This document shows, in pieces, positions 1 through 64,000 of a stretch of 64,000 nt of DNA; position 1 is the stretch's first letter, and each line of letters opens with the position of its first letter. The notes below the pieces were generated by a model that saw only the letters and a list, made by a program, of their open reading frames with translations, did no database searches and was not told where the DNA came from. Origin of the DNA: a virus; IMG/VR virus record IMGVR_UViG_3300037493_005286, positions 23,454-87,453 of that record, one strand, 5' to 3'. The position numbers and the translations under genes were made by a program.

Positions 1-1
1 G

Positions 2-292
2 AAAATAGGTGTATTATCAAAACAAGTATATATGCATCTACTTAATGGACGTCCTGCTAGTGAAATCGTTGGTGATAATGTACATGATCAGCAATTATGT
101 ATTGATGGTGCTGTTATATATCATGCCACGCGTGTATTAGGTCGTGAATTACTAGCTGCAATTAACACTCCTATGGGTAAAGGAAGTGAGCATGAGGGCA
201 TTGTGCTTAGAGATAAGAGACTAGGACCTAAACCTGTAAAAATTACTGGTGATTTTATTGTTAAGGGACTTGAGAGTGTTTTTCGTAAGTAA
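2..292 (+). CDS. C-terminal fragment of a phage protein with ligase-like (covalent nucleotidyltransferase) motif IV/V pattern; 5' end outside window
   Basis: Frame is open from base 2. HEGIVLRD...PVKITG resembles the EGxVLK...K motifs of RNA/DNA ligase family proteins. Confidence 0.4.
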   Translation, partial: KIGVLSKQVYMHLLNGRPASEIVGDNVHDQQLCIDGAVIYHATRVLGRELLAAINTPMGKGSEHEGIVLRDKRLGPKPVKITGDFIVKGLESVFRK

Positions 293-1309
293 TTACTTAG
301 GTTTAACAGTGATCATAAAACCGTTACCGTCTTTGTGTCTGTTCGTTTTAACGTGTGATGGTAGACTGTTAACCATATGATACATCTCCACTAGGCTATT
401 AATATTTTTAAAGTCTATAAACTGCAAATAAATATCATTACTAATTTTATTATTAAAGCAGATCATCGAATCAAAGCCTTGCTCCTGCTTATATACGAAC
501 ATTTGAGCAATTCCTCCAATTTGCATTAATATATTACCGCTCCGAAGCTTACTTTTAACTTTAAAGTATTTATAGTCATCTTTTAAAGCGGTTAATACTA
601 CCGGGTCAGTTAACAGCTCAACAATATACTGCAGTGCCTTTTCGGTACCAGAATTAACTGCGATTGTCTCGGCCATTTTATTAACAAATTCTTCATCAGT
701 ATTATAATCTAGCGACATGTTAGTCATATCATCAGCTATGACCGGACTTTTGTAAAGTCTACCGCCTGCTCCTTTAAGCTCAATATTTCTATCGCCAATC
801 GCGAGATCTCCTTTTTGTGGTTTATACCCATTACCAAAAAAAGCTAAAAATAGCTCACCTTGACCCGACGAGCCGTGAATGGGTGCTTTGGGTAAAGCGC
901 TCCACGCATATTTAAGCATGTAGTTAGCTACGTTTGCTGTTGGATATATTTGATTAATAATATGTGAAATATAACCAGCTTTATTAGTTGTAAGCCACTC
1001 GAGAAGAAGCTCTTCGCCACGTATAAAATTAATATCAGTTAGCTCAAACTCACCTTCTGTTATATAATTTTGAAAGCAGTTAACGTTATCGCCAATATCA
1101 CCGTTAGCTATAGCTAACTTTGTCTTGACTATCTTTCTAATACCGGCAGATGATATAGAACCCAGTTTAATATATTGCTGCAGTGTTTCTTTAAAGAATT
1201 CAGCATCTACATCTTCAATATGGTTATAGGTATCACCCGTCTTAGTATAAAGTCCTACACTCTCTGTCATAATAACATTGTTATAACAAAGTTCCTTAAG
1301 TCTACTCGT
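293..1309 (-). CDS. Putative PD-(D/E)xK-fold nuclease-like protein; start uncertain (ACG at 1309 or ATG at 1270)
   Basis: GELFLAFF...KGDLAIGDRNIELKGAGGR gives E...D-x7-ELK spacing typical of PD-(D/E)xK active sites. Confidence 0.5.
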   Translation of the reverse strand, partial: TSRLKELCYNNVIMTESVGLYTKTGDTYNHIEDVDAEFFKETLQQYIKLGSISSAGIRKIVKTKLAIANGDIGDNVNCFQNYITEGEFELTDINFIRGEELLLEWLTTNKAGYISHIINQIYPTANVANYMLKYAWSALPKAPIHGSSGQGELFLAFFGNGYKPQKGDLAIGDRNIELKGAGGRLYKSPVIADDMTNMSLDYNTDEEFVNKMAETIAVNSGTEKALQYIVELLTDPVVLTALKDDYKYFKVKSKLRSGNILMQIGGIAQMFVYKQEQGFDSMICFNNKISNDIYLQFIDFKNINSLVEMYHMVNSLPSHVKTNRHKDGNGFMITVKPK

Positions 1310-1847
1310 ATTTATTAAGAGTATCCGTAAAGTCCTCAGTGCCGCCATCCATTAACTTTAAAATACTATCGGAAATTTCCGTTGGGCTAATATTACCAAA
1401 TTCCTGAATTAGAGAATTGACAATATTAAGTTCTGACTCTGTAGGTGCATGAGAAAACGCCTTAACTAAGAGATCTACTAACAACCTTTCACGTTCTGGA
1501 GTAAGTGGAATTGTTTTTTGACCTACAGGTCCTTGTGAGATTGTACTGGAGTTTACATTAGGTAAATATCTCGCAATTACTTTTGCAACACGTTTAGGAT
1601 TTTCATTACGATACTGCTTATTAATAGCGTCTACTGTCCACAACTCGCTACGTTTTGGCGTATAAGCGAAAGCTTTCGCAACAAGATTTATTAGATATAT
1701 TTCGCCTTGTGACGGTAGATCTGCTGACTCCTGTGGCTCTTGAGCCGGTGTAGCTGTAGCATCAGCTGGCTGCTCCAATGAATTAGGATTTAAGTTATCT
1801 TGTTCTAATAATTTAAAGTACTTGCTAATTAAGCTTAAAGTTTTCAT
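1302..1847 (-). CDS. Hypothetical protein with internal duplication; possible head internal protein
   Basis: 181 aa ORF; two copies of Lx(N/D)LxxKAFxxxPxxSELxxVxx; N-terminus ends in LLE. Confidence 0.6.
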   Translation of the reverse strand: MKTLSLISKYFKLLEQDNLNPNSLEQPADATATPAQEPQESADLPSQGEIYLINLVAKAFAYTPKRSELWTVDAINKQYRNENPKRVAKVIARYLPNVNSSTISQGPVGQKTIPLTPERERLLVDLLVKAFSHAPTESELNIVNSLIQEFGNISPTEISDSILKLMDGGTEDFTDTLNKYE

Positions 1848-1850
1848 ATT

Positions 1851-2228
1851 TTAGATAGGAGTATTAGCTGCAGCTACAGCGTTTTTTGCTATCTTAACAA
1901 TAGTATTTGTGAGCTGCTTTTTTGCATTAAGAGCTGCTGGGTTTCTTTTAAGGTGATCGTCATTAGTATTGAGTAGACCAGCGATTAAATCGTCCTCGCC
2001 ATCCTCTTCTATATCCGCGGCCGAATTATCTATTTTTTGAACCGCTTTAATTGCTATAGTTACAATACTACCATCTAAATGTATTACAATTTCATCTCTA
2101 AATGTCTTTGCAACGGATTGTATACCCTTTGCAGCAAAAAATTGTTGCAAATCACGCTTTGCTTTCATTGTAGCGTCAATATCGCTATCGGGCATGCTGC
2201 TTTCAACTATATCTAAAAACTTACTCAT
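1851..2228 (-). CDS. Hypothetical late protein
   Basis: 125 aa ORF; TAAATA 5 nt upstream of ATG. Confidence 0.6.
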   Translation of the reverse strand: MSKFLDIVESSMPDSDIDATMKAKRDLQQFFAAKGIQSVAKTFRDEIVIHLDGSIVTIAIKAVQKIDNSAADIEEDGEDDLIAGLLNTNDDHLKRNPAALNAKKQLTNTIVKIAKNAVAAANTPI

Positions 2229-2233
2229 ATACT

Positions 2234-2239
2234 TATTTA
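2234..2239 (-). promoter_or_regulatory. Late (gp55-type) promoter TAAATA
   Basis: TAAATA 5 nt before ATG at 2228; motif recurs before at least 14 genes in the window. Confidence 0.65.
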
Positions 2240-2821
2240 TGTTAATAGGGCAAGTTTAGTTTGAAGCTGGTTAAAATATGTATTATTGAGATAAACCAAA
2301 TTATTACTCTTTAAAAACTTTTTAAGATTACTATATGTAAACTTTAAAACATCAATTTGCTGACTTTTATTAATCGACTGTATTAATATTGATGTATATT
2401 CTGCATCCTTAAGCTTAATTAGTCTATCAAATTCATTAATATTTAAATTAACGTTTAAAAATCCTAAGGGTAACAATGTTTTTAACTTTCGTACTATATA
2501 GTTACTTATTTTACTAAAATTTAAATCAACTGGTAATTCGGAATAATTTTCAAATTCATTAAAAAACAATACCGGCTTAAGCTTAACACTGTCAGTCTTA
2601 ATGTAGTCACATAATTCTAAAATATAAAAATTATAAAATAACTTTTTAATATCTGCTTTTTTGTAATCATCAACAATACCGAGTTGATAGGCGTAGTTAT
2701 TGACTTTATAAAATGCATTTTTTGCAAATACACTATGATTTAAAAGCTTAACACCATAATTAGCTAGCGCCAGCTGGCTTATTTCCGATTCTAAGATTGA
2801 TGATTCCATTATAATACTCAT
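2237..2821 (-). CDS. Hypothetical protein
   Basis: 194 aa ORF packed between neighbours; no motif recognised. Confidence 0.55.
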   Translation of the reverse strand: MSIIMESSILESEISQLALANYGVKLLNHSVFAKNAFYKVNNYAYQLGIVDDYKKADIKKLFYNFYILELCDYIKTDSVKLKPVLFFNEFENYSELPVDLNFSKISNYIVRKLKTLLPLGFLNVNLNINEFDRLIKLKDAEYTSILIQSINKSQQIDVLKFTYSNLKKFLKSNNLVYLNNTYFNQLQTKLALLT

Positions 2822-3176
2822 TTGTCAGTAATACCTCTCTTTCGAATTGTATTTTAGCTTCATGATACGAAAGTTCCCACTTACTATTGCAATATTTTAC
2901 AATTTTAAAGGTAAAGTTATGTTTACCAATAGATTCAATATCTTTATTAACGTCATTTGATGAGGAAGTATAGGACTTCCAGTCCGTTTCAACCTTTTCA
3001 TGACGTTTATTTTTTTTGCCTTTTAAAGGAGGCCTTTTTTTAGTGGTAATGCATTGTTTTTTGCCAATATACTTACGATTACTAATATTATTTGTAATTA
3101 TGTATACAAATCCAAAAGGTAACTCACCTAACTGAGTCAATTTTTCATCAAGCAACCAATGGCCCAGGTCCTGCAT
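2760..3176 (-). CDS. GIY-YIG family endonuclease (short, Seg/EndoII-like)
   Basis: FGFVYIITNNISNRKYIGKK, DWKSYTSS, conserved E (YHEAK) and YYN. Confidence 0.85.
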   Translation of the reverse strand: MQDLGHWLLDEKLTQLGELPFGFVYIITNNISNRKYIGKKQCITTKKRPPLKGKKNKRHEKVETDWKSYTSSSNDVNKDIESIGKHNFTFKIVKYCNSKWELSYHEAKIQFEREVLLTNEYYNGIINLRIGNKPAGAS

Positions 3177-3429
3177 TAGATTTCTTTCGTTTTAACTTAG
3201 TTTTTTTACCTTTTATTACAATAGCTCCAGATCGCTTTTGTATAACACCTGAACCTTTAGGTACACGTGCATCGTTAGGAGCATAAACATCATCATTTGA
3301 CGATATTCGACCAGCTTCAGGATTATAAATGCCATTTGCAACTGCAGTGCCAAACGATCCCGACGCCGTCATATCCTCTACCACAATTTTTAAAAAAGCT
3401 CGAGCAAACTTACACGTTGATTCTATCAC
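3148..3429 (-). CDS. Hypothetical small late protein with basic C-terminus
   Basis: 93 aa, GTG start, exact TATAAATA 5 nt upstream. Confidence 0.55.
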   Translation of the reverse strand: MIESTCKFARAFLKIVVEDMTASGSFGTAVANGIYNPEAGRISSNDDVYAPNDARVPKGSGVIQKRSGAIVIKGKKTKLKRKKSNAGPGPLVA

Positions 3430-3444
3430 ATTTATATTTATACT
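3417..3444 (+). promoter_or_regulatory. Sigma70-like promoter of uvsY, overlapping a divergent late promoter TATAAATA (3435-3442, - strand)
   Basis: TTGATT-N16-TATACT, 6 nt before GTG at 3451. Confidence 0.7.
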
Positions 3445-3450
3445 TAAGTT

Positions 3451-3846
3451 GTGGAACTTCTTAAAAGATATATTGATGAGATTAATAAAGACTTAATAGT
3501 CAATGACTTTAACATTAAAGAAGTTCAACTAAGACTGCCATCACGAAAGCATTTTTGGGTAGCACGGTTAATTGATGCTAAGATTGATCGTAATAAACTA
3601 ATAGGTAAAAAGAAAGACCTTAAAAAGGAGCTAACGCAGCGAATTATAGCTGAAAGCCCTGTTAAGATTACAATTCAAACTGCAGAATTTGCTGCGGAAA
3701 ACACAAATGAAATCGAACTTATTAATAATAAGGTCAAGGAGTATGATTATATTATTGAATACTTAGAAAAAGTAGAAAAGATATTCAGTACGATGCACTG
3801 GGAGATAAAAAATATCGTACAACTTAACCAAATGGAGCAACTTTAA
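3451..3846 (+). CDS. uvsY: Recombination mediator UvsY
   Basis: 131 aa helical protein with IIEYLEKVEKIFSTMHWEIKNIV C-terminal pattern; directly upstream of uvsW as in T4-like phages. Confidence 0.75.
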   Translation: MELLKRYIDEINKDLIVNDFNIKEVQLRLPSRKHFWVARLIDAKIDRNKLIGKKKDLKKELTQRIIAESPVKITIQTAEFAAENTNEIELINNKVKEYDYIIEYLEKVEKIFSTMHWEIKNIVQLNQMEQL

Positions 3847-5282
3847 TGAGTATTACCTTTGACTATAACAATTCAACCACGAAGCTTCTTATACGTACAG
3901 AAGATAAAGATTTATTTTCACGAATTCGTGAACACTTTAGTGTAGAAAAACAGGGCGCTAAATTTGCTAAGAGGTTCAGTCGGTTTGCGCCGACGAGGCA
4001 ATACATGATTACCCCTACAGGTATATGTGAGTTAGGATTATTTTGGGAAATTAAAAATTTTTTAATAGAAAAACAAATTTTAGTACCTGTAGAGATAACA
4101 CCTAAGCTTAAAAGTATATTAAGTGACGATAAGGTAATAGAATTTTACAATAACTTTAAATTTGAGTTAAGAGATTACCAGAAAGACGTTATTAAAAATG
4201 CACTCAGTCTCGGTAGAGGTACATGTGTACTAGGAACTGGTGCTGGTAAAACGTTTGTTACAGCAGCATTAATTGAGAATTACTTTCAAAGTGCTAATAA
4301 TAAAAATACTTTTAAATGTTTAGTAATTGTTCCAGATTTAGGCCTTGTAACACAGACCTATGATGAGTTTTTAAACTGTGGATCAACATTTAAACTGACC
4401 AAATGGTCGGGCAAATGCAAGCCAGACCTTACTGCTAATGTAATTATTTGTAATATAGGCATATTACAGAGTCAATTTGATAAAAATGAATGGGTAAAAT
4501 TTGTAGATCTGTTAATTGTTGATGAATGTCATAAAATAAAACTAGACAATAAGATTAGTAAGATGATTACGAAGCTTAAAACGTATCATAAATACGGGTT
4601 TACAGGCACTTTGCCCGAAGAGCAGATAGATAAATGGTCGATAATTGGTAAGTTCGGACCAGTTATCTATGAAAAATCGAGTTTTGAGCTAAGAAATGAA
4701 GACTTTCTCGTAAATGTCGCAGTAAAAGTACTAGATATTACATATTCTCAACGTATTCCGCGTATATCCGACAATGAATACAGGGACGAACTCGCTTTTT
4801 TACAGGAAAACTCGTTTAGAAATGAAATAATATGCAAAATATGTAATAAACTCACAAATAATACACTTATTCTTGTAAATCACATACAACATGGTGAAAT
4901 TCTGCATGAAATCATGTCAAAACTACAAGACAAGCGTGTTTTCTTTATAAAAGGTGAGGTGGATGTGGTAGAACGTGATAAAATTAAGGTTATTATGGAA
5001 AATAGTGATAATATTATATGTATTGCTATAAGCGCCATATTTTCCACGGGTGTAAACATCAAAAACCTACACAATATCGTGTTTGCAGCAGGTGGTAAGT
5101 CGTTTGTGCGTACGGTTCAGTCAATTGGACGTGGATTACGTAAGCATGACACAAAAAGCAGCTTAGTTATTATTGATATTGCAGACAATCTTAAGTACGG
5201 CAACGCACATAGTATCAAAAGACAGTCAATATATACAACCGAAAAAATAAAATACACTAAAAAAGTAATTTTACAACCTTGA
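3846..5282 (+). CDS. uvsW: SF2 DNA helicase UvsW
   Basis: LRDYQ, GTGAGKT (Walker A), DECH, GFTGT, FSTGVNI, QSIGRGLR. Confidence 0.93.
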   Translation: MSITFDYNNSTTKLLIRTEDKDLFSRIREHFSVEKQGAKFAKRFSRFAPTRQYMITPTGICELGLFWEIKNFLIEKQILVPVEITPKLKSILSDDKVIEFYNNFKFELRDYQKDVIKNALSLGRGTCVLGTGAGKTFVTAALIENYFQSANNKNTFKCLVIVPDLGLVTQTYDEFLNCGSTFKLTKWSGKCKPDLTANVIICNIGILQSQFDKNEWVKFVDLLIVDECHKIKLDNKISKMITKLKTYHKYGFTGTLPEEQIDKWSIIGKFGPVIYEKSSFELRNEDFLVNVAVKVLDITYSQRIPRISDNEYRDELAFLQENSFRNEIICKICNKLTNNTLILVNHIQHGEILHEIMSKLQDKRVFFIKGEVDVVERDKIKVIMENSDNIICIAISAIFSTGVNIKNLHNIVFAAGGKSFVRTVQSIGRGLRKHDTKSSLVIIDIADNLKYGNAHSIKRQSIYTTEKIKYTKKVILQP

Positions 5283-5306
5283 TTTAATATTAAATCACAA
5301 TACAAT
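5279..5306 (+). promoter_or_regulatory. Sigma70-like promoter of gp55 containing a perfect 18 bp palindrome
   Basis: TTGATT-N16-TACAAT; TGATTTAATATTAAATCA at 5280-5297. Confidence 0.65.
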
Positions 5307-5314
5307 TACGTAAC

Positions 5315-5764
5315 ATGTCGAGTAAAGATGGTAAAGTAAATTACGTAGATCCAAAAGAGTTTAAAGACTCTATGCTTAGATTCTATGAATCGGATATTAT
5401 GACGGATGACCTTGCTGAAACTATTAAAAAAATAGCATATGGTCTAAGTTACAATCCTTCGTTTATTAACTATACATATAAGGATGACATGATTGGAGAT
5501 GCATTAATTAAAATGTATTCTGCCTTGTCAAGAAAGAAATATAACTTCGAAACGGGTTCGAACCCGTTTTCATACTTTACAACTATTTCGTATCACGCCT
5601 TTATTAATAGAATTAAACGTGAAAAACGACAGCATGAAGCTGTTAGCAACTACAAGGATAAGATATATGAAGATATAATGTCAGATCCTGAAGCAAGTGG
5701 TTCATATATTTACATTAAACCTAATAAAGACTACGACGATAACGATGACTGTTACTCTGAATAA
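5315..5764 (+). CDS. gp55: Late transcription sigma factor gp55
   Basis: NYVD, IAYGLSYNPSFINYTYKDDMIGDA, NPFSYFTTISYHAFINRIKREKRQ are characteristic gp55 blocks. Confidence 0.93.
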   Translation: MSSKDGKVNYVDPKEFKDSMLRFYESDIMTDDLAETIKKIAYGLSYNPSFINYTYKDDMIGDALIKMYSALSRKKYNFETGSNPFSYFTTISYHAFINRIKREKRQHEAVSNYKDKIYEDIMSDPEASGSYIYIKPNKDYDDNDDCYSE

Positions 5765-6800
5765 GCCAAAAATCGCTATTATTTCAGATTTACACCTTGG
5801 TGTTCATTCTAATGCATCTTTTTGGCATACTATTGCTTTAAAATGGGCGAAATGGCTGCGAGATGACCTTACTAGTAAGAATATTAAGGATATTGTATTT
5901 TGCGGCGACTGGCACCATAATAGAAGCGAGATATCTGTAGATACATTACAAATATCAGCTGATATATTGGATATCTTTAAAGATTTTAATCTAATCGCCG
6001 TAACTGGTAACCATGATGTGTATTTCAAGCATAGAACCGATGTTAATTCCCTATCTATCTTTAAGAATAGGAGTAATGTTACTATCTTAGATAAGATACA
6101 CACGATAGAGCGGTTTGATCGTACTATATCCTTCTGTCCATGGTATACGGACGTTGATAGTATACCAAAAAGTGATGTAATTTTTGGTCACTTTGAAATC
6201 GAGACGTTTAAAATGAATACCTTTAAGCTATGCGAAGAGGGTATTAAGGTAAAAGATCTACTATCCAAGAGTTCTTTAGTTATTTCAGGTCACTTTCATA
6301 ATAGACATGAAAAAACATACGGAGCAGGTACTATTTTATATGTTGGTAACCCGTTTCAAATGGATTTTGGTGATTCTGGCAACACCAAAGGGTACCATAT
6401 ACTGGATTTAGATACTTTAGAGTATGATTTTTATGAGAATCCAATCTCTCCACTATATGAAAAAATTTCTCTAAGCGAATTAGTAGAAGAAGGTAAATTT
6501 ACACCAAAGATTAAAAAACTATTTAGTAATAACATTGTTAAACTTAAGGTAGATAAGAATATCTCACAAGAAGAGATGGACGTATTGCTTTCTAAGCTAA
6601 AAAAGCTTAAACCTGAAACTATAACAGTAGACTACGACATTAATTTTAACCGGATTCACAATAAAACTGATATAAAGGAAGACTTATCAGGTATTGACAT
6701 TAAGCAAGCAATTATTGAATTTATAAATCTACTTGATATTAAAAATAAGAAGGATATTATCGATTATACTATTGATCTATATACTAAGTGTACAGTATGA
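5745..6800 (+). CDS. gp47: Recombination endonuclease subunit gp47 (Mre11/SbcD-like)
   Basis: SDLHLG, GDWHH, GNHD, GHF, SGHFH metallophosphoesterase motifs; ATG at 5745 chosen as start. Confidence 0.92.
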   Translation: MTVTLNKPKIAIISDLHLGVHSNASFWHTIALKWAKWLRDDLTSKNIKDIVFCGDWHHNRSEISVDTLQISADILDIFKDFNLIAVTGNHDVYFKHRTDVNSLSIFKNRSNVTILDKIHTIERFDRTISFCPWYTDVDSIPKSDVIFGHFEIETFKMNTFKLCEEGIKVKDLLSKSSLVISGHFHNRHEKTYGAGTILYVGNPFQMDFGDSGNTKGYHILDLDTLEYDFYENPISPLYEKISLSELVEEGKFTPKIKKLFSNNIVKLKVDKNISQEEMDVLLSKLKKLKPETITVDYDINFNRIHNKTDIKEDLSGIDIKQAIIEFINLLDIKNKKDIIDYTIDLYTKCTV

Positions 6801-8605
6801 AACGTATTAATTTTAAAAAGGTAATTGTAAAAAACTTTCTTTCTGTAGGCGAAGAGCCTGTTCAGGTTGAATTTACAAACGGTCTACATGTTATTACTGG
6901 TAATAACAAGGATAAACCCGATAGACGCAATGCAATCGGTAAATCTACTATAGCAGATTCTATTTATTTTGCTATTTTTGGTGAAACATTACGCGAAATT
7001 AAAAAAGATCTTATACCTAATAATATAACAGGTGGTAAAACACATGTAGAACTTGATTTCGATGTAGTTACACCCAACGGTACCAATACATATAGTATTG
7101 TACGTAATCTTTCACCTACAAAAGTACAGATTTACGAAAACGGCGTTGATAAAACACGTGATAGTACCAATAATACAACAAAATACATATGTGACGTACT
7201 AAGTGCATCGCCATCCATCTTTCAAAACTGTGTTATCATGACAGTTAACAACGCTATTCCCTTTATGGCGAAATCTAAAATTGATAAACGTAAGTTTATT
7301 GAGGATATATTCGGATTAGAGGTGTTTAGCACCATGGTATCTCAAATTCGATCAGAATATAATGATATTAAGCGTGATTTTGATAATCAGCAGACAAAGC
7401 TAACAGAGATTGAAAGATACTACAGTGGATATGTGGATCAAAAACAAAAAATACTAGATAGACGTGCAGAAAAAAGGCAATTATATGCTGAACGTAAAAA
7501 GAATAATACTATAGAGTGTGAACAGCTACTAATAGAGATTAATAATATAGATGATGTTAGTATTGACGATATTAACGTTAAAATTACCGAATACGAAGCT
7601 GGATTAGAAAAATGCGATGGTATTATTAACGAAACTACTGCAGAAATTGCAGTAGGTAAGCAAAAAATTAGCGATTATAAGGATTTGTACCTAAAAATAG
7701 GTACAAGTGAAGAGCAATGCCCGGTTTGCCTTCGAAGTATTGAAGAGCATGATATATCTTATATAAAACAAGAAAAAGATAAGATAAAACATGATATTGA
7801 GCAAGCAGCTGCCGATATTAAATTAAAAATAGCTCAAGTTGATAAATTTGCTCAAAAACGCACTCTTATTAAGAAGAAGATTACCGAATTAAATCATGAA
7901 ATTAAGCAATTAAGCTTAATGCAGTTAGATAAAGCTAATAAACATGAAAGAGTACGTCAATTAGTGCAGTGGCTTGAGGAATTAGAGGTGGATTTAAATG
8001 CTGAGGACAATTCCGAAACAGATATCGACGAAATTATTAAACAAACATCAGATAGAATTGCTGAAATTACAACAGATACAGAAAAATACCGAGCTCAGTT
8101 AGCTAAACTTGATATTGTTAAGTATATTGCTAGTGAAGAAGGTGTTAAATCTTATATTGTCAATAAACTACTAGATCTACTTAATAGTCGACTACTACAC
8201 TACCTTCAACGCCTAGATTCTAACTCTATTTGCATTTTTAATGAATATTTTGAAGAGGAAATACTAAACGAAAAGAACAAGGTATGCTCTTACTTTAACT
8301 TTTCCGGAGCTGAGAGAAAGGCTATAGATTTAGCATGCCTATTTACGTTTTCCGACCTAAGACGGATGCAAGGTGGTGTGCAATATAATATTGCAATCTA
8401 TGATGAGCTTTTCGATTCATCTTTTGATGAAAAAGGTATAGATCTAATTACAACTATCCTTAAAGATAGAGTTGTAGAGTTAGAAGAATGTGCTATTGTA
8501 ATATCACATCGAAAAGAATCTATTAAAGCCGTTACTGGCGACGTTATTTTCCTAGAAAAGGAAAACGGCATAACAAGACGATTGGATTACACTGAAATGT
8601 GTTGA
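6797..8605 (+). CDS. gp46: Recombination ATPase subunit gp46 (Rad50/SbcC-like)
   Basis: KNFLSVG, NAIGKST, zinc hook CPVC, FSGAE signature, YDELFDSSFD, ISH. Confidence 0.93.
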   Translation: MKRINFKKVIVKNFLSVGEEPVQVEFTNGLHVITGNNKDKPDRRNAIGKSTIADSIYFAIFGETLREIKKDLIPNNITGGKTHVELDFDVVTPNGTNTYSIVRNLSPTKVQIYENGVDKTRDSTNNTTKYICDVLSASPSIFQNCVIMTVNNAIPFMAKSKIDKRKFIEDIFGLEVFSTMVSQIRSEYNDIKRDFDNQQTKLTEIERYYSGYVDQKQKILDRRAEKRQLYAERKKNNTIECEQLLIEINNIDDVSIDDINVKITEYEAGLEKCDGIINETTAEIAVGKQKISDYKDLYLKIGTSEEQCPVCLRSIEEHDISYIKQEKDKIKHDIEQAAADIKLKIAQVDKFAQKRTLIKKKITELNHEIKQLSLMQLDKANKHERVRQLVQWLEELEVDLNAEDNSETDIDEIIKQTSDRIAEITTDTEKYRAQLAKLDIVKYIASEEGVKSYIVNKLLDLLNSRLLHYLQRLDSNSICIFNEYFEEEILNEKNKVCSYFNFSGAERKAIDLACLFTFSDLRRMQGGVQYNIAIYDELFDSSFDEKGIDLITTILKDRVVELEECAIVISHRKESIKAVTGDVIFLEKENGITRRLDYTEMC

Positions 8606-8630
8606 TTTATTCTATATTGTGTATTAAATT
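8602..8630 (+). promoter_or_regulatory. Sigma70-like promoter
   Basis: TTGATT-N17-TAAATT, 9 nt before ATG at 8640. Confidence 0.5.
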
Positions 8631-8639
8631 GTTGTAGAG

Positions 8640-9854
8640 ATGTATAATCCGAGCCCCTTCCCACAGCCAATTGTATCGCCTTTTCCTCAGATGATGAGGG
8701 AGCCTGCACCTCAAGTTACACCTCCCTCGCAACCTGCGGAATTAGGTCTACCTAGATATATTAACTACCTAGCTGACTATAGCGGCTGTGGTCATTGGCG
8801 TATATTATGGCCGGAACAAATAATTAACGCTACGGGTGTTGGCTGCTCAAGCTCTTTAACAGCTATGGTATTTGATCCTAGATGGTATCAGGGTGTTAAA
8901 TCTATTAAACTTCAAAGACAAGCAAGTTCACAGCAAAAACAATTCGTTCAATTCTTAAAAGAAATACAACCTCAAATTGGCTTTAAGTTAATCTATGAAG
9001 TTGACGATGTTGTCTTTAGAGAAGATATTCCCGACTATAATAAGTTTAAGTTTGCGTTTGATAACGATGAAATTAGACAAAACTGTATCGATATTATTAA
9101 TATGTGTGATGAAGTTACAGTAACATGTGACTTTATGCGCAAGTTATATCAAGAACGTACAGGTAAAAAGGAGATTACCGTTATACCTAACTTTGTACCG
9201 CATACCTGGCTAGGCTACCTATACGATAAAAAGCGCGTTTATGAATCTTACGAGAAAAATAAGAAACGCCCTCGTATTTTATATACCGGATCCGGAGCTC
9301 ATTACGATGTTGATAATAAAGTAGGAGGCAAGGATGATTTCGAGCAAATTGTTCAGTTTGTTGTAGAAACAAGAAACAAGTATCAATGGATCTTTGTTGG
9401 TTCCTTCCCACCTCCGTTACTCCCTTATATTCAAAGTAAAGAAATTGAGTTTCATCAATGGCAGTCACTAGTAGACTATCCACGTTTGTTAGCTGCGTTA
9501 GATGCCCAGTTAATGGTTGCACCACTTCAAGTCAATAATTTTAACAATGCAAAATCTGATATTAAATTTATCGAAGCAGCTATCCTCGGTATACCATGCT
9601 TGTGTCAAAATATGGAAACATACGCTGTGGCTCCAGCTGCACTTAAGTTTGATAATGTAGAAGAATTCGGTCAAAAAATCGAAAATATTCTAAGTTATAA
9701 AAACAGACAAGCCTACTTTAAAAATGTTGACGTCTTACATGAAATAGGCGCTGCAAGAACTCTGGAAATTCCAGAAAATATTGGCTGTCACATTGAGGCT
9801 CTCAACACTCCATATGGCTCACCTGAGAGAAAATATCTTAAGAAGTGGAATTAA
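8640..9854 (+). CDS. GT-B fold glycosyltransferase-like protein
   Basis: GCGHWR, QRQ, IYEVDD, DEVTVT, VIPN, APLQVNNFNNAKSDIKFIEAAILGIP match phage GT4-like patterns. Confidence 0.8.
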   Translation: MYNPSPFPQPIVSPFPQMMREPAPQVTPPSQPAELGLPRYINYLADYSGCGHWRILWPEQIINATGVGCSSSLTAMVFDPRWYQGVKSIKLQRQASSQQKQFVQFLKEIQPQIGFKLIYEVDDVVFREDIPDYNKFKFAFDNDEIRQNCIDIINMCDEVTVTCDFMRKLYQERTGKKEITVIPNFVPHTWLGYLYDKKRVYESYEKNKKRPRILYTGSGAHYDVDNKVGGKDDFEQIVQFVVETRNKYQWIFVGSFPPPLLPYIQSKEIEFHQWQSLVDYPRLLAALDAQLMVAPLQVNNFNNAKSDIKFIEAAILGIPCLCQNMETYAVAPAALKFDNVEEFGQKIENILSYKNRQAYFKNVDVLHEIGAARTLEIPENIGCHIEALNTPYGSPERKYLKKWN

Positions 9855-9856
9855 GG

Positions 9857-9896
9857 TTGAAATCTCATCTATACCCACTATACTAGGGTATAGATG
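9857..9896 (+). promoter_or_regulatory. DNA polymerase promoter with an 11 bp inverted repeat covering the start codon
   Basis: TTGAAA-N16-TATACT; CATCTATACCC (9866-9876) pairs with GGGTATAGATG (9886-9896). Confidence 0.7.
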
Positions 9897-12461
9897 TATA
9901 GAAACGCAGTTTATAACGGCCGAGATCAGTCAATAAATCTTTTTACCTGGGATACAGAGGGTAAACGAATAATGAATAGTGTTTCGTTTAACCCTTACCT
10001 ATATGTAGAGGATGCTAGAGGTGATAAAACTACTCTATACGGTACAAAGGCTAAAAAACGTATTTTTAGTACATCCTACGAACGTAATAAGTTTGTAAGG
10101 GAGTCAGGTGTCAAGAGAATATACGAAAATATTCCCGCTTCGCAGCAATATTTACTTGATACATTTTGGACCGAAAACGAAAAGCCAGAATTTACCCAGC
10201 AACCGCTTAAAGTAACATTTATAGACATCGAAACATATAGCCCGGATACATTTCCGGATATCGATAATCCAACACATACAGTAAATGTTATAACCTGTTA
10301 TGATAGCTTTAGTAAAAAGTTTCATACATTTGGATTAAAGCCGTATACCGGATCAAATACCGATATAGCCTATCATTATTGTAAAAATGAACAAGAACTA
10401 TTTATAAAGTTTTTAGATTATATTGCAGATGATTATCCTGATGTTCTAAGTGGTTGGAACTCTGAGTTTTTCGATATACCGTATATTATTGCGCGTTGTG
10501 AACGCATTCTAGGATCAGAATACGTAGCTAAACTCTCACCTCTTAAAAACGTACATTTTAGAGTTGTTAAAGGTAAGTTTGGAAGAGATCAAAAAAGATA
10601 TTATATAGATGGTATGTCTAGTATCGACTATCTAGATATCTATAGACGATTTTGTCTCAAGCTAAGAGAGTCCTATAAGCTAGATGCTATTGCTGAAGTG
10701 GAGCTAGGTCAACGAAAGATAGATTACGGTGATATGAATCTAGTAACGTTAGCTGATACAGATTGGAACCTATTTGTAGACTATAACATTCAAGACGTTA
10801 ACCTACTTGTTATGATGGAAGAGAAATTACAATATATATCTCTTCTTCGTATGTTATCTTATGTAGGTCTTACAACGCTTGAGGGTGCAATGGGCACTAT
10901 TTCAGTTATTAACGGTGCACTAGTTAATAGAGCTAGAAAGCGAGGTGAACTTATGTCGACGTTTGTACGGCCAGAAGCAGCAGGTAAGAATCCAGGTGCC
11001 TATGTATCCGAACCTAAAGGAGGGTTTCAAACTAACATTGTTTCTTTTGACGCTAATTCCCTATACCCTAACGTTATGATTGCCTTAAACCTATCACCGG
11101 AAACAAAGATAGGTCGAATTGAGAAAGTTAGTGATGATAAAATTAACATCTACCATGTTTCAGGTAAATTATTCGAACTTACTCCAGCTAAGTTTGCTGC
11201 GTACATAAAAGCAGAACAATGCTCAGTTACTAAGGCGGGATTTTTATTCTCTCAAAAGAAGCAAGGCATTATACCAGAATTCCTAGACTATTATTACAAT
11301 GAACGTGTATTAGTTAGAAAAGAACTACACGCTGCTAAGTTGAGATTATCAAAACTTAATAAATCAGATGAAAAATATAGAAATCTGCAGTTTGAAGTTG
11401 AAAGACTTAATACTAAGCAAATGGTTATTAAGATTTTGGTTAACTCGTGTTATGGTTATATGGGTAACAAGCAAGCTCCAATTGGAGATGATGATATTGC
11501 GTCATCTGTTACTCTAACTGGTCAAGCCGTTATTAAACAGGCAGGTAAATTACTACAGGAATATCTCACTACAAATTTTAACGTTGTAGATAAGCATATT
11601 TTGGATAATAGCTGGGTATACTCAGATACAGATAGTTGTTACTTTTCATTAGCGTGTATTGAAGATAGAGTTCCAATTAAAAAAGACGGTGAGGTTAACC
11701 CTGACTTTTATTCTGAGGTTGAAAAAATTGAATCTCATCTTAATACAGAAATTACATCTTGGGCTATTAAGGCTTTAAGAACTCAGGATAGTCGATTTGT
11801 ATTTAAACGGGAATGTATTGCAGATGTTGGAGTATTTCTACAAAAAAAGCGATATGTAATGCATATCCTAGATGACGAAGGTATTAAAGTCGATAAATTT
11901 AAATATACAGGCGTGGAAGTAGTTAGAACTACAATGCCTAATGCTATTAAGCCGTACGCGAAGAAGATAATTGAGACAATGCTTATACACAAGTCGTTAA
12001 GTAAGACTAATGATATATTAAGCGAAACATACGACACTTTTAAGACATTACTACCAGAAGATATTGCGTTTGTGATGGGTGTTAAGGGCTATGATAAGTA
12101 TGCTCCTAAATGCAGAGATTTAAATATCGTTAAAGGTATGCCTATTCACGTTAAAGCTGCATACTTACATAACTACATTAACAGAAAGCTTGAAATAGAA
12201 AATAAATACGAAGACATTACATCAGGAGATAAGACACGTTATCTTTATGTACAAACACCAAACAAATACGGTATTGAAGTTATAGGATTTAAGAATAACT
12301 TTCCTGATGAGTATAGAGATATATTTAAAGTAGATTATGAGTTAATGTTTGAAAAGATTCTGTTTAATTCTATAGAACGCTTCTATCAAGGAGTTAATTG
12401 GCAGATTAGAAAGCCTTCAGAAAATGTAACGTGTGAGCTTTTTGATTTATTTGCACTTTAA
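9894..12461 (+). CDS. gp43: Family B DNA polymerase gp43
   Basis: Exo motifs DIET, GWNSEFFDIPY, YNIQD; pol motifs SFDANSLYP, KILVNSCYG, YSDTDS, KKRY. Confidence 0.97.
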   Translation: MYRNAVYNGRDQSINLFTWDTEGKRIMNSVSFNPYLYVEDARGDKTTLYGTKAKKRIFSTSYERNKFVRESGVKRIYENIPASQQYLLDTFWTENEKPEFTQQPLKVTFIDIETYSPDTFPDIDNPTHTVNVITCYDSFSKKFHTFGLKPYTGSNTDIAYHYCKNEQELFIKFLDYIADDYPDVLSGWNSEFFDIPYIIARCERILGSEYVAKLSPLKNVHFRVVKGKFGRDQKRYYIDGMSSIDYLDIYRRFCLKLRESYKLDAIAEVELGQRKIDYGDMNLVTLADTDWNLFVDYNIQDVNLLVMMEEKLQYISLLRMLSYVGLTTLEGAMGTISVINGALVNRARKRGELMSTFVRPEAAGKNPGAYVSEPKGGFQTNIVSFDANSLYPNVMIALNLSPETKIGRIEKVSDDKINIYHVSGKLFELTPAKFAAYIKAEQCSVTKAGFLFSQKKQGIIPEFLDYYYNERVLVRKELHAAKLRLSKLNKSDEKYRNLQFEVERLNTKQMVIKILVNSCYGYMGNKQAPIGDDDIASSVTLTGQAVIKQAGKLLQEYLTTNFNVVDKHILDNSWVYSDTDSCYFSLACIEDRVPIKKDGEVNPDFYSEVEKIESHLNTEITSWAIKALRTQDSRFVFKRECIADVGVFLQKKRYVMHILDDEGIKVDKFKYTGVEVVRTTMPNAIKPYAKKIIETMLIHKSLSKTNDILSETYDTFKTLLPEDIAFVMGVKGYDKYAPKCRDLNIVKGMPIHVKAAYLHNYINRKLEIENKYEDITSGDKTRYLYVQTPNKYGIEVIGFKNNFPDEYRDIFKVDYELMFEKILFNSIERFYQGVNWQIRKPSENVTCELFDLFAL

Positions 12462-12464
12462 TTA

Positions 12465-12492
12465 TTGATTTTAATTTTTAATATATTAATAT
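12465..12492 (+). promoter_or_regulatory. Sigma70-like promoter
   Basis: TTGATT-N16-TAATAT, 8 nt before ATG at 12501. Confidence 0.55.
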
Positions 12493-12500
12493 ACATATAT

Positions 12501-12839
12501 ATGATTACATTCGTAGATCAAATCGGCAGAACAGTTATCGGTGAACAAGTTTCAGAAACAGAAACCACCCTCGTTGTTAAAAACCCTGTTATTATTCACG
12601 TTCAACCTAACCCACAAAACGGTCAACTACAAGTACAGTCCTTTCCATACCTGTTTGTAGAGTTTATCGACCCAGCACATCGCGATACCAACAATTGGAC
12701 CTTCTATAAGAGCAATATTGTCATGTCAGATGTTGTATTGGAAGAGCGTATTAAGCAGCAATACCACGGTATTAATACCGTACAGCCTTCAACTCCTACA
12801 GGAGATGCAGAAGTAATTCGTCTCTTTGATGAGGATTGA
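12501..12839 (+). CDS. Hypothetical small beta-rich protein (possibly Sm-like fold)
   Basis: GRTVIGE...TLVVKNP pattern recalls small Sm-like proteins of T4-like phages; ATG at 12501. Confidence 0.55.
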   Translation: MITFVDQIGRTVIGEQVSETETTLVVKNPVIIHVQPNPQNGQLQVQSFPYLFVEFIDPAHRDTNNWTFYKSNIVMSDVVLEERIKQQYHGINTVQPSTPTGDAEVIRLFDED

Positions 12840-12856
12840 TTAAATAAATTCAGCAA

Positions 12857-12902
12857 ACCCTCGGCGCCTCTGATGCAAGCGTAATTCCGAGGGTATTTTT
12901 TT
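12857..12902 (+). terminator. Intrinsic terminator-like hairpin with unusually large loop
   Basis: ACCCTCGG / CCGAGGGT 8 bp stem, 22 nt loop, followed by A and T7. Confidence 0.7.
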
Positions 12903-12905
12903 GTC

Positions 12906-12933
12906 TTGATTTTTAGAGCTAAGTATCCATAAT
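12906..12933 (+). promoter_or_regulatory. Sigma70-like promoter of uvsX
   Basis: TTGATT-N16-CATAAT, 6 nt before ATG at 12940. Confidence 0.6.
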
Positions 12934-12939
12934 ATCTAT

Positions 12940-14037
12940 ATGGATAAAGATGTTAAAAGTGCACTAGACAGTATTGATGAAGTAAATCCTTTCGCGACCT
13001 ATCTTTCAGATAGTACCTTAAGCAGAGTAGATAGCTGGATTGATACCGGCAGCTACGTTCTAAATGCAATTATTTCAGGATCCGTTTTTGGTGGTATACC
13101 AAAAGGTAGAGTAGTCATGCTAGCAGGCGAATCAATGACAGGTAAGTCGTTGTTCGTTCAAAAAATTCTCGCTAATGCTCAAAAAGAAGGACTTATTCCT
13201 GTTATTTTTGATACAGAAAACGCTATTGATGCAGAAGGAGCTACTCGCATTGGTTTAGATGTATCTAAGGTCAAATACGTACCATGTGTTAGCATCGAAC
13301 AGACACGTAATGCTCTTTATAAGTTTTTAACAGCCGTGCAAGAGAAGAAGTTGCAAGGTAAGTTTATCGTAGCCATTGATTCCCTTGGTAATCTTCAATC
13401 TGAGCTCGAACATTCACGTATGGGTAAAGAGAGTACAAGTTCTGATATGGGATCTAAGGCTCGTGCAATGAAAACACTATTACAAACGTGTACTAACCTA
13501 GGATCGATAACACAAACAACAATTTTACTTACTAACCACGTTTACGATGACCCAACAGCAATGTTTCCATCAATTGAAAAAAATATGCCCGGTGGTAAAG
13601 CGTGCGTCTATCTTCCATCGGTCACAGTACAATTAGCTCGTAAACCTGTTAAGGATGATGGTGGTAAGACTACTGATGCATCTCTTGCAGTTGGTCAGAA
13701 AAACTATTCTGGTATTATTATTAGAGCTCTAACACGTAAAAATCGCTTTATTAAGCAGTATCTTGAAGGTGAAATGTTCTTATCATTCTCAACAGGCTTA
13801 GATCGATACTACGGATTACTTGATCTTGCAGTGGGTCACGGTATTGTTGTTCAAGGCGGAGCTACTTATACACTTGAAGATGGAACTAAGCTAGGATATT
13901 ATCGTAATTTTAGAAAAGACATTAATTTATGGGAAAAGACTATTATACCTCTCTTAGAAGTAAAAATTAAGAAAAACTGGTCTTACTCTAATGACGAAGT
14001 AACAGTACCTGATGAAGTATTAGAGGATATTAATTAA
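12940..14037 (+). CDS. uvsX: RecA-like recombinase UvsX
   Basis: IDTGSYVLNAIISG, AGESMTGKS, FDTENA, IDSLGNL, DMGSKA, TNHVY, GG. Confidence 0.95.
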   Translation: MDKDVKSALDSIDEVNPFATYLSDSTLSRVDSWIDTGSYVLNAIISGSVFGGIPKGRVVMLAGESMTGKSLFVQKILANAQKEGLIPVIFDTENAIDAEGATRIGLDVSKVKYVPCVSIEQTRNALYKFLTAVQEKKLQGKFIVAIDSLGNLQSELEHSRMGKESTSSDMGSKARAMKTLLQTCTNLGSITQTTILLTNHVYDDPTAMFPSIEKNMPGGKACVYLPSVTVQLARKPVKDDGGKTTDASLAVGQKNYSGIIIRALTRKNRFIKQYLEGEMFLSFSTGLDRYYGLLDLAVGHGIVVQGGATYTLEDGTKLGYYRNFRKDINLWEKTIIPLLEVKIKKNWSYSNDEVTVPDEVLEDIN

Positions 14038-14646
14038 TTTCTTTATATCTCTAAACTTAACAGTGTTATAAGTTAAAAGAGCACGATCTCTAAAGATATC
14101 ATAGGTAATGTTCATCATATCTATGATATCTTTTAATTTATAATTAGATAATACATATTGCTCAAACACTATTTGATCAAACACTGCTTTTCGTTTACCA
14201 GCAGATATTTTAGCGCACCAATCTGCTGTTCGCTCAATCATTTTAAATTTAATACTATTTTTTTCTCTACGCTCCGGAGTCCAACTAGCTTTCATATTAA
14301 TAATAGATTGCTCAGATAACTTCCAGGTTTTACCTTTTTGCGATGGTGGTTGTACTCCTCCATCATTAATATTAAACAAAATACCCCCATCCATTTTTTT
14401 ACCATACTGCTCAATAAGTAATTTTTCCTGTTCAAAAGCTTCAGCTTCAAGCAAATTATCATCCATAATAATAACAAAATCTTTACTTTTATAACCTTTA
14501 TCACGTATTGTATTGATTTTTATAGTTAGCCATTTATTATGGTTATGACCGGTAAATGACCAGGCTCTAGAAGCTGTACCTTTACCGATATAAAACGGTT
14601 TACGAGTTTCAGGATCAATATACATATAAACATAATACTTATTCAT
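14020..14646 (-). mobile_element. Free-standing GIY-YIG homing endonuclease-like gene inserted antisense between uvsX and queC
   Basis: YYVYMYIDP...PFYIGKGTASR, E (AFEQE), LFNINDGG, then NUMOD3-like KLSEQSI...KISAG and HTH-like tail; own late promoter. Confidence 0.8.
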
Positions 14647-14651
14647 ACTAG

Positions 14652-14695
14652 TATTTATAGTAACCGACTTTATTATTTATAATAACCAACTTTAT
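14652..14695. repeat. Tandem 22 bp direct repeat, each copy carrying TATAAATA on the - strand
   Basis: TATTTATAGTAACCGACTTTAT (14652-14673) / TATTTATAATAACCAACTTTAT (14674-14695), 2 mismatches. Confidence 0.85.
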
Positions 14696-14701
14696 AAGAT
14701 C

Positions 14702-15451
14702 ATGAGGAAACAAAAATTAGTTTTAGCGTTTAGTGGTGGTGCGGATAGCACATTACTATTATACATGGCAGCTCAACAAGGATATGAAGAGATTCATACT
14801 GTGTCTTTTGACTATGGCCAGAGACATCATAGAGAACTAAAGTGTGTTAATAAGCAGCTGCTAAACATTAATAAAAAATATCCTGATATAACAGTAACTA
14901 ATAAAGTATTAGATGTAAGATATCTCAAAGATATATCACCTACCTCTTCTCTCACGAACGACGATATTGATAATCCGGATATTAGTAAAATTGCTGGTGA
15001 CGCTCAACCTGTATCGTACGTACCGTTTCGAAACCAAATGTTTATTACAATTTGCTGTGCATACGCTGAGAGTTTAAAAGCTGATACAGTATGGTATGGT
15101 GCAGCTCAAGTAGATTCATTAGCCGGTTACTGGGATGGGAGCTATGAGTTTGTTGATAGTGTTAACAGCTTAGTATCACTTAACAGACAACATAGGATTA
15201 CCGTAGGAGCTCCATTGCTCTCCATGTCAAAGGCTGATATTGTAAGACAGGGTGTAGAATTAGGCGTAAACTTCGGAGATACATGGACATGTTATTCTAA
15301 CCGCGAAGATGGACTAGCTGATGCAACTACACCTTCAAGTAGTTTGAGGTTGCAAGGGTTTATTGATGCTGGATACAAAGATCCCATCAAGTACCTTCAA
15401 CAGGAAAAACTTGATGGGATTTATGAAGTTAAAAATTGTAAAGAATTATAA
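14702..15451 (+). CDS. queC: QueC-family PP-loop ATPase (7-cyano-7-deazaguanine synthase-like) with degenerate Zn site
   Basis: FSGGADST, FDYGQRHHREL, SSLT, YVPFRN, APLLSMSKADIV, TWTCY. Confidence 0.88.
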   Translation: MRKQKLVLAFSGGADSTLLLYMAAQQGYEEIHTVSFDYGQRHHRELKCVNKQLLNINKKYPDITVTNKVLDVRYLKDISPTSSLTNDDIDNPDISKIAGDAQPVSYVPFRNQMFITICCAYAESLKADTVWYGAAQVDSLAGYWDGSYEFVDSVNSLVSLNRQHRITVGAPLLSMSKADIVRQGVELGVNFGDTWTCYSNREDGLADATTPSSSLRLQGFIDAGYKDPIKYLQQEKLDGIYEVKNCKEL

Positions 15452-16828
15452 GCCGTAGCGTCTAAGCTCCTCTAACTGAAAACTAGTTTTTGGAGCAAAT
15501 TTTTGTTTAAAGCTTACCGATTCTGTAATTGGCTTCGGAGTAGAATACACTACTTGCTCCGACATATAAGTTGCAGTATAACTTTCACCTACAACCTTAG
15601 AGTCATCGAATCCTCTTTTCTTGGCGATTGCCTTTTCCCACGGCTCAACCTTACCACTTTTATTAAGGTCAGCTTTTTTAGGATTAAACTCTTCGTCCTC
15701 ACCGCCTATATCTTGACCAATGTATAGTTCATCTACTTGAGCTGATTCTTCTGGTGTAAGATCTCTACCCATTATATGCTGCATATACGCTATTGCTTGC
15801 TTTTCATCTGCAAACTCACCTTCTGAAGCCTTATTATTCATAAATTCAAAAGCACCGTCGAAATCATCTGTAAAGTCAGGCTCTGCTTCATATTCCGCTT
15901 CCCATGGATTAACAGGTCCTGGACGCATTCCCTTTTCACGAGCTATACGTGCAGCATGTAGTTCCTGACCATAATCATCATCATAACCATCTTCTGCTTC
16001 TTCTTCTTTAGAACCCATAACTTCATCATATTCCTTCTCACCGACTCCGGCTCTACCACTAGGATCGTAGTATGACTCAGGATCTGTTTCTTCATCTTCT
16101 ACCATTTCTTCATCTTCTTTTCCTTGAACAATAGGCTTTACTGCTGCAGAAAGGTACGCTGCAATTTTCTCATAACCAGGTAAGCTTCCTATTTGATTGA
16201 CAAACGATTTAAGCTTTTCTACGCTGTTAATTTTAGGTGCAAAATCCATTACCTCTGCTAAAGCTGTATCATCAATATCAAATCCTGGTTCACCTAAATT
16301 AGTTTGAATTTCTGAGAGTATTTTAGCAACAGAAGCACGCACAATAAGAGAATCATCTGCAATAAGATCAGTAAGAGCGTCGTCCATTTCCTTACCAGTA
16401 CGTGTTTGTCTTACTTGCTTGGCCATTTCTTGCGCTACAGCACGAGCAGCATATTTTTCTTCTCTACCTCTATTTACACCGACACCGCCTATAAAATCAT
16501 CAAGGGTATCAGATATTCTTGCTGCAATTTCATCACTCTTAGCGTTAATTAATTCTTGCTTTTGTTTTAACACATTAAGCATAGCTTGCTTTTTACCTGT
16601 AAATCCAGCTCCGTTTTTAATTGCATTAAGTTCGCCATCGTCTATAATGTCTAAGAAGTAAAGAACTTCACGAATAAATTTAATTGTATCTAACGGAGCA
16701 GAACTTAAACCGCCTGCTTTCATTTTGGAAGTAATACCTCCAAAAGAAGGATGCGAAGCTGTATAAGGCGAAACCTTTGCTTCTGTTAATATTGATACTC
16801 GTGTTAAAAGATCTTGAAAGGAACTCAT
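15446..16828 (-). CDS. Acidic late protein with EF-hand-like loop; possible head internal/core protein
   Basis: 460 aa, D/E-rich C-terminal half, DLNKSGKVEPWE loop, TATAAATA at 16835-16842. Confidence 0.6.
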   Translation of the reverse strand: MSSFQDLLTRVSILTEAKVSPYTASHPSFGGITSKMKAGGLSSAPLDTIKFIREVLYFLDIIDDGELNAIKNGAGFTGKKQAMLNVLKQKQELINAKSDEIAARISDTLDDFIGGVGVNRGREEKYAARAVAQEMAKQVRQTRTGKEMDDALTDLIADDSLIVRASVAKILSEIQTNLGEPGFDIDDTALAEVMDFAPKINSVEKLKSFVNQIGSLPGYEKIAAYLSAAVKPIVQGKEDEEMVEDEETDPESYYDPSGRAGVGEKEYDEVMGSKEEEAEDGYDDDYGQELHAARIAREKGMRPGPVNPWEAEYEAEPDFTDDFDGAFEFMNNKASEGEFADEKQAIAYMQHIMGRDLTPEESAQVDELYIGQDIGGEDEEFNPKKADLNKSGKVEPWEKAIAKKRGFDDSKVVGESYTATYMSEQVVYSTPKPITESVSFKQKFAPKTSFQLEELRRYGL

Positions 16829-16846
16829 ATATTATATTTATACCAT

Positions 16847-17164
16847 ATGCAATTAAATTGGACGGATTTTAACGAAATGTCACATAAAAAAATGTGTGAG
16901 CTACCCGGAATAGGTAAAAAGGTAGTGGAGCGTATTATTAGTATGCGTCCTTTTAGATCAAACGATGATCTTTTTAAGATTAAGGGTCTAGGCAAACATA
17001 CACTAAACAACCTCGGCATTGAAAAAACTAAGAAAGAACGTAAATCATGGCATCTTATGCCAGATGGTATTGAATATCCATCATACGCTCTAGCTAAAAA
17101 TAATTTAACAGGTCAAATTGATTTTTTCTGGAGAATGCCAAAGGAGAGACGAGAATACCTATAA
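16847..17164 (+). CDS. Helix-hairpin-helix (ComEA-like) DNA-binding protein
   Basis: ELPGIGKKVVERII..RPFRSNDDLFKIKGLG tandem HhH; ATG at 16847. Confidence 0.85.
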   Translation: MQLNWTDFNEMSHKKMCELPGIGKKVVERIISMRPFRSNDDLFKIKGLGKHTLNNLGIEKTKKERKSWHLMPDGIEYPSYALAKNNLTGQIDFFWRMPKERREYL

Positions 17165-17168
17165 CGTT

Positions 17169-17834
17169 ATGTGTGCTATTATAGGATCTAACAATGTATC
17201 TAAATTTGAGGTACTATACGAAGGTAATTTACCTAGAGGTAACTTCTCTAGTGGCGTCGTCTGCTTGTATAACGGTAATGAGCAACAAACAATTAAAAAG
17301 CAAGGTACCTTAGATTTTAATCAAATAGAACTAGATGATAGATGCAACTACTACATCGGTCACGTACAAGCTCCTACATCAGCAGCTCGTGAGTGGTCGT
17401 ATGATACATCACACCCCTTTGAATCATTATCATGGTCGGTAGTTCATAATGGAGTATTGACTAACTGGAAGGAATTAGTAAGAGAATTCGTTGATTGGGA
17501 TGTAAATCCTGTTGATACAGCTGTAATTCCTAATTTATTACAGCAATTTACAGAAGAATGCATTAATGAGTGTTTAGCTACATCAACCATAAAGAGTGTC
17601 TTAGGTAAGCTAGAAGGAACATTTGCATTATGTGTTATAGATACTGACTGTAATGAAGTTTATATTGCTAGGCAAGGATCTATTTTACACTACAATGACA
17701 ACGGTGATATTTCGACTCTTGAAGGTGAAGGCTTTAAATTGCTACCTGAAGGTGTAATTATGGTATTAAAAGACTTTAAAACATGGGAGATTGCTGATTT
17801 CTTTGAAATTAAATCACCATTCTTATTTTTATAA
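17169..17834 (+). CDS. Class II (Ntn) glutamine amidotransferase, stand-alone
   Basis: N-terminal MCAIIG (Cys nucleophile), PRG, IGHVQAPT, SHPF, VHNGVLTN, VDTAVI, LEGTFA, IAR. Confidence 0.9.
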   Translation: MCAIIGSNNVSKFEVLYEGNLPRGNFSSGVVCLYNGNEQQTIKKQGTLDFNQIELDDRCNYYIGHVQAPTSAAREWSYDTSHPFESLSWSVVHNGVLTNWKELVREFVDWDVNPVDTAVIPNLLQQFTEECINECLATSTIKSVLGKLEGTFALCVIDTDCNEVYIARQGSILHYNDNGDISTLEGEGFKLLPEGVIMVLKDFKTWEIADFFEIKSPFLFL

Positions 17835-17838
17835 AATT

Positions 17839-18510
17839 ATGTCAATAAACAAAACACTATATTTCTCTGCAACAAAGGGAAGCCGTAAAGATACTTTGTT
17901 ATTTAAAAATAGTTCTACTTATAATAAGTTTATTTTTAAAGAAAACAATACTTTACCTTTGCCGCAAATTTATAATAAAGCCATCGATTTGGCTATTGAA
18001 GGTAAAAAGGACTATCTTGTACTATGTCATGACGATGTAATTATTGAATCTGACGTAGCGTATAAATTACCTGATATTCTTCGTACAGAATTTGATATGG
18101 TAGGCGTCGCAGGCACCACAGAGTGTAAATTACAAGAACCAGCGCTATGGCATATCATGGGAGGTGGATTTGAGAACGGTAAACTACATGGCGCTGTCGG
18201 ACATGGTAACGATCAACGTAAAAGTATGACATCATTCGGAACATACCCTCAACGCGTTATACTTATCGACGGTGTGTTTATGGCAATTCACCGCAGAGTA
18301 TTTGAAAAAATTAGATTTGATGAAACTAACCCGGCAGGCTTTCATTTTTACGATTTAGATTATTCTATGCAGTGTTATAAAGCTGGCTTTAAAATCGGTG
18401 TATCAGACATTATGATTACTCACGCATCTCCTGGACTCAGAGAATTTACCGAAGAGTTTAATAAGGGACAAAAGTGGTTTTTAGATAAGTGGCAAAATAA
18501 ACCTGCTTAA
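17839..18510 (+). CDS. GT-A fold glycosyltransferase (GT2-like, StrF-domain type)
   Basis: YNKAI, LVLCHDDV, VGVAG, IDGVFMAI, FDE..GFHFYDLD, ITHASPG. Confidence 0.85.
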   Translation: MSINKTLYFSATKGSRKDTLLFKNSSTYNKFIFKENNTLPLPQIYNKAIDLAIEGKKDYLVLCHDDVIIESDVAYKLPDILRTEFDMVGVAGTTECKLQEPALWHIMGGGFENGKLHGAVGHGNDQRKSMTSFGTYPQRVILIDGVFMAIHRRVFEKIRFDETNPAGFHFYDLDYSMQCYKAGFKIGVSDIMITHASPGLREFTEEFNKGQKWFLDKWQNKPA

Positions 18511-18527
18511 ACAAATTTTATCGATAG

Positions 18528-18555
18528 TAGAAAAATTACCAAGTAACGTTATATT
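18528..18555 (+). promoter_or_regulatory. Sigma70-like promoter of gp41
   Basis: TAGAAA-N16-TATATT, 6 nt before GTG at 18562. Confidence 0.5.
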
Positions 18556-18561
18556 ATACAA

Positions 18562-19878
18562 GTGAGTAAGTTAGATTTAGAATTCTTTGAAAATGTCGTC
18601 ATATATAAATCACTTACAGACTCAACCTATTTAGCATCGATAGTTGACTTTGTAAAACCGGAATATTTTAAAACGAAAAATATTGCGACAATCTTTAATA
18701 TAATTAAAGAGTTTCATGATAAAAGGCAAAAGCTACCTACAATAACTGAAATTAAATCGTATCTGGTAACAGATGAACTAAGACAAATTTTTAAAACGCT
18801 TGTTCATTCATTTAACGATATTGATAAAAATATTGATAAAGATGAATTGTATGAAAATACTGAACGCTTTCTTAAAGAGAAAGCTGTATTCCATACTATG
18901 CTCTCAATTGCTGAAGATGTAGCTAAAGGAAATGTAGATACGTCGGCTGCATTAGATAAGTTTGAAAAATCATGTAATATTAGTTTAGTTACTGACCTAG
19001 GACTAGAACTATACGGTGATATTGATACAGTTATTGATGATTTGACTAACGTACAGAAAACTATTCCAAGTAAATGGGAATGGCTTGATAGTGCATTAGG
19101 AGGAGGATTCCTAGAAAATGGTCGAGCATTGTATGTATTTGCAGGTGAGACAAATATTGGTAAATCTATCTTCTTAGGTAACCTTGCTACTAATATATCG
19201 GAGCAAGGTAAAAACGTACTGCTAGTTTCGCTTGAAATGTCTGAAGTATTGTATGCTAAACGTCTATGTTCAAACGTATCTAAAATACCTCTGAAGGATC
19301 TTGCAACTAATACACATGCACTTAAACAAGCTCTTACAGAGCAAAAAGCAGCTGGTAAGGGTAGCTTATTTATCAAAGAATTTCCACCATCGACAATTAC
19401 ACCTAATCAACTAAAGGCGTTTGTTAAAAAAATTACAGATACAGGAATTAAAATTGATGCTATTGTACTAGATTATCTCAACCTTATGCATTCAACGATA
19501 GGTTCAAATTCATATGAACGTATTAAAAATGTTACAGAGCAAGTTAGAGCTATGAGTTATATTTTTAACTGTCCTATTATTAGTGCTACTCAGTTAAATC
19601 GTTCAGGCTTCGATACAGAAAATCCCGACCTTGCAACTATTTCTGAATCTATAGGATTAGCAGCAACAGCAGACGTAATTGTATCGATTTATCAAAACGT
19701 TGAAGATAGAGAACTTGGTATTATTAGACTGGGTATGATGAAAAACCGGTACGGTCCTAGAGGACATACACAGCCAATGCGCATTGATTATTCTACCCTT
19801 ACTATTACACAAGCTGACGATGTAGAAGAATTTGCAGCAGATGACTCTTACAATTCACTAGCGGCATTTGCTGGTTGA
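18562..19878 (+). CDS. gp41: Replicative DnaB-like helicase gp41
   Basis: AGETNIGKS, SLEMSE, IKEFPP, LDYLNL, SATQLNRSG, SESIGLAATAD, KNRYG. Confidence 0.95.
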   Translation: MSKLDLEFFENVVIYKSLTDSTYLASIVDFVKPEYFKTKNIATIFNIIKEFHDKRQKLPTITEIKSYLVTDELRQIFKTLVHSFNDIDKNIDKDELYENTERFLKEKAVFHTMLSIAEDVAKGNVDTSAALDKFEKSCNISLVTDLGLELYGDIDTVIDDLTNVQKTIPSKWEWLDSALGGGFLENGRALYVFAGETNIGKSIFLGNLATNISEQGKNVLLVSLEMSEVLYAKRLCSNVSKIPLKDLATNTHALKQALTEQKAAGKGSLFIKEFPPSTITPNQLKAFVKKITDTGIKIDAIVLDYLNLMHSTIGSNSYERIKNVTEQVRAMSYIFNCPIISATQLNRSGFDTENPDLATISESIGLAATADVIVSIYQNVEDRELGIIRLGMMKNRYGPRGHTQPMRIDYSTLTITQADDVEEFAADDSYNSLAAFAG

Positions 19879-19913
19879 TAAAATCTATATAACGCATAAA
19901 TACAAGTAGTTAA

Positions 19914-20330
19914 ATGACTACTTGTAATAATATTACTATAAACGTTAAGGCTTACCGTGAAGGTAAGCGAGATTTTAACGTCCAAGAATTAAATGAAATT
20001 AAATTATACTTCCTAAAGTATAAGGACCAATTACAAAGCACAGAATTCTTTGAAGGTGTATTAAAGGGATATAAGGTCGTAAGTTGCGTTGCAACCGAGT
20101 ACTATTCGGAGTTTATTTCATATATGGTACAACAACATGCAGCCTCTATTGCTGTTATTGTCGATCCACAAGCAAAACATGTACTTTTTCAAAAAAACAG
20201 TACATGTAGTGTTGATATAAACAAACTAACAGACATACTGTGTGGAGGTCATACAATACTAGACAATATAGTAGTGGGTAAGCTGACAAAACCATTTTTA
20301 ACCTTTACAAAAACTTTAAAACCATGTTAA
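19914..20330 (+). CDS. Hypothetical protein, weak resemblance to a stand-alone DHHA1 domain
   Basis: VDINKL..LCGGH near the C-terminus resembles the DHHA1 GGGH motif. Confidence 0.4.
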   Translation: MTTCNNITINVKAYREGKRDFNVQELNEIKLYFLKYKDQLQSTEFFEGVLKGYKVVSCVATEYYSEFISYMVQQHAASIAVIVDPQAKHVLFQKNSTCSVDINKLTDILCGGHTILDNIVVGKLTKPFLTFTKTLKPC

Positions 20331-20620
20331 ATTTCGACGTCGTAGAGCAACCTTCACATAATATTGTAAAGGAAGAAACAGAACACTTATTATTATCCTT
20401 TTGTACCTTATGTACATTGCTTAAGGGTAAGAAGCTAAGTATTCAAAATGTATTTATCCTTGTATTGCAAGAAGAACGTCTACGAAATATATTAAAAGAG
20501 CTTTTAAGTGTTGATACTAACTTTGAAGTAGTTAAACTATTTATAAATTACGATCCACTTATATCAGTCAGTAAGTACGTAACTAAATTTCTAAATTCAA
20601 ATTCCAGTCTTAAACTATGA
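20324..20620 (+). CDS. Hypothetical protein
   Basis: 98 aa ORF overlapping both neighbours. Confidence 0.55.
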   Translation: MLNFDVVEQPSHNIVKEETEHLLLSFCTLCTLLKGKKLSIQNVFILVLQEERLRNILKELLSVDTNFEVVKLFINYDPLISVSKYVTKFLNSNSSLKL

Positions 20621-21264
20621 TAAACGAAAAGCAGAAATATATTTATAACACATTCTTATATACTGCTCGTAACATAAAAAATAAGCCAGTTAAACACAGG
20701 CAAGACTTTACTAAATTAGATTCAACATCTGAAGTAATACTTAAAAAGTTAGACAACTTCTTTACAACTAATAGTAGTGTAAATTACAGCGACTTTTTTG
20801 TAGCTCCGTATCATGTATATAGTAAGGATGAATACTTTGATTTACAATTTTATATAACTCGTAGAGCTATTAAGTGCTATACTGAATTTATTAAAAAGAA
20901 AGAACGTGACAATCCTGACGATATTGAAGTTATAGACTCGTGTAAAAAATGCTGCGTGTTTATATATAACTACTGCAAAGAAAATAAACTTACATTAGAT
21001 CAATATAAGCATAGCATTGTTGGTAGTACTCCTATTACGTTACAGCATCTTAAAGAGCATAAAATTAACTTTTATACTCTACATGCGTTAAATGTTGAAA
21101 ACAGTGTTATGAAATTTGATTCGAGTATTATCGGATTTATGATTGACAACTTTTTTAACACGTATAATGCAACTAGAGCTAAGTTTATACGATCTGTAAA
21201 ACTTAAACCGACCATCCGAAAAGCTTTTGATATAGTAAATGAAAAGCTGTTGATTTATGGATAA
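20617..21264 (+). CDS. Hypothetical protein, possibly gp59-like helicase loader
   Basis: 215 aa basic, aromatic-rich; size and position just before gp32 match T4 gene 59; no diagnostic motif. Confidence 0.4.
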   Translation: MINEKQKYIYNTFLYTARNIKNKPVKHRQDFTKLDSTSEVILKKLDNFFTTNSSVNYSDFFVAPYHVYSKDEYFDLQFYITRRAIKCYTEFIKKKERDNPDDIEVIDSCKKCCVFIYNYCKENKLTLDQYKHSIVGSTPITLQHLKEHKINFYTLHALNVENSVMKFDSSIIGFMIDNFFNTYNATRAKFIRSVKLKPTIRKAFDIVNEKLLIYG

Positions 21265-21339
21265 ATCACATTAAAATAATTTTATCAGAGCAGTATATCT
21301 GATACTAACTAAACACAACTAAGACAACCAAATAAAAAT
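21250..21339 (+). promoter_or_regulatory. gp32 promoter and structured/A-rich 5' leader
   Basis: TTGATT-N16-TAAAAT (21250-21277); hairpin TATCAGA/TCTGATA (21283-21304); A/C-rich unstructured tract to the ATG. Confidence 0.65.
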
Positions 21340-22194
21340 ATGTTCAACTCATCAATGTTTCAATCAATTAAAGCAGCTCTCTCTAAAGACGAAGAAAAAG
21401 GCGCAGCATCCGGCCTATATAACGAAATTCTTAAAACACCCTCGGGTAATACATTTACTGTACGTCTTCTACCGTTTGCAAAAGACCCATCGAAGACATT
21501 TTTTCATTACTTTGTACAAGGCTGGACTTCGTTCGCTACTGGTCAGTACGTTCAAGCTATTTCTCCACAAACGTTCAATGAACGCGATCCTATTTCCGAA
21601 GAGCGATTTAGAGTACTACGTACAGGCTCACCTGAAGAGAAGGAAAAAATGCAAGCAGTTCGTCGCTCTGAAAAATGGCTCCTCAACGTCTACGTAGTTG
21701 AAGATCCAACCAATCCTGCCAATAACGGTACTGTAAAGATCTTGCGTTACGGTAAACAACTTCATAAAATTATTATGGAAGGTATCGAAGGTGAAGATGC
21801 AGAAGAGTTTGGCGCACGTATCTTTGATCTCGGTGCAAATGGAGTTAACTTTAAAATTAAGGTCGAACAGCAAGGTGATTATCCTACATATGTAAGCTCA
21901 CGCTTTACCGGAGCAGGTAAACTAAATCTTACTGAAGATGAACAACAGAAAATTTATAATAGTACGTTTAATCTTGAAGAAGTGTTCTCGGTTAAGTCAT
22001 ATGACGAGCTTAAGCAAATGATTGACGAGCATATCTACGTTAACGCAGATGCAAAATCTACTCAAGTAGCTACTCCTCACTTCGAAACTAAGCCAACTGT
22101 AACATCGCAACCCGAAACTTCTCCATTCCGTGAACAAGCATCTACTACTGTTAGTATGGAAGACGATATCGACGAACTTCTTAAGGATCTGTAA
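21340..22194 (+). CDS. gp32: Single-stranded DNA-binding protein gp32
   Basis: VRLLP, NVYVVEDPTNPANNGTVKILRYGK, IFDL..GVNFKIK, YVSSRF, KSYDEL, acidic tail EDDIDELLKDL. Confidence 0.92.
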   Translation: MFNSSMFQSIKAALSKDEEKGAASGLYNEILKTPSGNTFTVRLLPFAKDPSKTFFHYFVQGWTSFATGQYVQAISPQTFNERDPISEERFRVLRTGSPEEKEKMQAVRRSEKWLLNVYVVEDPTNPANNGTVKILRYGKQLHKIIMEGIEGEDAEEFGARIFDLGANGVNFKIKVEQQGDYPTYVSSRFTGAGKLNLTEDEQQKIYNSTFNLEEVFSVKSYDELKQMIDEHIYVNADAKSTQVATPHFETKPTVTSQPETSPFREQASTTVSMEDDIDELLKDL

Positions 22195-22198
22195 ATTT

Positions 22199-22645
22199 AT
22201 GACATTAGAAGAAAAACAAGCACTGCTACAATTTGTTGGACAAACATACGGACAAGCTACTAAGACTGATAACTTTATCGTAGGCGGATCTAATTCACTA
22301 CGACCAGTAGGTCAAGACTTTAAAAGTCACTTCGAGCAAATCCTACATGCACCAGTGGTTGATAGTATTGAAAATCAACCAGCTCCTGTTTACGAACAGC
22401 AAGTTCATGCACAACCAGCAATTGCTCAAGTAACGCATGAACAAGCTATTCAAGAGCTAGCGCAAACTAATACTGTAACACCTCAAATTCAACATGTAAC
22501 GCAGGCACCAGTAGCTAATACTGACTTAATACAAGTACTACAAGATATAAACTTGACTTTAGGTAGAATCGCTAATACACTTGAAAAGAAGAAAGTAACA
22601 CCAAATGTCACAACAAAGAAAACTAAAGCTAAAGTCCCGGACTGA
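22199..22645 (+). CDS. Hypothetical Q/P/T-rich protein
   Basis: ORF with ATG 4 nt after the gp32 stop. Confidence 0.55.
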   Translation: MTLEEKQALLQFVGQTYGQATKTDNFIVGGSNSLRPVGQDFKSHFEQILHAPVVDSIENQPAPVYEQQVHAQPAIAQVTHEQAIQELAQTNTVTPQIQHVTQAPVANTDLIQVLQDINLTLGRIANTLEKKKVTPNVTTKKTKAKVPD

Positions 22646-23330
22646 ATTCGTACGATTTTTAGACTCTTTCTCAAAGGTAAATGATTCGTTTATTGCAGAA
22701 GTAAAGCTTGATAGTATAACAGCAATTACAACATCACCAGATAATACGCTAGTAGTATACGGTGAACATAATAGTACTTCGGATTATAATACTAACCTAA
22801 ACATACCTGATAGTAAAAAACTAGTACGTGTACTAGATACTATTAATAGCGATTCGTTAGAATTTACTATTAATAGTAATAACTTAGAGTATAAGGATTC
22901 AAATGTAAAATTTAAATATCATTTATTTGAAGACGGATTTTTAAGTAAGCCTGCTTTAAGTATCGAAAAGATTAAAAACTTTAAGTTTGATATTACTTTT
23001 AATCTTACTAAGCCACAACTACAAAGTATTTTAAAGGGCAGTACATTTGCTACAGATACAAACAAATTATATCTGTATACAGATAACGGGTCATTAATGT
23101 CTGAGTTAACAGATAGAGTGAGACACAATACAGATTCTTACTCTATGGCGTTAGGGCCTGCTGATTTTGATCTACAGCCTATTGCAATTAACTTTGATAA
23201 TATTAGACTTTTGACGTTGTTAGATAATACATTCGAAGTAAATATTAACACTCAATTCGGAGTAATTGTTGTAACAACGTCAAATACTACAACTAAACTA
23301 TCATATATTATATCATCACTTACACAATGA
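22605..23330 (+). CDS. gp45: Sliding clamp, gp45-like
   Basis: 241 aa, alternating alpha/beta pattern (FSKVNDS, LNIPDSKKLVRVL, KFKYHL, INFDNIRLL) as in PCNA/gp45; replication context. Confidence 0.65.
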   Translation: MSQQRKLKLKSRTEFVRFLDSFSKVNDSFIAEVKLDSITAITTSPDNTLVVYGEHNSTSDYNTNLNIPDSKKLVRVLDTINSDSLEFTINSNNLEYKDSNVKFKYHLFEDGFLSKPALSIEKIKNFKFDITFNLTKPQLQSILKGSTFATDTNKLYLYTDNGSLMSELTDRVRHNTDSYSMALGPADFDLQPIAINFDNIRLLTLLDNTFEVNINTQFGVIVVTTSNTTTKLSYIISSLTQ

Positions 23331-23659
23331 ACAGGCACACTAAAAATAAACTATCAACACCGAGCTACTTTATTAAAAGACTTAAAGATAACGGATTCGT
23401 TACTTTTAAAATTTTTAAAAACTACGCTGAAAGCGATCCACGTAGATGGACCATTCTCGTTGATCCAGGTATTGCCTCTATCTATGTAACATGTTACGAA
23501 AATAAGGCATTTAAGGGAGACGTTTTATTTGAATTTAGCGATGGTGGGCAGTTACTACCTAAGAATTTCTCAATTAAGACAAATTCAATTGAAGTAATTG
23601 TTACGAAGCTACTGCAATTAGGTATTCAGCAAGTAGAAACGTCAGCAGCTAACGCTTAA
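23327..23659 (+). CDS. Hypothetical protein
   Basis: 110 aa ORF, ATGA overlap with the upstream gene. Confidence 0.6.
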   Translation: MNRHTKNKLSTPSYFIKRLKDNGFVTFKIFKNYAESDPRRWTILVDPGIASIYVTCYENKAFKGDVLFEFSDGGQLLPKNFSIKTNSIEVIVTKLLQLGIQQVETSAANA

Positions 23660-23661
23660 AG

Positions 23662-23916
23662 ATGCATCCACAGTTACGCAATATTTACGCTATTACTACA
23701 GGTGATTTTGTTGGTGAAATGTTCATTTATATAAATGAAACACTAGATACGTACAACTTCCTATCTGTACCAAAGATGATAAATCGTGCAGTTCCAAAAG
23801 ATAAGTTTGAAATCGGATGGAACTCCAATATAATTGAGTTAGTAGAGACAGCGCCGACAGAAGTATACGAAGTTGCTGTAGCTCAATTTAATTATAATGA
23901 AGACTCTAATAATTGA
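23662..23916 (+). CDS. Hypothetical protein
   Basis: 84 aa ORF in operon. Confidence 0.55.
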   Translation: MHPQLRNIYAITTGDFVGEMFIYINETLDTYNFLSVPKMINRAVPKDKFEIGWNSNIIELVETAPTEVYEVAVAQFNYNEDSNN

Positions 23917-24769
23917 TGGTAATAATTTAATACATCGTACGTTCTGGACTGCAAAAACTCAGTCAGAGCGTACGGGTATTAATAGTGTTGAACAAGTTAA
24001 CGATTTTCATATCTATTTTACGCTTAATGCTATTCACTCTTATGTGAGTAAGTATAACCCAGACGCAGTAATAACCGTGTGGGATGAAAAACCAGAATAC
24101 GAGGCTAATATTCGTAAAGCGTTACTAACAGAATATAAGGGCAATCGACTAAATGACGCTACTCCGCATCGAAATAACGATATTATTAAGCAACTACTCA
24201 GCTATCTCGGAATTAATTCTATCTTTCCTCGTGAACTAGAAGCTGACGATATTATTTCGTATATTGTTAAAGAACATATCGGTAATAAGGTTATTGTATC
24301 TGTAGATAAAGATTTTCTACAACTTGTAAGTAATACTATTACATTATTTGATCCAATACGTAAGCAAGAATACACTGCTTATAATTTTGAAGAGTTAACA
24401 GGCTATAAAGCCGATACAGAATGGTTAGCAGCTAAGTGTTTAGGTGGAGATAAATCAGATAACGTTCCAGGTATACCAAAATTTGGTAAGGTTAAGATCA
24501 AGAAGTATCTAGATGGTGAGGTAACACTTAATACAGAGCAACAAGCTACATTTGATTTAAATCACTCTATATTTACATTAGATAAGTATAAGGAATATCC
24601 ACGCGAGCAGCAATACTATAAAACTCAACTCGATATTGAGTCTACTACCAACTGGAAATTATTTTTAGCAGCGTGCGAAGAGCGTAATTTTCAAAATATT
24701 TTAAAGAAGAAAGAGAGTTGGTATAACTTGTTTTTCCTTAAACATAAACTAACATCATTATTTAAATGA
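23897..24769 (+). CDS. rnh: T4 RNase H / FEN-like 5'-3' exonuclease
   Basis: LIIDGNN, VWD, YKGNR, LEADDII, SVDKDFLQL, GDKSDNVPGI. Confidence 0.92.
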   Translation: MKTLIIDGNNLIHRTFWTAKTQSERTGINSVEQVNDFHIYFTLNAIHSYVSKYNPDAVITVWDEKPEYEANIRKALLTEYKGNRLNDATPHRNNDIIKQLLSYLGINSIFPRELEADDIISYIVKEHIGNKVIVSVDKDFLQLVSNTITLFDPIRKQEYTAYNFEELTGYKADTEWLAAKCLGGDKSDNVPGIPKFGKVKIKKYLDGEVTLNTEQQATFDLNHSIFTLDKYKEYPREQQYYKTQLDIESTTNWKLFLAACEERNFQNILKKKESWYNLFFLKHKLTSLFK

Positions 24770-25800
24770 TTATACCGGAAGATTATGTTATTATTAAGTT
24801 CTTTGAATTAGGTTACTACCCTAAGCGAAATAAGTTTAATAATACCTTTCAGTGCGGGTGCCCTATTTGTAAGGAAGGTCACTCATTAGGAAAAAAGCGT
24901 AGATGTTACTATATACCTGAAAAAGAGGTAATTTTCTGCCATAATTGCGGATGGTCAAGTAAACCAGCAAAATGGATCTGTGAAGTATCAGGATTATCAA
25001 ATATAGAGCTAATTGAAGAGTTACGCGAGTATGTACCAGAATTAGTAATACCTGAGGATAAGAATATTATAAAGAAAATTGTTAGCAGTACTTTACCTGT
25101 AGACAGTATTAATCTTTCCGACGAAAGTCAATTAGCATACTATAAAAATAACGATGTATTACGTTCGTGCATGCACTTAATTAAACATAGAAGGTTAGAT
25201 ACAGCTATAAACAGACCTACAAATTTATATTTAACGTTAACCGATAAAGTACACAAGAACAGATTAATTATACCGTTTATAACAGAGCGGAATGATATCG
25301 AATTCTACCAATCACGTACGATATTAAAATTTGATAATAAAAAACCAAAATACCTATCAAAAATTAACGCTGAAAAGACATTATTCAATATAAACAAAAT
25401 AGATACTGCAAACGAATTTGTTTACATTTTCGAAGGCCCTGTAAACGCGTTTTTTACAAAAAATAGTGTAGCTGTTGCAGGTATTACAGAGGGTAACAAT
25501 ACATTTACACCTAGACAGCGTGAACAGCTCAATACTACGTTAAAGTTTCATACAAAGATATGGGTATTAGATTCTCAGTGGATAGATACCGCATCGTTAG
25601 TAAAATCGCAAAATCTTTTAGAGCAAGGCGAGAAAGTTTTTATATGGCCTGAAAAATTTGGTACGAGATTTAAAGACTTTAACGATATTGCAATGCATTG
25701 CAAAATAGACGAAATTACAGGAGAATTTATACAAAAAAATACCTGTGAAGGACTCACAGGTATAATTAAGTTAGCTGAGATTAAAAGATTTAGACATTAA
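24766..25800 (+). CDS. gp61: DNA primase gp61
   Basis: Zn finger CPIC...CHNCG, RLIIPF, YQSR, PKYL, TOPRIM FEGP and WVLD, KDFND. Confidence 0.92.
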   Translation: MIIPEDYVIIKFFELGYYPKRNKFNNTFQCGCPICKEGHSLGKKRRCYYIPEKEVIFCHNCGWSSKPAKWICEVSGLSNIELIEELREYVPELVIPEDKNIIKKIVSSTLPVDSINLSDESQLAYYKNNDVLRSCMHLIKHRRLDTAINRPTNLYLTLTDKVHKNRLIIPFITERNDIEFYQSRTILKFDNKKPKYLSKINAEKTLFNINKIDTANEFVYIFEGPVNAFFTKNSVAVAGITEGNNTFTPRQREQLNTTLKFHTKIWVLDSQWIDTASLVKSQNLLEQGEKVFIWPEKFGTRFKDFNDIAMHCKIDEITGEFIQKNTCEGLTGIIKLAEIKRFRH

Positions 25801-26633
25801 ACGGTAACTATTGTATCTACCAGGTTCACGCCTTTATTATCAAAGATTAATGTTATATGTTTATATCCTATTGCAGCTGTTGCTTTTGCTTTAGCAATAT
25901 TTTTGCTCTTTTGTTGAGAATACGTCCATGCACTTTTAACCTCATAAACCACATTACTTTCTTCATGAAAAAAATCTGGAAAGTACTTTTTATTTCCTCC
26001 CTTATACATATACGATATAGTAGGTACATCAATACCGACACTAATATTATTAACGTTAATACCCTCTCCTACCAAGTATTCTAGAGCCTGCGGCTCAAAC
26101 CCTTGAACCGTAAATAACCTTCCATTCACTTTCACGTGTTTAAGCCTATAACCACTCTTCATTGCTTTAAGGTGTATATCTATTAACTGCATTGGATTAT
26201 CTACACCGTATTTTTCACGCATGTTATCTGCTCTTCTTACTTTTGTAGATAAGAGACTATTAGATTCTTTAATTGTTCTGAGCTCAACACCTAGCCTAAT
26301 AAGCCAATTTTTAATTGTAACGTGTGATACATTAAAATGCTTACCCAGTTCAATCAAGGATAAGCCATTGCTATATAGTGCTTTTAATTCACTACAGGTT
26401 TTTGGTTTATCGTCTAAAAAATGAAGCTTGCAGCTTTTTTTGTAGTCTGCAAGCTTGTTATTATCTGACGTGGTTCGCTTTTTAATATTATTAATTACTA
26501 AAACCCTATTAACGCGATTATACATTACGTTGTATTTTTTAGATATAGATCTTATTGTGAGCTCATTATTATAATCTTCAATGATTTTTTGTGCTAATGT
26601 TGATTCTATACTACGAGTCTCTTTAACCTCCAT
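25797..26633 (-). mobile_element. Free-standing endonuclease gene (HTH repeats + PD-(D/E)xK domain), probable homing endonuclease
   Basis: Two HTH-like repeats, EKYGVDNPMQ linker, QGFE...YFPDFF...VYEVKS; antisense to primase; TAAATA 5 nt upstream. Confidence 0.72.
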
Positions 26634-26665
26634 ATGTATATTTAGTCAAGAGACAAGTTTTACAT

Positions 26666-27106
26666 CTATACGTATTTGAAAGCGGGATTCTCAGTTTGAG
26701 AAATATAACCTCTAAAAGATTCTGTAAGTGCTGCTAATTCAGTTGCTACGCGTGAAATTTTACGTTGCTCTGATTGTTTCATTCTATCGAAAATTGTATC
26801 AGCTTCTGCGTTAGCTAACTTAACTTGAATAGAGTCGCCGTGGGTACCATTAAGAAAGTCAAGAAACTCATCACATCTACCAACCCATGATTCAAGCTCT
26901 TGTTGCATTGCTTGTGCTTGAGCTGATCTAATCTTAGCAGCTTGTGCAACAAGATCACCATCAGGTGATTCAGGCGTCTCTGTCGAAGTATCAAAAGCTG
27001 ATGGATCAGTTCCCTTATCTAATGAAGCTTCCATTGCTGCACGGTCACCACTAACACCATCTTGCTCATTTAAATATTTTAAAAATCTCTTCTCGAACTT
27101 TGTCAT
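26666..27106 (-). CDS. Hypothetical late protein; possible head internal protein
   Basis: 146 aa; TAAATA at 27112-27117; N-terminus MTKFEKRFLKYLNE. Confidence 0.6.
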   Translation of the reverse strand: MTKFEKRFLKYLNEQDGVSGDRAAMEASLDKGTDPSAFDTSTETPESPDGDLVAQAAKIRSAQAQAMQQELESWVGRCDEFLDFLNGTHGDSIQVKLANAEADTIFDRMKQSEQRKISRVATELAALTESFRGYISQTENPAFKYV

Positions 27107-27111
27107 ATGAT

Positions 27112-27133
27112 TATTTATTCCTTACACTAAATA
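27112..27133. promoter_or_regulatory. Back-to-back late promoters
   Basis: TAAATA on - (27112-27117) and on + (27128-27133), each 5 nt from a start codon. Confidence 0.65.
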
Positions 27134-27138
27134 ATTAT

Positions 27139-27465
27139 GTGAATATTTCAACAAATCCACATCAAATAGGTCGTGCTGATGCACCAATTAACGCTCAAGG
27201 TGGAATCGACACTCAATTAGATAAAAGAGATCAAGAAGAAGCTCTGAGTAAAGCACCAGCTATACTACCTACTCCTCTTGACGCATTACCAGTACTATTA
27301 GGCGATTTATTTGTAGCTCTTAATAGAATTAAAGAAACATTTTCCCGAGCATGTGATAGTCCGACTATTAATAAGGAACATTTAGTAGAACTACAGCATG
27401 ATATTGATGATATTTCGCAGAATGTACTTGATTTAACACAGACATTAGCTAAAATGATACTGTAA
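27139..27465 (+). CDS. Hypothetical late protein (GTG start)
   Basis: Start reassigned to GTG 5 nt after TAAATA; coiled-coil C-terminus. Confidence 0.55.
   Translation: MNISTNPHQIGRADAPINAQGGIDTQLDKRDQEEALSKAPAILPTPLDALPVLLGDLFVALNRIKETFSRACDSPTINKEHLVELQHDIDDISQNVLDLTQTLAKMIL
27428..27455 (+). promoter_or_regulatory. Sigma70-like promoter
   Basis: TTGATT-N16-TAAAAT, 12 nt before ATG at 27468. Confidence 0.55.
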
Positions 27466-27467
27466 CA

Positions 27468-27875
27468 ATGTTCAATATATTAAAGTCGATCGCTATAACA
27501 GTACTTATTAGTTTAGGTATCGCATTTTCATTAAAATCAGTCTTTGGATTTTGGGAAACATTTGTTTTATTTTCCATTATACAGCTCGGTGTAAGCTATA
27601 TGTGGAATACAGCTAAACTTAATAAGGCGGACATTATAATGAGTGAAGTTGAACAGACTATTGACGAACTAATTAAAAAGCAAGAAGTTGAAGTAGAATG
27701 TCCATGTGGTAAAAGTAAAATTAATACAATTATTTTCGTAAATGACGACGTTGTACTGCAATGCGAAAAATGTAATAATTCCTTTAGAGTTCTTACAGAA
27801 GTAAAAACACAACTACTTACTGAAACGGTAAATATGGAACAAGTCTATGATAAGTTAAAAGGAACTACCTTATAA
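27468..27875 (+). CDS. Membrane protein with two N-terminal TM helices and a Zn ribbon
   Basis: Hydrophobic residues 1-46; CPCG and CEKC. Confidence 0.65.
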   Translation: MFNILKSIAITVLISLGIAFSLKSVFGFWETFVLFSIIQLGVSYMWNTAKLNKADIIMSEVEQTIDELIKKQEVEVECPCGKSKINTIIFVNDDVVLQCEKCNNSFRVLTEVKTQLLTETVNMEQVYDKLKGTTL

Positions 27876-27891
27876 TAATGTTATAGAATAT

Positions 27892-28134
27892 ATGAAACAG
27901 TTTAAATTTAACTTAAAAAACGGATCGAAGATTAAAATGGAGTTTGACGAATTTGTTCGTTGGGCGTGCTTACTTGAGGGTGTTGAATATATTTCGACAG
28001 CGTGTGAAGAACGAGGAATGAATATTAATGACGATAGCTGGATCAAGCCCTTAGCCTTGCAAAAGTATATCGAAGAACGTTTTCCTGCTATGCAACACGA
28101 TCTCAAGGTTGAAGCAATTATGGGCAATATTTAA
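27892..28134 (+). CDS. Hypothetical protein
   Basis: 80 aa ORF with ATG, ends head-on with the structural operon. Confidence 0.55.
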   Translation: MKQFKFNLKNGSKIKMEFDEFVRWACLLEGVEYISTACEERGMNINDDSWIKPLALQKYIEERFPAMQHDLKVEAIMGNI

Positions 28135-29150
28135 GCTTCGCGCCAGGTATAATTATAATTAAAATTATATCGATTACGTAGGAATGTACCTGCAAATGGC
28201 GAAGTAGTGTCATTTGATATACCTGTCAAATTATAATATAAATTTGATATATTATAAAACACAAACGGAACTGCAAAGCGCGTAGCTGTAAATCTATGAT
28301 CTAGTTCTAAACTATTATCAGGTATAATTAGGAAAGTACTAATATCTCTGTATATACCTGTTACATTAGACTGTACACCGGTATATACAGTAGATACTGT
28401 TACTGATTTAGTAGAGTGGTTTATACTATAACCTATCTCTGTAGGAGGAAAGGAAGATTTTGAGGGTGTACTGATACCCACCTTTAGTTGATCAGGCCAT
28501 GGTGCACCGACTGCTGTAATAGGACCATTATTTGTTGTTAAAACAAGGTAATTATTACTATAGTAAGGTCTATCATATACAGGTGTATTATACGTGTAAG
28601 TAGTTAACGGTATACTATATGTATAACCGTCACCAGTATTTATTTTTGCTGTAGATGCTGTAGTATTGTACCAGTTTAACTTTATCTTATAGGTAAACTC
28701 GAGAATATCACCCATTAATACGTCAATAGCGCTGCCAAAGGTATTTCTAGCAAAAGCATTACTCGATAATGCAGGCTTTATAGCGAATTCTTGCAAACTA
28801 ATATCCTGTGAAGCAGAGATAGTACTAAATGTCGCTTTGTATACCTTAGAACTTAGTCCTTCTATATAGCTTTCCTTATTATCGCAAAGTATATTAATAA
28901 AAGAACTTAAAGGAGGTGCTGCTAAGATGCCATTTAAGTAATACCCAGCTGATCCGCCAAGGCTACCACTTACCCCTAAGTCTAAGTAATTAATCAAATC
29001 AGGTACATCGGTATTATATAAAGCCATCAACCCACCTGATAATATAGTATTACTACACCAATCACTATTATACGCGATTTCATTATTACGTATAATTTTA
29101 ACGTTATATGTACCTTTAAGGTCAACTGTACAGTTTAAAGTATTATTCAT
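28131..29150 (-). CDS. Putative virion structural protein (tail/baseplate)
   Basis: S/T/N/Y-rich beta protein; LKGTYNV..NTILSGG..YLDLG..QEFAI..FAR..YKI recalls tail-collar-type N-terminal domains; ATG at 29150. Confidence 0.55.
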   Translation of the reverse strand: MNNTLNCTVDLKGTYNVKIIRNNEIAYNSDWCSNTILSGGLMALYNTDVPDLINYLDLGVSGSLGGSAGYYLNGILAAPPLSSFINILCDNKESYIEGLSSKVYKATFSTISASQDISLQEFAIKPALSSNAFARNTFGSAIDVLMGDILEFTYKIKLNWYNTTASTAKINTGDGYTYSIPLTTYTYNTPVYDRPYYSNNYLVLTTNNGPITAVGAPWPDQLKVGISTPSKSSFPPTEIGYSINHSTKSVTVSTVYTGVQSNVTGIYRDISTFLIIPDNSLELDHRFTATRFAVPFVFYNISNLYYNLTGISNDTTSPFAGTFLRNRYNFNYNYTWREA

Positions 29151-29151
29151 T

Positions 29152-30330
29152 TTAAAAATATGATAGAGATGTACTGCTAGTATACGACCCCACTGGTCGA
29201 GTATAGCCACCGTTATTTAAATACGTAGTGCCACCGTTAATTAACTTCCACGTATCTCCCATACTCGAAAGACTTAAAGTATACGCACCATTTTTATATG
29301 TAAAGTAATCAGTTCTTGTTAATATTACTCGAGTTGTACCGTTTACTAAGGCATCTATATAATGCCCGAAATTATAATAATCAGGAGCTGTATCATTATT
29401 ACCTCCTAAATTTGAATCGGCACAGTAATTTCTACCAGAAAGTAAACATGCCTTAGAGGTAGCAGCATCGCTATTATCAGTATATTTAAATGTACATAGC
29501 TCATTTAAAAATGGAGGATACGCTGGGGATATTACAGGAATTGCGGTAATTGTACTTGACTGAGTATTATAGCAAGATAGGGTGGATATTGTAGTTACAT
29601 TGGTACTGTTCTGTACCAATGTAGGCGCTACACGAACACCTTCAATATGTACGTTATCAATAACAATCCTACCTGCAGATGTTGTTGTTGTAAAAGAACT
29701 AACAGGCTTTGTAAAAGATACACCTGGTCTAAATCGACTATTAGCTGAAGCACTTAAATTAACATTTAATGTTAATAAGTTAGTAAACTCATTATCCGGT
29801 GAATACCTATAATCAACAATAAGAAGACTACCTAAATCAGCCAGTCTAGCTCTTATTGTCTTTTTAGATGAATCTACGACATTAAATCCTGTAATTGCAA
29901 AATTTGTAGAATATTTGTTATAAGAAAATGTAGGAAATTCAGCACGGATCGAGATAGAGTTAGGTATTACGGAAGCCTCAGTAATACCATCTCTAATTAA
30001 CCTAGTATTTGTACTATCATTTGCTGATACTGCAAAACCACCTGTTGAGTCAAAACCAACGCCAATTAAAGCACCGTATAATCCAAACTCCAAGCCGGTA
30101 TAACCTGTGATGTTCTCAAACGAAGATAATCCCGAGTAACCTAAATCTATACCTGAACTACCGCCATAAAATTCATAATCTGCATTTTGTAAAAATACAC
30201 AAAACCCAAACTCCGTACTAGGTAAAGCACCACTCAAGTAATAATCAAAAGACCACACGATATCATAATATGGTGAATAACATGCCTCGCCTATACTTAA
30301 AGCTTTTACACCGGTTGGAGTTAGATACAT
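29152..30330 (-). CDS. Virion protein with L-type lectin/ConA-like domain
   Basis: GFCVFL...DLGYSG...LIGVGFD...RPGVSF pattern; TAAATA upstream (30339-30344). Confidence 0.6.
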   Translation of the reverse strand: MYLTPTGVKALSIGEACYSPYYDIVWSFDYYLSGALPSTEFGFCVFLQNADYEFYGGSSGIDLGYSGLSSFENITGYTGLEFGLYGALIGVGFDSTGGFAVSANDSTNTRLIRDGITEASVIPNSISIRAEFPTFSYNKYSTNFAITGFNVVDSSKKTIRARLADLGSLLIVDYRYSPDNEFTNLLTLNVNLSASANSRFRPGVSFTKPVSSFTTTTSAGRIVIDNVHIEGVRVAPTLVQNSTNVTTISTLSCYNTQSSTITAIPVISPAYPPFLNELCTFKYTDNSDAATSKACLLSGRNYCADSNLGGNNDTAPDYYNFGHYIDALVNGTTRVILTRTDYFTYKNGAYTLSLSSMGDTWKLINGGTTYLNNGGYTRPVGSYTSSTSLSYF

Positions 30331-30346
30331 ATATTATATATTTAGT

Positions 30347-30559
30347 TTACGACCGCTTAATAAAAACGCAAGTAAGAGTTTTACTACCCTTAAATGATGA
30401 GGAATGAATTAATTCAAAATTAAGTCTCTTCAACTCTTGAAATATAATTGAAAAGTACTCCTTATCTAAGTTCATTACTATACTACCTCTTTGCTCGTCT
30501 ACTAATATAAAGTCAGTAAACTCTTCGGCAAGAGCATATGCTTTATCTGGAACGGTCAC
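30347..30559 (-). CDS. Hypothetical small late protein
   Basis: 70 aa, GTG start 5 nt after TAAATA (30565-30570). Confidence 0.55.
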   Translation of the reverse strand: MTVPDKAYALAEEFTDFILVDEQRGSIVMNLDKEYFSIIFQELKRLNFELIHSSSFKGSKTLTCVFIKRS

Positions 30560-30586
30560 AGTAGTATTTAATCACATACTACGCGA

Positions 30587-31456
30587 TTACTTTGTATAGC
30601 CTATAATTCTAAGATTAATAGATACTTCACTACTCCATGGCGATATACGCAGTCCAAAAAATGAATTATTACCAATACTTGATAAGGGTATAGTCGCATG
30701 ACCCTGTATAAGAGCTGCAAGGCTATTAGGTAGTTCTGCTATTTGATACTCGTAATCCCCAACCTCGGTTAAATTAGTTGTAGCAAGTTTTGTAATTGCT
30801 GGAGCTCCAGCAATTACAATAGGATTTAACGGAGTAGTAGTAGCTAACATCCTATACTCTATAATAACACTTTTAGCAACTAAAGGTAATCTACGACCTG
30901 TAGACACACCGGTAATATTAGATATAGTAGGATACGTATTCATTTTTATACCGGTAAGTACATTAGAATAAGTTGTAAAATTAGTACATATTGCCACCGG
31001 CGCAGCTAAAAATACTGTACCTGCTTCTCCATTATAAACATCAGAATCATTAATGGTTGTAACTGTACCGGGGTATATAGGAGCTGCAGTGAGAGCGACA
31101 GCTCGTATTTGATTAAATTCGTCAATACTAATAGTATTGTCACCAGCAGTATACTTACCTCCTATTGACTGCCATCCCGCATTAGCCCACTGGTATAATG
31201 TACTATTACCGGTATCAAACGCCAAATCACCAGTGACTGATGTTACTAGGGTACCTATACTACCTGTTCTGTATACAAGGTTACCTACAACACTACCACC
31301 GTACGTCATACCATCACCTACAAAAAGTCTTTCTGTATCAGCTGTATATCCTAACTCACCTTGTGCTAGTACTATACCCTTCCTATCAACATCAGACCCT
31401 CTTCTAACAAGAAGTTTGAGAAGTGTATTTTCAAGTATTTCGATTTTTTTCGCCAT
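30587..31456 (-). CDS. Tail fibre-like protein with Mtd_N/hyaluronidase-type N-terminal domain
   Basis: LLVRRG...LAQGELGYTADTERLFVGDG; TAAATA at 31463-31468. Confidence 0.75.
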   Translation of the reverse strand: MAKKIEILENTLLKLLVRRGSDVDRKGIVLAQGELGYTADTERLFVGDGMTYGGSVVGNLVYRTGSIGTLVTSVTGDLAFDTGNSTLYQWANAGWQSIGGKYTAGDNTISIDEFNQIRAVALTAAPIYPGTVTTINDSDVYNGEAGTVFLAAPVAICTNFTTYSNVLTGIKMNTYPTISNITGVSTGRRLPLVAKSVIIEYRMLATTTPLNPIVIAGAPAITKLATTNLTEVGDYEYQIAELPNSLAALIQGHATIPLSSIGNNSFFGLRISPWSSEVSINLRIIGYTK

Positions 31457-31481
31457 ATTAATTATTTAAGGTTATACAATA

Positions 31482-33485
31482 TTAAATTTCCGCGTCAGCC
31501 GTCCATTGCATTGAACCATCGAAAAACCCGGTAGTAGATGTTGTATTTGTATGAAATTGATTTGTGTTTACATCTGCTACAGTTACGTTGTAAGAGCTTA
31601 AATAGGTACCAACTCGTATTAAGTCAGCTCTACCTTGAGTTCCTGTTTGTGGTGAGTATGTAATTATAGTGGGTGTGACTGCTTTTGTCACTTTAAACGG
31701 TACCCTATGGCTAATATACATTGCACTTAATCCATTAACTCCAAGACCTGCAGGTATGTATGTTGTATACTCGTGGTTCTGTATATCATTAGCTAAGAAT
31801 GTTGTACCTGGAGATACATTTACATTATACCCCTTTTCGTAGTATCGCTGACATAATACTAATTCCGTACCTACTGGCTTGTATTCAAACGGAGTAGGTA
31901 CATTTCCTCTCTCTAGTTGAATTTGTGCAATATCATACCAACCAGTTTTATTAGCAGCAAACCCTGCAGTTAGCAAACTAAAATCAGAATTCGTCATGGC
32001 AGGCCCAGGGAACACAGGCCACCCGGGTCTGCTACTAGCAAAGGCATCGCCAGGGTTACCATGTCTAATCTTTGAACTGTTTGTCCAGAATGTTTTAAGG
32101 TCAACTTGAAATACCCAACTTGATAGTGGCGGTGGCGCTGCCCAAGTGTAAGACGGTGGACTAAGTATTGTGGCACTGGGATCAAACGAAGCTGCAACAA
32201 CTTGCGCTGATGTTGGCATTAAAAATGTATGGTAAAAATATTGCCATACATTAGAAAGTTGAAACACCTTATTTGCTATAGTTGGTGTCCATAGACCTGT
32301 AGGTGTTGAATGTATCTGAGATTCAGATACAATATACGTTGGGTTTTGTGAACGTGCCCAAAACGACAGGGTTACCTCTCTACCTAGCACCTCATAGGCG
32401 TTTTCTAAACTGCATATAGCAAGGGCACCTTCTCCATCAGTATTTATAGTTCCTAGATTAGTTGTTCCGGTAACATTTGATGATAACCGTAAAAAATAAT
32501 TCGAGTTGAAAAAAGCTTGAGATGCAGCATCAGATGTCATACGTATTACGCTATACGTGCCAGTATACCCTGAATTAGGTAAATTAATATACGTATTCCA
32601 TCTATCAGCAGCCTTATACGGTGCAGGTACAGGCCATGCAGCCGGATTAATGGATAAGCTAGTATATATAGATGGGTTATACCTTTGCCAGAAATCAAAA
32701 TTACTATTAATGACCTTATTTTTAAATCCATAGGCTCCACTATCTGTACTTAAAGCACTAAGGCTTAAATCAGTTATTGCTGGCCAGCCACTAGTTAATG
32801 AGCTGGTAAATGCTGAATATACATCATCTCCGAGATAAGTTAAAGTTATTGATTTTGGCAGTAAAGTTATGTTACCAGCAGCAAAAACTAACGGTTCAGC
32901 TATTTTAACGCCTATCTGGACACCATTACCCCCGCTAAGCCCTCGCTCATTATTAAAAGCCGATGTATTAAGTTTCGCAGCATCAATACCACCATCTTTT
33001 ACTATTAGTTTGTTAATAGATGTGTTAATCGCGATACTACTCTCATCCGAGTTAATTTTGATACCATCAATAGTATTAATTATAGCACCTTCAGGATTAA
33101 CCACAGTTCCTGTCGCTGTACTTATTAAAGAAGATGTAACTGTAAGTCTATTACTAGCATCATATGTTATATAAGTATTATCAGGTTTAGCGTTAATATT
33201 CGCCCAGTTTGAAAGGTTAGTAAAATCAGCAGCTGTAAGCTGGTATAGTATGTTATTAGAATAAATAGTATCTCCAACCAAAGCGGTAGTTTGATTTGTT
33301 AGTACTGGTGATGGTGGTAATGTATTGTTACCAACCGAATTACCACCTAGAGATACACCGTCACCTATAAACACCCTGCGAGTATCAATAGTATAACCTA
33401 ATTCACCTTGCTCGAGCGTAACCGACTTACGCTGAAGATCGGTACCACGTCTTATTTTAAGTTTAATAGTTGAAATGTCAGGCAT
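31482..33485 (-). CDS. Tail fibre protein (Mtd_N-type N-terminus, carbohydrate-binding-like C-terminal domain)
   Basis: LKIRRG...LEQGELGYTIDTRRVFIGDG; KNKVINSNFDFWQR...QIQLERGNVPTPFE...ELVLCQRYYEK...WTADAEI. Confidence 0.8.
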   Translation of the reverse strand: MPDISTIKLKIRRGTDLQRKSVTLEQGELGYTIDTRRVFIGDGVSLGGNSVGNNTLPPSPVLTNQTTALVGDTIYSNNILYQLTAADFTNLSNWANINAKPDNTYITYDASNRLTVTSSLISTATGTVVNPEGAIINTIDGIKINSDESSIAINTSINKLIVKDGGIDAAKLNTSAFNNERGLSGGNGVQIGVKIAEPLVFAAGNITLLPKSITLTYLGDDVYSAFTSSLTSGWPAITDLSLSALSTDSGAYGFKNKVINSNFDFWQRYNPSIYTSLSINPAAWPVPAPYKAADRWNTYINLPNSGYTGTYSVIRMTSDAASQAFFNSNYFLRLSSNVTGTTNLGTINTDGEGALAICSLENAYEVLGREVTLSFWARSQNPTYIVSESQIHSTPTGLWTPTIANKVFQLSNVWQYFYHTFLMPTSAQVVAASFDPSATILSPPSYTWAAPPPLSSWVFQVDLKTFWTNSSKIRHGNPGDAFASSRPGWPVFPGPAMTNSDFSLLTAGFAANKTGWYDIAQIQLERGNVPTPFEYKPVGTELVLCQRYYEKGYNVNVSPGTTFLANDIQNHEYTTYIPAGLGVNGLSAMYISHRVPFKVTKAVTPTIITYSPQTGTQGRADLIRVGTYLSSYNVTVADVNTNQFHTNTTSTTGFFDGSMQWTADAEI

Positions 33486-33565
33486 ATATAGTTCACTTGG
33501 TTATATAAAAGTGTCTATGATTATTTATGTTACCACTCTGTATTTCAACTCGATAGATTTTAAAC

Positions 33566-34486
33566 TTATACGTCTATGCTATTCTCAAAAATACCCTTAT
33601 CCGTAAGAGTTACTCTAAAGTAATCACGATCTACAATCTTATACTTACACCACGAAAAGGCATCTTTAAATGTTATTGGTATACAAGCATAATTACCGCA
33701 ACTCTCAGAAGTTAAATTTAATCTTAATAAGAAATCTTTCGCATCTTTCATTCTACTAACATGATTTGAAGTCTCATTAATAAAATTACGTAGTAGGAAT
33801 GTACTCATCGAACATGAAACGTAATTCATACGTACATCCTGTAACATGTAAATAAAACCAGTATTTGCAAATACAAATCCACATCGCATGCCAGCAAATC
33901 CTAGACTCTTACTAAACGTTCTTATGATGCAACAGTTACTATACTTTAATGCTAATTGATGAACTGACTCATAGTTAGAATATTCAATGTACGCCTCATC
34001 GATAATAACAAAATTATTATTGCATACAAGATACTCTACTTCGTCAGGTGTAAATGAATGACCATTATTACCGTTAGGATTAGCAATGTACAATACATCA
34101 TGATTGGTCAAGCAATCAATGTTTATTTGATTAAAATCACTATAGAATATTTCATTAAAAGCAGTACCGTATATTTTACAGTAAACACTAACCATTTCAA
34201 ATGTAGGTGATAGAATAGTAAATTTACTGGTACGTAACATACGTACTATTCTATCAATTAGTTCTGTTGACCCGTAACCTATAGCTAAATTGTTGATATC
34301 AAAATTATAATAGCAACTAATTATTTCATATAGTTCACGTTCATTATTATAGTTTAATATATCCTTATGATCCACATCACCCAACTTAACTTTTACTTGA
34401 TCAAAGAGTACACTATCGTAGCATACATTATTACTCAAGTCAATCAAAGAAGATGATTTATTTATATGCCAATCCGGTCGTCTCAT
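33566..34486 (-). CDS. PLP-dependent class I/II aminotransferase (HisC/CobD-like)
   Basis: GYGSTELI, PTFEM, YIANPNGNNG, IIDEAYIEY, RTFSKSLGFAGMRCG, FRVT. Confidence 0.9.
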   Translation of the reverse strand: MRRPDWHINKSSSLIDLSNNVCYDSVLFDQVKVKLGDVDHKDILNYNNERELYEIISCYYNFDINNLAIGYGSTELIDRIVRMLRTSKFTILSPTFEMVSVYCKIYGTAFNEIFYSDFNQINIDCLTNHDVLYIANPNGNNGHSFTPDEVEYLVCNNNFVIIDEAYIEYSNYESVHQLALKYSNCCIIRTFSKSLGFAGMRCGFVFANTGFIYMLQDVRMNYVSCSMSTFLLRNFINETSNHVSRMKDAKDFLLRLNLTSESCGNYACIPITFKDAFSWCKYKIVDRDYFRVTLTDKGIFENSIDV

Positions 34487-35306
34487 TGAATAGGTTATAT
34501 TCGGTTTCCCCTCTTAACGTTCCACACGCATTGCACTTATTACACGGTGAATGATTACGACCATTTAATAATTTAGCTTTAAATTCATTATATGCTTTTC
34601 CTAGCCAGACGTCTCGTATAGATTGTTCGCTTACATTCCCAAGAGTTAACGTTCTTGCCCAGTCATTATCACATGTAAGTACATCGCCATTCCAGTCAAT
34701 AAACAATTTATAGAATGGTCTATAGCATGGTTTTTGTATATTCAGTAAATTGTTATCAAAAGCAATTTCTTTTCGATTTACTATGTTAAGACCGTAATCA
34801 ATAGACGCATCATAATGATGGCGATATATCATTTGAATTGGTATATCGCCTTTAAGATTGTTAAAGTAAGCTGTAGCATCATGATCGTACATACTTACAG
34901 CTATAACATTACAACCAGCTTCATATAAAGAAGCTATTCGCTCAGCCGTTAGCAAATCACCATTTGTATTTATTTCAAGATACTTTAAATTAGTATTACA
35001 CACTCGTATTGCAGCTATACACTGTTCTAATTGTTGGTGCAATAACGGTTCACCAAATCCTACGAACCCTACATGATTGGTAAACTTAATATCAGCCAGG
35101 TCCCTTCCTATTTTTTCGCACAACTCAACAGATATTCTTGTATGTGTTGATGGATACAATTTAGAATTGCTACGTGGACAGAAACTACATTTACGTGTAC
35201 ACGATTCACTTGGATTTATTTCAACACTCTTAAGTGAGCTCAACAAGTCATACGGTGTATGTGTATTGTATTGACTGTTTCTTATATCTGTTATTGTTAA
35301 ACTCAT
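34458..35306 (-). CDS. Radical SAM enzyme with SPASM/twitch domain
   Basis: CTRKCSFC, GFGEPLLH, NTNGDLL; C-terminal CYRPF..IDWNGDVLTC..LGNV..CNKC. Confidence 0.92.
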   Translation of the reverse strand: MSLTITDIRNSQYNTHTPYDLLSSLKSVEINPSESCTRKCSFCPRSNSKLYPSTHTRISVELCEKIGRDLADIKFTNHVGFVGFGEPLLHQQLEQCIAAIRVCNTNLKYLEINTNGDLLTAERIASLYEAGCNVIAVSMYDHDATAYFNNLKGDIPIQMIYRHHYDASIDYGLNIVNRKEIAFDNNLLNIQKPCYRPFYKLFIDWNGDVLTCDNDWARTLTLGNVSEQSIRDVWLGKAYNEFKAKLLNGRNHSPCNKCNACGTLRGETEYNLFNETTGLAYK

Positions 35307-35527
35307 ACTAGATTATACTTATATTATATATTACTATACTCACAATTCTCGTATATTCTCGTAATTTTTAACTCAGTAACTACCTCTTTCAAAGTGGAGA
35401 GCCTTAGGAGAATCATCTTGAAACTTTTAATACTACAGTACTAACTAATATTATTCAATAGGGAGAGACACAATCTCTGAATCAATTAACCATATAAATT
35501 GACGTAAGCCCTGACTTAATGTAAATG

Positions 35528-36169
35528 TTATTCATAAATTTTGTATAGGCTTATGTATGCTTCTGCATAAGCTTTATTACATTCCATGCCACGAAAACGT
35601 GCATATGTTTCTATACCAGTTTGGCTTCGAGGATTAGGATATGTCTTTACTTCACTTTGATACATATTCATCATATGCCACTTGGACTTTACATCAGCTT
35701 CACTTAACGCTAGATATGTATTAGGAAAAAACGGTTTATAGCCCTGCGTAGTAGATGAAGGTACTTCATAACACAAACATTCAGCTGCCTGTGTATGTTG
35801 TATTCTACGAAAAGCAATTGCTGCTGATTTATGAACCGCAGTATGATCACTACTAATATCACCGTCAAACGGTATAAACACAACATCGGGGGTCACCTCT
35901 AAGTAAACCTTTTCAATATCTTTAATAAGATCAGACGATGATACTTGATCAAGTCGCTCATCCATATAATTCAACAAATGATATGTTATACCTGTTAGCT
36001 TATGTAGCTGTTGCGTATCGTGTATATTAGTAGTATACGATGAACTTCTATGCGCAACAATAATAACATGAATGTCTTTATCTAAATTTTGAGATATACA
36101 ACCACCACATCCGAGTATTTCGTCATCTGCATGTGGTGCAACTATAAGCATCTTATTGTAATTTTTCAT
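35528..36169 (-). CDS. PIG-L/LmbE-family N-acetyl deacetylase
   Basis: APHADDEILGCGG, DISSDH, YEVPSST, YQSE..YPNPRS, RG..AEAY. Confidence 0.92.
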   Translation of the reverse strand: MKNYNKMLIVAPHADDEILGCGGCISQNLDKDIHVIIVAHRSSSYTTNIHDTQQLHKLTGITYHLLNYMDERLDQVSSSDLIKDIEKVYLEVTPDVVFIPFDGDISSDHTAVHKSAAIAFRRIQHTQAAECLCYEVPSSTTQGYKPFFPNTYLALSEADVKSKWHMMNMYQSEVKTYPNPRSQTGIETYARFRGMECNKAYAEAYISLYKIYE

Positions 36170-37043
36170 CTATTTGCCTCCATATCCACTCTTGTAAATC
36201 TATACGTTGTTTAAAGTTTAGTATATTCATCGCTTTATTCAACTTAATACTTTTACCTTTATACTCAATAGTACCTGTATCATTATAGGTAACTTGTAAA
36301 TTCTTAACCTTAGATTGTATTATATCAATAATATCACGTAATGTATAGGAACGTATACCGTCAACACTGATAGTTTCATTACATGTACTATCGTAATACT
36401 CTACTACTGATGTAACAGTACGTGCTATATCATCTACATGTATAAAGTTTCTATAACCATCGCTAGAAATAGAGATAGTATTATTATTTTTAGCATTTCT
36501 TATAAACGTGGATATCGCAGTTCGTGGATTAGCATGCTCACCGTAGATTGTACCATACCGTAATATAGTATAATCTAGTCCAAAACATTGCTGATAACTT
36601 CTAATAAGCATTTCTCCGCAAATTTTAGTAGTTGTATACATACTAGTACCTACATTTACATTTAATAGCGTATCTTCATCCACTACATTACCTAAACATT
36701 CACCATAAACCCAGCATGTGCTTGAAAATACTATACGTTTAACATTATTTTTAACGCACGCATTCAATACATTGTGTAAACCTACAATGTTAGTTGATAT
36801 AGACAGCTCTGGATCGTCATTATTTTTAGTCGCTTCAGAAATTGCAGCAAACATATAAACTACATCTACATTTTTAAGTAATTCACTGAGCTTATCTGCC
36901 TCTACTGTAATATCACAGTGATCATACGGGTAATTGCCAATAGAACTACTAATATCTATAATTTGCGTGTCGTGATTATCTCTTAACATATCAAATACAC
37001 GAGACCCGATAAATCCATTACCGCCAATTAACTTAATGTTCAT
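36153..37043 (-). CDS. NAD-dependent epimerase/dehydratase (extended SDR)
   Basis: GGNGFIG, FSST, YTTTK (YxxxK), LRYGTIYG, RNFIHVDD. Confidence 0.92.
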   Translation of the reverse strand: MNIKLIGGNGFIGSRVFDMLRDNHDTQIIDISSSIGNYPYDHCDITVEADKLSELLKNVDVVYMFAAISEATKNNDDPELSISTNIVGLHNVLNACVKNNVKRIVFSSTCWVYGECLGNVVDEDTLLNVNVGTSMYTTTKICGEMLIRSYQQCFGLDYTILRYGTIYGEHANPRTAISTFIRNAKNNNTISISSDGYRNFIHVDDIARTVTSVVEYYDSTCNETISVDGIRSYTLRDIIDIIQSKVKNLQVTYNDTGTIEYKGKSIKLNKAMNILNFKQRIDLQEWIWRQIDEKLQ

Positions 37044-37854
37044 ATATAAATCTTTTTTGTTCGTTTATCATACATTGTAGTGTAGGTACCGATACGACAG
37101 GGTGAATAGTAGTTAAACTTCTATCTAAAGTATTGTTTATTATTGTATTACTAATAGTATTAGCACTTGTAGGTATTACAGTCATATTAAGACCGTATAC
37201 CTCATTTAACAAGCAAATTAATTCATACTTACTGACTATAGTTCGTGAATATACATGACGTATACCGCTCCAAAGCGTTATACCATCATTTCTTACCATT
37301 CGTTCAATTAGCTTAGCTACTTCCAACCCAGTTATACCATTCCAAAGACAATTAGTATAGCCAGTAACTTGTTTATTTGCATTTTTAAGAGCAAATTCAA
37401 GTAATCCGATTTTGTTATATCGTTCTTCACCAATAAAACTAACTCTCATTACTGTACTCCTTATATCGTCGTGACGTTTTGTCTGGCCATACCAGTCATA
37501 AGCATCATAAGTATCAGTTTCGTTATAATTACCACGATTCCCGCTATATACACAATCTGATGAAAAGTTAACCAGTCTACAATCAACTTTACTACAAATT
37601 TTATCAAGTCTTAACGGAAAATTATAGTTAACATCTAAAGCATGCTGATATGATTGTATATTAGGCTTAAGTAACCCAATACAATTAACTACAACATCAC
37701 CTTTACTTAAAGTTGAAGCAAACTTTCCTGAGTTAAAGTTATATACATTACACCGCGAACGATCATAATCTTCTACTGTATAACCGCATTGTTTAAAATA
37801 CTTTGAAACATATGTTCCAAGCATTCCATTACATCCTAATACGCGTATTTTCAT
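37033..37854 (-). CDS. NDP-4-keto-sugar reductase (RfbD/RmlD-like SDR)
   Basis: LGCNGMLG, VVNCIG, SSDCVYSG..GNYNE, YGQTK, SKYEL, DRSL. Confidence 0.88.
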   Translation of the reverse strand: MKIRVLGCNGMLGTYVSKYFKQCGYTVEDYDRSRCNVYNFNSGKFASTLSKGDVVVNCIGLLKPNIQSYQHALDVNYNFPLRLDKICSKVDCRLVNFSSDCVYSGNRGNYNETDTYDAYDWYGQTKRHDDIRSTVMRVSFIGEERYNKIGLLEFALKNANKQVTGYTNCLWNGITGLEVAKLIERMVRNDGITLWSGIRHVYSRTIVSKYELICLLNEVYGLNMTVIPTSANTISNTIINNTLDRSLTTIHPVVSVPTLQCMINEQKRFIYEH

Positions 37855-38462
37855 TTTTTAAATACTTTAAGTTGGCTAAGATCAACAGCATATTCTGCAG
37901 CAGCGCCGCATACTGTTTGCATACTACTCTTTGCTCTATAAAATTGTTCTATACCGCGCGCGGCTTGTTCAGGAGTCATATACATGTGATAGCCTAACAT
38001 ATCAACGTCAGTTTTTAAGATTTCATTGTAATAATAACTTGCTCGGCCATCATATCGTGCTTTGCGTAACCATTCAACTGCTGCAGCATCATCTGTTAAT
38101 ATCATACCTCCTTTTCCGATAGGTATGATTTTCTTAAAGTGAAATGATAGACAAACAAACCCACCATTATACATATCCTTTTCAAAACGGCATGCGCTAT
38201 CAACTACTGGATATGGAGATAATTGATAGTCACCAACCCAATCACTATCAACAAATTCAACATCATACCCAGCATGTATGATTGACATTGGAACCGATAA
38301 GTATGTTTTCTTGGGTACCTGTACTGGCTGATCTCCGTTCAAATACTTAAATGCTAAAAACAATGCATTAGAACAAGAATCAACGGCAACTGCATATTTA
38401 CTTCCGCAATATGCTGCAACCTCTTTTTCAAAAAATTCTACAGTATCCCAAACACCGTTCAT
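37851..38462 (-). CDS. Short DegT/DnrJ/EryC1/StrS-family PLP enzyme (N-terminal domain only)
   Basis: FEKEVAAYCGSKYAVAVDSCSNAL, TYLSVP, DSA, CLSFHFKK..IGKGGMILTDD, GYHMYM; only 203 aa. Confidence 0.88.
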   Translation of the reverse strand: MNGVWDTVEFFEKEVAAYCGSKYAVAVDSCSNALFLAFKYLNGDQPVQVPKKTYLSVPMSIIHAGYDVEFVDSDWVGDYQLSPYPVVDSACRFEKDMYNGGFVCLSFHFKKIIPIGKGGMILTDDAAAVEWLRKARYDGRASYYYNEILKTDVDMLGYHMYMTPEQAARGIEQFYRAKSSMQTVCGAAAEYAVDLSQLKVFKK

Positions 38463-38468
38463 ATTACA

Positions 38469-38496
38469 ATGTTATAATAATATACTTAAAAATCTA
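38469..38496 (-). promoter_or_regulatory. Sigma70-like promoter for the DegT-RfbD-SDR-deacetylase sub-operon
   Basis: TAGATT-N16-TAACAT, 6 nt before ATG at 38462. Confidence 0.5.
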
Positions 38497-39165
38497 CACG
38501 TTAAGTTTTTTTGGATCGCCGTAGTAATGAACAATATAGGGTCGGTTAGCTGTATTTACCTCGTGATTATTATAATTCCAACGCACATCTAAAAATTTAC
38601 AATGATCACGTCCAAGTAGTAAGTTGAATGCAACTTCATCACTATAGGAATATCTAGCACTTTCATATAAATTGAAAATATCTAAAAATTTTTGAGTGTA
38701 TTTATTTTGATTCCACTTCTTACAGTCAACTAGCATTACACCTGCATTAAAAAACGGCCATTCATCACGAATAACTATGGACTTTAATTGTAGAGTTGGA
38801 GGATACACTTCAAATGCACCCGCATGAGTTCTTAATCTGCTACACTCTACTACACCTAAAGTAGAATCACCTAAATCTGTATCATATAACTTTTTTATAT
38901 TAGTTTGACACACCGTGTCACTATCAAGAAATATTATTTTCTCGTTAAAATGTTCAAATATAAAAGGTCGATTTAAAAAAAACTGCTGAATCTTTCGCTC
39001 AATCTTAACAAATGTAAGATTTGAATTATTAATACTGTCTAAATCGCCAAAATGAAATATAAAAAATTCTATAGGACTATCGCCTTTGTAAAATTGCTTT
39101 ACAAAGGCGATAGACGTACATGTCAACTCATAGTAATCTTTACTTATTAAATAACAAATCTTCAT
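38494..39165 (-). CDS. Glycosyltransferase family 8
   Basis: KIIFLDSDTV, FFNAGVMLVDCKKW, DEVAFN, LDVRWN, IVHYYGDPK. Confidence 0.9.
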   Translation of the reverse strand: MKICYLISKDYYELTCTSIAFVKQFYKGDSPIEFFIFHFGDLDSINNSNLTFVKIERKIQQFFLNRPFIFEHFNEKIIFLDSDTVCQTNIKKLYDTDLGDSTLGVVECSRLRTHAGAFEVYPPTLQLKSIVIRDEWPFFNAGVMLVDCKKWNQNKYTQKFLDIFNLYESARYSYSDEVAFNLLLGRDHCKFLDVRWNYNNHEVNTANRPYIVHYYGDPKKLNV

Positions 39166-39956
39166 TTATACTTACTTTGTTCGTCAAGATAGGGTTTAGT
39201 GAACTTTGCTTCGCCAGAACCAGGCCATATATAATTATCTTGATTATAATTATATTGTATTGTATTCCAATTTTCAACCGTAACGTCACGCCAATTTAAA
39301 TCCTCAACATGACTTATATCTTCACACAGACGTATTGCAGATTGATCTAAATTATAAACATTCTCAATAGCAAACTGATCACTATCCCAGTCAGTCATAC
39401 TTTCTTCGGTCATCTTTTGTACGCGTTTAAAGAAGTTAATTGTTTTAACATTGTTAACACCTACTATACAACTACATTCCCAGCAGCGCTGTCGCGGATA
39501 CCTATCAGCATCAGTAGCTACATTACATAATACATCATACTGCTTAAAGAAGTCTGTTAACTGTGTAAGGTCTTTACGTACAATAGTATCAGCATCTAGT
39601 AATATTACTACATCTTCTTTTAACGCTTCTAAACAATACAATATATTTCTGTACCGTGTATTGCTTACAAAGCATTGCTTGTGTGATAGTAAATGCGCAC
39701 CATGAGGTCCTCTTTTATCTAAATCTGTACTTAATACAGTACCTGCTCTAAAATATTGACGCTTTGTTGATAGATTTAATTGCTCATTAACTATAATAGC
39801 ACCTGGATGTGAGTTTTGCAATAATTGAATTTCAGAAGCCGTACAATCGATTGCACGGCAGTGTACACGCAGGCACGGACTATTAACCGCGATGCTCTTT
39901 AAAAGATGTGACGAATGTTTAACGTAATTACTATCAGTTGAAAGTGTTATAATCAT
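39162..39956 (-). CDS. GT-A fold nucleotide-diphospho-sugar transferase
   Basis: STDSNY, LLKSI, ILLDADTIVRKDL (DxD), WDSDQ, IW..GEAK. Confidence 0.75.
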   Translation of the reverse strand: MIITLSTDSNYVKHSSHLLKSIAVNSPCLRVHCRAIDCTASEIQLLQNSHPGAIIVNEQLNLSTKRQYFRAGTVLSTDLDKRGPHGAHLLSHKQCFVSNTRYRNILYCLEALKEDVVILLDADTIVRKDLTQLTDFFKQYDVLCNVATDADRYPRQRCWECSCIVGVNNVKTINFFKRVQKMTEESMTDWDSDQFAIENVYNLDQSAIRLCEDISHVEDLNWRDVTVENWNTIQYNYNQDNYIWPGSGEAKFTKPYLDEQSKYK

Positions 39957-39986
39957 ACTAAAGATGTATTACTCATAATATACCAT

Positions 39987-40469
39987 CTATACTATAAAAT
40001 CTACTATTAAAACAACTCTCTCCTCGCAACTGAGATTCCGTGCGCTGTGAGTAATGCTATCATTAAAAACAAGCATCTCTCCTGCGATCCACCTCTTAAT
40101 ACTGTCACCCACGGTAATAGTTGCACCCTTAGGGCAAATAATACCTAAATGAGATCTTAATATATTTGGAGTTTTAGCACCAGAATGTGGATAAATAATA
40201 CATCCTGGCTTCATTACAGAGAAAAAGCATCTAGCTAAATTAGGTACATTCTTAATTAAAGAACTAATTAACGGACATTGTTGTAAATTTTCTTTATAGT
40301 ATTCACCCTTGTATAAAAAAAACACAGTAGACCATCCGTGGTTATGTATATGATCTTCACCAATAACTACTTGTTGATTTTTTTGAATTAGTTCAAATTC
40401 ACGTTTAATGCCTTCCCAGTTTTCCTTGAAGGGCTCTAAAAATGGATAATCTTCAATATTACTAAACAT
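39987..40469 (-). CDS. Aspartyl/asparaginyl beta-hydroxylase (AspH/LpxO) family Fe/2OG oxygenase
   Basis: NWEGIKRE, GW, CP, FFSVMKPG.IYPHSG, LRSHLGI, W..GE..VFNDSITHSARN, RVVLIVD. Confidence 0.9.
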   Translation of the reverse strand: MFSNIEDYPFLEPFKENWEGIKREFELIQKNQQVVIGEDHIHNHGWSTVFFLYKGEYYKENLQQCPLISSLIKNVPNLARCFFSVMKPGCIIYPHSGAKTPNILRSHLGIICPKGATITVGDSIKRWIAGEMLVFNDSITHSARNLSCEERVVLIVDFIV

Positions 40470-40474
40470 AATAA

Positions 40475-41089
40475 TTAAAAGGGTTCAATACTATCTGTAT
40501 TTCTAATAAATTCTGTAATAGCTATACGAAAACAACCAGGTAAGGTTTTATAACTATGCCAAGTTTTATCTGTTTCAGGTGCAAAAAATAAAGCTCTATT
40601 AGGAGCCCATTCTACTTCCTTAACGTATTTCTTATCCATGTCATATAAAATTGTGCCTTTTGAAATAATAGGTGAAACATAAGTTACAGATGTAAATATT
40701 TTATCCACACCATCATAATGAATTACATTTGAAGCTGCATCTTCTGAAAAAACCATTGTTATAACTGTTCTAATATCAACTGTATCGTATTTTCTATGAT
40801 TTGGAAAATACGATAAATCTGCTATATTAATACTTCTACTGGCAAGGCATTTTGTTGTTTTTGGAAATAATTTAAATTTATGTGTATTGCAACATTTCCA
40901 GCCTTGACGATCATTAATATTGCATATATTAAATCTATAACCCGTGAATTTATCTAGAGTGCCGTCTTGCATTTGCTTCATCTGTAATTCTGCAAATTGC
41001 GTTAATTCAGCTTCCATATTATTAAATAACTCTTTAGGGTAATAGTTATTAACTACAGCATGCGGCCATGGATATGTTTCTACTTTCAT
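40475..41089 (-). CDS. Fe(II)/2OG-dependent oxygenase
   Basis: PWPHAVVNNY, IHYD (HxD), KIFTSVTY, GTILY, WAPNRALFF, TWHSY, R. Confidence 0.85.
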   Translation of the reverse strand: MKVETYPWPHAVVNNYYPKELFNNMEAELTQFAELQMKQMQDGTLDKFTGYRFNICNINDRQGWKCCNTHKFKLFPKTTKCLASRSINIADLSYFPNHRKYDTVDIRTVITMVFSEDAASNVIHYDGVDKIFTSVTYVSPIISKGTILYDMDKKYVKEVEWAPNRALFFAPETDKTWHSYKTLPGCFRIAITEFIRNTDSIEPF

Positions 41090-41158
41090 CTTATATTGTT
41101 ATATTCACGTAAACTATTTAACTGTAAATTATACATTTGCAACAAGCATATCAATAAT

Positions 41159-41722
41159 CTACTTTAAATTAAATTCCCATCGATCATTTTTTAACACGCA
41201 GCCAAATTCAGAAAAAAGTTTATCGTAATCTGTTTTAAATTTATGATCAGCATCTACGTCACAAATAACGCGTTGACTCATTGAAGCTAATTGTAATATA
41301 TTAAAATTTTTAACTTTAAAAAACAAACAACACATTTTAAACATTAAACGTAATATTGACATTTTATATTTTTTTCGTGATAATAAAGTTAACCTATCAC
41401 GATCAGCACTAGTCTGTATATTACCTATTAAAATTTTATCTACACACGGGCAAAATCTAAGGTAACCAATATACATATTTTGTTGTATGTCTTCCTTATT
41501 GCTAAAAAATCTCATACATAATAATCCTCGGGTATAAAACGGTTCAGACTCACCACTTTCTATTGTTATATAGATATCACTACATTCTATATAATGCTCA
41601 CCTTTAAACTTATCTAAAAAAATTAAAGAATCAGTAATACATGTTACTATTTCGTTAACAGTTACATTTTTAATGCATAATCCTGTCTGCTTTAATGCGA
41701 ATATATCCTGGATTCCTACCAC
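41159..41722 (-). CDS. VirK/YbjX (DUF535)-like protein
   Basis: LRF...ILIGNIQ...FKTDYDKLFSEFG resembles the IGxLQ...DYDxFWxExG pattern of DUF535; start codon uncertain. Confidence 0.45.
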   Translation of the reverse strand: MVGIQDIFALKQTGLCIKNVTVNEIVTCITDSLIFLDKFKGEHYIECSDIYITIESGESEPFYTRGLLCMRFFSNKEDIQQNMYIGYLRFCPCVDKILIGNIQTSADRDRLTLLSRKKYKMSILRLMFKMCCLFFKVKNFNILQLASMSQRVICDVDADHKFKTDYDKLFSEFGCVLKNDRWEFNLK

Positions 41723-41735
41723 AATTTAACAAATT

Positions 41736-42170
41736 TTATTTAAGCTTAAACACAAACTCGTTATCCTTATTAATAGTTTTCCCAGTATAGGGATTATAAT
41801 CAACCAGTTGAGCATGCTTTATAATTTTTTTACAGTAGTAAGTATATATTTTTAAAAATCGCTTATTTGTAAAGTGGACATACATATACGTAGGATTTAT
41901 TAAACTAAAATGATTTGATATAGCAGTAAAAAGAAGTATGTAAAATTTTACAGGGTTAACGCATACATACACTGGTTCGTAACGTAAATTTATATTTCGT
42001 ATAAGTTCATCAGGTGTTTTTGCTAATGTTTTTACCTTATACCTAATCTCAGATACAATATCACCGTTAGGTAATTGTGTATTAAAACACATGAGTATAT
42101 AGCTGATATCACCTATAACAATAGTATCAAATACAGATTTTCTATCTTCTAACCAACTATTAATATTCAT
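41736..42170 (-). CDS. Hypothetical protein
   Basis: 144 aa ORF abutting the upstream stop codon. Confidence 0.5.
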   Translation of the reverse strand: MNINSWLEDRKSVFDTIVIGDISYILMCFNTQLPNGDIVSEIRYKVKTLAKTPDELIRNINLRYEPVYVCVNPVKFYILLFTAISNHFSLINPTYMYVHFTNKRFLKIYTYYCKKIIKHAQLVDYNPYTGKTINKDNEFVFKLK

Positions 42171-43109
42171 TTACCAAGTTTCATCACACCCCTTACACAT
42201 ACCTTCATATTCATTATTAGAATGATTTTTCAGCAATGACTGCCATGGTACGTCATTATATATGTCTGTTAACCTATTATGATTTATATTTCCCATTACT
42301 CCACTTCTTTTTAGGTCATGAAACGGACAAAACAATACATTACCACCTGTTACAATCCCACCACCGCTTCCCGGACCGTACGGGCAAATACCAGTACGTT
42401 TTCTTAAAGGTGATGTAGTAGGTATATGGCCTGCTCTATTAACGTTGTATGTTTCATTCACAACTAAGTTAGCATTTCTGTTTAATCTAAACGTATTTAT
42501 GTAATTATCTAATGCGCTGGATTGCGTTAAAGTGCATCTTTGAATAAATCTTAGCTTTAAGTTATCGCAATTACTGTATACCATTTCGAGTTGATTCAAA
42601 AAGCGTAAATAACCATCACGATTTGTATTAGATTGATATTCTTCAACAGTTTCACCATACAGTGAAATATCAAAAATAAGTTTTTTAAAGTGAGACAACT
42701 TTAAAATATCACCTTCATTTATAAGCAGTATATTACTCGTAATGGTATATTCTAAAACACGTTTATCCTCTTCAAGTATTTGTAGTTTAGTTATTATCTC
42801 TTTATCTAAGAACGGCTCTCCAATAGCTGGTGTTAAGTCAAAGTATTTTATACCACTATCCAAACACTTATCTACTATACCTTTAAATTCCAACGTAGAC
42901 ATTACTTTAAACTTACTATATTCAGCAATGTCAGTAATACTACCACGGCAGAAACTGCAATTAAGATTGCAGTTGTTTATGGTAATGATAGAAATAAGGT
43001 TTTTATTATTTTCTCTAGATGTAAATTTATCCTTAATATTACTTAATATAAATGTATTATATTTACTTTGTAACTGTAACGTCCGAGCATCCTGTTGTAA
43101 ATTATTCAT
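42171..43109 (-). CDS. Radical SAM enzyme with SPASM/twitch domain (paralog B)
   Basis: CNLNCSFC, YFDLTPAIGEPFL, ISLYG, NRAG, CPYG..LFC..MGNI..CKGC. Confidence 0.92.
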   Translation of the reverse strand: MNNLQQDARTLQLQSKYNTFILSNIKDKFTSRENNKNLISIITINNCNLNCSFCRGSITDIAEYSKFKVMSTLEFKGIVDKCLDSGIKYFDLTPAIGEPFLDKEIITKLQILEEDKRVLEYTITSNILLINEGDILKLSHFKKLIFDISLYGETVEEYQSNTNRDGYLRFLNQLEMVYSNCDNLKLRFIQRCTLTQSSALDNYINTFRLNRNANLVVNETYNVNRAGHIPTTSPLRKRTGICPYGPGSGGGIVTGGNVLFCPFHDLKRSGVMGNINHNRLTDIYNDVPWQSLLKNHSNNEYEGMCKGCDETW

Positions 43110-43873
43110 AAAATTAAGGGGGTATTATCCAATTCTAATATACATTTAATGAATGCATTAACCTTTTTAACTATATTTAATGAAAATTCCTTTTCCATTA
43201 CACTAGCGTATCGCTCTCTATATGTTGAACGCGTATCATCTTTCCAAATAAATTCATCACCATTCGTATATTGTTTTGTTTCATCAACAGGGCAATAGAT
43301 ATAATCAAAAAGAATAGAATTATCTCTATCAATTATTTTTTTATCATATATATTTCGTGTAAGAATTGCACGTGAACCAAATACTGAATGATTGGCTGTA
43401 GCTGTAGCAAAAAAAATAGTGTTAGCATATACATTACAATATAATTCAAATGCTCTTGGTCCAATTTCACCAGATTGCTTTTCACAATTTAACTGATCAT
43501 AATAATCTGGTACACTATGTCGGCATATTACTTTAACTTTATTAAATGATTTAAGTAATTTTAATTCAATCATTTGATTAATTAACTGGTAAAATGCTAA
43601 AAATTCCAATTGAGGTATTGTAACTATATTAGGATATTCGTTCTTATAATATAGCACAATAGCCCGATCATGATGTGGCGTTATAATATCTTTCTTTGAA
43701 ACTGTCCATAGCTTATATTTAGTGCTTAGCATATAATCATTTAACAAATCACCTACAATTACAATTTTATCTTTTGTAGTTTTTTCTAACAAATAATCAT
43801 ACTGCTTTTGGTTATATAAATGACCAATGTATTCCTTGGGTTGCAAATCATACTGCTTTAACACTTCCATCAT
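43106..43873 (-). CDS. Hypothetical protein
   Basis: 255 aa ORF coupled by 4 nt overlaps on both sides. Confidence 0.55.
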   Translation of the reverse strand: MMEVLKQYDLQPKEYIGHLYNQKQYDYLLEKTTKDKIVIVGDLLNDYMLSTKYKLWTVSKKDIITPHHDRAIVLYYKNEYPNIVTIPQLEFLAFYQLINQMIELKLLKSFNKVKVICRHSVPDYYDQLNCEKQSGEIGPRAFELYCNVYANTIFFATATANHSVFGSRAILTRNIYDKKIIDRDNSILFDYIYCPVDETKQYTNGDEFIWKDDTRSTYRERYASVMEKEFSLNIVKKVNAFIKCILELDNTPLIL

Positions 43874-44970
43874 ACAAAATAATTTTCAAGTTGACCAGTT
43901 CTTCTAATATCAAGAGTGGTACAATGGTGCGCCCCAGAAAACAATTCGCAATGCCGCATTGACGATCCTATAGCAGTTATACCATAAGGCTTTAGTTTTT
44001 GGTTTAAAACTTTTTCATATTCAGGATGACATATTATCAACTCTGGCGATACGCTAAACACATTCAACTCAATCTTAGTTGATGCTAAACGTATTCCATT
44101 TTTAACTTCACGATTGCGGTCAATTGGTTCTATCAATATCTTATCCCAAGTCTGCAATTGTTTTGGTAGCAAATGCCAAATATCGGAACGTGTAACTAAA
44201 CACAAGCCAGGGCGCAGTGGAAGTATACAACTGTCAATATGATTATCTGTTATGTTGCATTCCCAAATCTTATACCGCTCTCCCAAGTGACGCTGCAACC
44301 ATTGCACGCCCATCTTCATGTTCAAAGAACTTGCATTAAACAATAAATGTTCGCCAAAGCGCATTATGTTGGCAGCATCAAACATAATTTCAGGCCCACA
44401 ATCCATTGGCGAAGAGTGTCTAACCAATTGATCTATTTGTCCATCATTAGCTTGTAATATATGAGATATGTCAAATGAATAGTCAGTAAGCAGTGGACGA
44501 GGTGCACTTGTCCATTTAGCACCAGCATTAAAATATTCTAAAAACAAATGCTTTAAATAGTCTGTTTCATAGTAACGCCATCTACAAGATACCGGTGTTT
44601 CTATAATCTCATTACCAATCACTATGCTTAGGTCACGTACATTTAGTGATGGATACACAGCGCTGTTCCAATTTGGAGTCTTTACTTTTTGTATAATGCT
44701 TGGAGTCTTTGGGCGTCTTACGTGTACTCCCAAACTGGTCAATAACTCTGCAAAAGCTTCAACATCTTCATTGTGTTCAGCAATATAACGCTTATCAATT
44801 TGCGGATTAATTATTCTCTCATTTGCAAATTGAATGTTATCATGAAAGAACATCTTAAATGTTAAGTCTATAGCTGGTAGGGTTTCAGGTACTCCTGCGC
44901 CAACTATAACTTCTTCAAGTGGATCCCATTCATTGTGGCTGTTTACCACTGCGCTGTGCATGTCTTGCAT
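43870..44970 (-). CDS. L-arginine amidinotransferase (glycine/inosamine-phosphate amidinotransferase family); start may be 44961 or 44949
   Basis: VNSHNEWDPLEEVIVG, RD, WRYYE, FDAAN (Asp), HIDS (His), PLRPGL, GAHHCTTLDIRR (Cys): full catalytic triad. Confidence 0.95.
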   Translation of the reverse strand: MQDMHSAVVNSHNEWDPLEEVIVGAGVPETLPAIDLTFKMFFHDNIQFANERIINPQIDKRYIAEHNEDVEAFAELLTSLGVHVRRPKTPSIIQKVKTPNWNSAVYPSLNVRDLSIVIGNEIIETPVSCRWRYYETDYLKHLFLEYFNAGAKWTSAPRPLLTDYSFDISHILQANDGQIDQLVRHSSPMDCGPEIMFDAANIMRFGEHLLFNASSLNMKMGVQWLQRHLGERYKIWECNITDNHIDSCILPLRPGLCLVTRSDIWHLLPKQLQTWDKILIEPIDRNREVKNGIRLASTKIELNVFSVSPELIICHPEYEKVLNQKLKPYGITAIGSSMRHCELFSGAHHCTTLDIRRTGQLENYFV

Positions 44971-45854
44971 ATATCAGTATAGTTACTATTCACGTGATTG
45001 GTTACAACATTATTCCATGTATCAGTATTACGTAATTGTAATAAAGATGAGCCACTAAGATTACCAATTAGAGATTTTTTTCCTAAATCATTAAAAGCAC
45101 AATAATAATAATTATTATCACTACGAATTGCTCCTCCACTACCAACTCCACATGGACATATACCCTTTCTACTTACTGATATATTATCAGTTTGAACGCT
45201 TCCACCACGATTATCATTAACACGTCCATCATGTACAGCTACATTTTTCTTTGTTAGTAGTTTATACATTACTTTTCGAAAAGGTAAATCTATATCACTT
45301 AGATCCTCATTACGCAACGTTATTTCAATAGGTGTATCTATATCTATTAATGACGAAAAAGTATCAATGCACTTTTTAAATAAATCTTTATTTGTAAATG
45401 TCTTAAAGCTACTTATACCGCTTCCGTATAATGAAAGTGATAAATTTAACTTTTTGTGTCCCTTAGGAATGTTATTTACTGTCCCATTTGTCGTCATAAG
45501 ATAGCCTTTAACGCCTTCATGGTGTTCTAGGTAATTTAAATATTTATGTATATCTTTAACTAGTAATATTTCACCAATAGCTGGCGTTAAATCAAAATAA
45601 CATATACCTGATTTAACACATTCATCGACTGTTTTAATAAACGAGTCGTATGACATTGTTTGTAGTTCGTATTGGTGTACATTATCTATACTGCCCCTGC
45701 AACCGATACACGACAAGTTACATTTATCCGTAATAATAATATTAATATACTTAGAATTTATAGCATCTGAATTATATAAATTCGTACGAATACCGGCCCA
45801 TTTAAATAACTTATGCGATGATACTTGTACTAAAAGATCAAGTAAGCTTGTCAT
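44943..45854 (-). CDS. Radical SAM enzyme with SPASM/twitch domain (paralog A)
   Basis: CNLSCIGC, YFDLTPAIGE, TTNG, LSLYG, NRGG, CPCG..YYC..IGNL..CKTC. Confidence 0.92.
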   Translation of the reverse strand: MTSLLDLLVQVSSHKLFKWAGIRTNLYNSDAINSKYINIIITDKCNLSCIGCRGSIDNVHQYELQTMSYDSFIKTVDECVKSGICYFDLTPAIGEILLVKDIHKYLNYLEHHEGVKGYLMTTNGTVNNIPKGHKKLNLSLSLYGSGISSFKTFTNKDLFKKCIDTFSSLIDIDTPIEITLRNEDLSDIDLPFRKVMYKLLTKKNVAVHDGRVNDNRGGSVQTDNISVSRKGICPCGVGSGGAIRSDNNYYYCAFNDLGKKSLIGNLSGSSLLQLRNTDTWNNVVTNHVNSNYTDICKTCTAQW

Positions 45855-46564
45855 AAATATTTGTTAAACGGAACTGGTAATAAAATTGGCGGCCAGAGAG
45901 TATATACATCATCAATTGTTTGAAATGTCTCGAATGATGTGGTATTTACTGCTTCGGTAATCATATCTATAATAATATCAACTTCTTCAATACTGTCTGT
46001 ATCACCCTCTAATGTAAATTTTTCACGCTCTGTAAGTAATTTAGATATGGCTAGTTCGCCGGTCTGTTGAAGCTTCACTGAACATACTGTAACCATGTGT
46101 ATAATAATATCATCTGTACGCTGCTGAAAAGCGCCTAAATCTGTAACACCAAACTGCTTCATTATAAATATATCCCTTACATTTATATGGTGTTTAAGGC
46201 TATTAATATTAGGTCTTTGCTTATCGATGTATTTAATGTTGTCTCTTTTTACCAGAAACTGCTTATATAGCTCGTCATTACTAGTTTTAATTTCTTCTGC
46301 ACGTTCAATGACAAACTTATCGTAATTTTGTAGCTCGTAATAAGTAGGTAATACCATTACACCGGCTCGTATAGAGCTAATGCTAAAATTAGCATCTGTA
46401 AGATCAAACCATTGTTGTTCAGCAAAATCATATATACTAACTATACCGTTTTCTACTTTAACGTCACCGGAATGTATTAAAAATACATAATCTTCGCTAT
46501 TATAAATTCCATACAAGTATATGGAGGTTGTTTGTGTAATGATACCGATATAGCTTACATCCAT
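45851..46564 (-). CDS. Hypothetical protein, first gene of the tailoring island
   Basis: 237 aa; helical C-terminus ending WPPILLPVP loosely recalls tail-fibre chaperone ends. Confidence 0.5.
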   Translation of the reverse strand: MDVSYIGIITQTTSIYLYGIYNSEDYVFLIHSGDVKVENGIVSIYDFAEQQWFDLTDANFSISSIRAGVMVLPTYYELQNYDKFVIERAEEIKTSNDELYKQFLVKRDNIKYIDKQRPNINSLKHHINVRDIFIMKQFGVTDLGAFQQRTDDIIIHMVTVCSVKLQQTGELAISKLLTEREKFTLEGDTDSIEEVDIIIDMITEAVNTTSFETFQTIDDVYTLWPPILLPVPFNKYL

Positions 46565-46570
46565 ACCTCT

Positions 46571-46598
46571 ATTTTATATCTAGTTTTACTAAAATCCA
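46571..46598 (-). promoter_or_regulatory. Sigma70-like promoter heading the tailoring island
   Basis: TGGATT-N16-TAAAAT, 6 nt (AGAGGT) before ATG at 46564. Confidence 0.55.
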
Positions 46599-46612
46599 CA
46601 CAAAAAACTATA

Positions 46613-47155
46613 TTATTGTATATAGTTAAAATAAGCAGTGTTTGAACCGCCACCGTACGTAACATCAATATATTTAATTACTTCGTGATCCGCTAAATAA
46701 TCAGCTTTCATATCCGTTACCTCAAGTCTGTAGGTACCATCAAAAAGGTCAGGTATTGATACGTTAGTACCGACACTTATTACGCTAAAAGGCGACGGTC
46801 CAAAACCTTCTACTTTAATTTCTCGTGCACCGCCACCGATTTTATATGTAGTAGTTGAAGGTATGAAATTAATAATACCGTCATGTATTAAATGGTAATA
46901 TTGATCAGGTGTACAAGGAAAGGAGACTAACTTAAAGCCGAAAATGGTTGACCTATAAAATGAGCTCAGAGATAAATTATTTGAATTTAATGGTGGAACG
47001 TCACCCTCTTGGCCTTCCCGAGCTATAGCTGCGAGTTGGGTAATACTTAAATTATAAATACCGGGATTATAGTTTGCATTATCTACTATTAAATCTGTGG
47101 TGAGTGCTCTAACGTCACTCATTTTAATTTCTCCAGTTAATGGCGTTGCTGGCAT
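46613..47155 (-). CDS. Putative tail-fibre tip/adhesin protein
   Basis: N-terminal TPLTGEIKMSDV...LSI...LSLSSFY attachment-type motif; directly follows an S74-chaperone fibre gene. Confidence 0.6.
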   Translation of the reverse strand: MPATPLTGEIKMSDVRALTTDLIVDNANYNPGIYNLSITQLAAIAREGQEGDVPPLNSNNLSLSSFYRSTIFGFKLVSFPCTPDQYYHLIHDGIINFIPSTTTYKIGGGAREIKVEGFGPSPFSVISVGTNVSIPDLFDGTYRLEVTDMKADYLADHEVIKYIDVTYGGGSNTAYFNYIQ

Positions 47156-47156
47156 A

Positions 47157-48104
47157 TTACTTAAGTTTAGATTGTATATCTATTATTTCAAGTCTTAAAT
47201 TATCGTTTTGTAACTTTAACTCTTTAATAGATTCAATAAGTAATGGTACTATCTTTTCATAATTAACAGCTTTGTATCCATTTCCTCTAGTTGTTACTAT
47301 AGATGGTAAGACCTCCTCTATTTCCTGAGCAATAACACCGACATCACTACCTGTGTAAATATCTTGCTTGCTATTCCAGTCAAAAGTAACTCCGTTAATT
47401 TTAGATATCTTATCTAGAGGAGCTGTAATGTTCTGTATATTATCTTTTAAATTCTTATCTGACGTAGAATACGCAACAATGTCATTAGATCCATATATAA
47501 CACCACCTATGTAAGCAGCTCCTGTAGCATGAAACGTACCAGTTACATCTAAATTATATATCGGTGAGCCATTATTGATACCAACTTTACCGTCCGCAGT
47601 TATTCTCATTTTTTCGCCGTTAGCTACAAAAACTATCGGACCGTTATTTTGCGTTAAGGTCGTTGAACCTGTACCTAAATTTGTAATTGATAAATCACCA
47701 TTAGCTCCTGTGTCCTTTATAATTCTAGCATCATAATCTGGAGTTGGAGATGTATGAAAATCAATATACGTTGTACCATTACCTGTACGACCGTTACCAA
47801 CTTCAATAAAGGCAGCTGCATTACTTACACCATTAGCTAAAAGTAAATTACCACTAGCAGTAATATTACCTGTTTCTATACTGTTACTTGTTGCAATACC
47901 CGTATTAGTGAGATTGCCTGTAATTACTGTATTACCTGTAATACTAGCACCTGTATTTATACGTCCTATGGATAATGACGATGCATTACCATAACCATCG
48001 TATAATAACTGTCTACTTGAAGCGGATAGTGGTGCGCCACCAGCATGAATAACACCAATATACGTATCACTTATATTAGTATTTGTTAAAGATTGTATCG
48101 CCAT
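47157..48104 (-). CDS. Tail fibre with C-terminal intramolecular chaperone (peptidase S74)
   Basis: YSTSDKNLKDNI...INGVTFDW...GVIAQEIEEVLP...VNYEKIVPLLIESIKEL; TAAATA at 48110-48115. Confidence 0.9.
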   Translation of the reverse strand: MAIQSLTNTNISDTYIGVIHAGGAPLSASSRQLLYDGYGNASSLSIGRINTGASITGNTVITGNLTNTGIATSNSIETGNITASGNLLLANGVSNAAAFIEVGNGRTGNGTTYIDFHTSPTPDYDARIIKDTGANGDLSITNLGTGSTTLTQNNGPIVFVANGEKMRITADGKVGINNGSPIYNLDVTGTFHATGAAYIGGVIYGSNDIVAYSTSDKNLKDNIQNITAPLDKISKINGVTFDWNSKQDIYTGSDVGVIAQEIEEVLPSIVTTRGNGYKAVNYEKIVPLLIESIKELKLQNDNLRLEIIDIQSKLK

Positions 48105-48120
48105 AAAGTTATTTAATACA

Positions 48121-50013
48121 TTATTCTAAAATTAAAGTATCTTCTGCATTAAATGCAGGTACTAGTTCATATCCAGGATCAATACTGGTTAACTGAGCTA
48201 GTTTTTGCTGTAATTCGTATATATGAGATAAGCTTCTATTTAACACGCCGTTAATATTCTTTTCATTTTCATTAACATAAAATACAGATTCATCGTAATC
48301 TGTAAATTGCGAAAAATCTAAATTATAGTTATAGTCTGTTAATGTTAAAATTCCTTGGTCGTCATACTTACCTGCAAATCTACCTACTAGATTATTTTTA
48401 AGAGTATATAAATCATGAACTACTTTATATATTTCCTTGTTAATAACAGTAGCTTGAATATACTCATCTCTAGAAAATGCTTTTGTACTAATACCGTAGT
48501 TAGGTAGGTTATTATACTTTAAAACACTCTTAATTGTGCTAGACTCCTTAAAGAAATATATTCTACCAGAAAGAAACATAATCATGTTATCTGTCCCGTC
48601 TTGCGCACCTGTAATATCGAAACCTGTATAATAGTGTATTTTTAATTTTGATAATAAATCAATATCTGTTACTTCACCATTCGATATATTTAAATTCCAG
48701 AAATAATCCGTAGTGTTGAAAGCTGTATATGTTGTATTCCACTTATTACTAAAATTACCTTTAGTGGTCGTACCACCTAAGAATATATTAGACGACTGAT
48801 ATCTACCTACAATTCCTGAAGGTCTATTTTTAAGCTTTTTATATACATTGTAATTTGTAGTGAGGTACCAGTAATTACTATCAGTCTGAGAAAAAGAGAT
48901 ATTAAGTATTTTTTCTCCATCGAGTAGCGATTCAGATAACGTATGTGTTTCCTCTAATATAAACGCCGAACTGTATATGTAGAGTTTAATATTATTAGAT
49001 TTATCCAAGGTAATAATATATAGCCTTTCAGCTAACGGGTCAAAATTAAACGTTTGAACTACCTCTCTTCTAAAGGAAATACCCTCAATTGCTTTAATAA
49101 AGTTTAATTCAATATCAAAAATCTTAACACTATATGTTCCAGAATCGTTAATAGCGATATACTTAGATGTACATGCTAGTTTTGTAGGTGTATTAAATTT
49201 AATTTTATTACTAACGCTAGCTGTACCACCAATTACCTCGACTAAATTACGTTGTTTTCTAAAAGCATTATCACTATCAATAATACCACCTATCTCATAC
49301 TTAAATACAACATTATTTTTTGAATCAGAAATAAATATATGAGTGTCGTTCTTGCAAATATCCGATAGATTGCCAAATTCTACATGATTTTCTTGCGTTT
49401 CAATATTTGTAGATATTTCAATTATAGAAGTGTTAAAAGTGTCAGATGTCAGTGTAATAAACTTAGTATCTGTTACGCAAAACATTACATAATTATCCAC
49501 CGTATTGGTTATTGTTGACGCTACAAAGCCTTTTATACGGCCCAGGTCAGCAAACTCTGTTGTAGCTTCAAAGTGAGGGTTAGCATAGCTTGTATTGGAG
49601 AAAGAACTTAGCTCGGTTGAATTGTTATCCGTGGCGCCAACATACCGAATATCTGATGTAGTTGGTAGATCGTTTTCAGTAAATAGAAGTCGAGAATAGG
49701 TGTATAAGTTATTTGTATGTAGCTTTAATAACTTATCTTTAAATAGGTCATATGTAAGATAGTCATTTGCAGCAATAAGAATGCTGTTATAGCTGTTAGG
49801 AAGTATGATATCATCACTAGCTAACCTATCAGTAAAGGAAGTAGATAGCTTTAAATCCGTACTAAACGTCTGTAGCGGTGATAACTCTATCAACGTGTTA
49901 TAAACATACGGTATACCTGATAATACCTGCACGTAGCCTGTATAATTAGAACCTGTTAACGTAAATTCATCACCCGATGTAAAGAATTTTTTATTTTCAC
50001 TGTAGTTTATCAT
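48121..50013 (-). CDS. Putative virion structural protein with NHL/beta-propeller-like segment
   Basis: IFISDSKNNVVFKY...KFNTPTKL...IAINDSGTYSVKIFD; late operon context. Confidence 0.55.
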   Translation of the reverse strand: MINYSENKKFFTSGDEFTLTGSNYTGYVQVLSGIPYVYNTLIELSPLQTFSTDLKLSTSFTDRLASDDIILPNSYNSILIAANDYLTYDLFKDKLLKLHTNNLYTYSRLLFTENDLPTTSDIRYVGATDNNSTELSSFSNTSYANPHFEATTEFADLGRIKGFVASTITNTVDNYVMFCVTDTKFITLTSDTFNTSIIEISTNIETQENHVEFGNLSDICKNDTHIFISDSKNNVVFKYEIGGIIDSDNAFRKQRNLVEVIGGTASVSNKIKFNTPTKLACTSKYIAINDSGTYSVKIFDIELNFIKAIEGISFRREVVQTFNFDPLAERLYIITLDKSNNIKLYIYSSAFILEETHTLSESLLDGEKILNISFSQTDSNYWYLTTNYNVYKKLKNRPSGIVGRYQSSNIFLGGTTTKGNFSNKWNTTYTAFNTTDYFWNLNISNGEVTDIDLLSKLKIHYYTGFDITGAQDGTDNMIMFLSGRIYFFKESSTIKSVLKYNNLPNYGISTKAFSRDEYIQATVINKEIYKVVHDLYTLKNNLVGRFAGKYDDQGILTLTDYNYNLDFSQFTDYDESVFYVNENEKNINGVLNRSLSHIYELQQKLAQLTSIDPGYELVPAFNAEDTLILE

Positions 50014-53000
50014 TTATAATCTATGAATTTAATGTTATTAATAGTTACACCAACCGGTAATAAGGATTTAGCTTGAAGTAATATACTGTTACTTATGTTT
50101 TGCTTGAATAAATCGTTATCAATCTTAAGATTTTTAATACACACGTCGATGTTCTTACTAGAGCTAGCAGGTGAAAACTTAAATATACGCTGTATTTCCT
50201 CAATGTTATTACGTTGACCTGCAGGTATGGAGAGAGATATATCGTTTATTGTAGTATTATACATATTTAACGCTTGAATTTCTTCATCTTGTAGAGATCT
50301 ATCAAAAATAAACAGATTTTTAAGCTTTAAATTATCTGTAAAGTAATAACCTGGTTGTAATAAGTAATCAGCTAGAGTTATACCGTTTGTAAATCCTGTT
50401 GCGCCGACCCATATACCTTCTTTAAATACATTTCGTATTTTATACTTACCAGGTGTGATATTTTTATTAGAATATATACTACCATCTACAAAGAGTGTAA
50501 TATTACCTTGCATTGCATCAAATCTATATGTAAAGGTATGCTCACCAGGATCAATAACATCGAGATTAAATTCCGTTGTAACGTTTAATATATCCTCACT
50601 TGATAGATAATTGGTCAGTGTTAAATCAAACTTAATACTGTTAGTTGTATTAGTGGTGTTAATGTAATTAAAGTTAGTTTGGGTGTATCGCTTTTGCGAG
50701 GTACTAGAAAACGGTGTGAATCTACCTGTTAATCCAGTATTACTAATAGTTAGGGTATTATTAGTACTTTTTATAAAAATTAACTCAGAATTCTCTTTTT
50801 CTACTAATAGTGTTGTAAATCTATTTATTCCAGTACTAGTATACTCCTTAACGATATCGACATCGATAATCTTACATGCAGATAATGTACTATCTAAAGT
50901 TGGTATGCTCTGTGTACCAAGAAACACTCTATTAGGTGAATACTTATTAATTTGCTGCTTATATGCGACAATAACATTATTATTTTCGTCTAAATTAAAA
51001 TCCGTAATAAAGCTACGAGCAGTTAAAAAGACAACGGCTTTATTTTCGTTAAGCTTGTGTTGTACTAAGTGTCTATTCTGTACGACGTAATATACAATAG
51101 TACTATCACTCCTTTCAAATCTAACCTTATCTCCAGGTACGCGGTATAATACATCATTATACCTTAAAATGCTATTTGCATACTTTAACTGTGATTGTGT
51201 TGGAACGGCTAGAGTGTAAGTAGGTAGTATTGTTGCATAGACAGAAGTATATGCTAGGTTATTTTTAATAACCTCAATGCAATTACCATCACGGTCGAGT
51301 AAAAAGGTTATTTTTGTATCTTCTTGTAAGAAATTTCTATAACCTACAATACTAGGTATAATTTCCATCTTAATTTTGTTACCTGCAGCTGTCAACTTAT
51401 ATACATATCCGTCATTACATATAACAAAAAAGTCTTTTAGCGGTTGACCAGCAATAACATCCTTAATAGGTCTATCCAACACCGTCTGTCCAATAAGAAC
51501 GTAGTCTGTGTTATAGGTATACAGTATGTTGTCTTGAAAGGTGTAAATAAACGGTGTAATAACCTTATCATTACATACACTTAATCCACTTTCTGTCTTG
51601 TTACCTAGTAGTTGATAACCATAACTTACTGATGGGTCAACAAAAGCTTTAAACGAAATAGTAAATTGACCGTCACTGTATAGTGTATTTTCTACTCTAT
51701 AGAAATTGTACTTTGTTTTATCATATTCAATTTCTGTACTATAATAATCGAATATGTTATTCTTAATGTCGTAGTAATTTGTAAAGCCTGTTACTAATGG
51801 CACTAAACTAGAAACAACATTATTAATATCATTAGGTCCTGTGCGTTGATAAACATATTTGGTGTTTGGCTCAAGCATTAAGTCGCTTACTTTATCAAAA
51901 ACAAAGCCCTGTTTACTAGTTATACTGTAATCTGTTGAACTAGTGTCAATATAATCTAAAAATGACGGGTTATAAGCAGCGCTACTCGATAATGCACGCT
52001 TTTTTGTAATTAGTTCAGGGTAATAATACCTATCTACCCATACACCTGGGGTAGTTGGAGTATCCATATAAAACCATGTACATAAATACCTACCGTTATT
52101 ATATACTGTTGTGTTTTTCTGTTCTTTATAGACTTTATCAGCTAACGTAGGTGATACTGCACCGAATGCACCGTTACTTGCAAATGCTGTGTCATTAACG
52201 TTTAACTTATCAAACGGATACATACTACCAGGTGTTGTAAACGTTATACTACTATCTGGTTTTACTGTAATATCCTTATCGAAGAATACATAATTAAGTG
52301 TTATCTTAGTATCACCTAATTCTTGATTATTACCTGTATTGAGTGTTGTGTACTCTCTAAAGTCACCTTCAGGTATATAGGTTGACTTTGTATACATGTT
52401 TGTTCCACGTTTAATACGACCTGATTCGGAACGTATATTGTTTAACGTTAAGTAATTGAGATTAACTGTATCATTAATTTCGTTATAGTTAGTATGAAAC
52501 AAATACTGCGTAGGTATATCATAATTACTTTTAGCAGAATTAGCTTTAAGTGTATTAAGATTATTAATATCGTAACTAATCCAACTTGTAGCAGATTTAG
52601 GATTAAGATATAAGTTATTATAGTAAATTTGTATTGTAGTTAGAGCTGTACTAACTCCTGTTAGCTCAGATACCTGTGTCAACTGCAATGCATCAAGATT
52701 GTCGGATATACGTAATGCGTAAATGTTAGATGTTACGCAGTCTTTTTTAAATAGCTGTAAATACCCATCTAAACTTAAACTATATCGGAAAACATCGCTA
52801 GTCTCAGCCGATACACTAGTAATATCACTACTGTATTGAGCAAATAGTAGGTTACTAGCTGAAGCACTAACAACATTAAGAAAGTAATCCTTAATACCGT
52901 CATTATGTTTTACTCTAGCATATTGCTCATCAATAAACTCTATCTCAAAGTACAAGTTATTCGTAGTAATAGCACCAGTTAGTGGTATAACGCCCTGTGG

Positions 53001-53342
53001 TCTTACTGCAGGTGTATTGGTAGTATCTTCAAAAATGTAAAGATGTCTTTCATTTGTACTAGCAGCAAGAGTATTGAAGATTAGAGGCGTTGTTAAGGTT
53101 GTAACCTTATTACTCTGAATATTAATTTGTATTAAATCGCCAATTCTTTGCTTTGTAGTAAGATAATGCGATGTATAGTTATTAATAGTTGTGCTATTAA
53201 TATTTTTTAATGCAGCAATTTCATTAAACGTAAATCCATGATCATAACTAGCGGTTTGCTGTGTATAGGTATAACTATGATCACTATAGATTGCTTGTGG
53301 CGTAGCTATAGAAGAAACACTTTGTATTGATAATGCCGTCAC
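50010..53342 (-). CDS. Large virion structural protein with LamG/ConA-like C-terminal region
   Basis: HTFTYRFD..GNITLFVDG...IWVG...LFIFDRSLQDEEI; GTG start 6 nt after TAAATA (53349-53354). Confidence 0.6.
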   Translation of the reverse strand: MTALSIQSVSSIATPQAIYSDHSYTYTQQTASYDHGFTFNEIAALKNINSTTINNYTSHYLTTKQRIGDLIQINIQSNKVTTLTTPLIFNTLAASTNERHLYIFEDTTNTPAVRPQGVIPLTGAITTNNLYFEIEFIDEQYARVKHNDGIKDYFLNVVSASASNLLFAQYSSDITSVSAETSDVFRYSLSLDGYLQLFKKDCVTSNIYALRISDNLDALQLTQVSELTGVSTALTTIQIYYNNLYLNPKSATSWISYDINNLNTLKANSAKSNYDIPTQYLFHTNYNEINDTVNLNYLTLNNIRSESGRIKRGTNMYTKSTYIPEGDFREYTTLNTGNNQELGDTKITLNYVFFDKDITVKPDSSITFTTPGSMYPFDKLNVNDTAFASNGAFGAVSPTLADKVYKEQKNTTVYNNGRYLCTWFYMDTPTTPGVWVDRYYYPELITKKRALSSSAAYNPSFLDYIDTSSTDYSITSKQGFVFDKVSDLMLEPNTKYVYQRTGPNDINNVVSSLVPLVTGFTNYYDIKNNIFDYYSTEIEYDKTKYNFYRVENTLYSDGQFTISFKAFVDPSVSYGYQLLGNKTESGLSVCNDKVITPFIYTFQDNILYTYNTDYVLIGQTVLDRPIKDVIAGQPLKDFFVICNDGYVYKLTAAGNKIKMEIIPSIVGYRNFLQEDTKITFLLDRDGNCIEVIKNNLAYTSVYATILPTYTLAVPTQSQLKYANSILRYNDVLYRVPGDKVRFERSDSTIVYYVVQNRHLVQHKLNENKAVVFLTARSFITDFNLDENNNVIVAYKQQINKYSPNRVFLGTQSIPTLDSTLSACKIIDVDIVKEYTSTGINRFTTLLVEKENSELIFIKSTNNTLTISNTGLTGRFTPFSSTSQKRYTQTNFNYINTTNTTNSIKFDLTLTNYLSSEDILNVTTEFNLDVIDPGEHTFTYRFDAMQGNITLFVDGSIYSNKNITPGKYKIRNVFKEGIWVGATGFTNGITLADYLLQPGYYFTDNLKLKNLFIFDRSLQDEEIQALNMYNTTINDISLSIPAGQRNNIEEIQRIFKFSPASSSKNIDVCIKNLKIDNDLFKQNISNSILLQAKSLLPVGVTINNIKFIDYK

Positions 53343-53412
53343 TACTAATATTTATCTCATATCTCTCGTTTTAATACATAATATAAAAATCGAACGATAT
53401 AGTATACATGTA

Positions 53413-53754
53413 TTATATATTAATAACTTCTTCGATATTAGGTACTGTGGCAGGTGAGTTTAATTCAGCCAACGTATTACCTACATCGTCTATTCCCTCT
53501 GAGGTAATTTCATACACTATGTCATCCGGCATTACAATGTTAGTTGTTATATTTTCATACACTAGCTCATTATCTATAGTATGCTGTTCACACTCTTCTT
53601 GAGAACCAACAAATAAATTTACTGAAGTAGATATTGGAGCTTCTAATCTTGAAAATACAGCAATTATTTTATTATCTGTATATACTAAGCACCATAATCC
53701 AGTATGAGTTTCATCTGTAAATGACCAGCCATTTTCTTGTTTTTCTATAATCAT
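53413..53754 (-). CDS. Hypothetical acidic protein
   Basis: 113 aa ORF starting 1 nt after the upstream stop. Confidence 0.5.
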   Translation of the reverse strand: MIIEKQENGWSFTDETHTGLWCLVYTDNKIIAVFSRLEAPISTSVNLFVGSQEECEQHTIDNELVYENITTNIVMPDDIVYEITSEGIDDVGNTLAELNSPATVPNIEEVINI

Positions 53755-53755
53755 A

Positions 53756-56101
53756 TTATGCGGTTATTGTTAATGTTGAATTCGTGGAATTATAACTACC
53801 TGTACGACCAAATGCATTTACAAGCGTTACAGGTGAATAGGTCTGAACTGTCCTACCTGTAAAAAATTGATACGTCTGTACACCCACAGGCGGTGGAGTT
53901 GAAAAGGTAACTGTTAGTAATGTAGGTGTAAATACCGCAGAGGCTATACCTTGTGTTACTACTATGGCTCCAGCATTTATACTTGTAGAGCCGCTATATG
54001 TATTATTATTTGCAGTAAGTGTTAGCGTTCCAGTACCAATCTTGACTGCTGATAAAGAACCTGCTGTATTTTTAATTATACCAGAGAATATACTTGATGT
54101 ATCGTTATCACCAATAGTTAAAGTAGGGTTACCGGTTCCACCATCAATTATACCCGCTCCAAAAAGACCGTTAATAGTTTCATTGAACCCGTTCATATTG
54201 AATGTACCGCTAAGCGCATTTAAATTACTTTTATTTACACCGCTTGGTATTTGATTACTTGCGCCGAGTTTTAAGGTAGCTTTACCAGTACCGTAAATAG
54301 TTGTATTACCGCTATAATCATTCGTATTGGTACCTGTGTTAGCCAATGTAAGTGTAAGTGAACCTGTAGCGGTAGTCGTTGCGGATAGCGACACAACGCG
54401 TATTCCGTAATTACCTTTAATAGCGCCGGTTACAGTAGCAGTGCGTCCTGATACATTATTAGCACTAAATATTGCATCAGCCTGATTAGCGCTAATTGTT
54501 CCAGCTAATGTACTTTCCTCACTTTCTATTCTCAAAGCACCGATGAATGTATTATCTCCAGATAGACTATTTACAACTATATCATAATTAAAGATTGATG
54601 TACCACCAAAGTAAAGTTGTGATCTATCAGTAGTATTTGCACCTACTGTAACCGGTCCAGTACCAAATATACCGTTAGTTATTGCACCCGGTGAACCACT
54701 TCCATACGTGGCCGTGCTTAATAAAAGTCGTGTTATTGCTGCACCAGTACCTTTTCCTAATGTTGTTCCACCATTATATGTATTGCTAGTATTGGTTAAA
54801 ATGGTATCACCTTGCGTACCGCCATATAATTGAACAGCTAAATTACCAGTAATTAACTGAGCTGCAGAAGCTGCAGTTGAAGCTGTACCCATAGCTACAC
54901 CTAGAGTTAATTCGGCACCTGTAGTACTAGTATTTGTGATAATACCAGTAGCGGTATCACTAGCAAACCCCTTTATAGTATTGTTATAGCCATTTAAGTC
55001 TAGTGTCGTTCCTGCTAGCACACTACATGCACTACTAATGCTCAATCCTTTAGTACTTCCTGCTTTAAGCGTACCTGCACTTATTGTAGTATTACCTGTG
55101 TATGTATTTGTACCTGAAAGAGTTAGTGTATTTAATCCGGTTTTAATTAGTGAATTAGTACCTGATATAGCACCAGCTAATGTAATATCACCGTTAGCGC
55201 TATTTACCAATATCCCACCAGTACCTGATAAAGAGATGTTATTTGCTATTGTTTGTAAATTAGTTGAATTGTTTACAATACCTCCAGAGTAGTATAATGT
55301 AAAGCTATTGCCTGATAGTTTATAGACACCTGCATCGTTATTAAAAGCTATACTTTTATAAGGTATACCTGCTACTAAGTCGTTAAAAGGAGCCAATCTA
55401 TTAGAAATTCCAAAAGATATATTAGTACTAGATAATGGAGATCTACCTACATTCCAATTATTACCTGTACTCCAATTATTATTAGATCCAAATCCTACCC
55501 ATACGCTATCCAAGGTTATACTATAGAGTGGTATACATATACCGTTGTAATTTGTATTATCAAACGTCTGCGATGTATCATTACGTAATACGGATATATA
55601 CGTTTGATCGTTACTACCTTCAAAATTAATAATCGTGTTATTAGACGATGTAGGTGTAATCTGTGTATTTAGTATATCTAAATTAGCAATATCATCATAA
55701 AACGACCCCTTAAAGATGTTTAATGGTTGGTATATATATACTGTTTTACCATTCTTAAATGTTATTAAAAATTGAGATGTTAATGGGTAGTTATAACTCG
55801 TTGTATTATTACTAAAGACATGATCGTAATGTGCAAATAAGGTTCCAGCTAATTCACCGTATATAACTTCATTTAATATACTCTGTGTTTTGTAGTTATA
55901 TGCTAACGGTCTGAAGAAATTAGTTTTTGTAGTTGTATCACCCCACAATACCTCAAGCTTGACAGCAGGGTTAAATATATCTTCAAATCCACTTAATACA
56001 AACCTAACAGATGTTACACCTTTAATATTAATTGAAGGTTTTCGAATTACTGTACTTATCGTAGGTGCCGATAGACTATATTGAATGGTTGTACTTTTCA
56101 T
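53756..56101 (-). CDS. Virion protein with autotransporter-associated beta-strand (PATR) repeats
   Basis: SLIKTGLNTLTLSGTNTYTGNTTISAGTL and AVKIGTGTLTLTANNNTYSGSTSINAGAI plus degenerate copies; G/T/N/S-rich. Confidence 0.85.
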   Translation of the reverse strand: MKSTTIQYSLSAPTISTVIRKPSINIKGVTSVRFVLSGFEDIFNPAVKLEVLWGDTTTKTNFFRPLAYNYKTQSILNEVIYGELAGTLFAHYDHVFSNNTTSYNYPLTSQFLITFKNGKTVYIYQPLNIFKGSFYDDIANLDILNTQITPTSSNNTIINFEGSNDQTYISVLRNDTSQTFDNTNYNGICIPLYSITLDSVWVGFGSNNNWSTGNNWNVGRSPLSSTNISFGISNRLAPFNDLVAGIPYKSIAFNNDAGVYKLSGNSFTLYYSGGIVNNSTNLQTIANNISLSGTGGILVNSANGDITLAGAISGTNSLIKTGLNTLTLSGTNTYTGNTTISAGTLKAGSTKGLSISSACSVLAGTTLDLNGYNNTIKGFASDTATGIITNTSTTGAELTLGVAMGTASTAASAAQLITGNLAVQLYGGTQGDTILTNTSNTYNGGTTLGKGTGAAITRLLLSTATYGSGSPGAITNGIFGTGPVTVGANTTDRSQLYFGGTSIFNYDIVVNSLSGDNTFIGALRIESEESTLAGTISANQADAIFSANNVSGRTATVTGAIKGNYGIRVVSLSATTTATGSLTLTLANTGTNTNDYSGNTTIYGTGKATLKLGASNQIPSGVNKSNLNALSGTFNMNGFNETINGLFGAGIIDGGTGNPTLTIGDNDTSSIFSGIIKNTAGSLSAVKIGTGTLTLTANNNTYSGSTSINAGAIVVTQGIASAVFTPTLLTVTFSTPPPVGVQTYQFFTGRTVQTYSPVTLVNAFGRTGSYNSTNSTLTITA

Positions 56102-59010
56102 ATTATTAAGCTACCCGAAGCGGTAGTATACGTTGTGCCTTGTATTTGGTTAATTGATGTAAACTGATTTGTTGAAAAGTCTGTTGTTCTAATACTTTTA
56201 TTATGCTTGAAGTATTTACTATCAGTAAAGTTAACGACTCCCGCAACGTCAATATTAAAGGTAAAGTCAAATAGATGGAACAGATTGTTATTATCAGTAC
56301 CTGTATATGTTAATTTATACACATCATTTAAAGAATTATACGTAATAACCGGATTATTAATCTTAACTAGGCTGAAGTTGTAGTTATTTGTAAAGTATGA
56401 CTGTAGTGTAAATAGACCTGAAAGTGCACTAGCTTGATTCTTGAGCGGGAATACCTGTTTACTTATAAAGTCAGTAGTGCTATACTGGTATATTGTAGGT
56501 ATAAACACCTGGTTATTACCAACAGACGAACTTAATAAAGATACCGTACAGAAAGTAATCTTTTTATCTACCTCATTAAAGAATCTATTAGAGAACTTTT
56601 CAACCGCTGAGCTAGAAGCTCTAGTAACGTATGTATTTTTGGTATTAGGTGAGAAGAATTCACCGCCTTCATAGCGAATTTTATCAAAAACAACATAACT
56701 CGGTGTCTCAATACATATGACATCGTAGAATACCTCTAAATTGACAGGTGAGCTATAAACCTCCGATTTAACACTGTTAGAATACTTGGAGAATATCGGA
56801 TATAGCATAGATGAAATACCATACGAGGTAGTTAAGGTTTGATTTTTAACATAAATCTGACCTTGCAACCTATCTTTATATTTTTGTGCATTGTGAGTAT
56901 TATTACCTGTTAGCGTTGATAATACCGTAGCGCAATCTGGATCAACCCCTTCAAAATACCGTACATTATCCCGATAATTCATATCCTGCGCAAGCTCATA
57001 GTTAAAGGCAAAGAACCCACAGTCGTAATTTTGCGCTGCAGCTGAACTTAACGGAACATTTAATGTAAAATCTGCTGGTAAGGCTAATGTGCCACGAGTA
57101 AGTGGATTTACCGATGATATACCCCCGTCAACAAGCTCAGAATAGTAATATAAAGAATTTGCAGGCCATGTATTCAGGTCACCCTTTATAGGATCAGGTA
57201 ATGCTGTGTCATTAATGCTCTTAAACCCGTTACAGTCTCTATACTTAGCATATCTACAAGTACTATTTGCATTTTCTTGCTGTATTAACTCCGTATACGG
57301 TAAGAACTCCCTAAAATAGAGTGTCAGGGGTGATTGACCGTTATAGTCGAATGAAGATAGGGTGGAGCTAAACTCATCAACTACTGTATGTGTAGATAAT
57401 CCTGATCTGATTGTTATACCGTCAACACCTTCAGCACTATAGTCGAAATTATAACCTTCATAGTAATCATAAAAAACGTGACCATCTAAGAGTAGGTTAA
57501 GAACATTGTTGCTATTTAACGTTTCACGAGTTTTAAACGTTTCACCGAATTTATCTTTAAATAATGCGTATTCATTACCGTAGATATCGTATTGTATGCG
57601 TGTAATGAACCCTTCATTATACAAATCACTGAAATTTAAATCAATTCCGTTTTGTAGCTTGTTTCTATCTTGTTGTGTTGAGTAATAAGGTATAAATGAC
57701 TGTTCATCAGGTAAACCTGATGGATCTCCCCATGCTATACCACTGGATTGTGACTTTATTTCAGGTAGATAGTCATATATGTAAACTAATGGGTAATCTG
57801 CCTGATTATTTGCTAGTACATTACCATATATACTAGGATCCGGGTAAACATAAATCTTATTAAGGTCTAATTTATTAGAATCAACAACATATGTAAACTT
57901 ATTGGCATTTAATTGAAAAATACCTTGATTGTCTGGTTTAAAGAATAGTCCTAAATTACGTAATAGCTTACTTTGACCTGATTGAACTGCAGCTATATTA
58001 GCAGCTTGTAAGTTAGGGATATTCTTTGTAGGTGACTCTGATTTTACAAGTATACCTGAAACAGGTGACCCTGAAGTTGTGTCAATATAGTGTAAATCAA
58101 CACCTATAAACTTTTCCAGTAACCGCTTTTTAAGAGCTGATATCTCATCTGTAGATAATCCGCATTTTGGTTCACTCTGCGCGAATGTTAAAGGGTTGTT
58201 TGGTTCGCAAATTGGGTCAAACTGAAGTGATACATTAGCTATAAGTGGTATTTCAAGTAAGTAAGAAATATTTCCGAATAATTGAGTATAGCTATTACCA
58301 AAGAACAACTCTATATCGATAGGGTTAATATTAGCATCGTAGTACGTCTTACGAATAGCATCAACATCCTCTAAATCAGCTTTATTAACATCTTCCGGTA
58401 TATCGAAATAATTACCATAGATGTCTACATACTCCTCAACGTCAATCTTTAAGTTCTGAGCAATAGAAGAGAGTGTAACACCTAACGTATAGTATTGTGG
58501 GTCATCTTGTGCACCAAAAATATTCTTATATATGTTTTCGAATAACGCCTTTTCAACACTTAAATTTGTACCTTTGGATTTGTTCTTATCTATTGTATAC
58601 TTTGCATCATCACGAACACCTTTGTAGAAAATAACAATTTGTCTAATCTTATCAACAAAGAACGGCATAGCCACGTCAAGATCAACAGGATCGGTAAAGT
58701 CAAGTTTAGAGAGGAATTTCTTTTCTTGTGTAGTTGTATATGTTAATACAATCTCTTTAAGAAAGTCTATATAAAATCCTACAAAAGATACTTGTGTAGT
58801 GGTAGATACACTATTTTTTACCTCTGTCCATTTTTGTAAGTAAGTAATATAAAATTGATTATAATCTTCTGGGGTATAATCAACTTTTGTAGCGTTAATA
58901 AACTCTAAAAAGGAATATGGCTTTATATTATCCTTAGTATTAGTAGTTGTATCTGAGCTTGTAATTGAATTACTAACAGCTCCAGTACTATATGTTGTAA
59001 TTACTGGCAT
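56098..59010 (-). CDS. Large virion structural protein (baseplate-like, unassigned)
   Basis: 970 aa, first gene after TAAATA (59017-59022). Confidence 0.55.
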   Translation of the reverse strand: MPVITTYSTGAVSNSITSSDTTTNTKDNIKPYSFLEFINATKVDYTPEDYNQFYITYLQKWTEVKNSVSTTTQVSFVGFYIDFLKEIVLTYTTTQEKKFLSKLDFTDPVDLDVAMPFFVDKIRQIVIFYKGVRDDAKYTIDKNKSKGTNLSVEKALFENIYKNIFGAQDDPQYYTLGVTLSSIAQNLKIDVEEYVDIYGNYFDIPEDVNKADLEDVDAIRKTYYDANINPIDIELFFGNSYTQLFGNISYLLEIPLIANVSLQFDPICEPNNPLTFAQSEPKCGLSTDEISALKKRLLEKFIGVDLHYIDTTSGSPVSGILVKSESPTKNIPNLQAANIAAVQSGQSKLLRNLGLFFKPDNQGIFQLNANKFTYVVDSNKLDLNKIYVYPDPSIYGNVLANNQADYPLVYIYDYLPEIKSQSSGIAWGDPSGLPDEQSFIPYYSTQQDRNKLQNGIDLNFSDLYNEGFITRIQYDIYGNEYALFKDKFGETFKTRETLNSNNVLNLLLDGHVFYDYYEGYNFDYSAEGVDGITIRSGLSTHTVVDEFSSTLSSFDYNGQSPLTLYFREFLPYTELIQQENANSTCRYAKYRDCNGFKSINDTALPDPIKGDLNTWPANSLYYYSELVDGGISSVNPLTRGTLALPADFTLNVPLSSAAAQNYDCGFFAFNYELAQDMNYRDNVRYFEGVDPDCATVLSTLTGNNTHNAQKYKDRLQGQIYVKNQTLTTSYGISSMLYPIFSKYSNSVKSEVYSSPVNLEVFYDVICIETPSYVVFDKIRYEGGEFFSPNTKNTYVTRASSSAVEKFSNRFFNEVDKKITFCTVSLLSSSVGNNQVFIPTIYQYSTTDFISKQVFPLKNQASALSGLFTLQSYFTNNYNFSLVKINNPVITYNSLNDVYKLTYTGTDNNNLFHLFDFTFNIDVAGVVNFTDSKYFKHNKSIRTTDFSTNQFTSINQIQGTTYTTASGSLII

Positions 59011-59016
59011 TGATAA

Positions 59017-59049
59017 TATTTAATAAAAATACTGAGTTTTGATTAAATA
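59017..59049. promoter_or_regulatory. Divergent late promoters at a strand switch
   Basis: TAAATA on - (59017-59022) and on + (59044-59049). Confidence 0.6.
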
Positions 59050-59058
59050 TTAACGACT

Positions 59059-62000
59059 ATGCCTATTATTGTTACACACAATGGAAACTCTTTAAGCGCA
59101 ACAGCTGTATTTTTAAAATCTACTCCAATAGATGATAATCATGCAACAACAAAAGCATATGTAGATGAACAGATTGCTAAAGGTATACAAGTAACAGTAG
59201 CTGAAACACCTCCAACCAATCCAGCTATAGGTACAATTTGGTTTGATTCAGCTAACGGTAACACTTCAGTTTACTACGACTCTACTTGGGTAGATGTAGG
59301 TGGCGGCGTTACACTGCCTCAAGGTATAACTCAGGCGGATCTTGATGCTGCTAAATCAGAGCTTAACCTAGCAATAGATGCTGTTGAGGTAACAGTAGAT
59401 GCTATTGATGCAAAGATTGACCAAAAAATGCCGCTATATACAAATCTTCCAACCAACCAGATTGGAGATTTATCATATTTGGATTTAGATATCAAAGGTG
59501 ACTATAAAGGCGCACAATCTACAAACTATGAAAAGCCATATGTTCTTAAAGAGCGAAATGGTAATTTTGTTGGTATACGTGGAGGTTATAACGGTAAGTA
59601 TCGTAAGCAATTTTATTTTACCTCTCCTACAGATGAATTCCTTGCTAGTGATGTAGGCCTTACTGATATTGAATATCGGCCAAAGTTTTTAGCAGCAACA
59701 GAATATGTTTCCAACTTGATTGATGGTAACAGTGATGGATTCTGCGTAATCATAAGAAATACTGTAGACACTACTAAAAAGTTTTATTGGATCCGAGTAA
59801 ATAGTACAATGGATGCTTCAAAGCATACTTTTATAGATATAACTACATTATTTACAACATCAAGAGGTACTGGTGGCTCAGAAACATTCTCTAATAACTT
59901 TGATGCATATGTAGGTCCGTCAGCATCGGTTGTATATTGCCCAGAAAAGCAATATTGGATTGCAACAACACGCAGCTCCACAGAAGAAATAAGATTTTAT
60001 ATATTTAACAGCTCCTTTGTGCAACTAGGCACCTTTCTACAGGTAAATTTACAAGATGATGTTGATTACGGAACACTAACAGATGGGGGTACATATACAT
60101 TTATGTATACCGATCATACAAACCGAAACAACATACAATATGATTATGATGCGGCTACCAATGTATTGACAATAACAAACCTGGTGACTCTCGTAATTTA
60201 CTATACATCTAATTTAGCTGGTGGATTGTACAATTCAGCATGTACATTTAATTGTGGTACCAATGCCTTTGCTAGTGTATTTACAAATAAAACAAACGGT
60301 AAATATACGCCTAATGCATCTACTGGGTTTAGTAATCCTCAAGCATATGTTGCTCCTTTCTTCTCTGCAGTTCCATCATCATATGGAACGACTCCATACT
60401 ATTGGGCTGATATTAAACTTAGAAAATTTTACAACATTGGAGATGGCGTTGTAATTGAAACTGCTAAAGACCATGGGTGGGAGCCTACACATTTTAACAT
60501 AATTAAGCATACATTAGTATCCGGTAAGACATGGAAAGACTTTATATTAAATCCATATGCTAAAGGCGCCGCAGCATGCTCAACATACAGCACGCCTGGA
60601 GCCAATGTATACGGTGAACAGCTGCAGTATGTTGATGATGCATCGCTGCTTGGTAAAGATATCCGATTTGCTTCATTTATATCACCAAATCGGATATTGC
60701 TTAAAGCGCAATCAAAGACCGCAGCAGATGGTGCTCCAGTTAGACGACGCGTTATTGCGAAAATTGACGATATTACCGCTAGACAAACGATAGTAACTGG
60801 GTCTGATGGATTAGCTAGTCCATCTAGTGTTGTCAAAAGTACTTTACCTATTTTAGATAACCGTAATGATCTACATACCGTTGTAGATGCCAGCGGTAAT
60901 ATGCGTGTAAAAATATTAGACGGCGCTGTTTTTAAAGAATTAAACTGCGATACTGGTATTGGAACTGATGGTAGTCCAAGTACAGCATCAATAACAAATG
61001 CTAATGTATTTACATTACCAGCTAACTATACAACATTAATAAGTAATATAGTAAAAAGTGACAGCCTTAAAATTGGAAACGCTAATATATGGAGAAGCGG
61101 TGATCAATTAAATCTATGTGGTGTAAATTGGGTTGAATGGAATACAAATTATGATTGGCATATATATCACTTAAAAAACAATTCAGGCGGTGCTACATTT
61201 TTATTAGTATATGGTTACTATAGTTATGATGCTGCTACAACTACAGGTACGGTTAGGAGCTGCTATAAGATAATAAGTTATAGTTCAGCTGCTGCAGCAT
61301 TTACTTACGGTGCAACTGGTACTAAAATTGCCGACTGGACATCTATAAATGGAATTCCAATTAGAAATTTATGCGGTACAGACAGTGCAGCTGTTGAAGC
61401 AGCTGGAGGATACGCATATGGTGGTAATACTATGACATGTGGTATATATGATGATGATACCTACATTTCATGTATATTTAAAGGTATTGGCTGCGGTGGA
61501 CCAGGAACTAATACTTTACCTACAGCTGTAATTAAAGTACAATTATCTAACGGTACAATTATTAGTGAGAATAGTTACCTAACAAATATGCCAACCTGGC
61601 ATAGTGAAAGTCCGTGCATACACCCTACTTTTGGACCGTGTATTATACGTGCCCATGAAGATGAGATGACTAAAGTAAAGTTTAGATTTATAGATAATAT
61701 AAGTACAACAAATTTAGCTACTAGGCTCAATGCGTGTTTTAATACATTGTTTACTACGACAGCTCGTGATGGTACCTACTATAATACTGAAATAGTAAGT
61801 GTAGCTGATGCATCAAAGGCAAAAGATCTACACCTCTTAACATTACAAGCAGCTCAAGGCTTTAATGTATATACTTCAGAAATTCCGGTGTTTATGAATG
61901 GAAGTTATTATAAAATGACTCCTACTGCTTATAACACTGCATCAATCGTTAGTACACTAGGTGCGACCGTAGCATTGCCAAAATCACTTTACGCATATGT

Positions 62001-62445
62001 TGAACTTGTCAACAGTGCTCCAGTTTTAATATTTAATAAAACCTTTATACCAAATACTGCTACATTAACTTATGTTGGCGAAATACAAACTGATGGTGTA
62101 AGAATTATATATTCAAAGTTTGCAAAAAGTTCAGACTTTACTGGAGCAAACCAAGATTTGCAAGGTACAGAAGGCTACCAAAAATTACCAGGTGGTTTAA
62201 TTTTACAATGGGGAACATATACATCACCTGCAATAAAATTAACATGGGGGTCCCCAGCAACTATAACATTGCCGTTAGCATTTCCAAACCGTCTATTATT
62301 TGCAACAATAAGTGATGATGGTCATGCGATAAATGGTACCGAGTTAGCCCAAATGGATTTAACATCTGGTAATACAACATTATCTCAATTGAGTATCTAC
62401 ATAACATATGTTGGAAAAGCTCAATGGTATGCAATAGGTTACTAA
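59059..62445 (+). CDS. Long tail fibre / receptor-binding protein
   Basis: N-terminal ATTKAYVD and PPTNPAIGTIWFDS..VYYDSTWV; C-terminal GYQKLPGGLILQWG...LPLAFPN...WYAIGY fibre tip domain. Confidence 0.85.
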   Translation: MPIIVTHNGNSLSATAVFLKSTPIDDNHATTKAYVDEQIAKGIQVTVAETPPTNPAIGTIWFDSANGNTSVYYDSTWVDVGGGVTLPQGITQADLDAAKSELNLAIDAVEVTVDAIDAKIDQKMPLYTNLPTNQIGDLSYLDLDIKGDYKGAQSTNYEKPYVLKERNGNFVGIRGGYNGKYRKQFYFTSPTDEFLASDVGLTDIEYRPKFLAATEYVSNLIDGNSDGFCVIIRNTVDTTKKFYWIRVNSTMDASKHTFIDITTLFTTSRGTGGSETFSNNFDAYVGPSASVVYCPEKQYWIATTRSSTEEIRFYIFNSSFVQLGTFLQVNLQDDVDYGTLTDGGTYTFMYTDHTNRNNIQYDYDAATNVLTITNLVTLVIYYTSNLAGGLYNSACTFNCGTNAFASVFTNKTNGKYTPNASTGFSNPQAYVAPFFSAVPSSYGTTPYYWADIKLRKFYNIGDGVVIETAKDHGWEPTHFNIIKHTLVSGKTWKDFILNPYAKGAAACSTYSTPGANVYGEQLQYVDDASLLGKDIRFASFISPNRILLKAQSKTAADGAPVRRRVIAKIDDITARQTIVTGSDGLASPSSVVKSTLPILDNRNDLHTVVDASGNMRVKILDGAVFKELNCDTGIGTDGSPSTASITNANVFTLPANYTTLISNIVKSDSLKIGNANIWRSGDQLNLCGVNWVEWNTNYDWHIYHLKNNSGGATFLLVYGYYSYDAATTTGTVRSCYKIISYSSAAAAFTYGATGTKIADWTSINGIPIRNLCGTDSAAVEAAGGYAYGGNTMTCGIYDDDTYISCIFKGIGCGGPGTNTLPTAVIKVQLSNGTIISENSYLTNMPTWHSESPCIHPTFGPCIIRAHEDEMTKVKFRFIDNISTTNLATRLNACFNTLFTTTARDGTYYNTEIVSVADASKAKDLHLLTLQAAQGFNVYTSEIPVFMNGSYYKMTPTAYNTASIVSTLGATVALPKSLYAYVELVNSAPVLIFNKTFIPNTATLTYVGEIQTDGVRIIYSKFAKSSDFTGANQDLQGTEGYQKLPGGLILQWGTYTSPAIKLTWGSPATITLPLAFPNRLLFATISDDGHAINGTELAQMDLTSGNTTLSQLSIYITYVGKAQWYAIGY

Positions 62446-62453
62446 AAAAAATT

Positions 62454-62825
62454 ATGAATTATTATTCAAAAACAACAGGCGGATTTTATAAACCTGAGAT
62501 TCATGGCAATGGCATACCTGCTGATGCTGTAGAAATTTCGGATGAAACATATCGTTCATTGTTTGCTCTGCAAGCTGAAGGCAAACAAATTGTATCTGAT
62601 GCTGATGGTTATCCTATTGCTATAACTCCACCAATTATTGCACCTACGTGGGAGCAAATCAAAGCGCAACGCGATACATTATTACAACAATGCGATTGGA
62701 CTGTATTACCTGATTCACCTGTTAGCGATCAATCCGATTGGTTAACATATCGCCAAGCACTGCGTGACATTCCTCAAGATTTTGCAACACCAGAAGAAGT
62801 AGTCTGGCCAACAACGCCTCAATAA
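62454..62825 (+). CDS. Tail fibre assembly chaperone
   Basis: YYSKTTGGFY..IPADAVEIS..QAEGKQI..GYP and RDTLLQQCDWTVLPDSP..WLTYRQALRDIPQ..VVWP. Confidence 0.9.
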   Translation: MNYYSKTTGGFYKPEIHGNGIPADAVEISDETYRSLFALQAEGKQIVSDADGYPIAITPPIIAPTWEQIKAQRDTLLQQCDWTVLPDSPVSDQSDWLTYRQALRDIPQDFATPEEVVWPTTPQ

Positions 62826-62833
62826 ATAATATT

Positions 62834-63865
62834 ATGAAAGCCGATTTTCCAAGTTCTCCAGCAGTAGGAGCCATATATACCGCGAATAATGTAATATGGA
62901 CATGGACTGGTAAGCAATGGACCAAAGTTTATATAACTAGTGTAAATGCAGTAACAAAAGCTTATGTAGATACTTCAATAAGCAATTTAGTTAATGGAGC
63001 AGGCCCTGCTTTAGACACACTTAAAGAATTAGCTACAGCTCTCGGAGATGATGCATCATTTTCAACAACGGTTACCAATTTAATAGCAGCTAAAGCACCA
63101 ATAGCATCGCCTACATTCACGGGTACCGTTGCTGGCATTACTGCTGCTATGGTTGGTCTTGGTAGTGTAACCAATACTAGTGATGCGAATAAGCCCGTAT
63201 CAACCGCTCAACAAACTGCATTGGATGCTAAAGCACCAATAGCATCACCTACATTCACGGGAACCGTCACCTTACCTTCAACTGCTATTACAAATAATTT
63301 ACAAGCAGTAACAAAAGCATATGTAGATACTCAGTTGTCATCAGCAACATCTGGTGGCACAACAAAAACCTACGTAGATACACAAGATGCTCTTAAGGCT
63401 AATATAGCATCACCTACATTCACGGGTACCGTTGCTGGCATTACTGCTGCTATGGTTGGTCTTGGTAATGTGACAAATACTAGTGACACTAATAAGCCCG
63501 TATCAACGGCGCAGCAAACGGCATTGGATTTAAAAGCAAACCTTACCGGTGCAACATTTACAGGTGCTGTTACTGCACCGTCATTCAACTCAACATCATC
63601 TATTAGATTTAAGGAAAATGTTGCTCCAATCAATGATGCTTTAAGTATTGTTAATAAATTACAAGGTGTTACATTTGATTGGAAAGCAAGCGGACAATCT
63701 GATATGGGTGTTATAGCCGAACAGGTTAATGAAGTTGTGCCGCATTTTGTAAGTAAAGATGAAACTGGTACTCCACAAGCTGTTGAATATGGTAAGTTTA
63801 CTTCTATTTTGATTGAAGCAGTAAAGCAATTAGCTAAGCGTGTAGAAGAACTTGAAAATAAATAA
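62834..63865 (+). CDS. Tail fibre with internal repeats and C-terminal S74 chaperone
   Basis: ALDTLKELATALGDD, ASPTFTG repeats, TSSIRFKENV...GVIAEQV...LIEAVKQL; TAAATA at 62823-62828. Confidence 0.9.
   Translation: MKADFPSSPAVGAIYTANNVIWTWTGKQWTKVYITSVNAVTKAYVDTSISNLVNGAGPALDTLKELATALGDDASFSTTVTNLIAAKAPIASPTFTGTVAGITAAMVGLGSVTNTSDANKPVSTAQQTALDAKAPIASPTFTGTVTLPSTAITNNLQAVTKAYVDTQLSSATSGGTTKTYVDTQDALKANIASPTFTGTVAGITAAMVGLGNVTNTSDTNKPVSTAQQTALDLKANLTGATFTGAVTAPSFNSTSSIRFKENVAPINDALSIVNKLQGVTFDWKASGQSDMGVIAEQVNEVVPHFVSKDETGTPQAVEYGKFTSILIEAVKQLAKRVEELENK
63101..63529 (+). repeat. 126 bp direct repeat (63101-63226 and 63404-63529) plus a partial third copy (~63227-63267)
   Basis: 11 mismatches in 126 bp by manual alignment, with one 55 bp identical run. 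Confidence 0.9.
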
Positions 63866-63871
63866 GTTTAT

Positions 63872-64000
63872 ATGGCATCAGACTATACAGTCAACGGAGT
63901 TGATTTAGACACTATTTTTAAAGCGCGGTCATCCACAAAACGGGCTGACATTGGTATTAAAGTAGGTGGTGTAGATATATCTAATCGGTATGAACCAACC
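63872..64000 (+). CDS. 5' part of a late protein following the S74 fibre (possible tip/adhesin); truncated by window end
   Basis: MASDYTVNGVDLDTIFKAR... open to the end of the window; TAAATA at 63859-63864. Confidence 0.55.
   Translation, partial: MASDYTVNGVDLDTIFKARSSTKRADIGIKVGGVDISNRYEPT

Follow-up and report, generated by a model that had tools for sequence, protein, structure and literature searches.

Putative amino- and guanidino-sugar enzyme genes in a composite island among the tail-fibre genes of an uncultured T4-like phage

Gene content of the island

The DNA analysed, a stretch of 64,000 nucleotides referred to below as the window, belongs to an uncultured freshwater T4-like phage and carries, at positions 33566-46564, a row of soluble enzyme genes among tail-fibre genes. 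A recount from the window's ORF list gave exactly 17 co-oriented minus-strand ORFs of at least 140 amino acids in this interval, and the coordinates of their 16 junctions revealed nine overlaps (4-29 nt), one abutment and six gaps of 5-221 nt. The 17 mostly overlapping ORFs of the first-pass annotation were recovered in this way, as were its tail-fibre genes on both sides and its figure of 12 ORFs with clear enzyme motifs, solid enzyme-family matches being obtained for 12 of the 17. Two tail-fibre/receptor-binding genes lie downstream on the minus strand, one (31482-33485) matching the phrog_4492 tail fiber family (E = 4e-35) and Mtd_N, the other (30587-31456) matching Mtd_N. On the upstream side, also on the minus strand, a 315-amino-acid fibre protein (47157-48104) carries a Peptidase_S74 intramolecular chaperone domain (E = 3e-16), and a 180-amino-acid protein encoded within 46613-48104 matched no family in Pfam or PHROG searches. 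A farther fibre-type ORF with Gp53-like_C is located at 59059-62445. The GC content at 40-44 kb of the window is 0.29-0.30. The island had been presented as one single unit; it is instead a composite of a 13-gene core, for which related phage contigs of IMG/VR show synteny, a four-gene insert (39987-42170) and a decayed gene remnant (35307-35527). All features described below are on the minus strand.

The amidinotransferase (43870-44970) is of the arginine type (StrB1/AGAT/SxtG family). It matched phrog_25854 (E = 4e-40) and, over its full length in phmmer searches of the PDB, StrB1 (1bwd, E = 6e-57), SxtG (6u1r, 3e-56), HsvA (5wpi) and AGAT (1jdw), and across 27 sequences its catalytic residues D113, H244 and C350 do not vary; at threshold, neither Pfam nor NCBIfam had a matching model. 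The PIG-L/LmbE-family de-N-acetylase (35528-36169; Pfam PIG-L 57.6 bits, cut-off 28.2) has an N-terminal PHADDE motif and a PDB match to diacetylchitobiose deacetylase (E = 3.5e-6). Its gene adjoins that of an SDR of the NDP-sugar epimerase/dehydratase family (36153-37043; Pfam Epimerase E = 5e-39, YxxxK), for which the top PDB entries are epimerases (6zl6, E = 7e-25; 6dnt, 6wjb, 4zrm) ranking above dTDP-glucose dehydratases; the Asp-Glu pair before YxxxK, which we take to be the dehydratase acid/base motif, was not seen on reading the sequence. An RmlD-like SDR reductase (37033-37854) matched RmlD_sub_bind (53.7 bits) and Epimerase (37.6 bits; N-terminal half) and has GxxGxxG and YxxxK motifs. 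The adjacent gene (37851-38462; Pfam DegT 86.8 bits, split over two stretches) encodes mini-DegT, a shortened PLP sugar aminotransferase of 203 amino acids that has only the large domain; all of 25 sequences keep its D88 and K111. Its AF2 model (pLDDT 91) matched GDP-perosamine synthase, ArnB, DesV, QdtB and BtrR (Foldseek probability 1.0; TMq 0.63-0.69, TMt 0.33-0.39), and it is thus predicted to adopt the PLP-domain fold of NDP-sugar aminotransferases; its activity is uncertain, because it is missing an internal segment as well as the small domain at the C-terminus. The glycosyltransferases are GT8a (38494-39165; Pfam Glyco_transf_8 E = 4.7e-23, DSD motif), the nearest solved relatives of which are LgtC (1ss9, E = 2.8e-7), the GT8 entry 5gvv and WbbM (6u4b), and GT8b (39162-39956), a GT-A enzyme of GT8/Nucleotid_trans-like type (Glyco_transf_8 31.2 bits, cut-off 24.3; Nucleotid_trans 22.3; DAD motif) without a match among PDB sequences.

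Three radical SAM enzymes had been claimed, and all three stand, rSAM1 and rSAM2 by Pfam and rSAM3 by its 33% identity to rSAM2 (E = 7e-46), which makes it a paralogue, and its CX3CX2C motif. rSAM1 (34458-35306; SPASM 57.6 bits, Radical_SAM 42.1 bits) is a BtrN-like twitch enzyme and likely a dehydrogenase, and BtrN, a carbohydrate/cyclitol enzyme, is its sole significant solved relative (4m7t, E = 3.3e-20, a full-length match over residues 20-269). Its gene overlaps by 29 nt that of a class I/II (HisC/CobD-like) PLP aminotransferase (33566-34486; Aminotran_1_2 80.3 bits; NCBIfam hisC 125 bits, under the cut-off of 276). rSAM2 (42171-43109), a SPASM/twitch enzyme, exceeds the cut-offs for Radical_SAM (32.2 bits) and SPASM (28.5 bits), carries CX3CX2C, and matches BtrN in its C-terminal part only (E = 0.0013). 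rSAM3 (44943-45854; phrog_13987 E = 7.7e-7; Pfam Radical_SAM E = 0.0058, under cut-off) has a Cys-rich, twitch-like C-terminal part. The NCBIfam equivalog matches of all enzymes other than the amidinotransferase fell far under cut-off, and specific activities are therefore left unassigned.

The insert contains AspH160 (39987-40469), a 2OG oxygenase of the Asp/Asn-beta-hydroxylase family (Asp_Arg_Hydrox E = 1e-32) with a single relative, 35% identical, in a large protein set. The Fe/2OG oxygenases had been announced in the plural; AspH160 bears this out, whereas the second candidate, u204 (40475-41089), matched no family. The insert also contains u187 (41159-41722), weakly DUF535/VirK-like (DUF535 E = 6.5e-4, under cut-off), and u144 (41736-42170). 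In the 221-nt gap at 35307-35527, tblastn with 12 proteins of the conserved island gene f18 matched the C-terminal 52-68 and the N-terminal 17-29 amino acids, with in-frame stops; f18 is intact in relatives (221-243 amino acids), and its loss means that the island is not intact. The first island gene, u237 (45851-46564), encodes an acidic protein (pI 4.5) without a Pfam or PHROG family, matching only viral hypothetical clusters in the atlas (score at most 0.87). u255 (43106-43873) had no Pfam match and no Foldseek match at E <= 0.001. Atlas features link it to polysaccharide-biosynthesis clusters (0.93), and the VIA-align list for its AF2 model (pLDDT 80), headed by the GT9 structure 3tov (Z 8.4, rmsd 3.9, 154 aligned), consists mostly of GT-B C-terminal domains. 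As a lead from structure comparison, u255 is possibly a single Rossmann-type nucleotide-sugar-binding domain resembling the C-terminal half of GT-B enzymes.

Conservation in related phages

Related islands were compared in IMG/VR loci, 32 of which have an amidinotransferase of at least 50% identity (close loci) and 47 one of 26-33% identity (distant loci). In the close loci, many of which, like other loci, end at contig ends, single-query tblastn, which misses distant partners, gave counts conditional on amidinotransferase-bearing contigs: PIG-L 30, GT8b 23, SDR 22, mini-DegT 22, RmlD 18, rSAM2/3 15 (rSAM3 also 15), rSAM1 14 and the class I/II aminotransferase 11, the last adjoining the BtrN-like gene in all 11. 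u237 has a homologue at the same island edge in five of these loci, u255 was found in four, and the GT8b family is multi-copy (59 members in 28 loci). Nearly all partners share the strand of the amidinotransferase, and the order SDR, PIG-L, mini-DegT, RmlD, amidinotransferase, glycosyltransferases recurs in many loci. All 12 conserved partners are present in three contigs (L004, L007 and L008), the first two of which keep the gene order of the window, which argues that the gene set is more than a chance assembly. The gene-neighbourhood comparison proposed by the first-pass annotation thus found partners that co-occur in one orientation and are not shuffled independently. In 19 of the 47 distant loci mini-DegT lies directly upstream of the amidinotransferase, and neighbours there include UDP-glucose-dehydrogenase-family, carbamoyltransferase and radical SAM genes.

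The amidinotransferase cassette appears to be virus-specific, since its nearest cellular relative is 40% identical, each partner gene is present in only 0-5 of the 80 best bacterial loci, and the window and close viral amidinotransferases form one clade of 24 leaves. The four-gene insert, no gene of which was found across 81 related loci, seems unique to this phage among them. A position beside tail-fibre genes is not general among the related loci: an ORF of at least 600 amino acids is found no more than 3 kb from the edge of the island in ten of the 32 close and two of the 47 distant loci, and the island's neighbours in several marine relatives are instead FolE2/QueD/PhoH/QueE.

Proposed pathway and acceptor

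The enzyme families, their conserved catalytic residues and the co-oriented co-occurrence in related phages suggest that the island core is probably a glycan-tailoring pathway of cytoplasmic amino/guanidino-sugar synthesis with a streptidine/2-deoxystreptamine-like logic, a judgement on the core alone that leaves its target aside. The aminoglycoside-like chemistry proposed earlier holds at the level of family matches, as do the StrB1-type, BtrN-like twitch radical SAM, PIG-L, RmlD-type and, in shortened form, DegT-type families; the cyclitols named with them find no support, no cyclitol synthase having been found in the island. To our knowledge, neither product, substrate nor acceptor is on record for any such island. 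The substrates, step order and product that we infer are as follows. The SDR and RmlD-like enzymes would oxidise or reshape an NDP-hexose or NDP-HexNAc, a first step left vague because the dehydratase pair was not seen in the SDR, and mini-DegT would aminate the resulting keto sugar. rSAM1 and the coupled class I/II aminotransferase might turn a second hydroxyl into an amine by an oxygen-independent route, a conversion carried out for 2-deoxystreptamine by BtrN and BtrS. Once a GlcNAc-type residue has been transferred, PIG-L would strip it of an N-acetyl group to leave a free amine, and the amidinotransferase would move the amidino group of arginine to one or more amines as guanidino groups. 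The two GT8-like transferases, perhaps with u255, would build and attach the chain, and rSAM2 and rSAM3 would perform further radical tailoring. Such a pathway would yield a cationic oligosaccharide of the amino/guanidino type. An independent parallel for an amidinotransferase of this family acting after a DegT-type sugar aminotransferase comes from three arn-like operons of bacteria (L107, L085 and L111), which are new as carriers of such an enzyme.

It is very improbable that the genes serve no sugar pathway at all but modify peptide or protein side chains (RiPP-like, lysine/ornithine becoming guanidino) or that the amidinotransferase is a stand-alone metabolic gene for guanidinoacetate, the class to which ocean surveys assign it. 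SPASM enzymes are mostly peptide maturases, weak NCBIfam matches here include WgkB, HxsB and PapB, and a viral 'glycine amidinotransferase' is placed in creatine biosynthesis in the accessible part of PMC11360552. However, rSAM1 has its solved relative in BtrN, neither a precursor peptide nor a guanidinoacetate methyltransferase gene was seen, and the tightest amidinotransferase partners are sugar enzymes (PIG-L, SDR and mini-DegT). A free, diffusible aminoglycoside-like guanidino pseudo-oligosaccharide, serving as an antibiotic, anti-defence molecule or signal, is improbable to a lesser degree. The enzymes parallel those that tailor aminoglycosides (BtrN-like, DegT-type, PIG-L/BtrD-type, StrB1-type, glycosyltransferases), and in the distant islands they are joined by a NodU/TobZ-type carbamoyltransferase (family by Pfam). 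As far as we know, every PIG-L enzyme characterised so far has a GlcNAc-aglycone conjugate as its substrate, which we count on the same side, together with the label 'antibiotic synthesis genes' that the authors gave to such genes in cyanophage S-SCSM2R (accessible part of PMC12801897). Against this, enzymes that form a cyclitol (2-deoxy-scyllo-inosose synthase, inositol-phosphate synthase), kinases, exporters and self-resistance genes are all missing from the 17 ORFs, and the two to five glycosyltransferases per island, together with the seven or more of another island in the same phage, fit a macromolecular glycan better.

The sequence does not tell virion fibres, host envelope and DNA apart as acceptors. 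We prefer glycosylation, ahead of assembly, of proteins of the phage's own virion, fibres being the likeliest, with a probability somewhat short of even, and place the host envelope second. All 17 proteins lack a membrane-like segment (19-residue hydropathy below 1.6 throughout), the island is enclosed in a co-oriented block of fibre genes, and terminator or promoter signals are not enriched at it, which together point to a cytoplasmic route free of carrier lipid and to a virion target. We count as support that purified S-SCSM2R virions contain another amidinotransferase and a 2OG oxygenase (PMC12801897, in its accessible part). The virion target is weakened by the scarcity of fibre-size ORFs near related islands and by the different neighbours in marine relatives. 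It is also weakened by the resemblance of GT8a to LgtC, whose substrate is lipooligosaccharide, and of AspH160 to lipid hydroxylases, its best named relatives.

The same chemistry might instead place a cationic sugar on the LPS core or lipid A of the host at the inner membrane face in the course of infection, masking receptors against superinfection or keeping progeny from adhering to debris, which we hold to be unlikely but well ahead of the two readings above. The LgtC and AspH160 resemblances (best NCBIfam matches OlsC and LpxO) speak for it, as do the weak VirK/DUF535 likeness of u187, the second S-SCSM2R amidinotransferase adjoining KdsA/KdsB, and the arn-like operons, in which the amidinotransferase accompanies ArnT (PMT+Arnt_C), DegT, GT2, formyltransferase/SDR and DedA/VTT. 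The OlsC, LpxO and DUF535 matches are, however, far under cut-off, the insert that provides these hints is missing from all 81 related loci, and the arn-linked amidinotransferases are among the cellular sequences farthest from the viral clade. The island, besides lacking membrane segments, has no ArnC/ArnT-like, polyprenyl-phosphate, flippase, polymerase or ligase genes, and a lytic phage could presumably alter only post-infection LPS.

DNA hypermodification, with a sugar chain on a modified base as protection against restriction, is as improbable as the free metabolite. Phage glycosyltransferases and epimerases are reported to attach mono- to oligosaccharides (Hex, HexNAc, HexA) to DNA bases (bioRxiv 10.1101/2023.12.21.572611, accessible part), FolE2, QueD and QueE abut the island in several marine relatives, and this phage encodes QueC, QueD and QueE. 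These deazaguanine genes lie more than 18 kb from the island, in and beyond the replication module, and the clusters described in the same source pair transferases with a base methylase/dioxygenase or ThyA-like enzyme and replication genes, none of which is in the island. Thymidylat_synt, Tet_JBP and TGT gave no match in the 87-kb fragment, weak evidence since the fragment is 41% complete and the Tet_JBP control matched nowhere.

Comparison with known systems

The streptidine and 2-deoxystreptamine branches of aminoglycoside synthesis (StrB1, StsC/BtrS, BtrN, BtrD, BtrM) share enzyme families and logic with the island. In them, BtrN-type oxidation is followed by DegT-type transamination and StrB1-type amidination, and GlcNAc is transferred before PIG-L deacetylation. 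The likeness is carried by the matches to StrB1 (E = 6e-57) and BtrN (E = 3e-20) and by BtrR among the fold matches; the phage island differs in that it encodes neither a cyclitol synthase nor a kinase, exporter or resistance function, and in its 203-amino-acid aminotransferase, three radical SAM enzymes and fibre-gene setting. The Arn pathway, which places 4-amino-arabinose on lipid A, similarly uses an SDR and a DegT-type aminotransferase to produce an amino sugar through which positive charge is gained, but the island has soluble GT-A transferases instead of ArnC/ArnT/DedA-type membrane proteins and lacks a formyltransferase, and the arn-linked amidinotransferases of bacteria are distant from the viral clade.

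Calling the island undescribed was too strong, as related modules have been reported without a function. In the Campylobacter phages CP220/CPt10, radical SAM genes and a putative glycine amidinotransferase form an interchangeable module, to which the accessible part of the report gives no function (Timms et al. 2010, PMC2853527). These phages are also T4-like, with several radical SAM genes around the amidinotransferase (34% identical) and two nucleotide-diphospho-sugar transferase-like genes after it, but CP220 lacks PIG-L, SDR, RmlD and mini-DegT by tblastn, and its amidinotransferase falls on a long branch outside the close viral clade. S-SCSM2R, whose authors assign no function in the accessible part of their paper (BMC Biol 2025, PMC12801897), has a co-oriented row with radical SAM/SPASM genes, glycosyltransferases, a small 2OG-like gene, an amidinotransferase (30% identical) and a shortened DegT-like gene annotated as AHBA synthase (195 amino acids, 38% identical to mini-DegT). 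It belongs to a distant clade and gave no PIG-L, SDR or RmlD match.

As for the preferred virion target, we know of no glycan shown on the virions of any T4-like aquatic phage, nor of an amidinotransferase or radical SAM step in the virion glycosylation of mycobacteriophages or giant viruses. Giant viruses, for their fibrils, encode glycosyltransferases as well as pathways for amino sugars, and their structural proteins are glycosylated in the cytoplasm. The proposal likewise resembles the glycosylation of mycobacteriophage virions, in which phage-encoded glycosyltransferases act on structural proteins of the capsid and tail tube (Freeman 2023, as cited in PMC12619734).

A co-oriented enzyme island enclosed by fibre genes

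Window positions 33566 to 46564 are filled by exactly 17 ORFs of 140 aa or more, all on the minus strand and overlapping at 9 of their 16 junctions, and solid matches to enzyme families were obtained for 12 of them, which bears out the first-pass annotation of co-oriented, mostly overlapping ORFs with 12 clear enzymes. The set of 12 comprises a class I/II aminotransferase (33566-34486), three radical SAM enzymes (rSAM1, 34458-35306; rSAM2, 42171-43109; rSAM3, 44943-45854), a PIG-L deacetylase (35528-36169), an epimerase-family SDR (36153-37043), an RmlD-like SDR (37033-37854), a DegT-family protein (37851-38462), two GT8-like glycosyltransferases (GT8a, 38494-39165; GT8b, 39162-39956), an oxygenase of the Asp/Asn-beta-hydroxylase family (AspH160, 39987-40469) and an amidinotransferase (43870-44970). 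None of the 17 island proteins contains a membrane-like segment. More than one Fe/2OG oxygenase had been proposed; the assignment of AspH160 held, but u204 (40475-41089) was not confirmed, as it has no Pfam match and the top-scoring PDB entry, a 'putative hydroxylase', reached only E 0.74. The tail-fibre genes expected on both sides were recovered, with phrog_4492 and Mtd_N matches downstream, a fibre gene bearing a Peptidase_S74 chaperone upstream and more fibre-like genes further out. The Mtd_N (major tropism determinant N-terminal) domain is common to two adjacent fibre genes (window 30587-33485), and PATR autotransporter-passenger repeats occur in a 781-aa protein of the structural block (window 53756-56101).

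No repeats bounding the island were found, and Rfam and tRNA scans of the window gave no matches. The T4 late-promoter motif TATAAATA occurred 13 times versus 21.6 expected, with no intergenic match in the island, and between window positions 31000 and 50500 neither sigma-70-like promoters (99 versus 111) nor terminators (6 versus 6.8) were enriched. Late-promoter-like motifs of this type lie directly upstream of three minus-strand genes of the replication region (window 3435-3442, 14652-14681 and 16835-16842), overall without enrichment.

A tblastn search of all island proteins against 81 loci with a relative of the amidinotransferase (79 IMG/VR loci, the Campylobacter phage CP220 and the cyanophage S-SCSM2R) showed that the island is composite. 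A 13-gene core recurs, and all 12 partners of the amidinotransferase were found in three contigs (L004, L007 and L008), in two of which (L004 and L007) the gene order of the window is kept. The remaining four genes (AspH160, u204, u187 and u144) form an insert at 39987-42170, which lies in the lowest-GC part of the region and was found in 0 of the 81 related loci. Among 5.8 billion proteins, AspH160 has a single relative, 35% identical, and none was found in viral contigs. Two lipid hydroxylases, OlsC and LpxO, are the named proteins nearest to it, with scores far below the cut-off, and u187 shows a weak resemblance to VirK/DUF535. What is left of a decayed gene occupies the 221-nt gap at 35307-35527. 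In-frame stops and an internal deletion disrupt this remnant of the conserved, uncharacterised island gene family f18, whose gene is intact in relatives (221-243 aa) and is located between the PIG-L and the BtrN-like genes in the nearest ones.

The parent IMG/VR virus record of 87,453 bases, of which the window covers bases 23454-87453 and which is 41% complete according to CheckV, encodes the T4-like replication proteins DNA polymerase (phrog_262), UvsX and a DnaB-like helicase. As the polymerase is only ~31% identical to those of the closest phages in culture, all T4-like cyanophages, the phage represents a deep T4-like lineage that is uncultured. When the island was compared by megablast with 50,697 phage records, no match was obtained. 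In a word search of sequencing runs, the fraction of the island's sampled words reached 0.97 in one sediment metagenome, possibly the source sample, and 0.33 in one lake-water run, and no RNA runs containing island words were listed. Outside the window, the same record holds a second glycan island (contig 4755-14133), a single minus-strand row made up of an SDR gene and seven or more genes resembling glycosyltransferases (DXD/TcdA-like, FUT8-like, GT11, two GT47-like, Nucleotid_trans and GT2). Because it adds to the first, more than 20 kb of the 87-kb fragment is given to sugar chemistry.

Enzyme families and proposed chemistry

The amidinotransferase aligns over its full length with the solved members 1bwd (StrB1; E 6e-57, residues 8-364), 6u1r (SxtG; 3e-56), 5wpi (HsvA; 1e-47) and 1jdw (AGAT; 5e-43), and on these alignments it is assigned to the AGAT/StrB1 family, while the Pfam and NCBIfam models gave no match. 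Its RD, HIDS and HHCTTLD segments align with the RD, HVDS and FHCATLD segments of StrB1, and D113, H244 and C350, presumably the catalytic Asp-His-Cys triad, are invariant in 27 sequences. A large protein set contained 1360 relatives at E <=1e-10.

All three radical SAM proteins carry CX3CX2C. The SPASM Pfam model scored above its cut-off for rSAM1 and rSAM2, and an auxiliary-cluster domain is indicated in rSAM3 only through paralogy, this protein being 33% identical to rSAM2 (E 7e-46). BtrN, the radical SAM 2-deoxy-scyllo-inosamine dehydrogenase, is matched by rSAM1 over residues 20-269 (E 3.3e-20) and by rSAM2 over the C-terminal 87 residues only (E 0.0013); the NCBIfam model N_Twi_rSAM, whose cut-off is 170, gave 42.6 and 30.5 bits. 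The gene of rSAM1 overlaps that of the class I/II aminotransferase by 29 nt.

Members of the DegT/DnrJ/EryC1/StrS family have two domains, of which the C-terminal one is small, and ~360-400 aa, whereas the DegT-family protein of the island, here called mini-DegT, has 203 aa. It matches Pfam DegT with 86.8 bits, and D88 and K111, which we take to be the pyridine-binding Asp and the PLP-binding Lys, are invariant in 25 sequences. In a Foldseek comparison, its predicted structure (pLDDT 91) matched the PLP domain of GDP-perosamine synthase, ArnB, DesV, QdtB and BtrR at probability 1.0, with target-normalised TM-scores of 0.33-0.39. The short form has 318 cluster representatives at E <=1e-30, and 127 of the best 150 family representatives are no longer than 270 aa; judged from these relatives, it is a shortened subfamily and a family of its own. 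Among the 20 of these 150 that are longer than 300 aa, six are fused to a 404-aa uncharacterised family, f4, which has no match among PDB sequences, one to a small 2OG-like family, f2, and none to an amidinotransferase (metagenomic fusion proteins P0147, P0167, P0170, P0250, P0255, P0274 and P0173).

The PIG-L protein scored 57.6 bits against a Pfam cut-off of 28.2 and has PHADDE at residues 12-17, which we take to be the N-terminal metal-binding His-x-Asp-Asp motif. The best solved relatives of the first SDR are epimerase entries, not 4,6-dehydratases. For u255 (43106-43873), middling scores suggest that it may be a single GT-B-type nucleotide-sugar-binding domain; Foldseek returned no hits at E <=0.001, and a profile comparison with family f4 gave a probability of 0.4%. 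No informative relative was found for u237 (45851-46564).

Taken together as a pathway, these enzymes would generate free amines from the hydroxyl and N-acetyl groups of sugars, the amidinotransferase would turn the amines into guanidino groups with arginine, and soluble GT-A enzymes would then attach the sugars. The predicted chemistry is well supported at the level of enzyme families. An ocean survey places the viral amidinotransferase within creatine biosynthesis (PMC11360552, available portion), whereas the gene context argues for sugar chemistry rather than creatine metabolism.

Recurrence in viruses and a parallel in bacteria

Gene-neighbourhood analysis, which had been named as a check, spoke for the island: in the 32 close loci, where the amidinotransferase is at least 50% identical, its partners recur, nearly all on its strand. 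The PIG-L gene was found in 30 of these loci, GT8b in 23, the SDR and mini-DegT in 22 each, the RmlD-like SDR in 18, rSAM2/3 in 15, rSAM1 in 14, the class I/II aminotransferase in 11, GT8a in 9, u237 in 5 and u255 in 4, counts that are conditional on the amidinotransferase, carry no baseline from island-less contigs and are affected by contig ends and single-query sensitivity. De novo ORF families gave the recurrent order SDR, PIG-L, mini-DegT, RmlD, amidinotransferase and glycosyltransferases, alongside which the BtrN-like gene and the class I/II aminotransferase form a neighbouring pair. At the 47 distant loci (26-33% identical) the partner set is different: it consists of genes of the UDP-glucose-dehydrogenase family, a carbamoyltransferase gene, radical SAM genes from other families, a small family that in S-SCSM2R bears the annotation 2OG oxygenase, and an uncharacterised family of 404 aa; mini-DegT lies directly upstream of the amidinotransferase in 19 of them. 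S-SCSM2R carries a second amidinotransferase gene (213353-214246), which adjoins KdsA/KdsB and 2OG oxygenase genes and whose product is reported from the virion proteome (PMC12801897, available portion).

In a FastTree phylogeny of 142 sequences, a single clade of 24 leaves unites the viral amidinotransferases of the close type, and the distant ones, S-SCSM2R included, make up another. As the best cellular relative is 40% identical and each partner gene occurs in only 0-5 of the 80 best bacterial loci, the gene combination is virus-specific at this level of similarity. The island is a real, conserved and virus-specific tailoring island, and islands of this kind occupy 10-13 kb in many large aquatic phage genomes.

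The proposal that the system is undescribed stands in part. No cultured representative of the close type (PIG-L, two SDRs, mini-DegT and the BtrN-like/aminotransferase pair) was found among the 50,697 phage records, and no literature was found that brings together guanidino chemistry, a bacteriophage, a glycosyltransferase, an aminotransferase and a deacetylase. Related modules, however, are already on record. In CP220 and CPt10, five radical SAM genes and a putative glycine amidinotransferase were described as an interchangeable module, with no function given in the available text (Timms et al. 2010, PMC2853527). The shortened DegT-like, radical SAM and amidinotransferase genes of S-SCSM2R were named 'antibiotic synthesis genes' in 2025, for a reason left unclear in the portion available (PMC12801897), and the accessible part of a 2025 Campylobacter phage paper gives no function to the radical SAM module (PMC12398825). 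Since these papers record such modules without a function, this kind of island has been noticed but is uncharacterised.

Amidinotransferases of the AGAT/StrB1 family also occur in bacterial arn-like operons. In a Burkholderiales MAG, the gene order is ArnT (PMT+Arnt_C), DegT, amidinotransferase, DedA/VTT, GT2, formyltransferase and SDR, and similar operons with an amidinotransferase are present in a Proteobacteria MAG and an Acidobacteria MAG; the three operons are at L107:1313-9207, L085:1243-6760 and L111:5810-13019. Their amidinotransferases stand apart from the viral clade; here an amino-sugar pathway has recruited the same family separately. Such operons, on which no literature was found, suggest an undescribed cationic modification in which lipid A, or a different acceptor in the periplasm, carries an amidinated amino sugar.

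Possible acceptors of the proposed glycan and comparison with known pathways

Virion proteins are tentatively proposed as the acceptor. The co-oriented fibre gene block encloses the island in this phage and its nearest relatives, and the island route needs neither a carrier lipid nor a membrane enzyme. Purified S-SCSM2R virions contained another amidinotransferase and a 2OG oxygenase (PMC12801897, available portion), and there is a precedent for virion glycosylation encoded by a phage (Freeman 2023, as cited in PMC12619734). Against this reading, an ORF of fibre size is present within 3 kb of the island at just 10 of the 32 close and 2 of the 47 distant loci, and FolE2, QueD, PhoH and QueE are directly downstream of it in several marine relatives (L012-L023).

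Modification of the host envelope is rather unlikely. The arn-like operons with an amidinotransferase offer a parallel, LgtC is the nearest solved GT8, the insert gives hints of a lipid hydroxylase (AspH160) and of VirK (u187), and KdsA/KdsB stand beside the second amidinotransferase of S-SCSM2R; no initiating phosphoglycosyltransferase, flippase or transporter, or polymerase of an O-antigen or capsule route (Wzx/Wzy or ABC) was found in the island by Pfam or as a membrane-like segment.

A glycan on DNA, for which phage glycosyltransferases that build glycans on bases are a precedent (preprint 10.1101/2023.12.21.572611, available portion), is very improbable here. No base-hydroxymethylating or base-exchanging enzyme (MT/5mYOX or ThyA-like) matched beside the glycosyltransferases in the island. 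Thymidylat_synt, Tet_JBP and TGT had no match in the 87-kb fragment, which is weak evidence for a record that is 41% complete, the Tet_JBP control having matched nowhere, and a search of the same fragment for TGT/DpdA gave none. The deazaguanine genes of this phage sit away from the island: QueC is at window 14717-15370, and QueD and QueE lie, together with PhoH and a gene resembling a Zn-protease, outside the window on its upstream side (contig 16988-21550). A pathway shared between these genes and the island, which are adjacent in marine relatives, was rejected, as the replication module separates them in this phage.

A guanidino-sugar glycan may coat the fibres of a widespread aquatic phage group. 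To our knowledge, such a cationic glycan has not been described on any virus. If virions or the host surface carry it, viruses would have a novel kind of surface chemistry, one that could bear on adsorption, host range and recognition by grazers or immune systems, and the enzymes would be new tools for oxygen-independent sugar amination, a minimal DegT fold and sugar-directed amidino transfer.

Among known pathways, that of Arn lipid A modification differs in its ArnC (GT2 on polyprenyl phosphate) and ArnT (PMT/Arnt_C), which have no Pfam match in the phage island; the GT2 and PMT_2 queries from L111 likewise had no match in the 81 viral loci. Aminoglycoside biosynthesis raises a further reading, in which the product is a free, aminoglycoside-like guanidino pseudo-oligosaccharide made during infection. 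This is highly unlikely; if true, a phage would for the first time be seen to encode the synthesis of a small molecule of antibiotic type, aimed at rival microbes or phages or at the defences of the host. No cyclitol-forming enzyme (2-deoxy-scyllo-inosose synthase or inositol-phosphate synthase) was found by Pfam in the 17 ORFs, down to matches of E 5 for the five without a family. The streptidine and 2-deoxystreptamine pathways differ from the island, whose 17 ORFs have no Pfam match to a cyclitol synthase, kinase, exporter or resistance gene, but the underlying logic is common to both.
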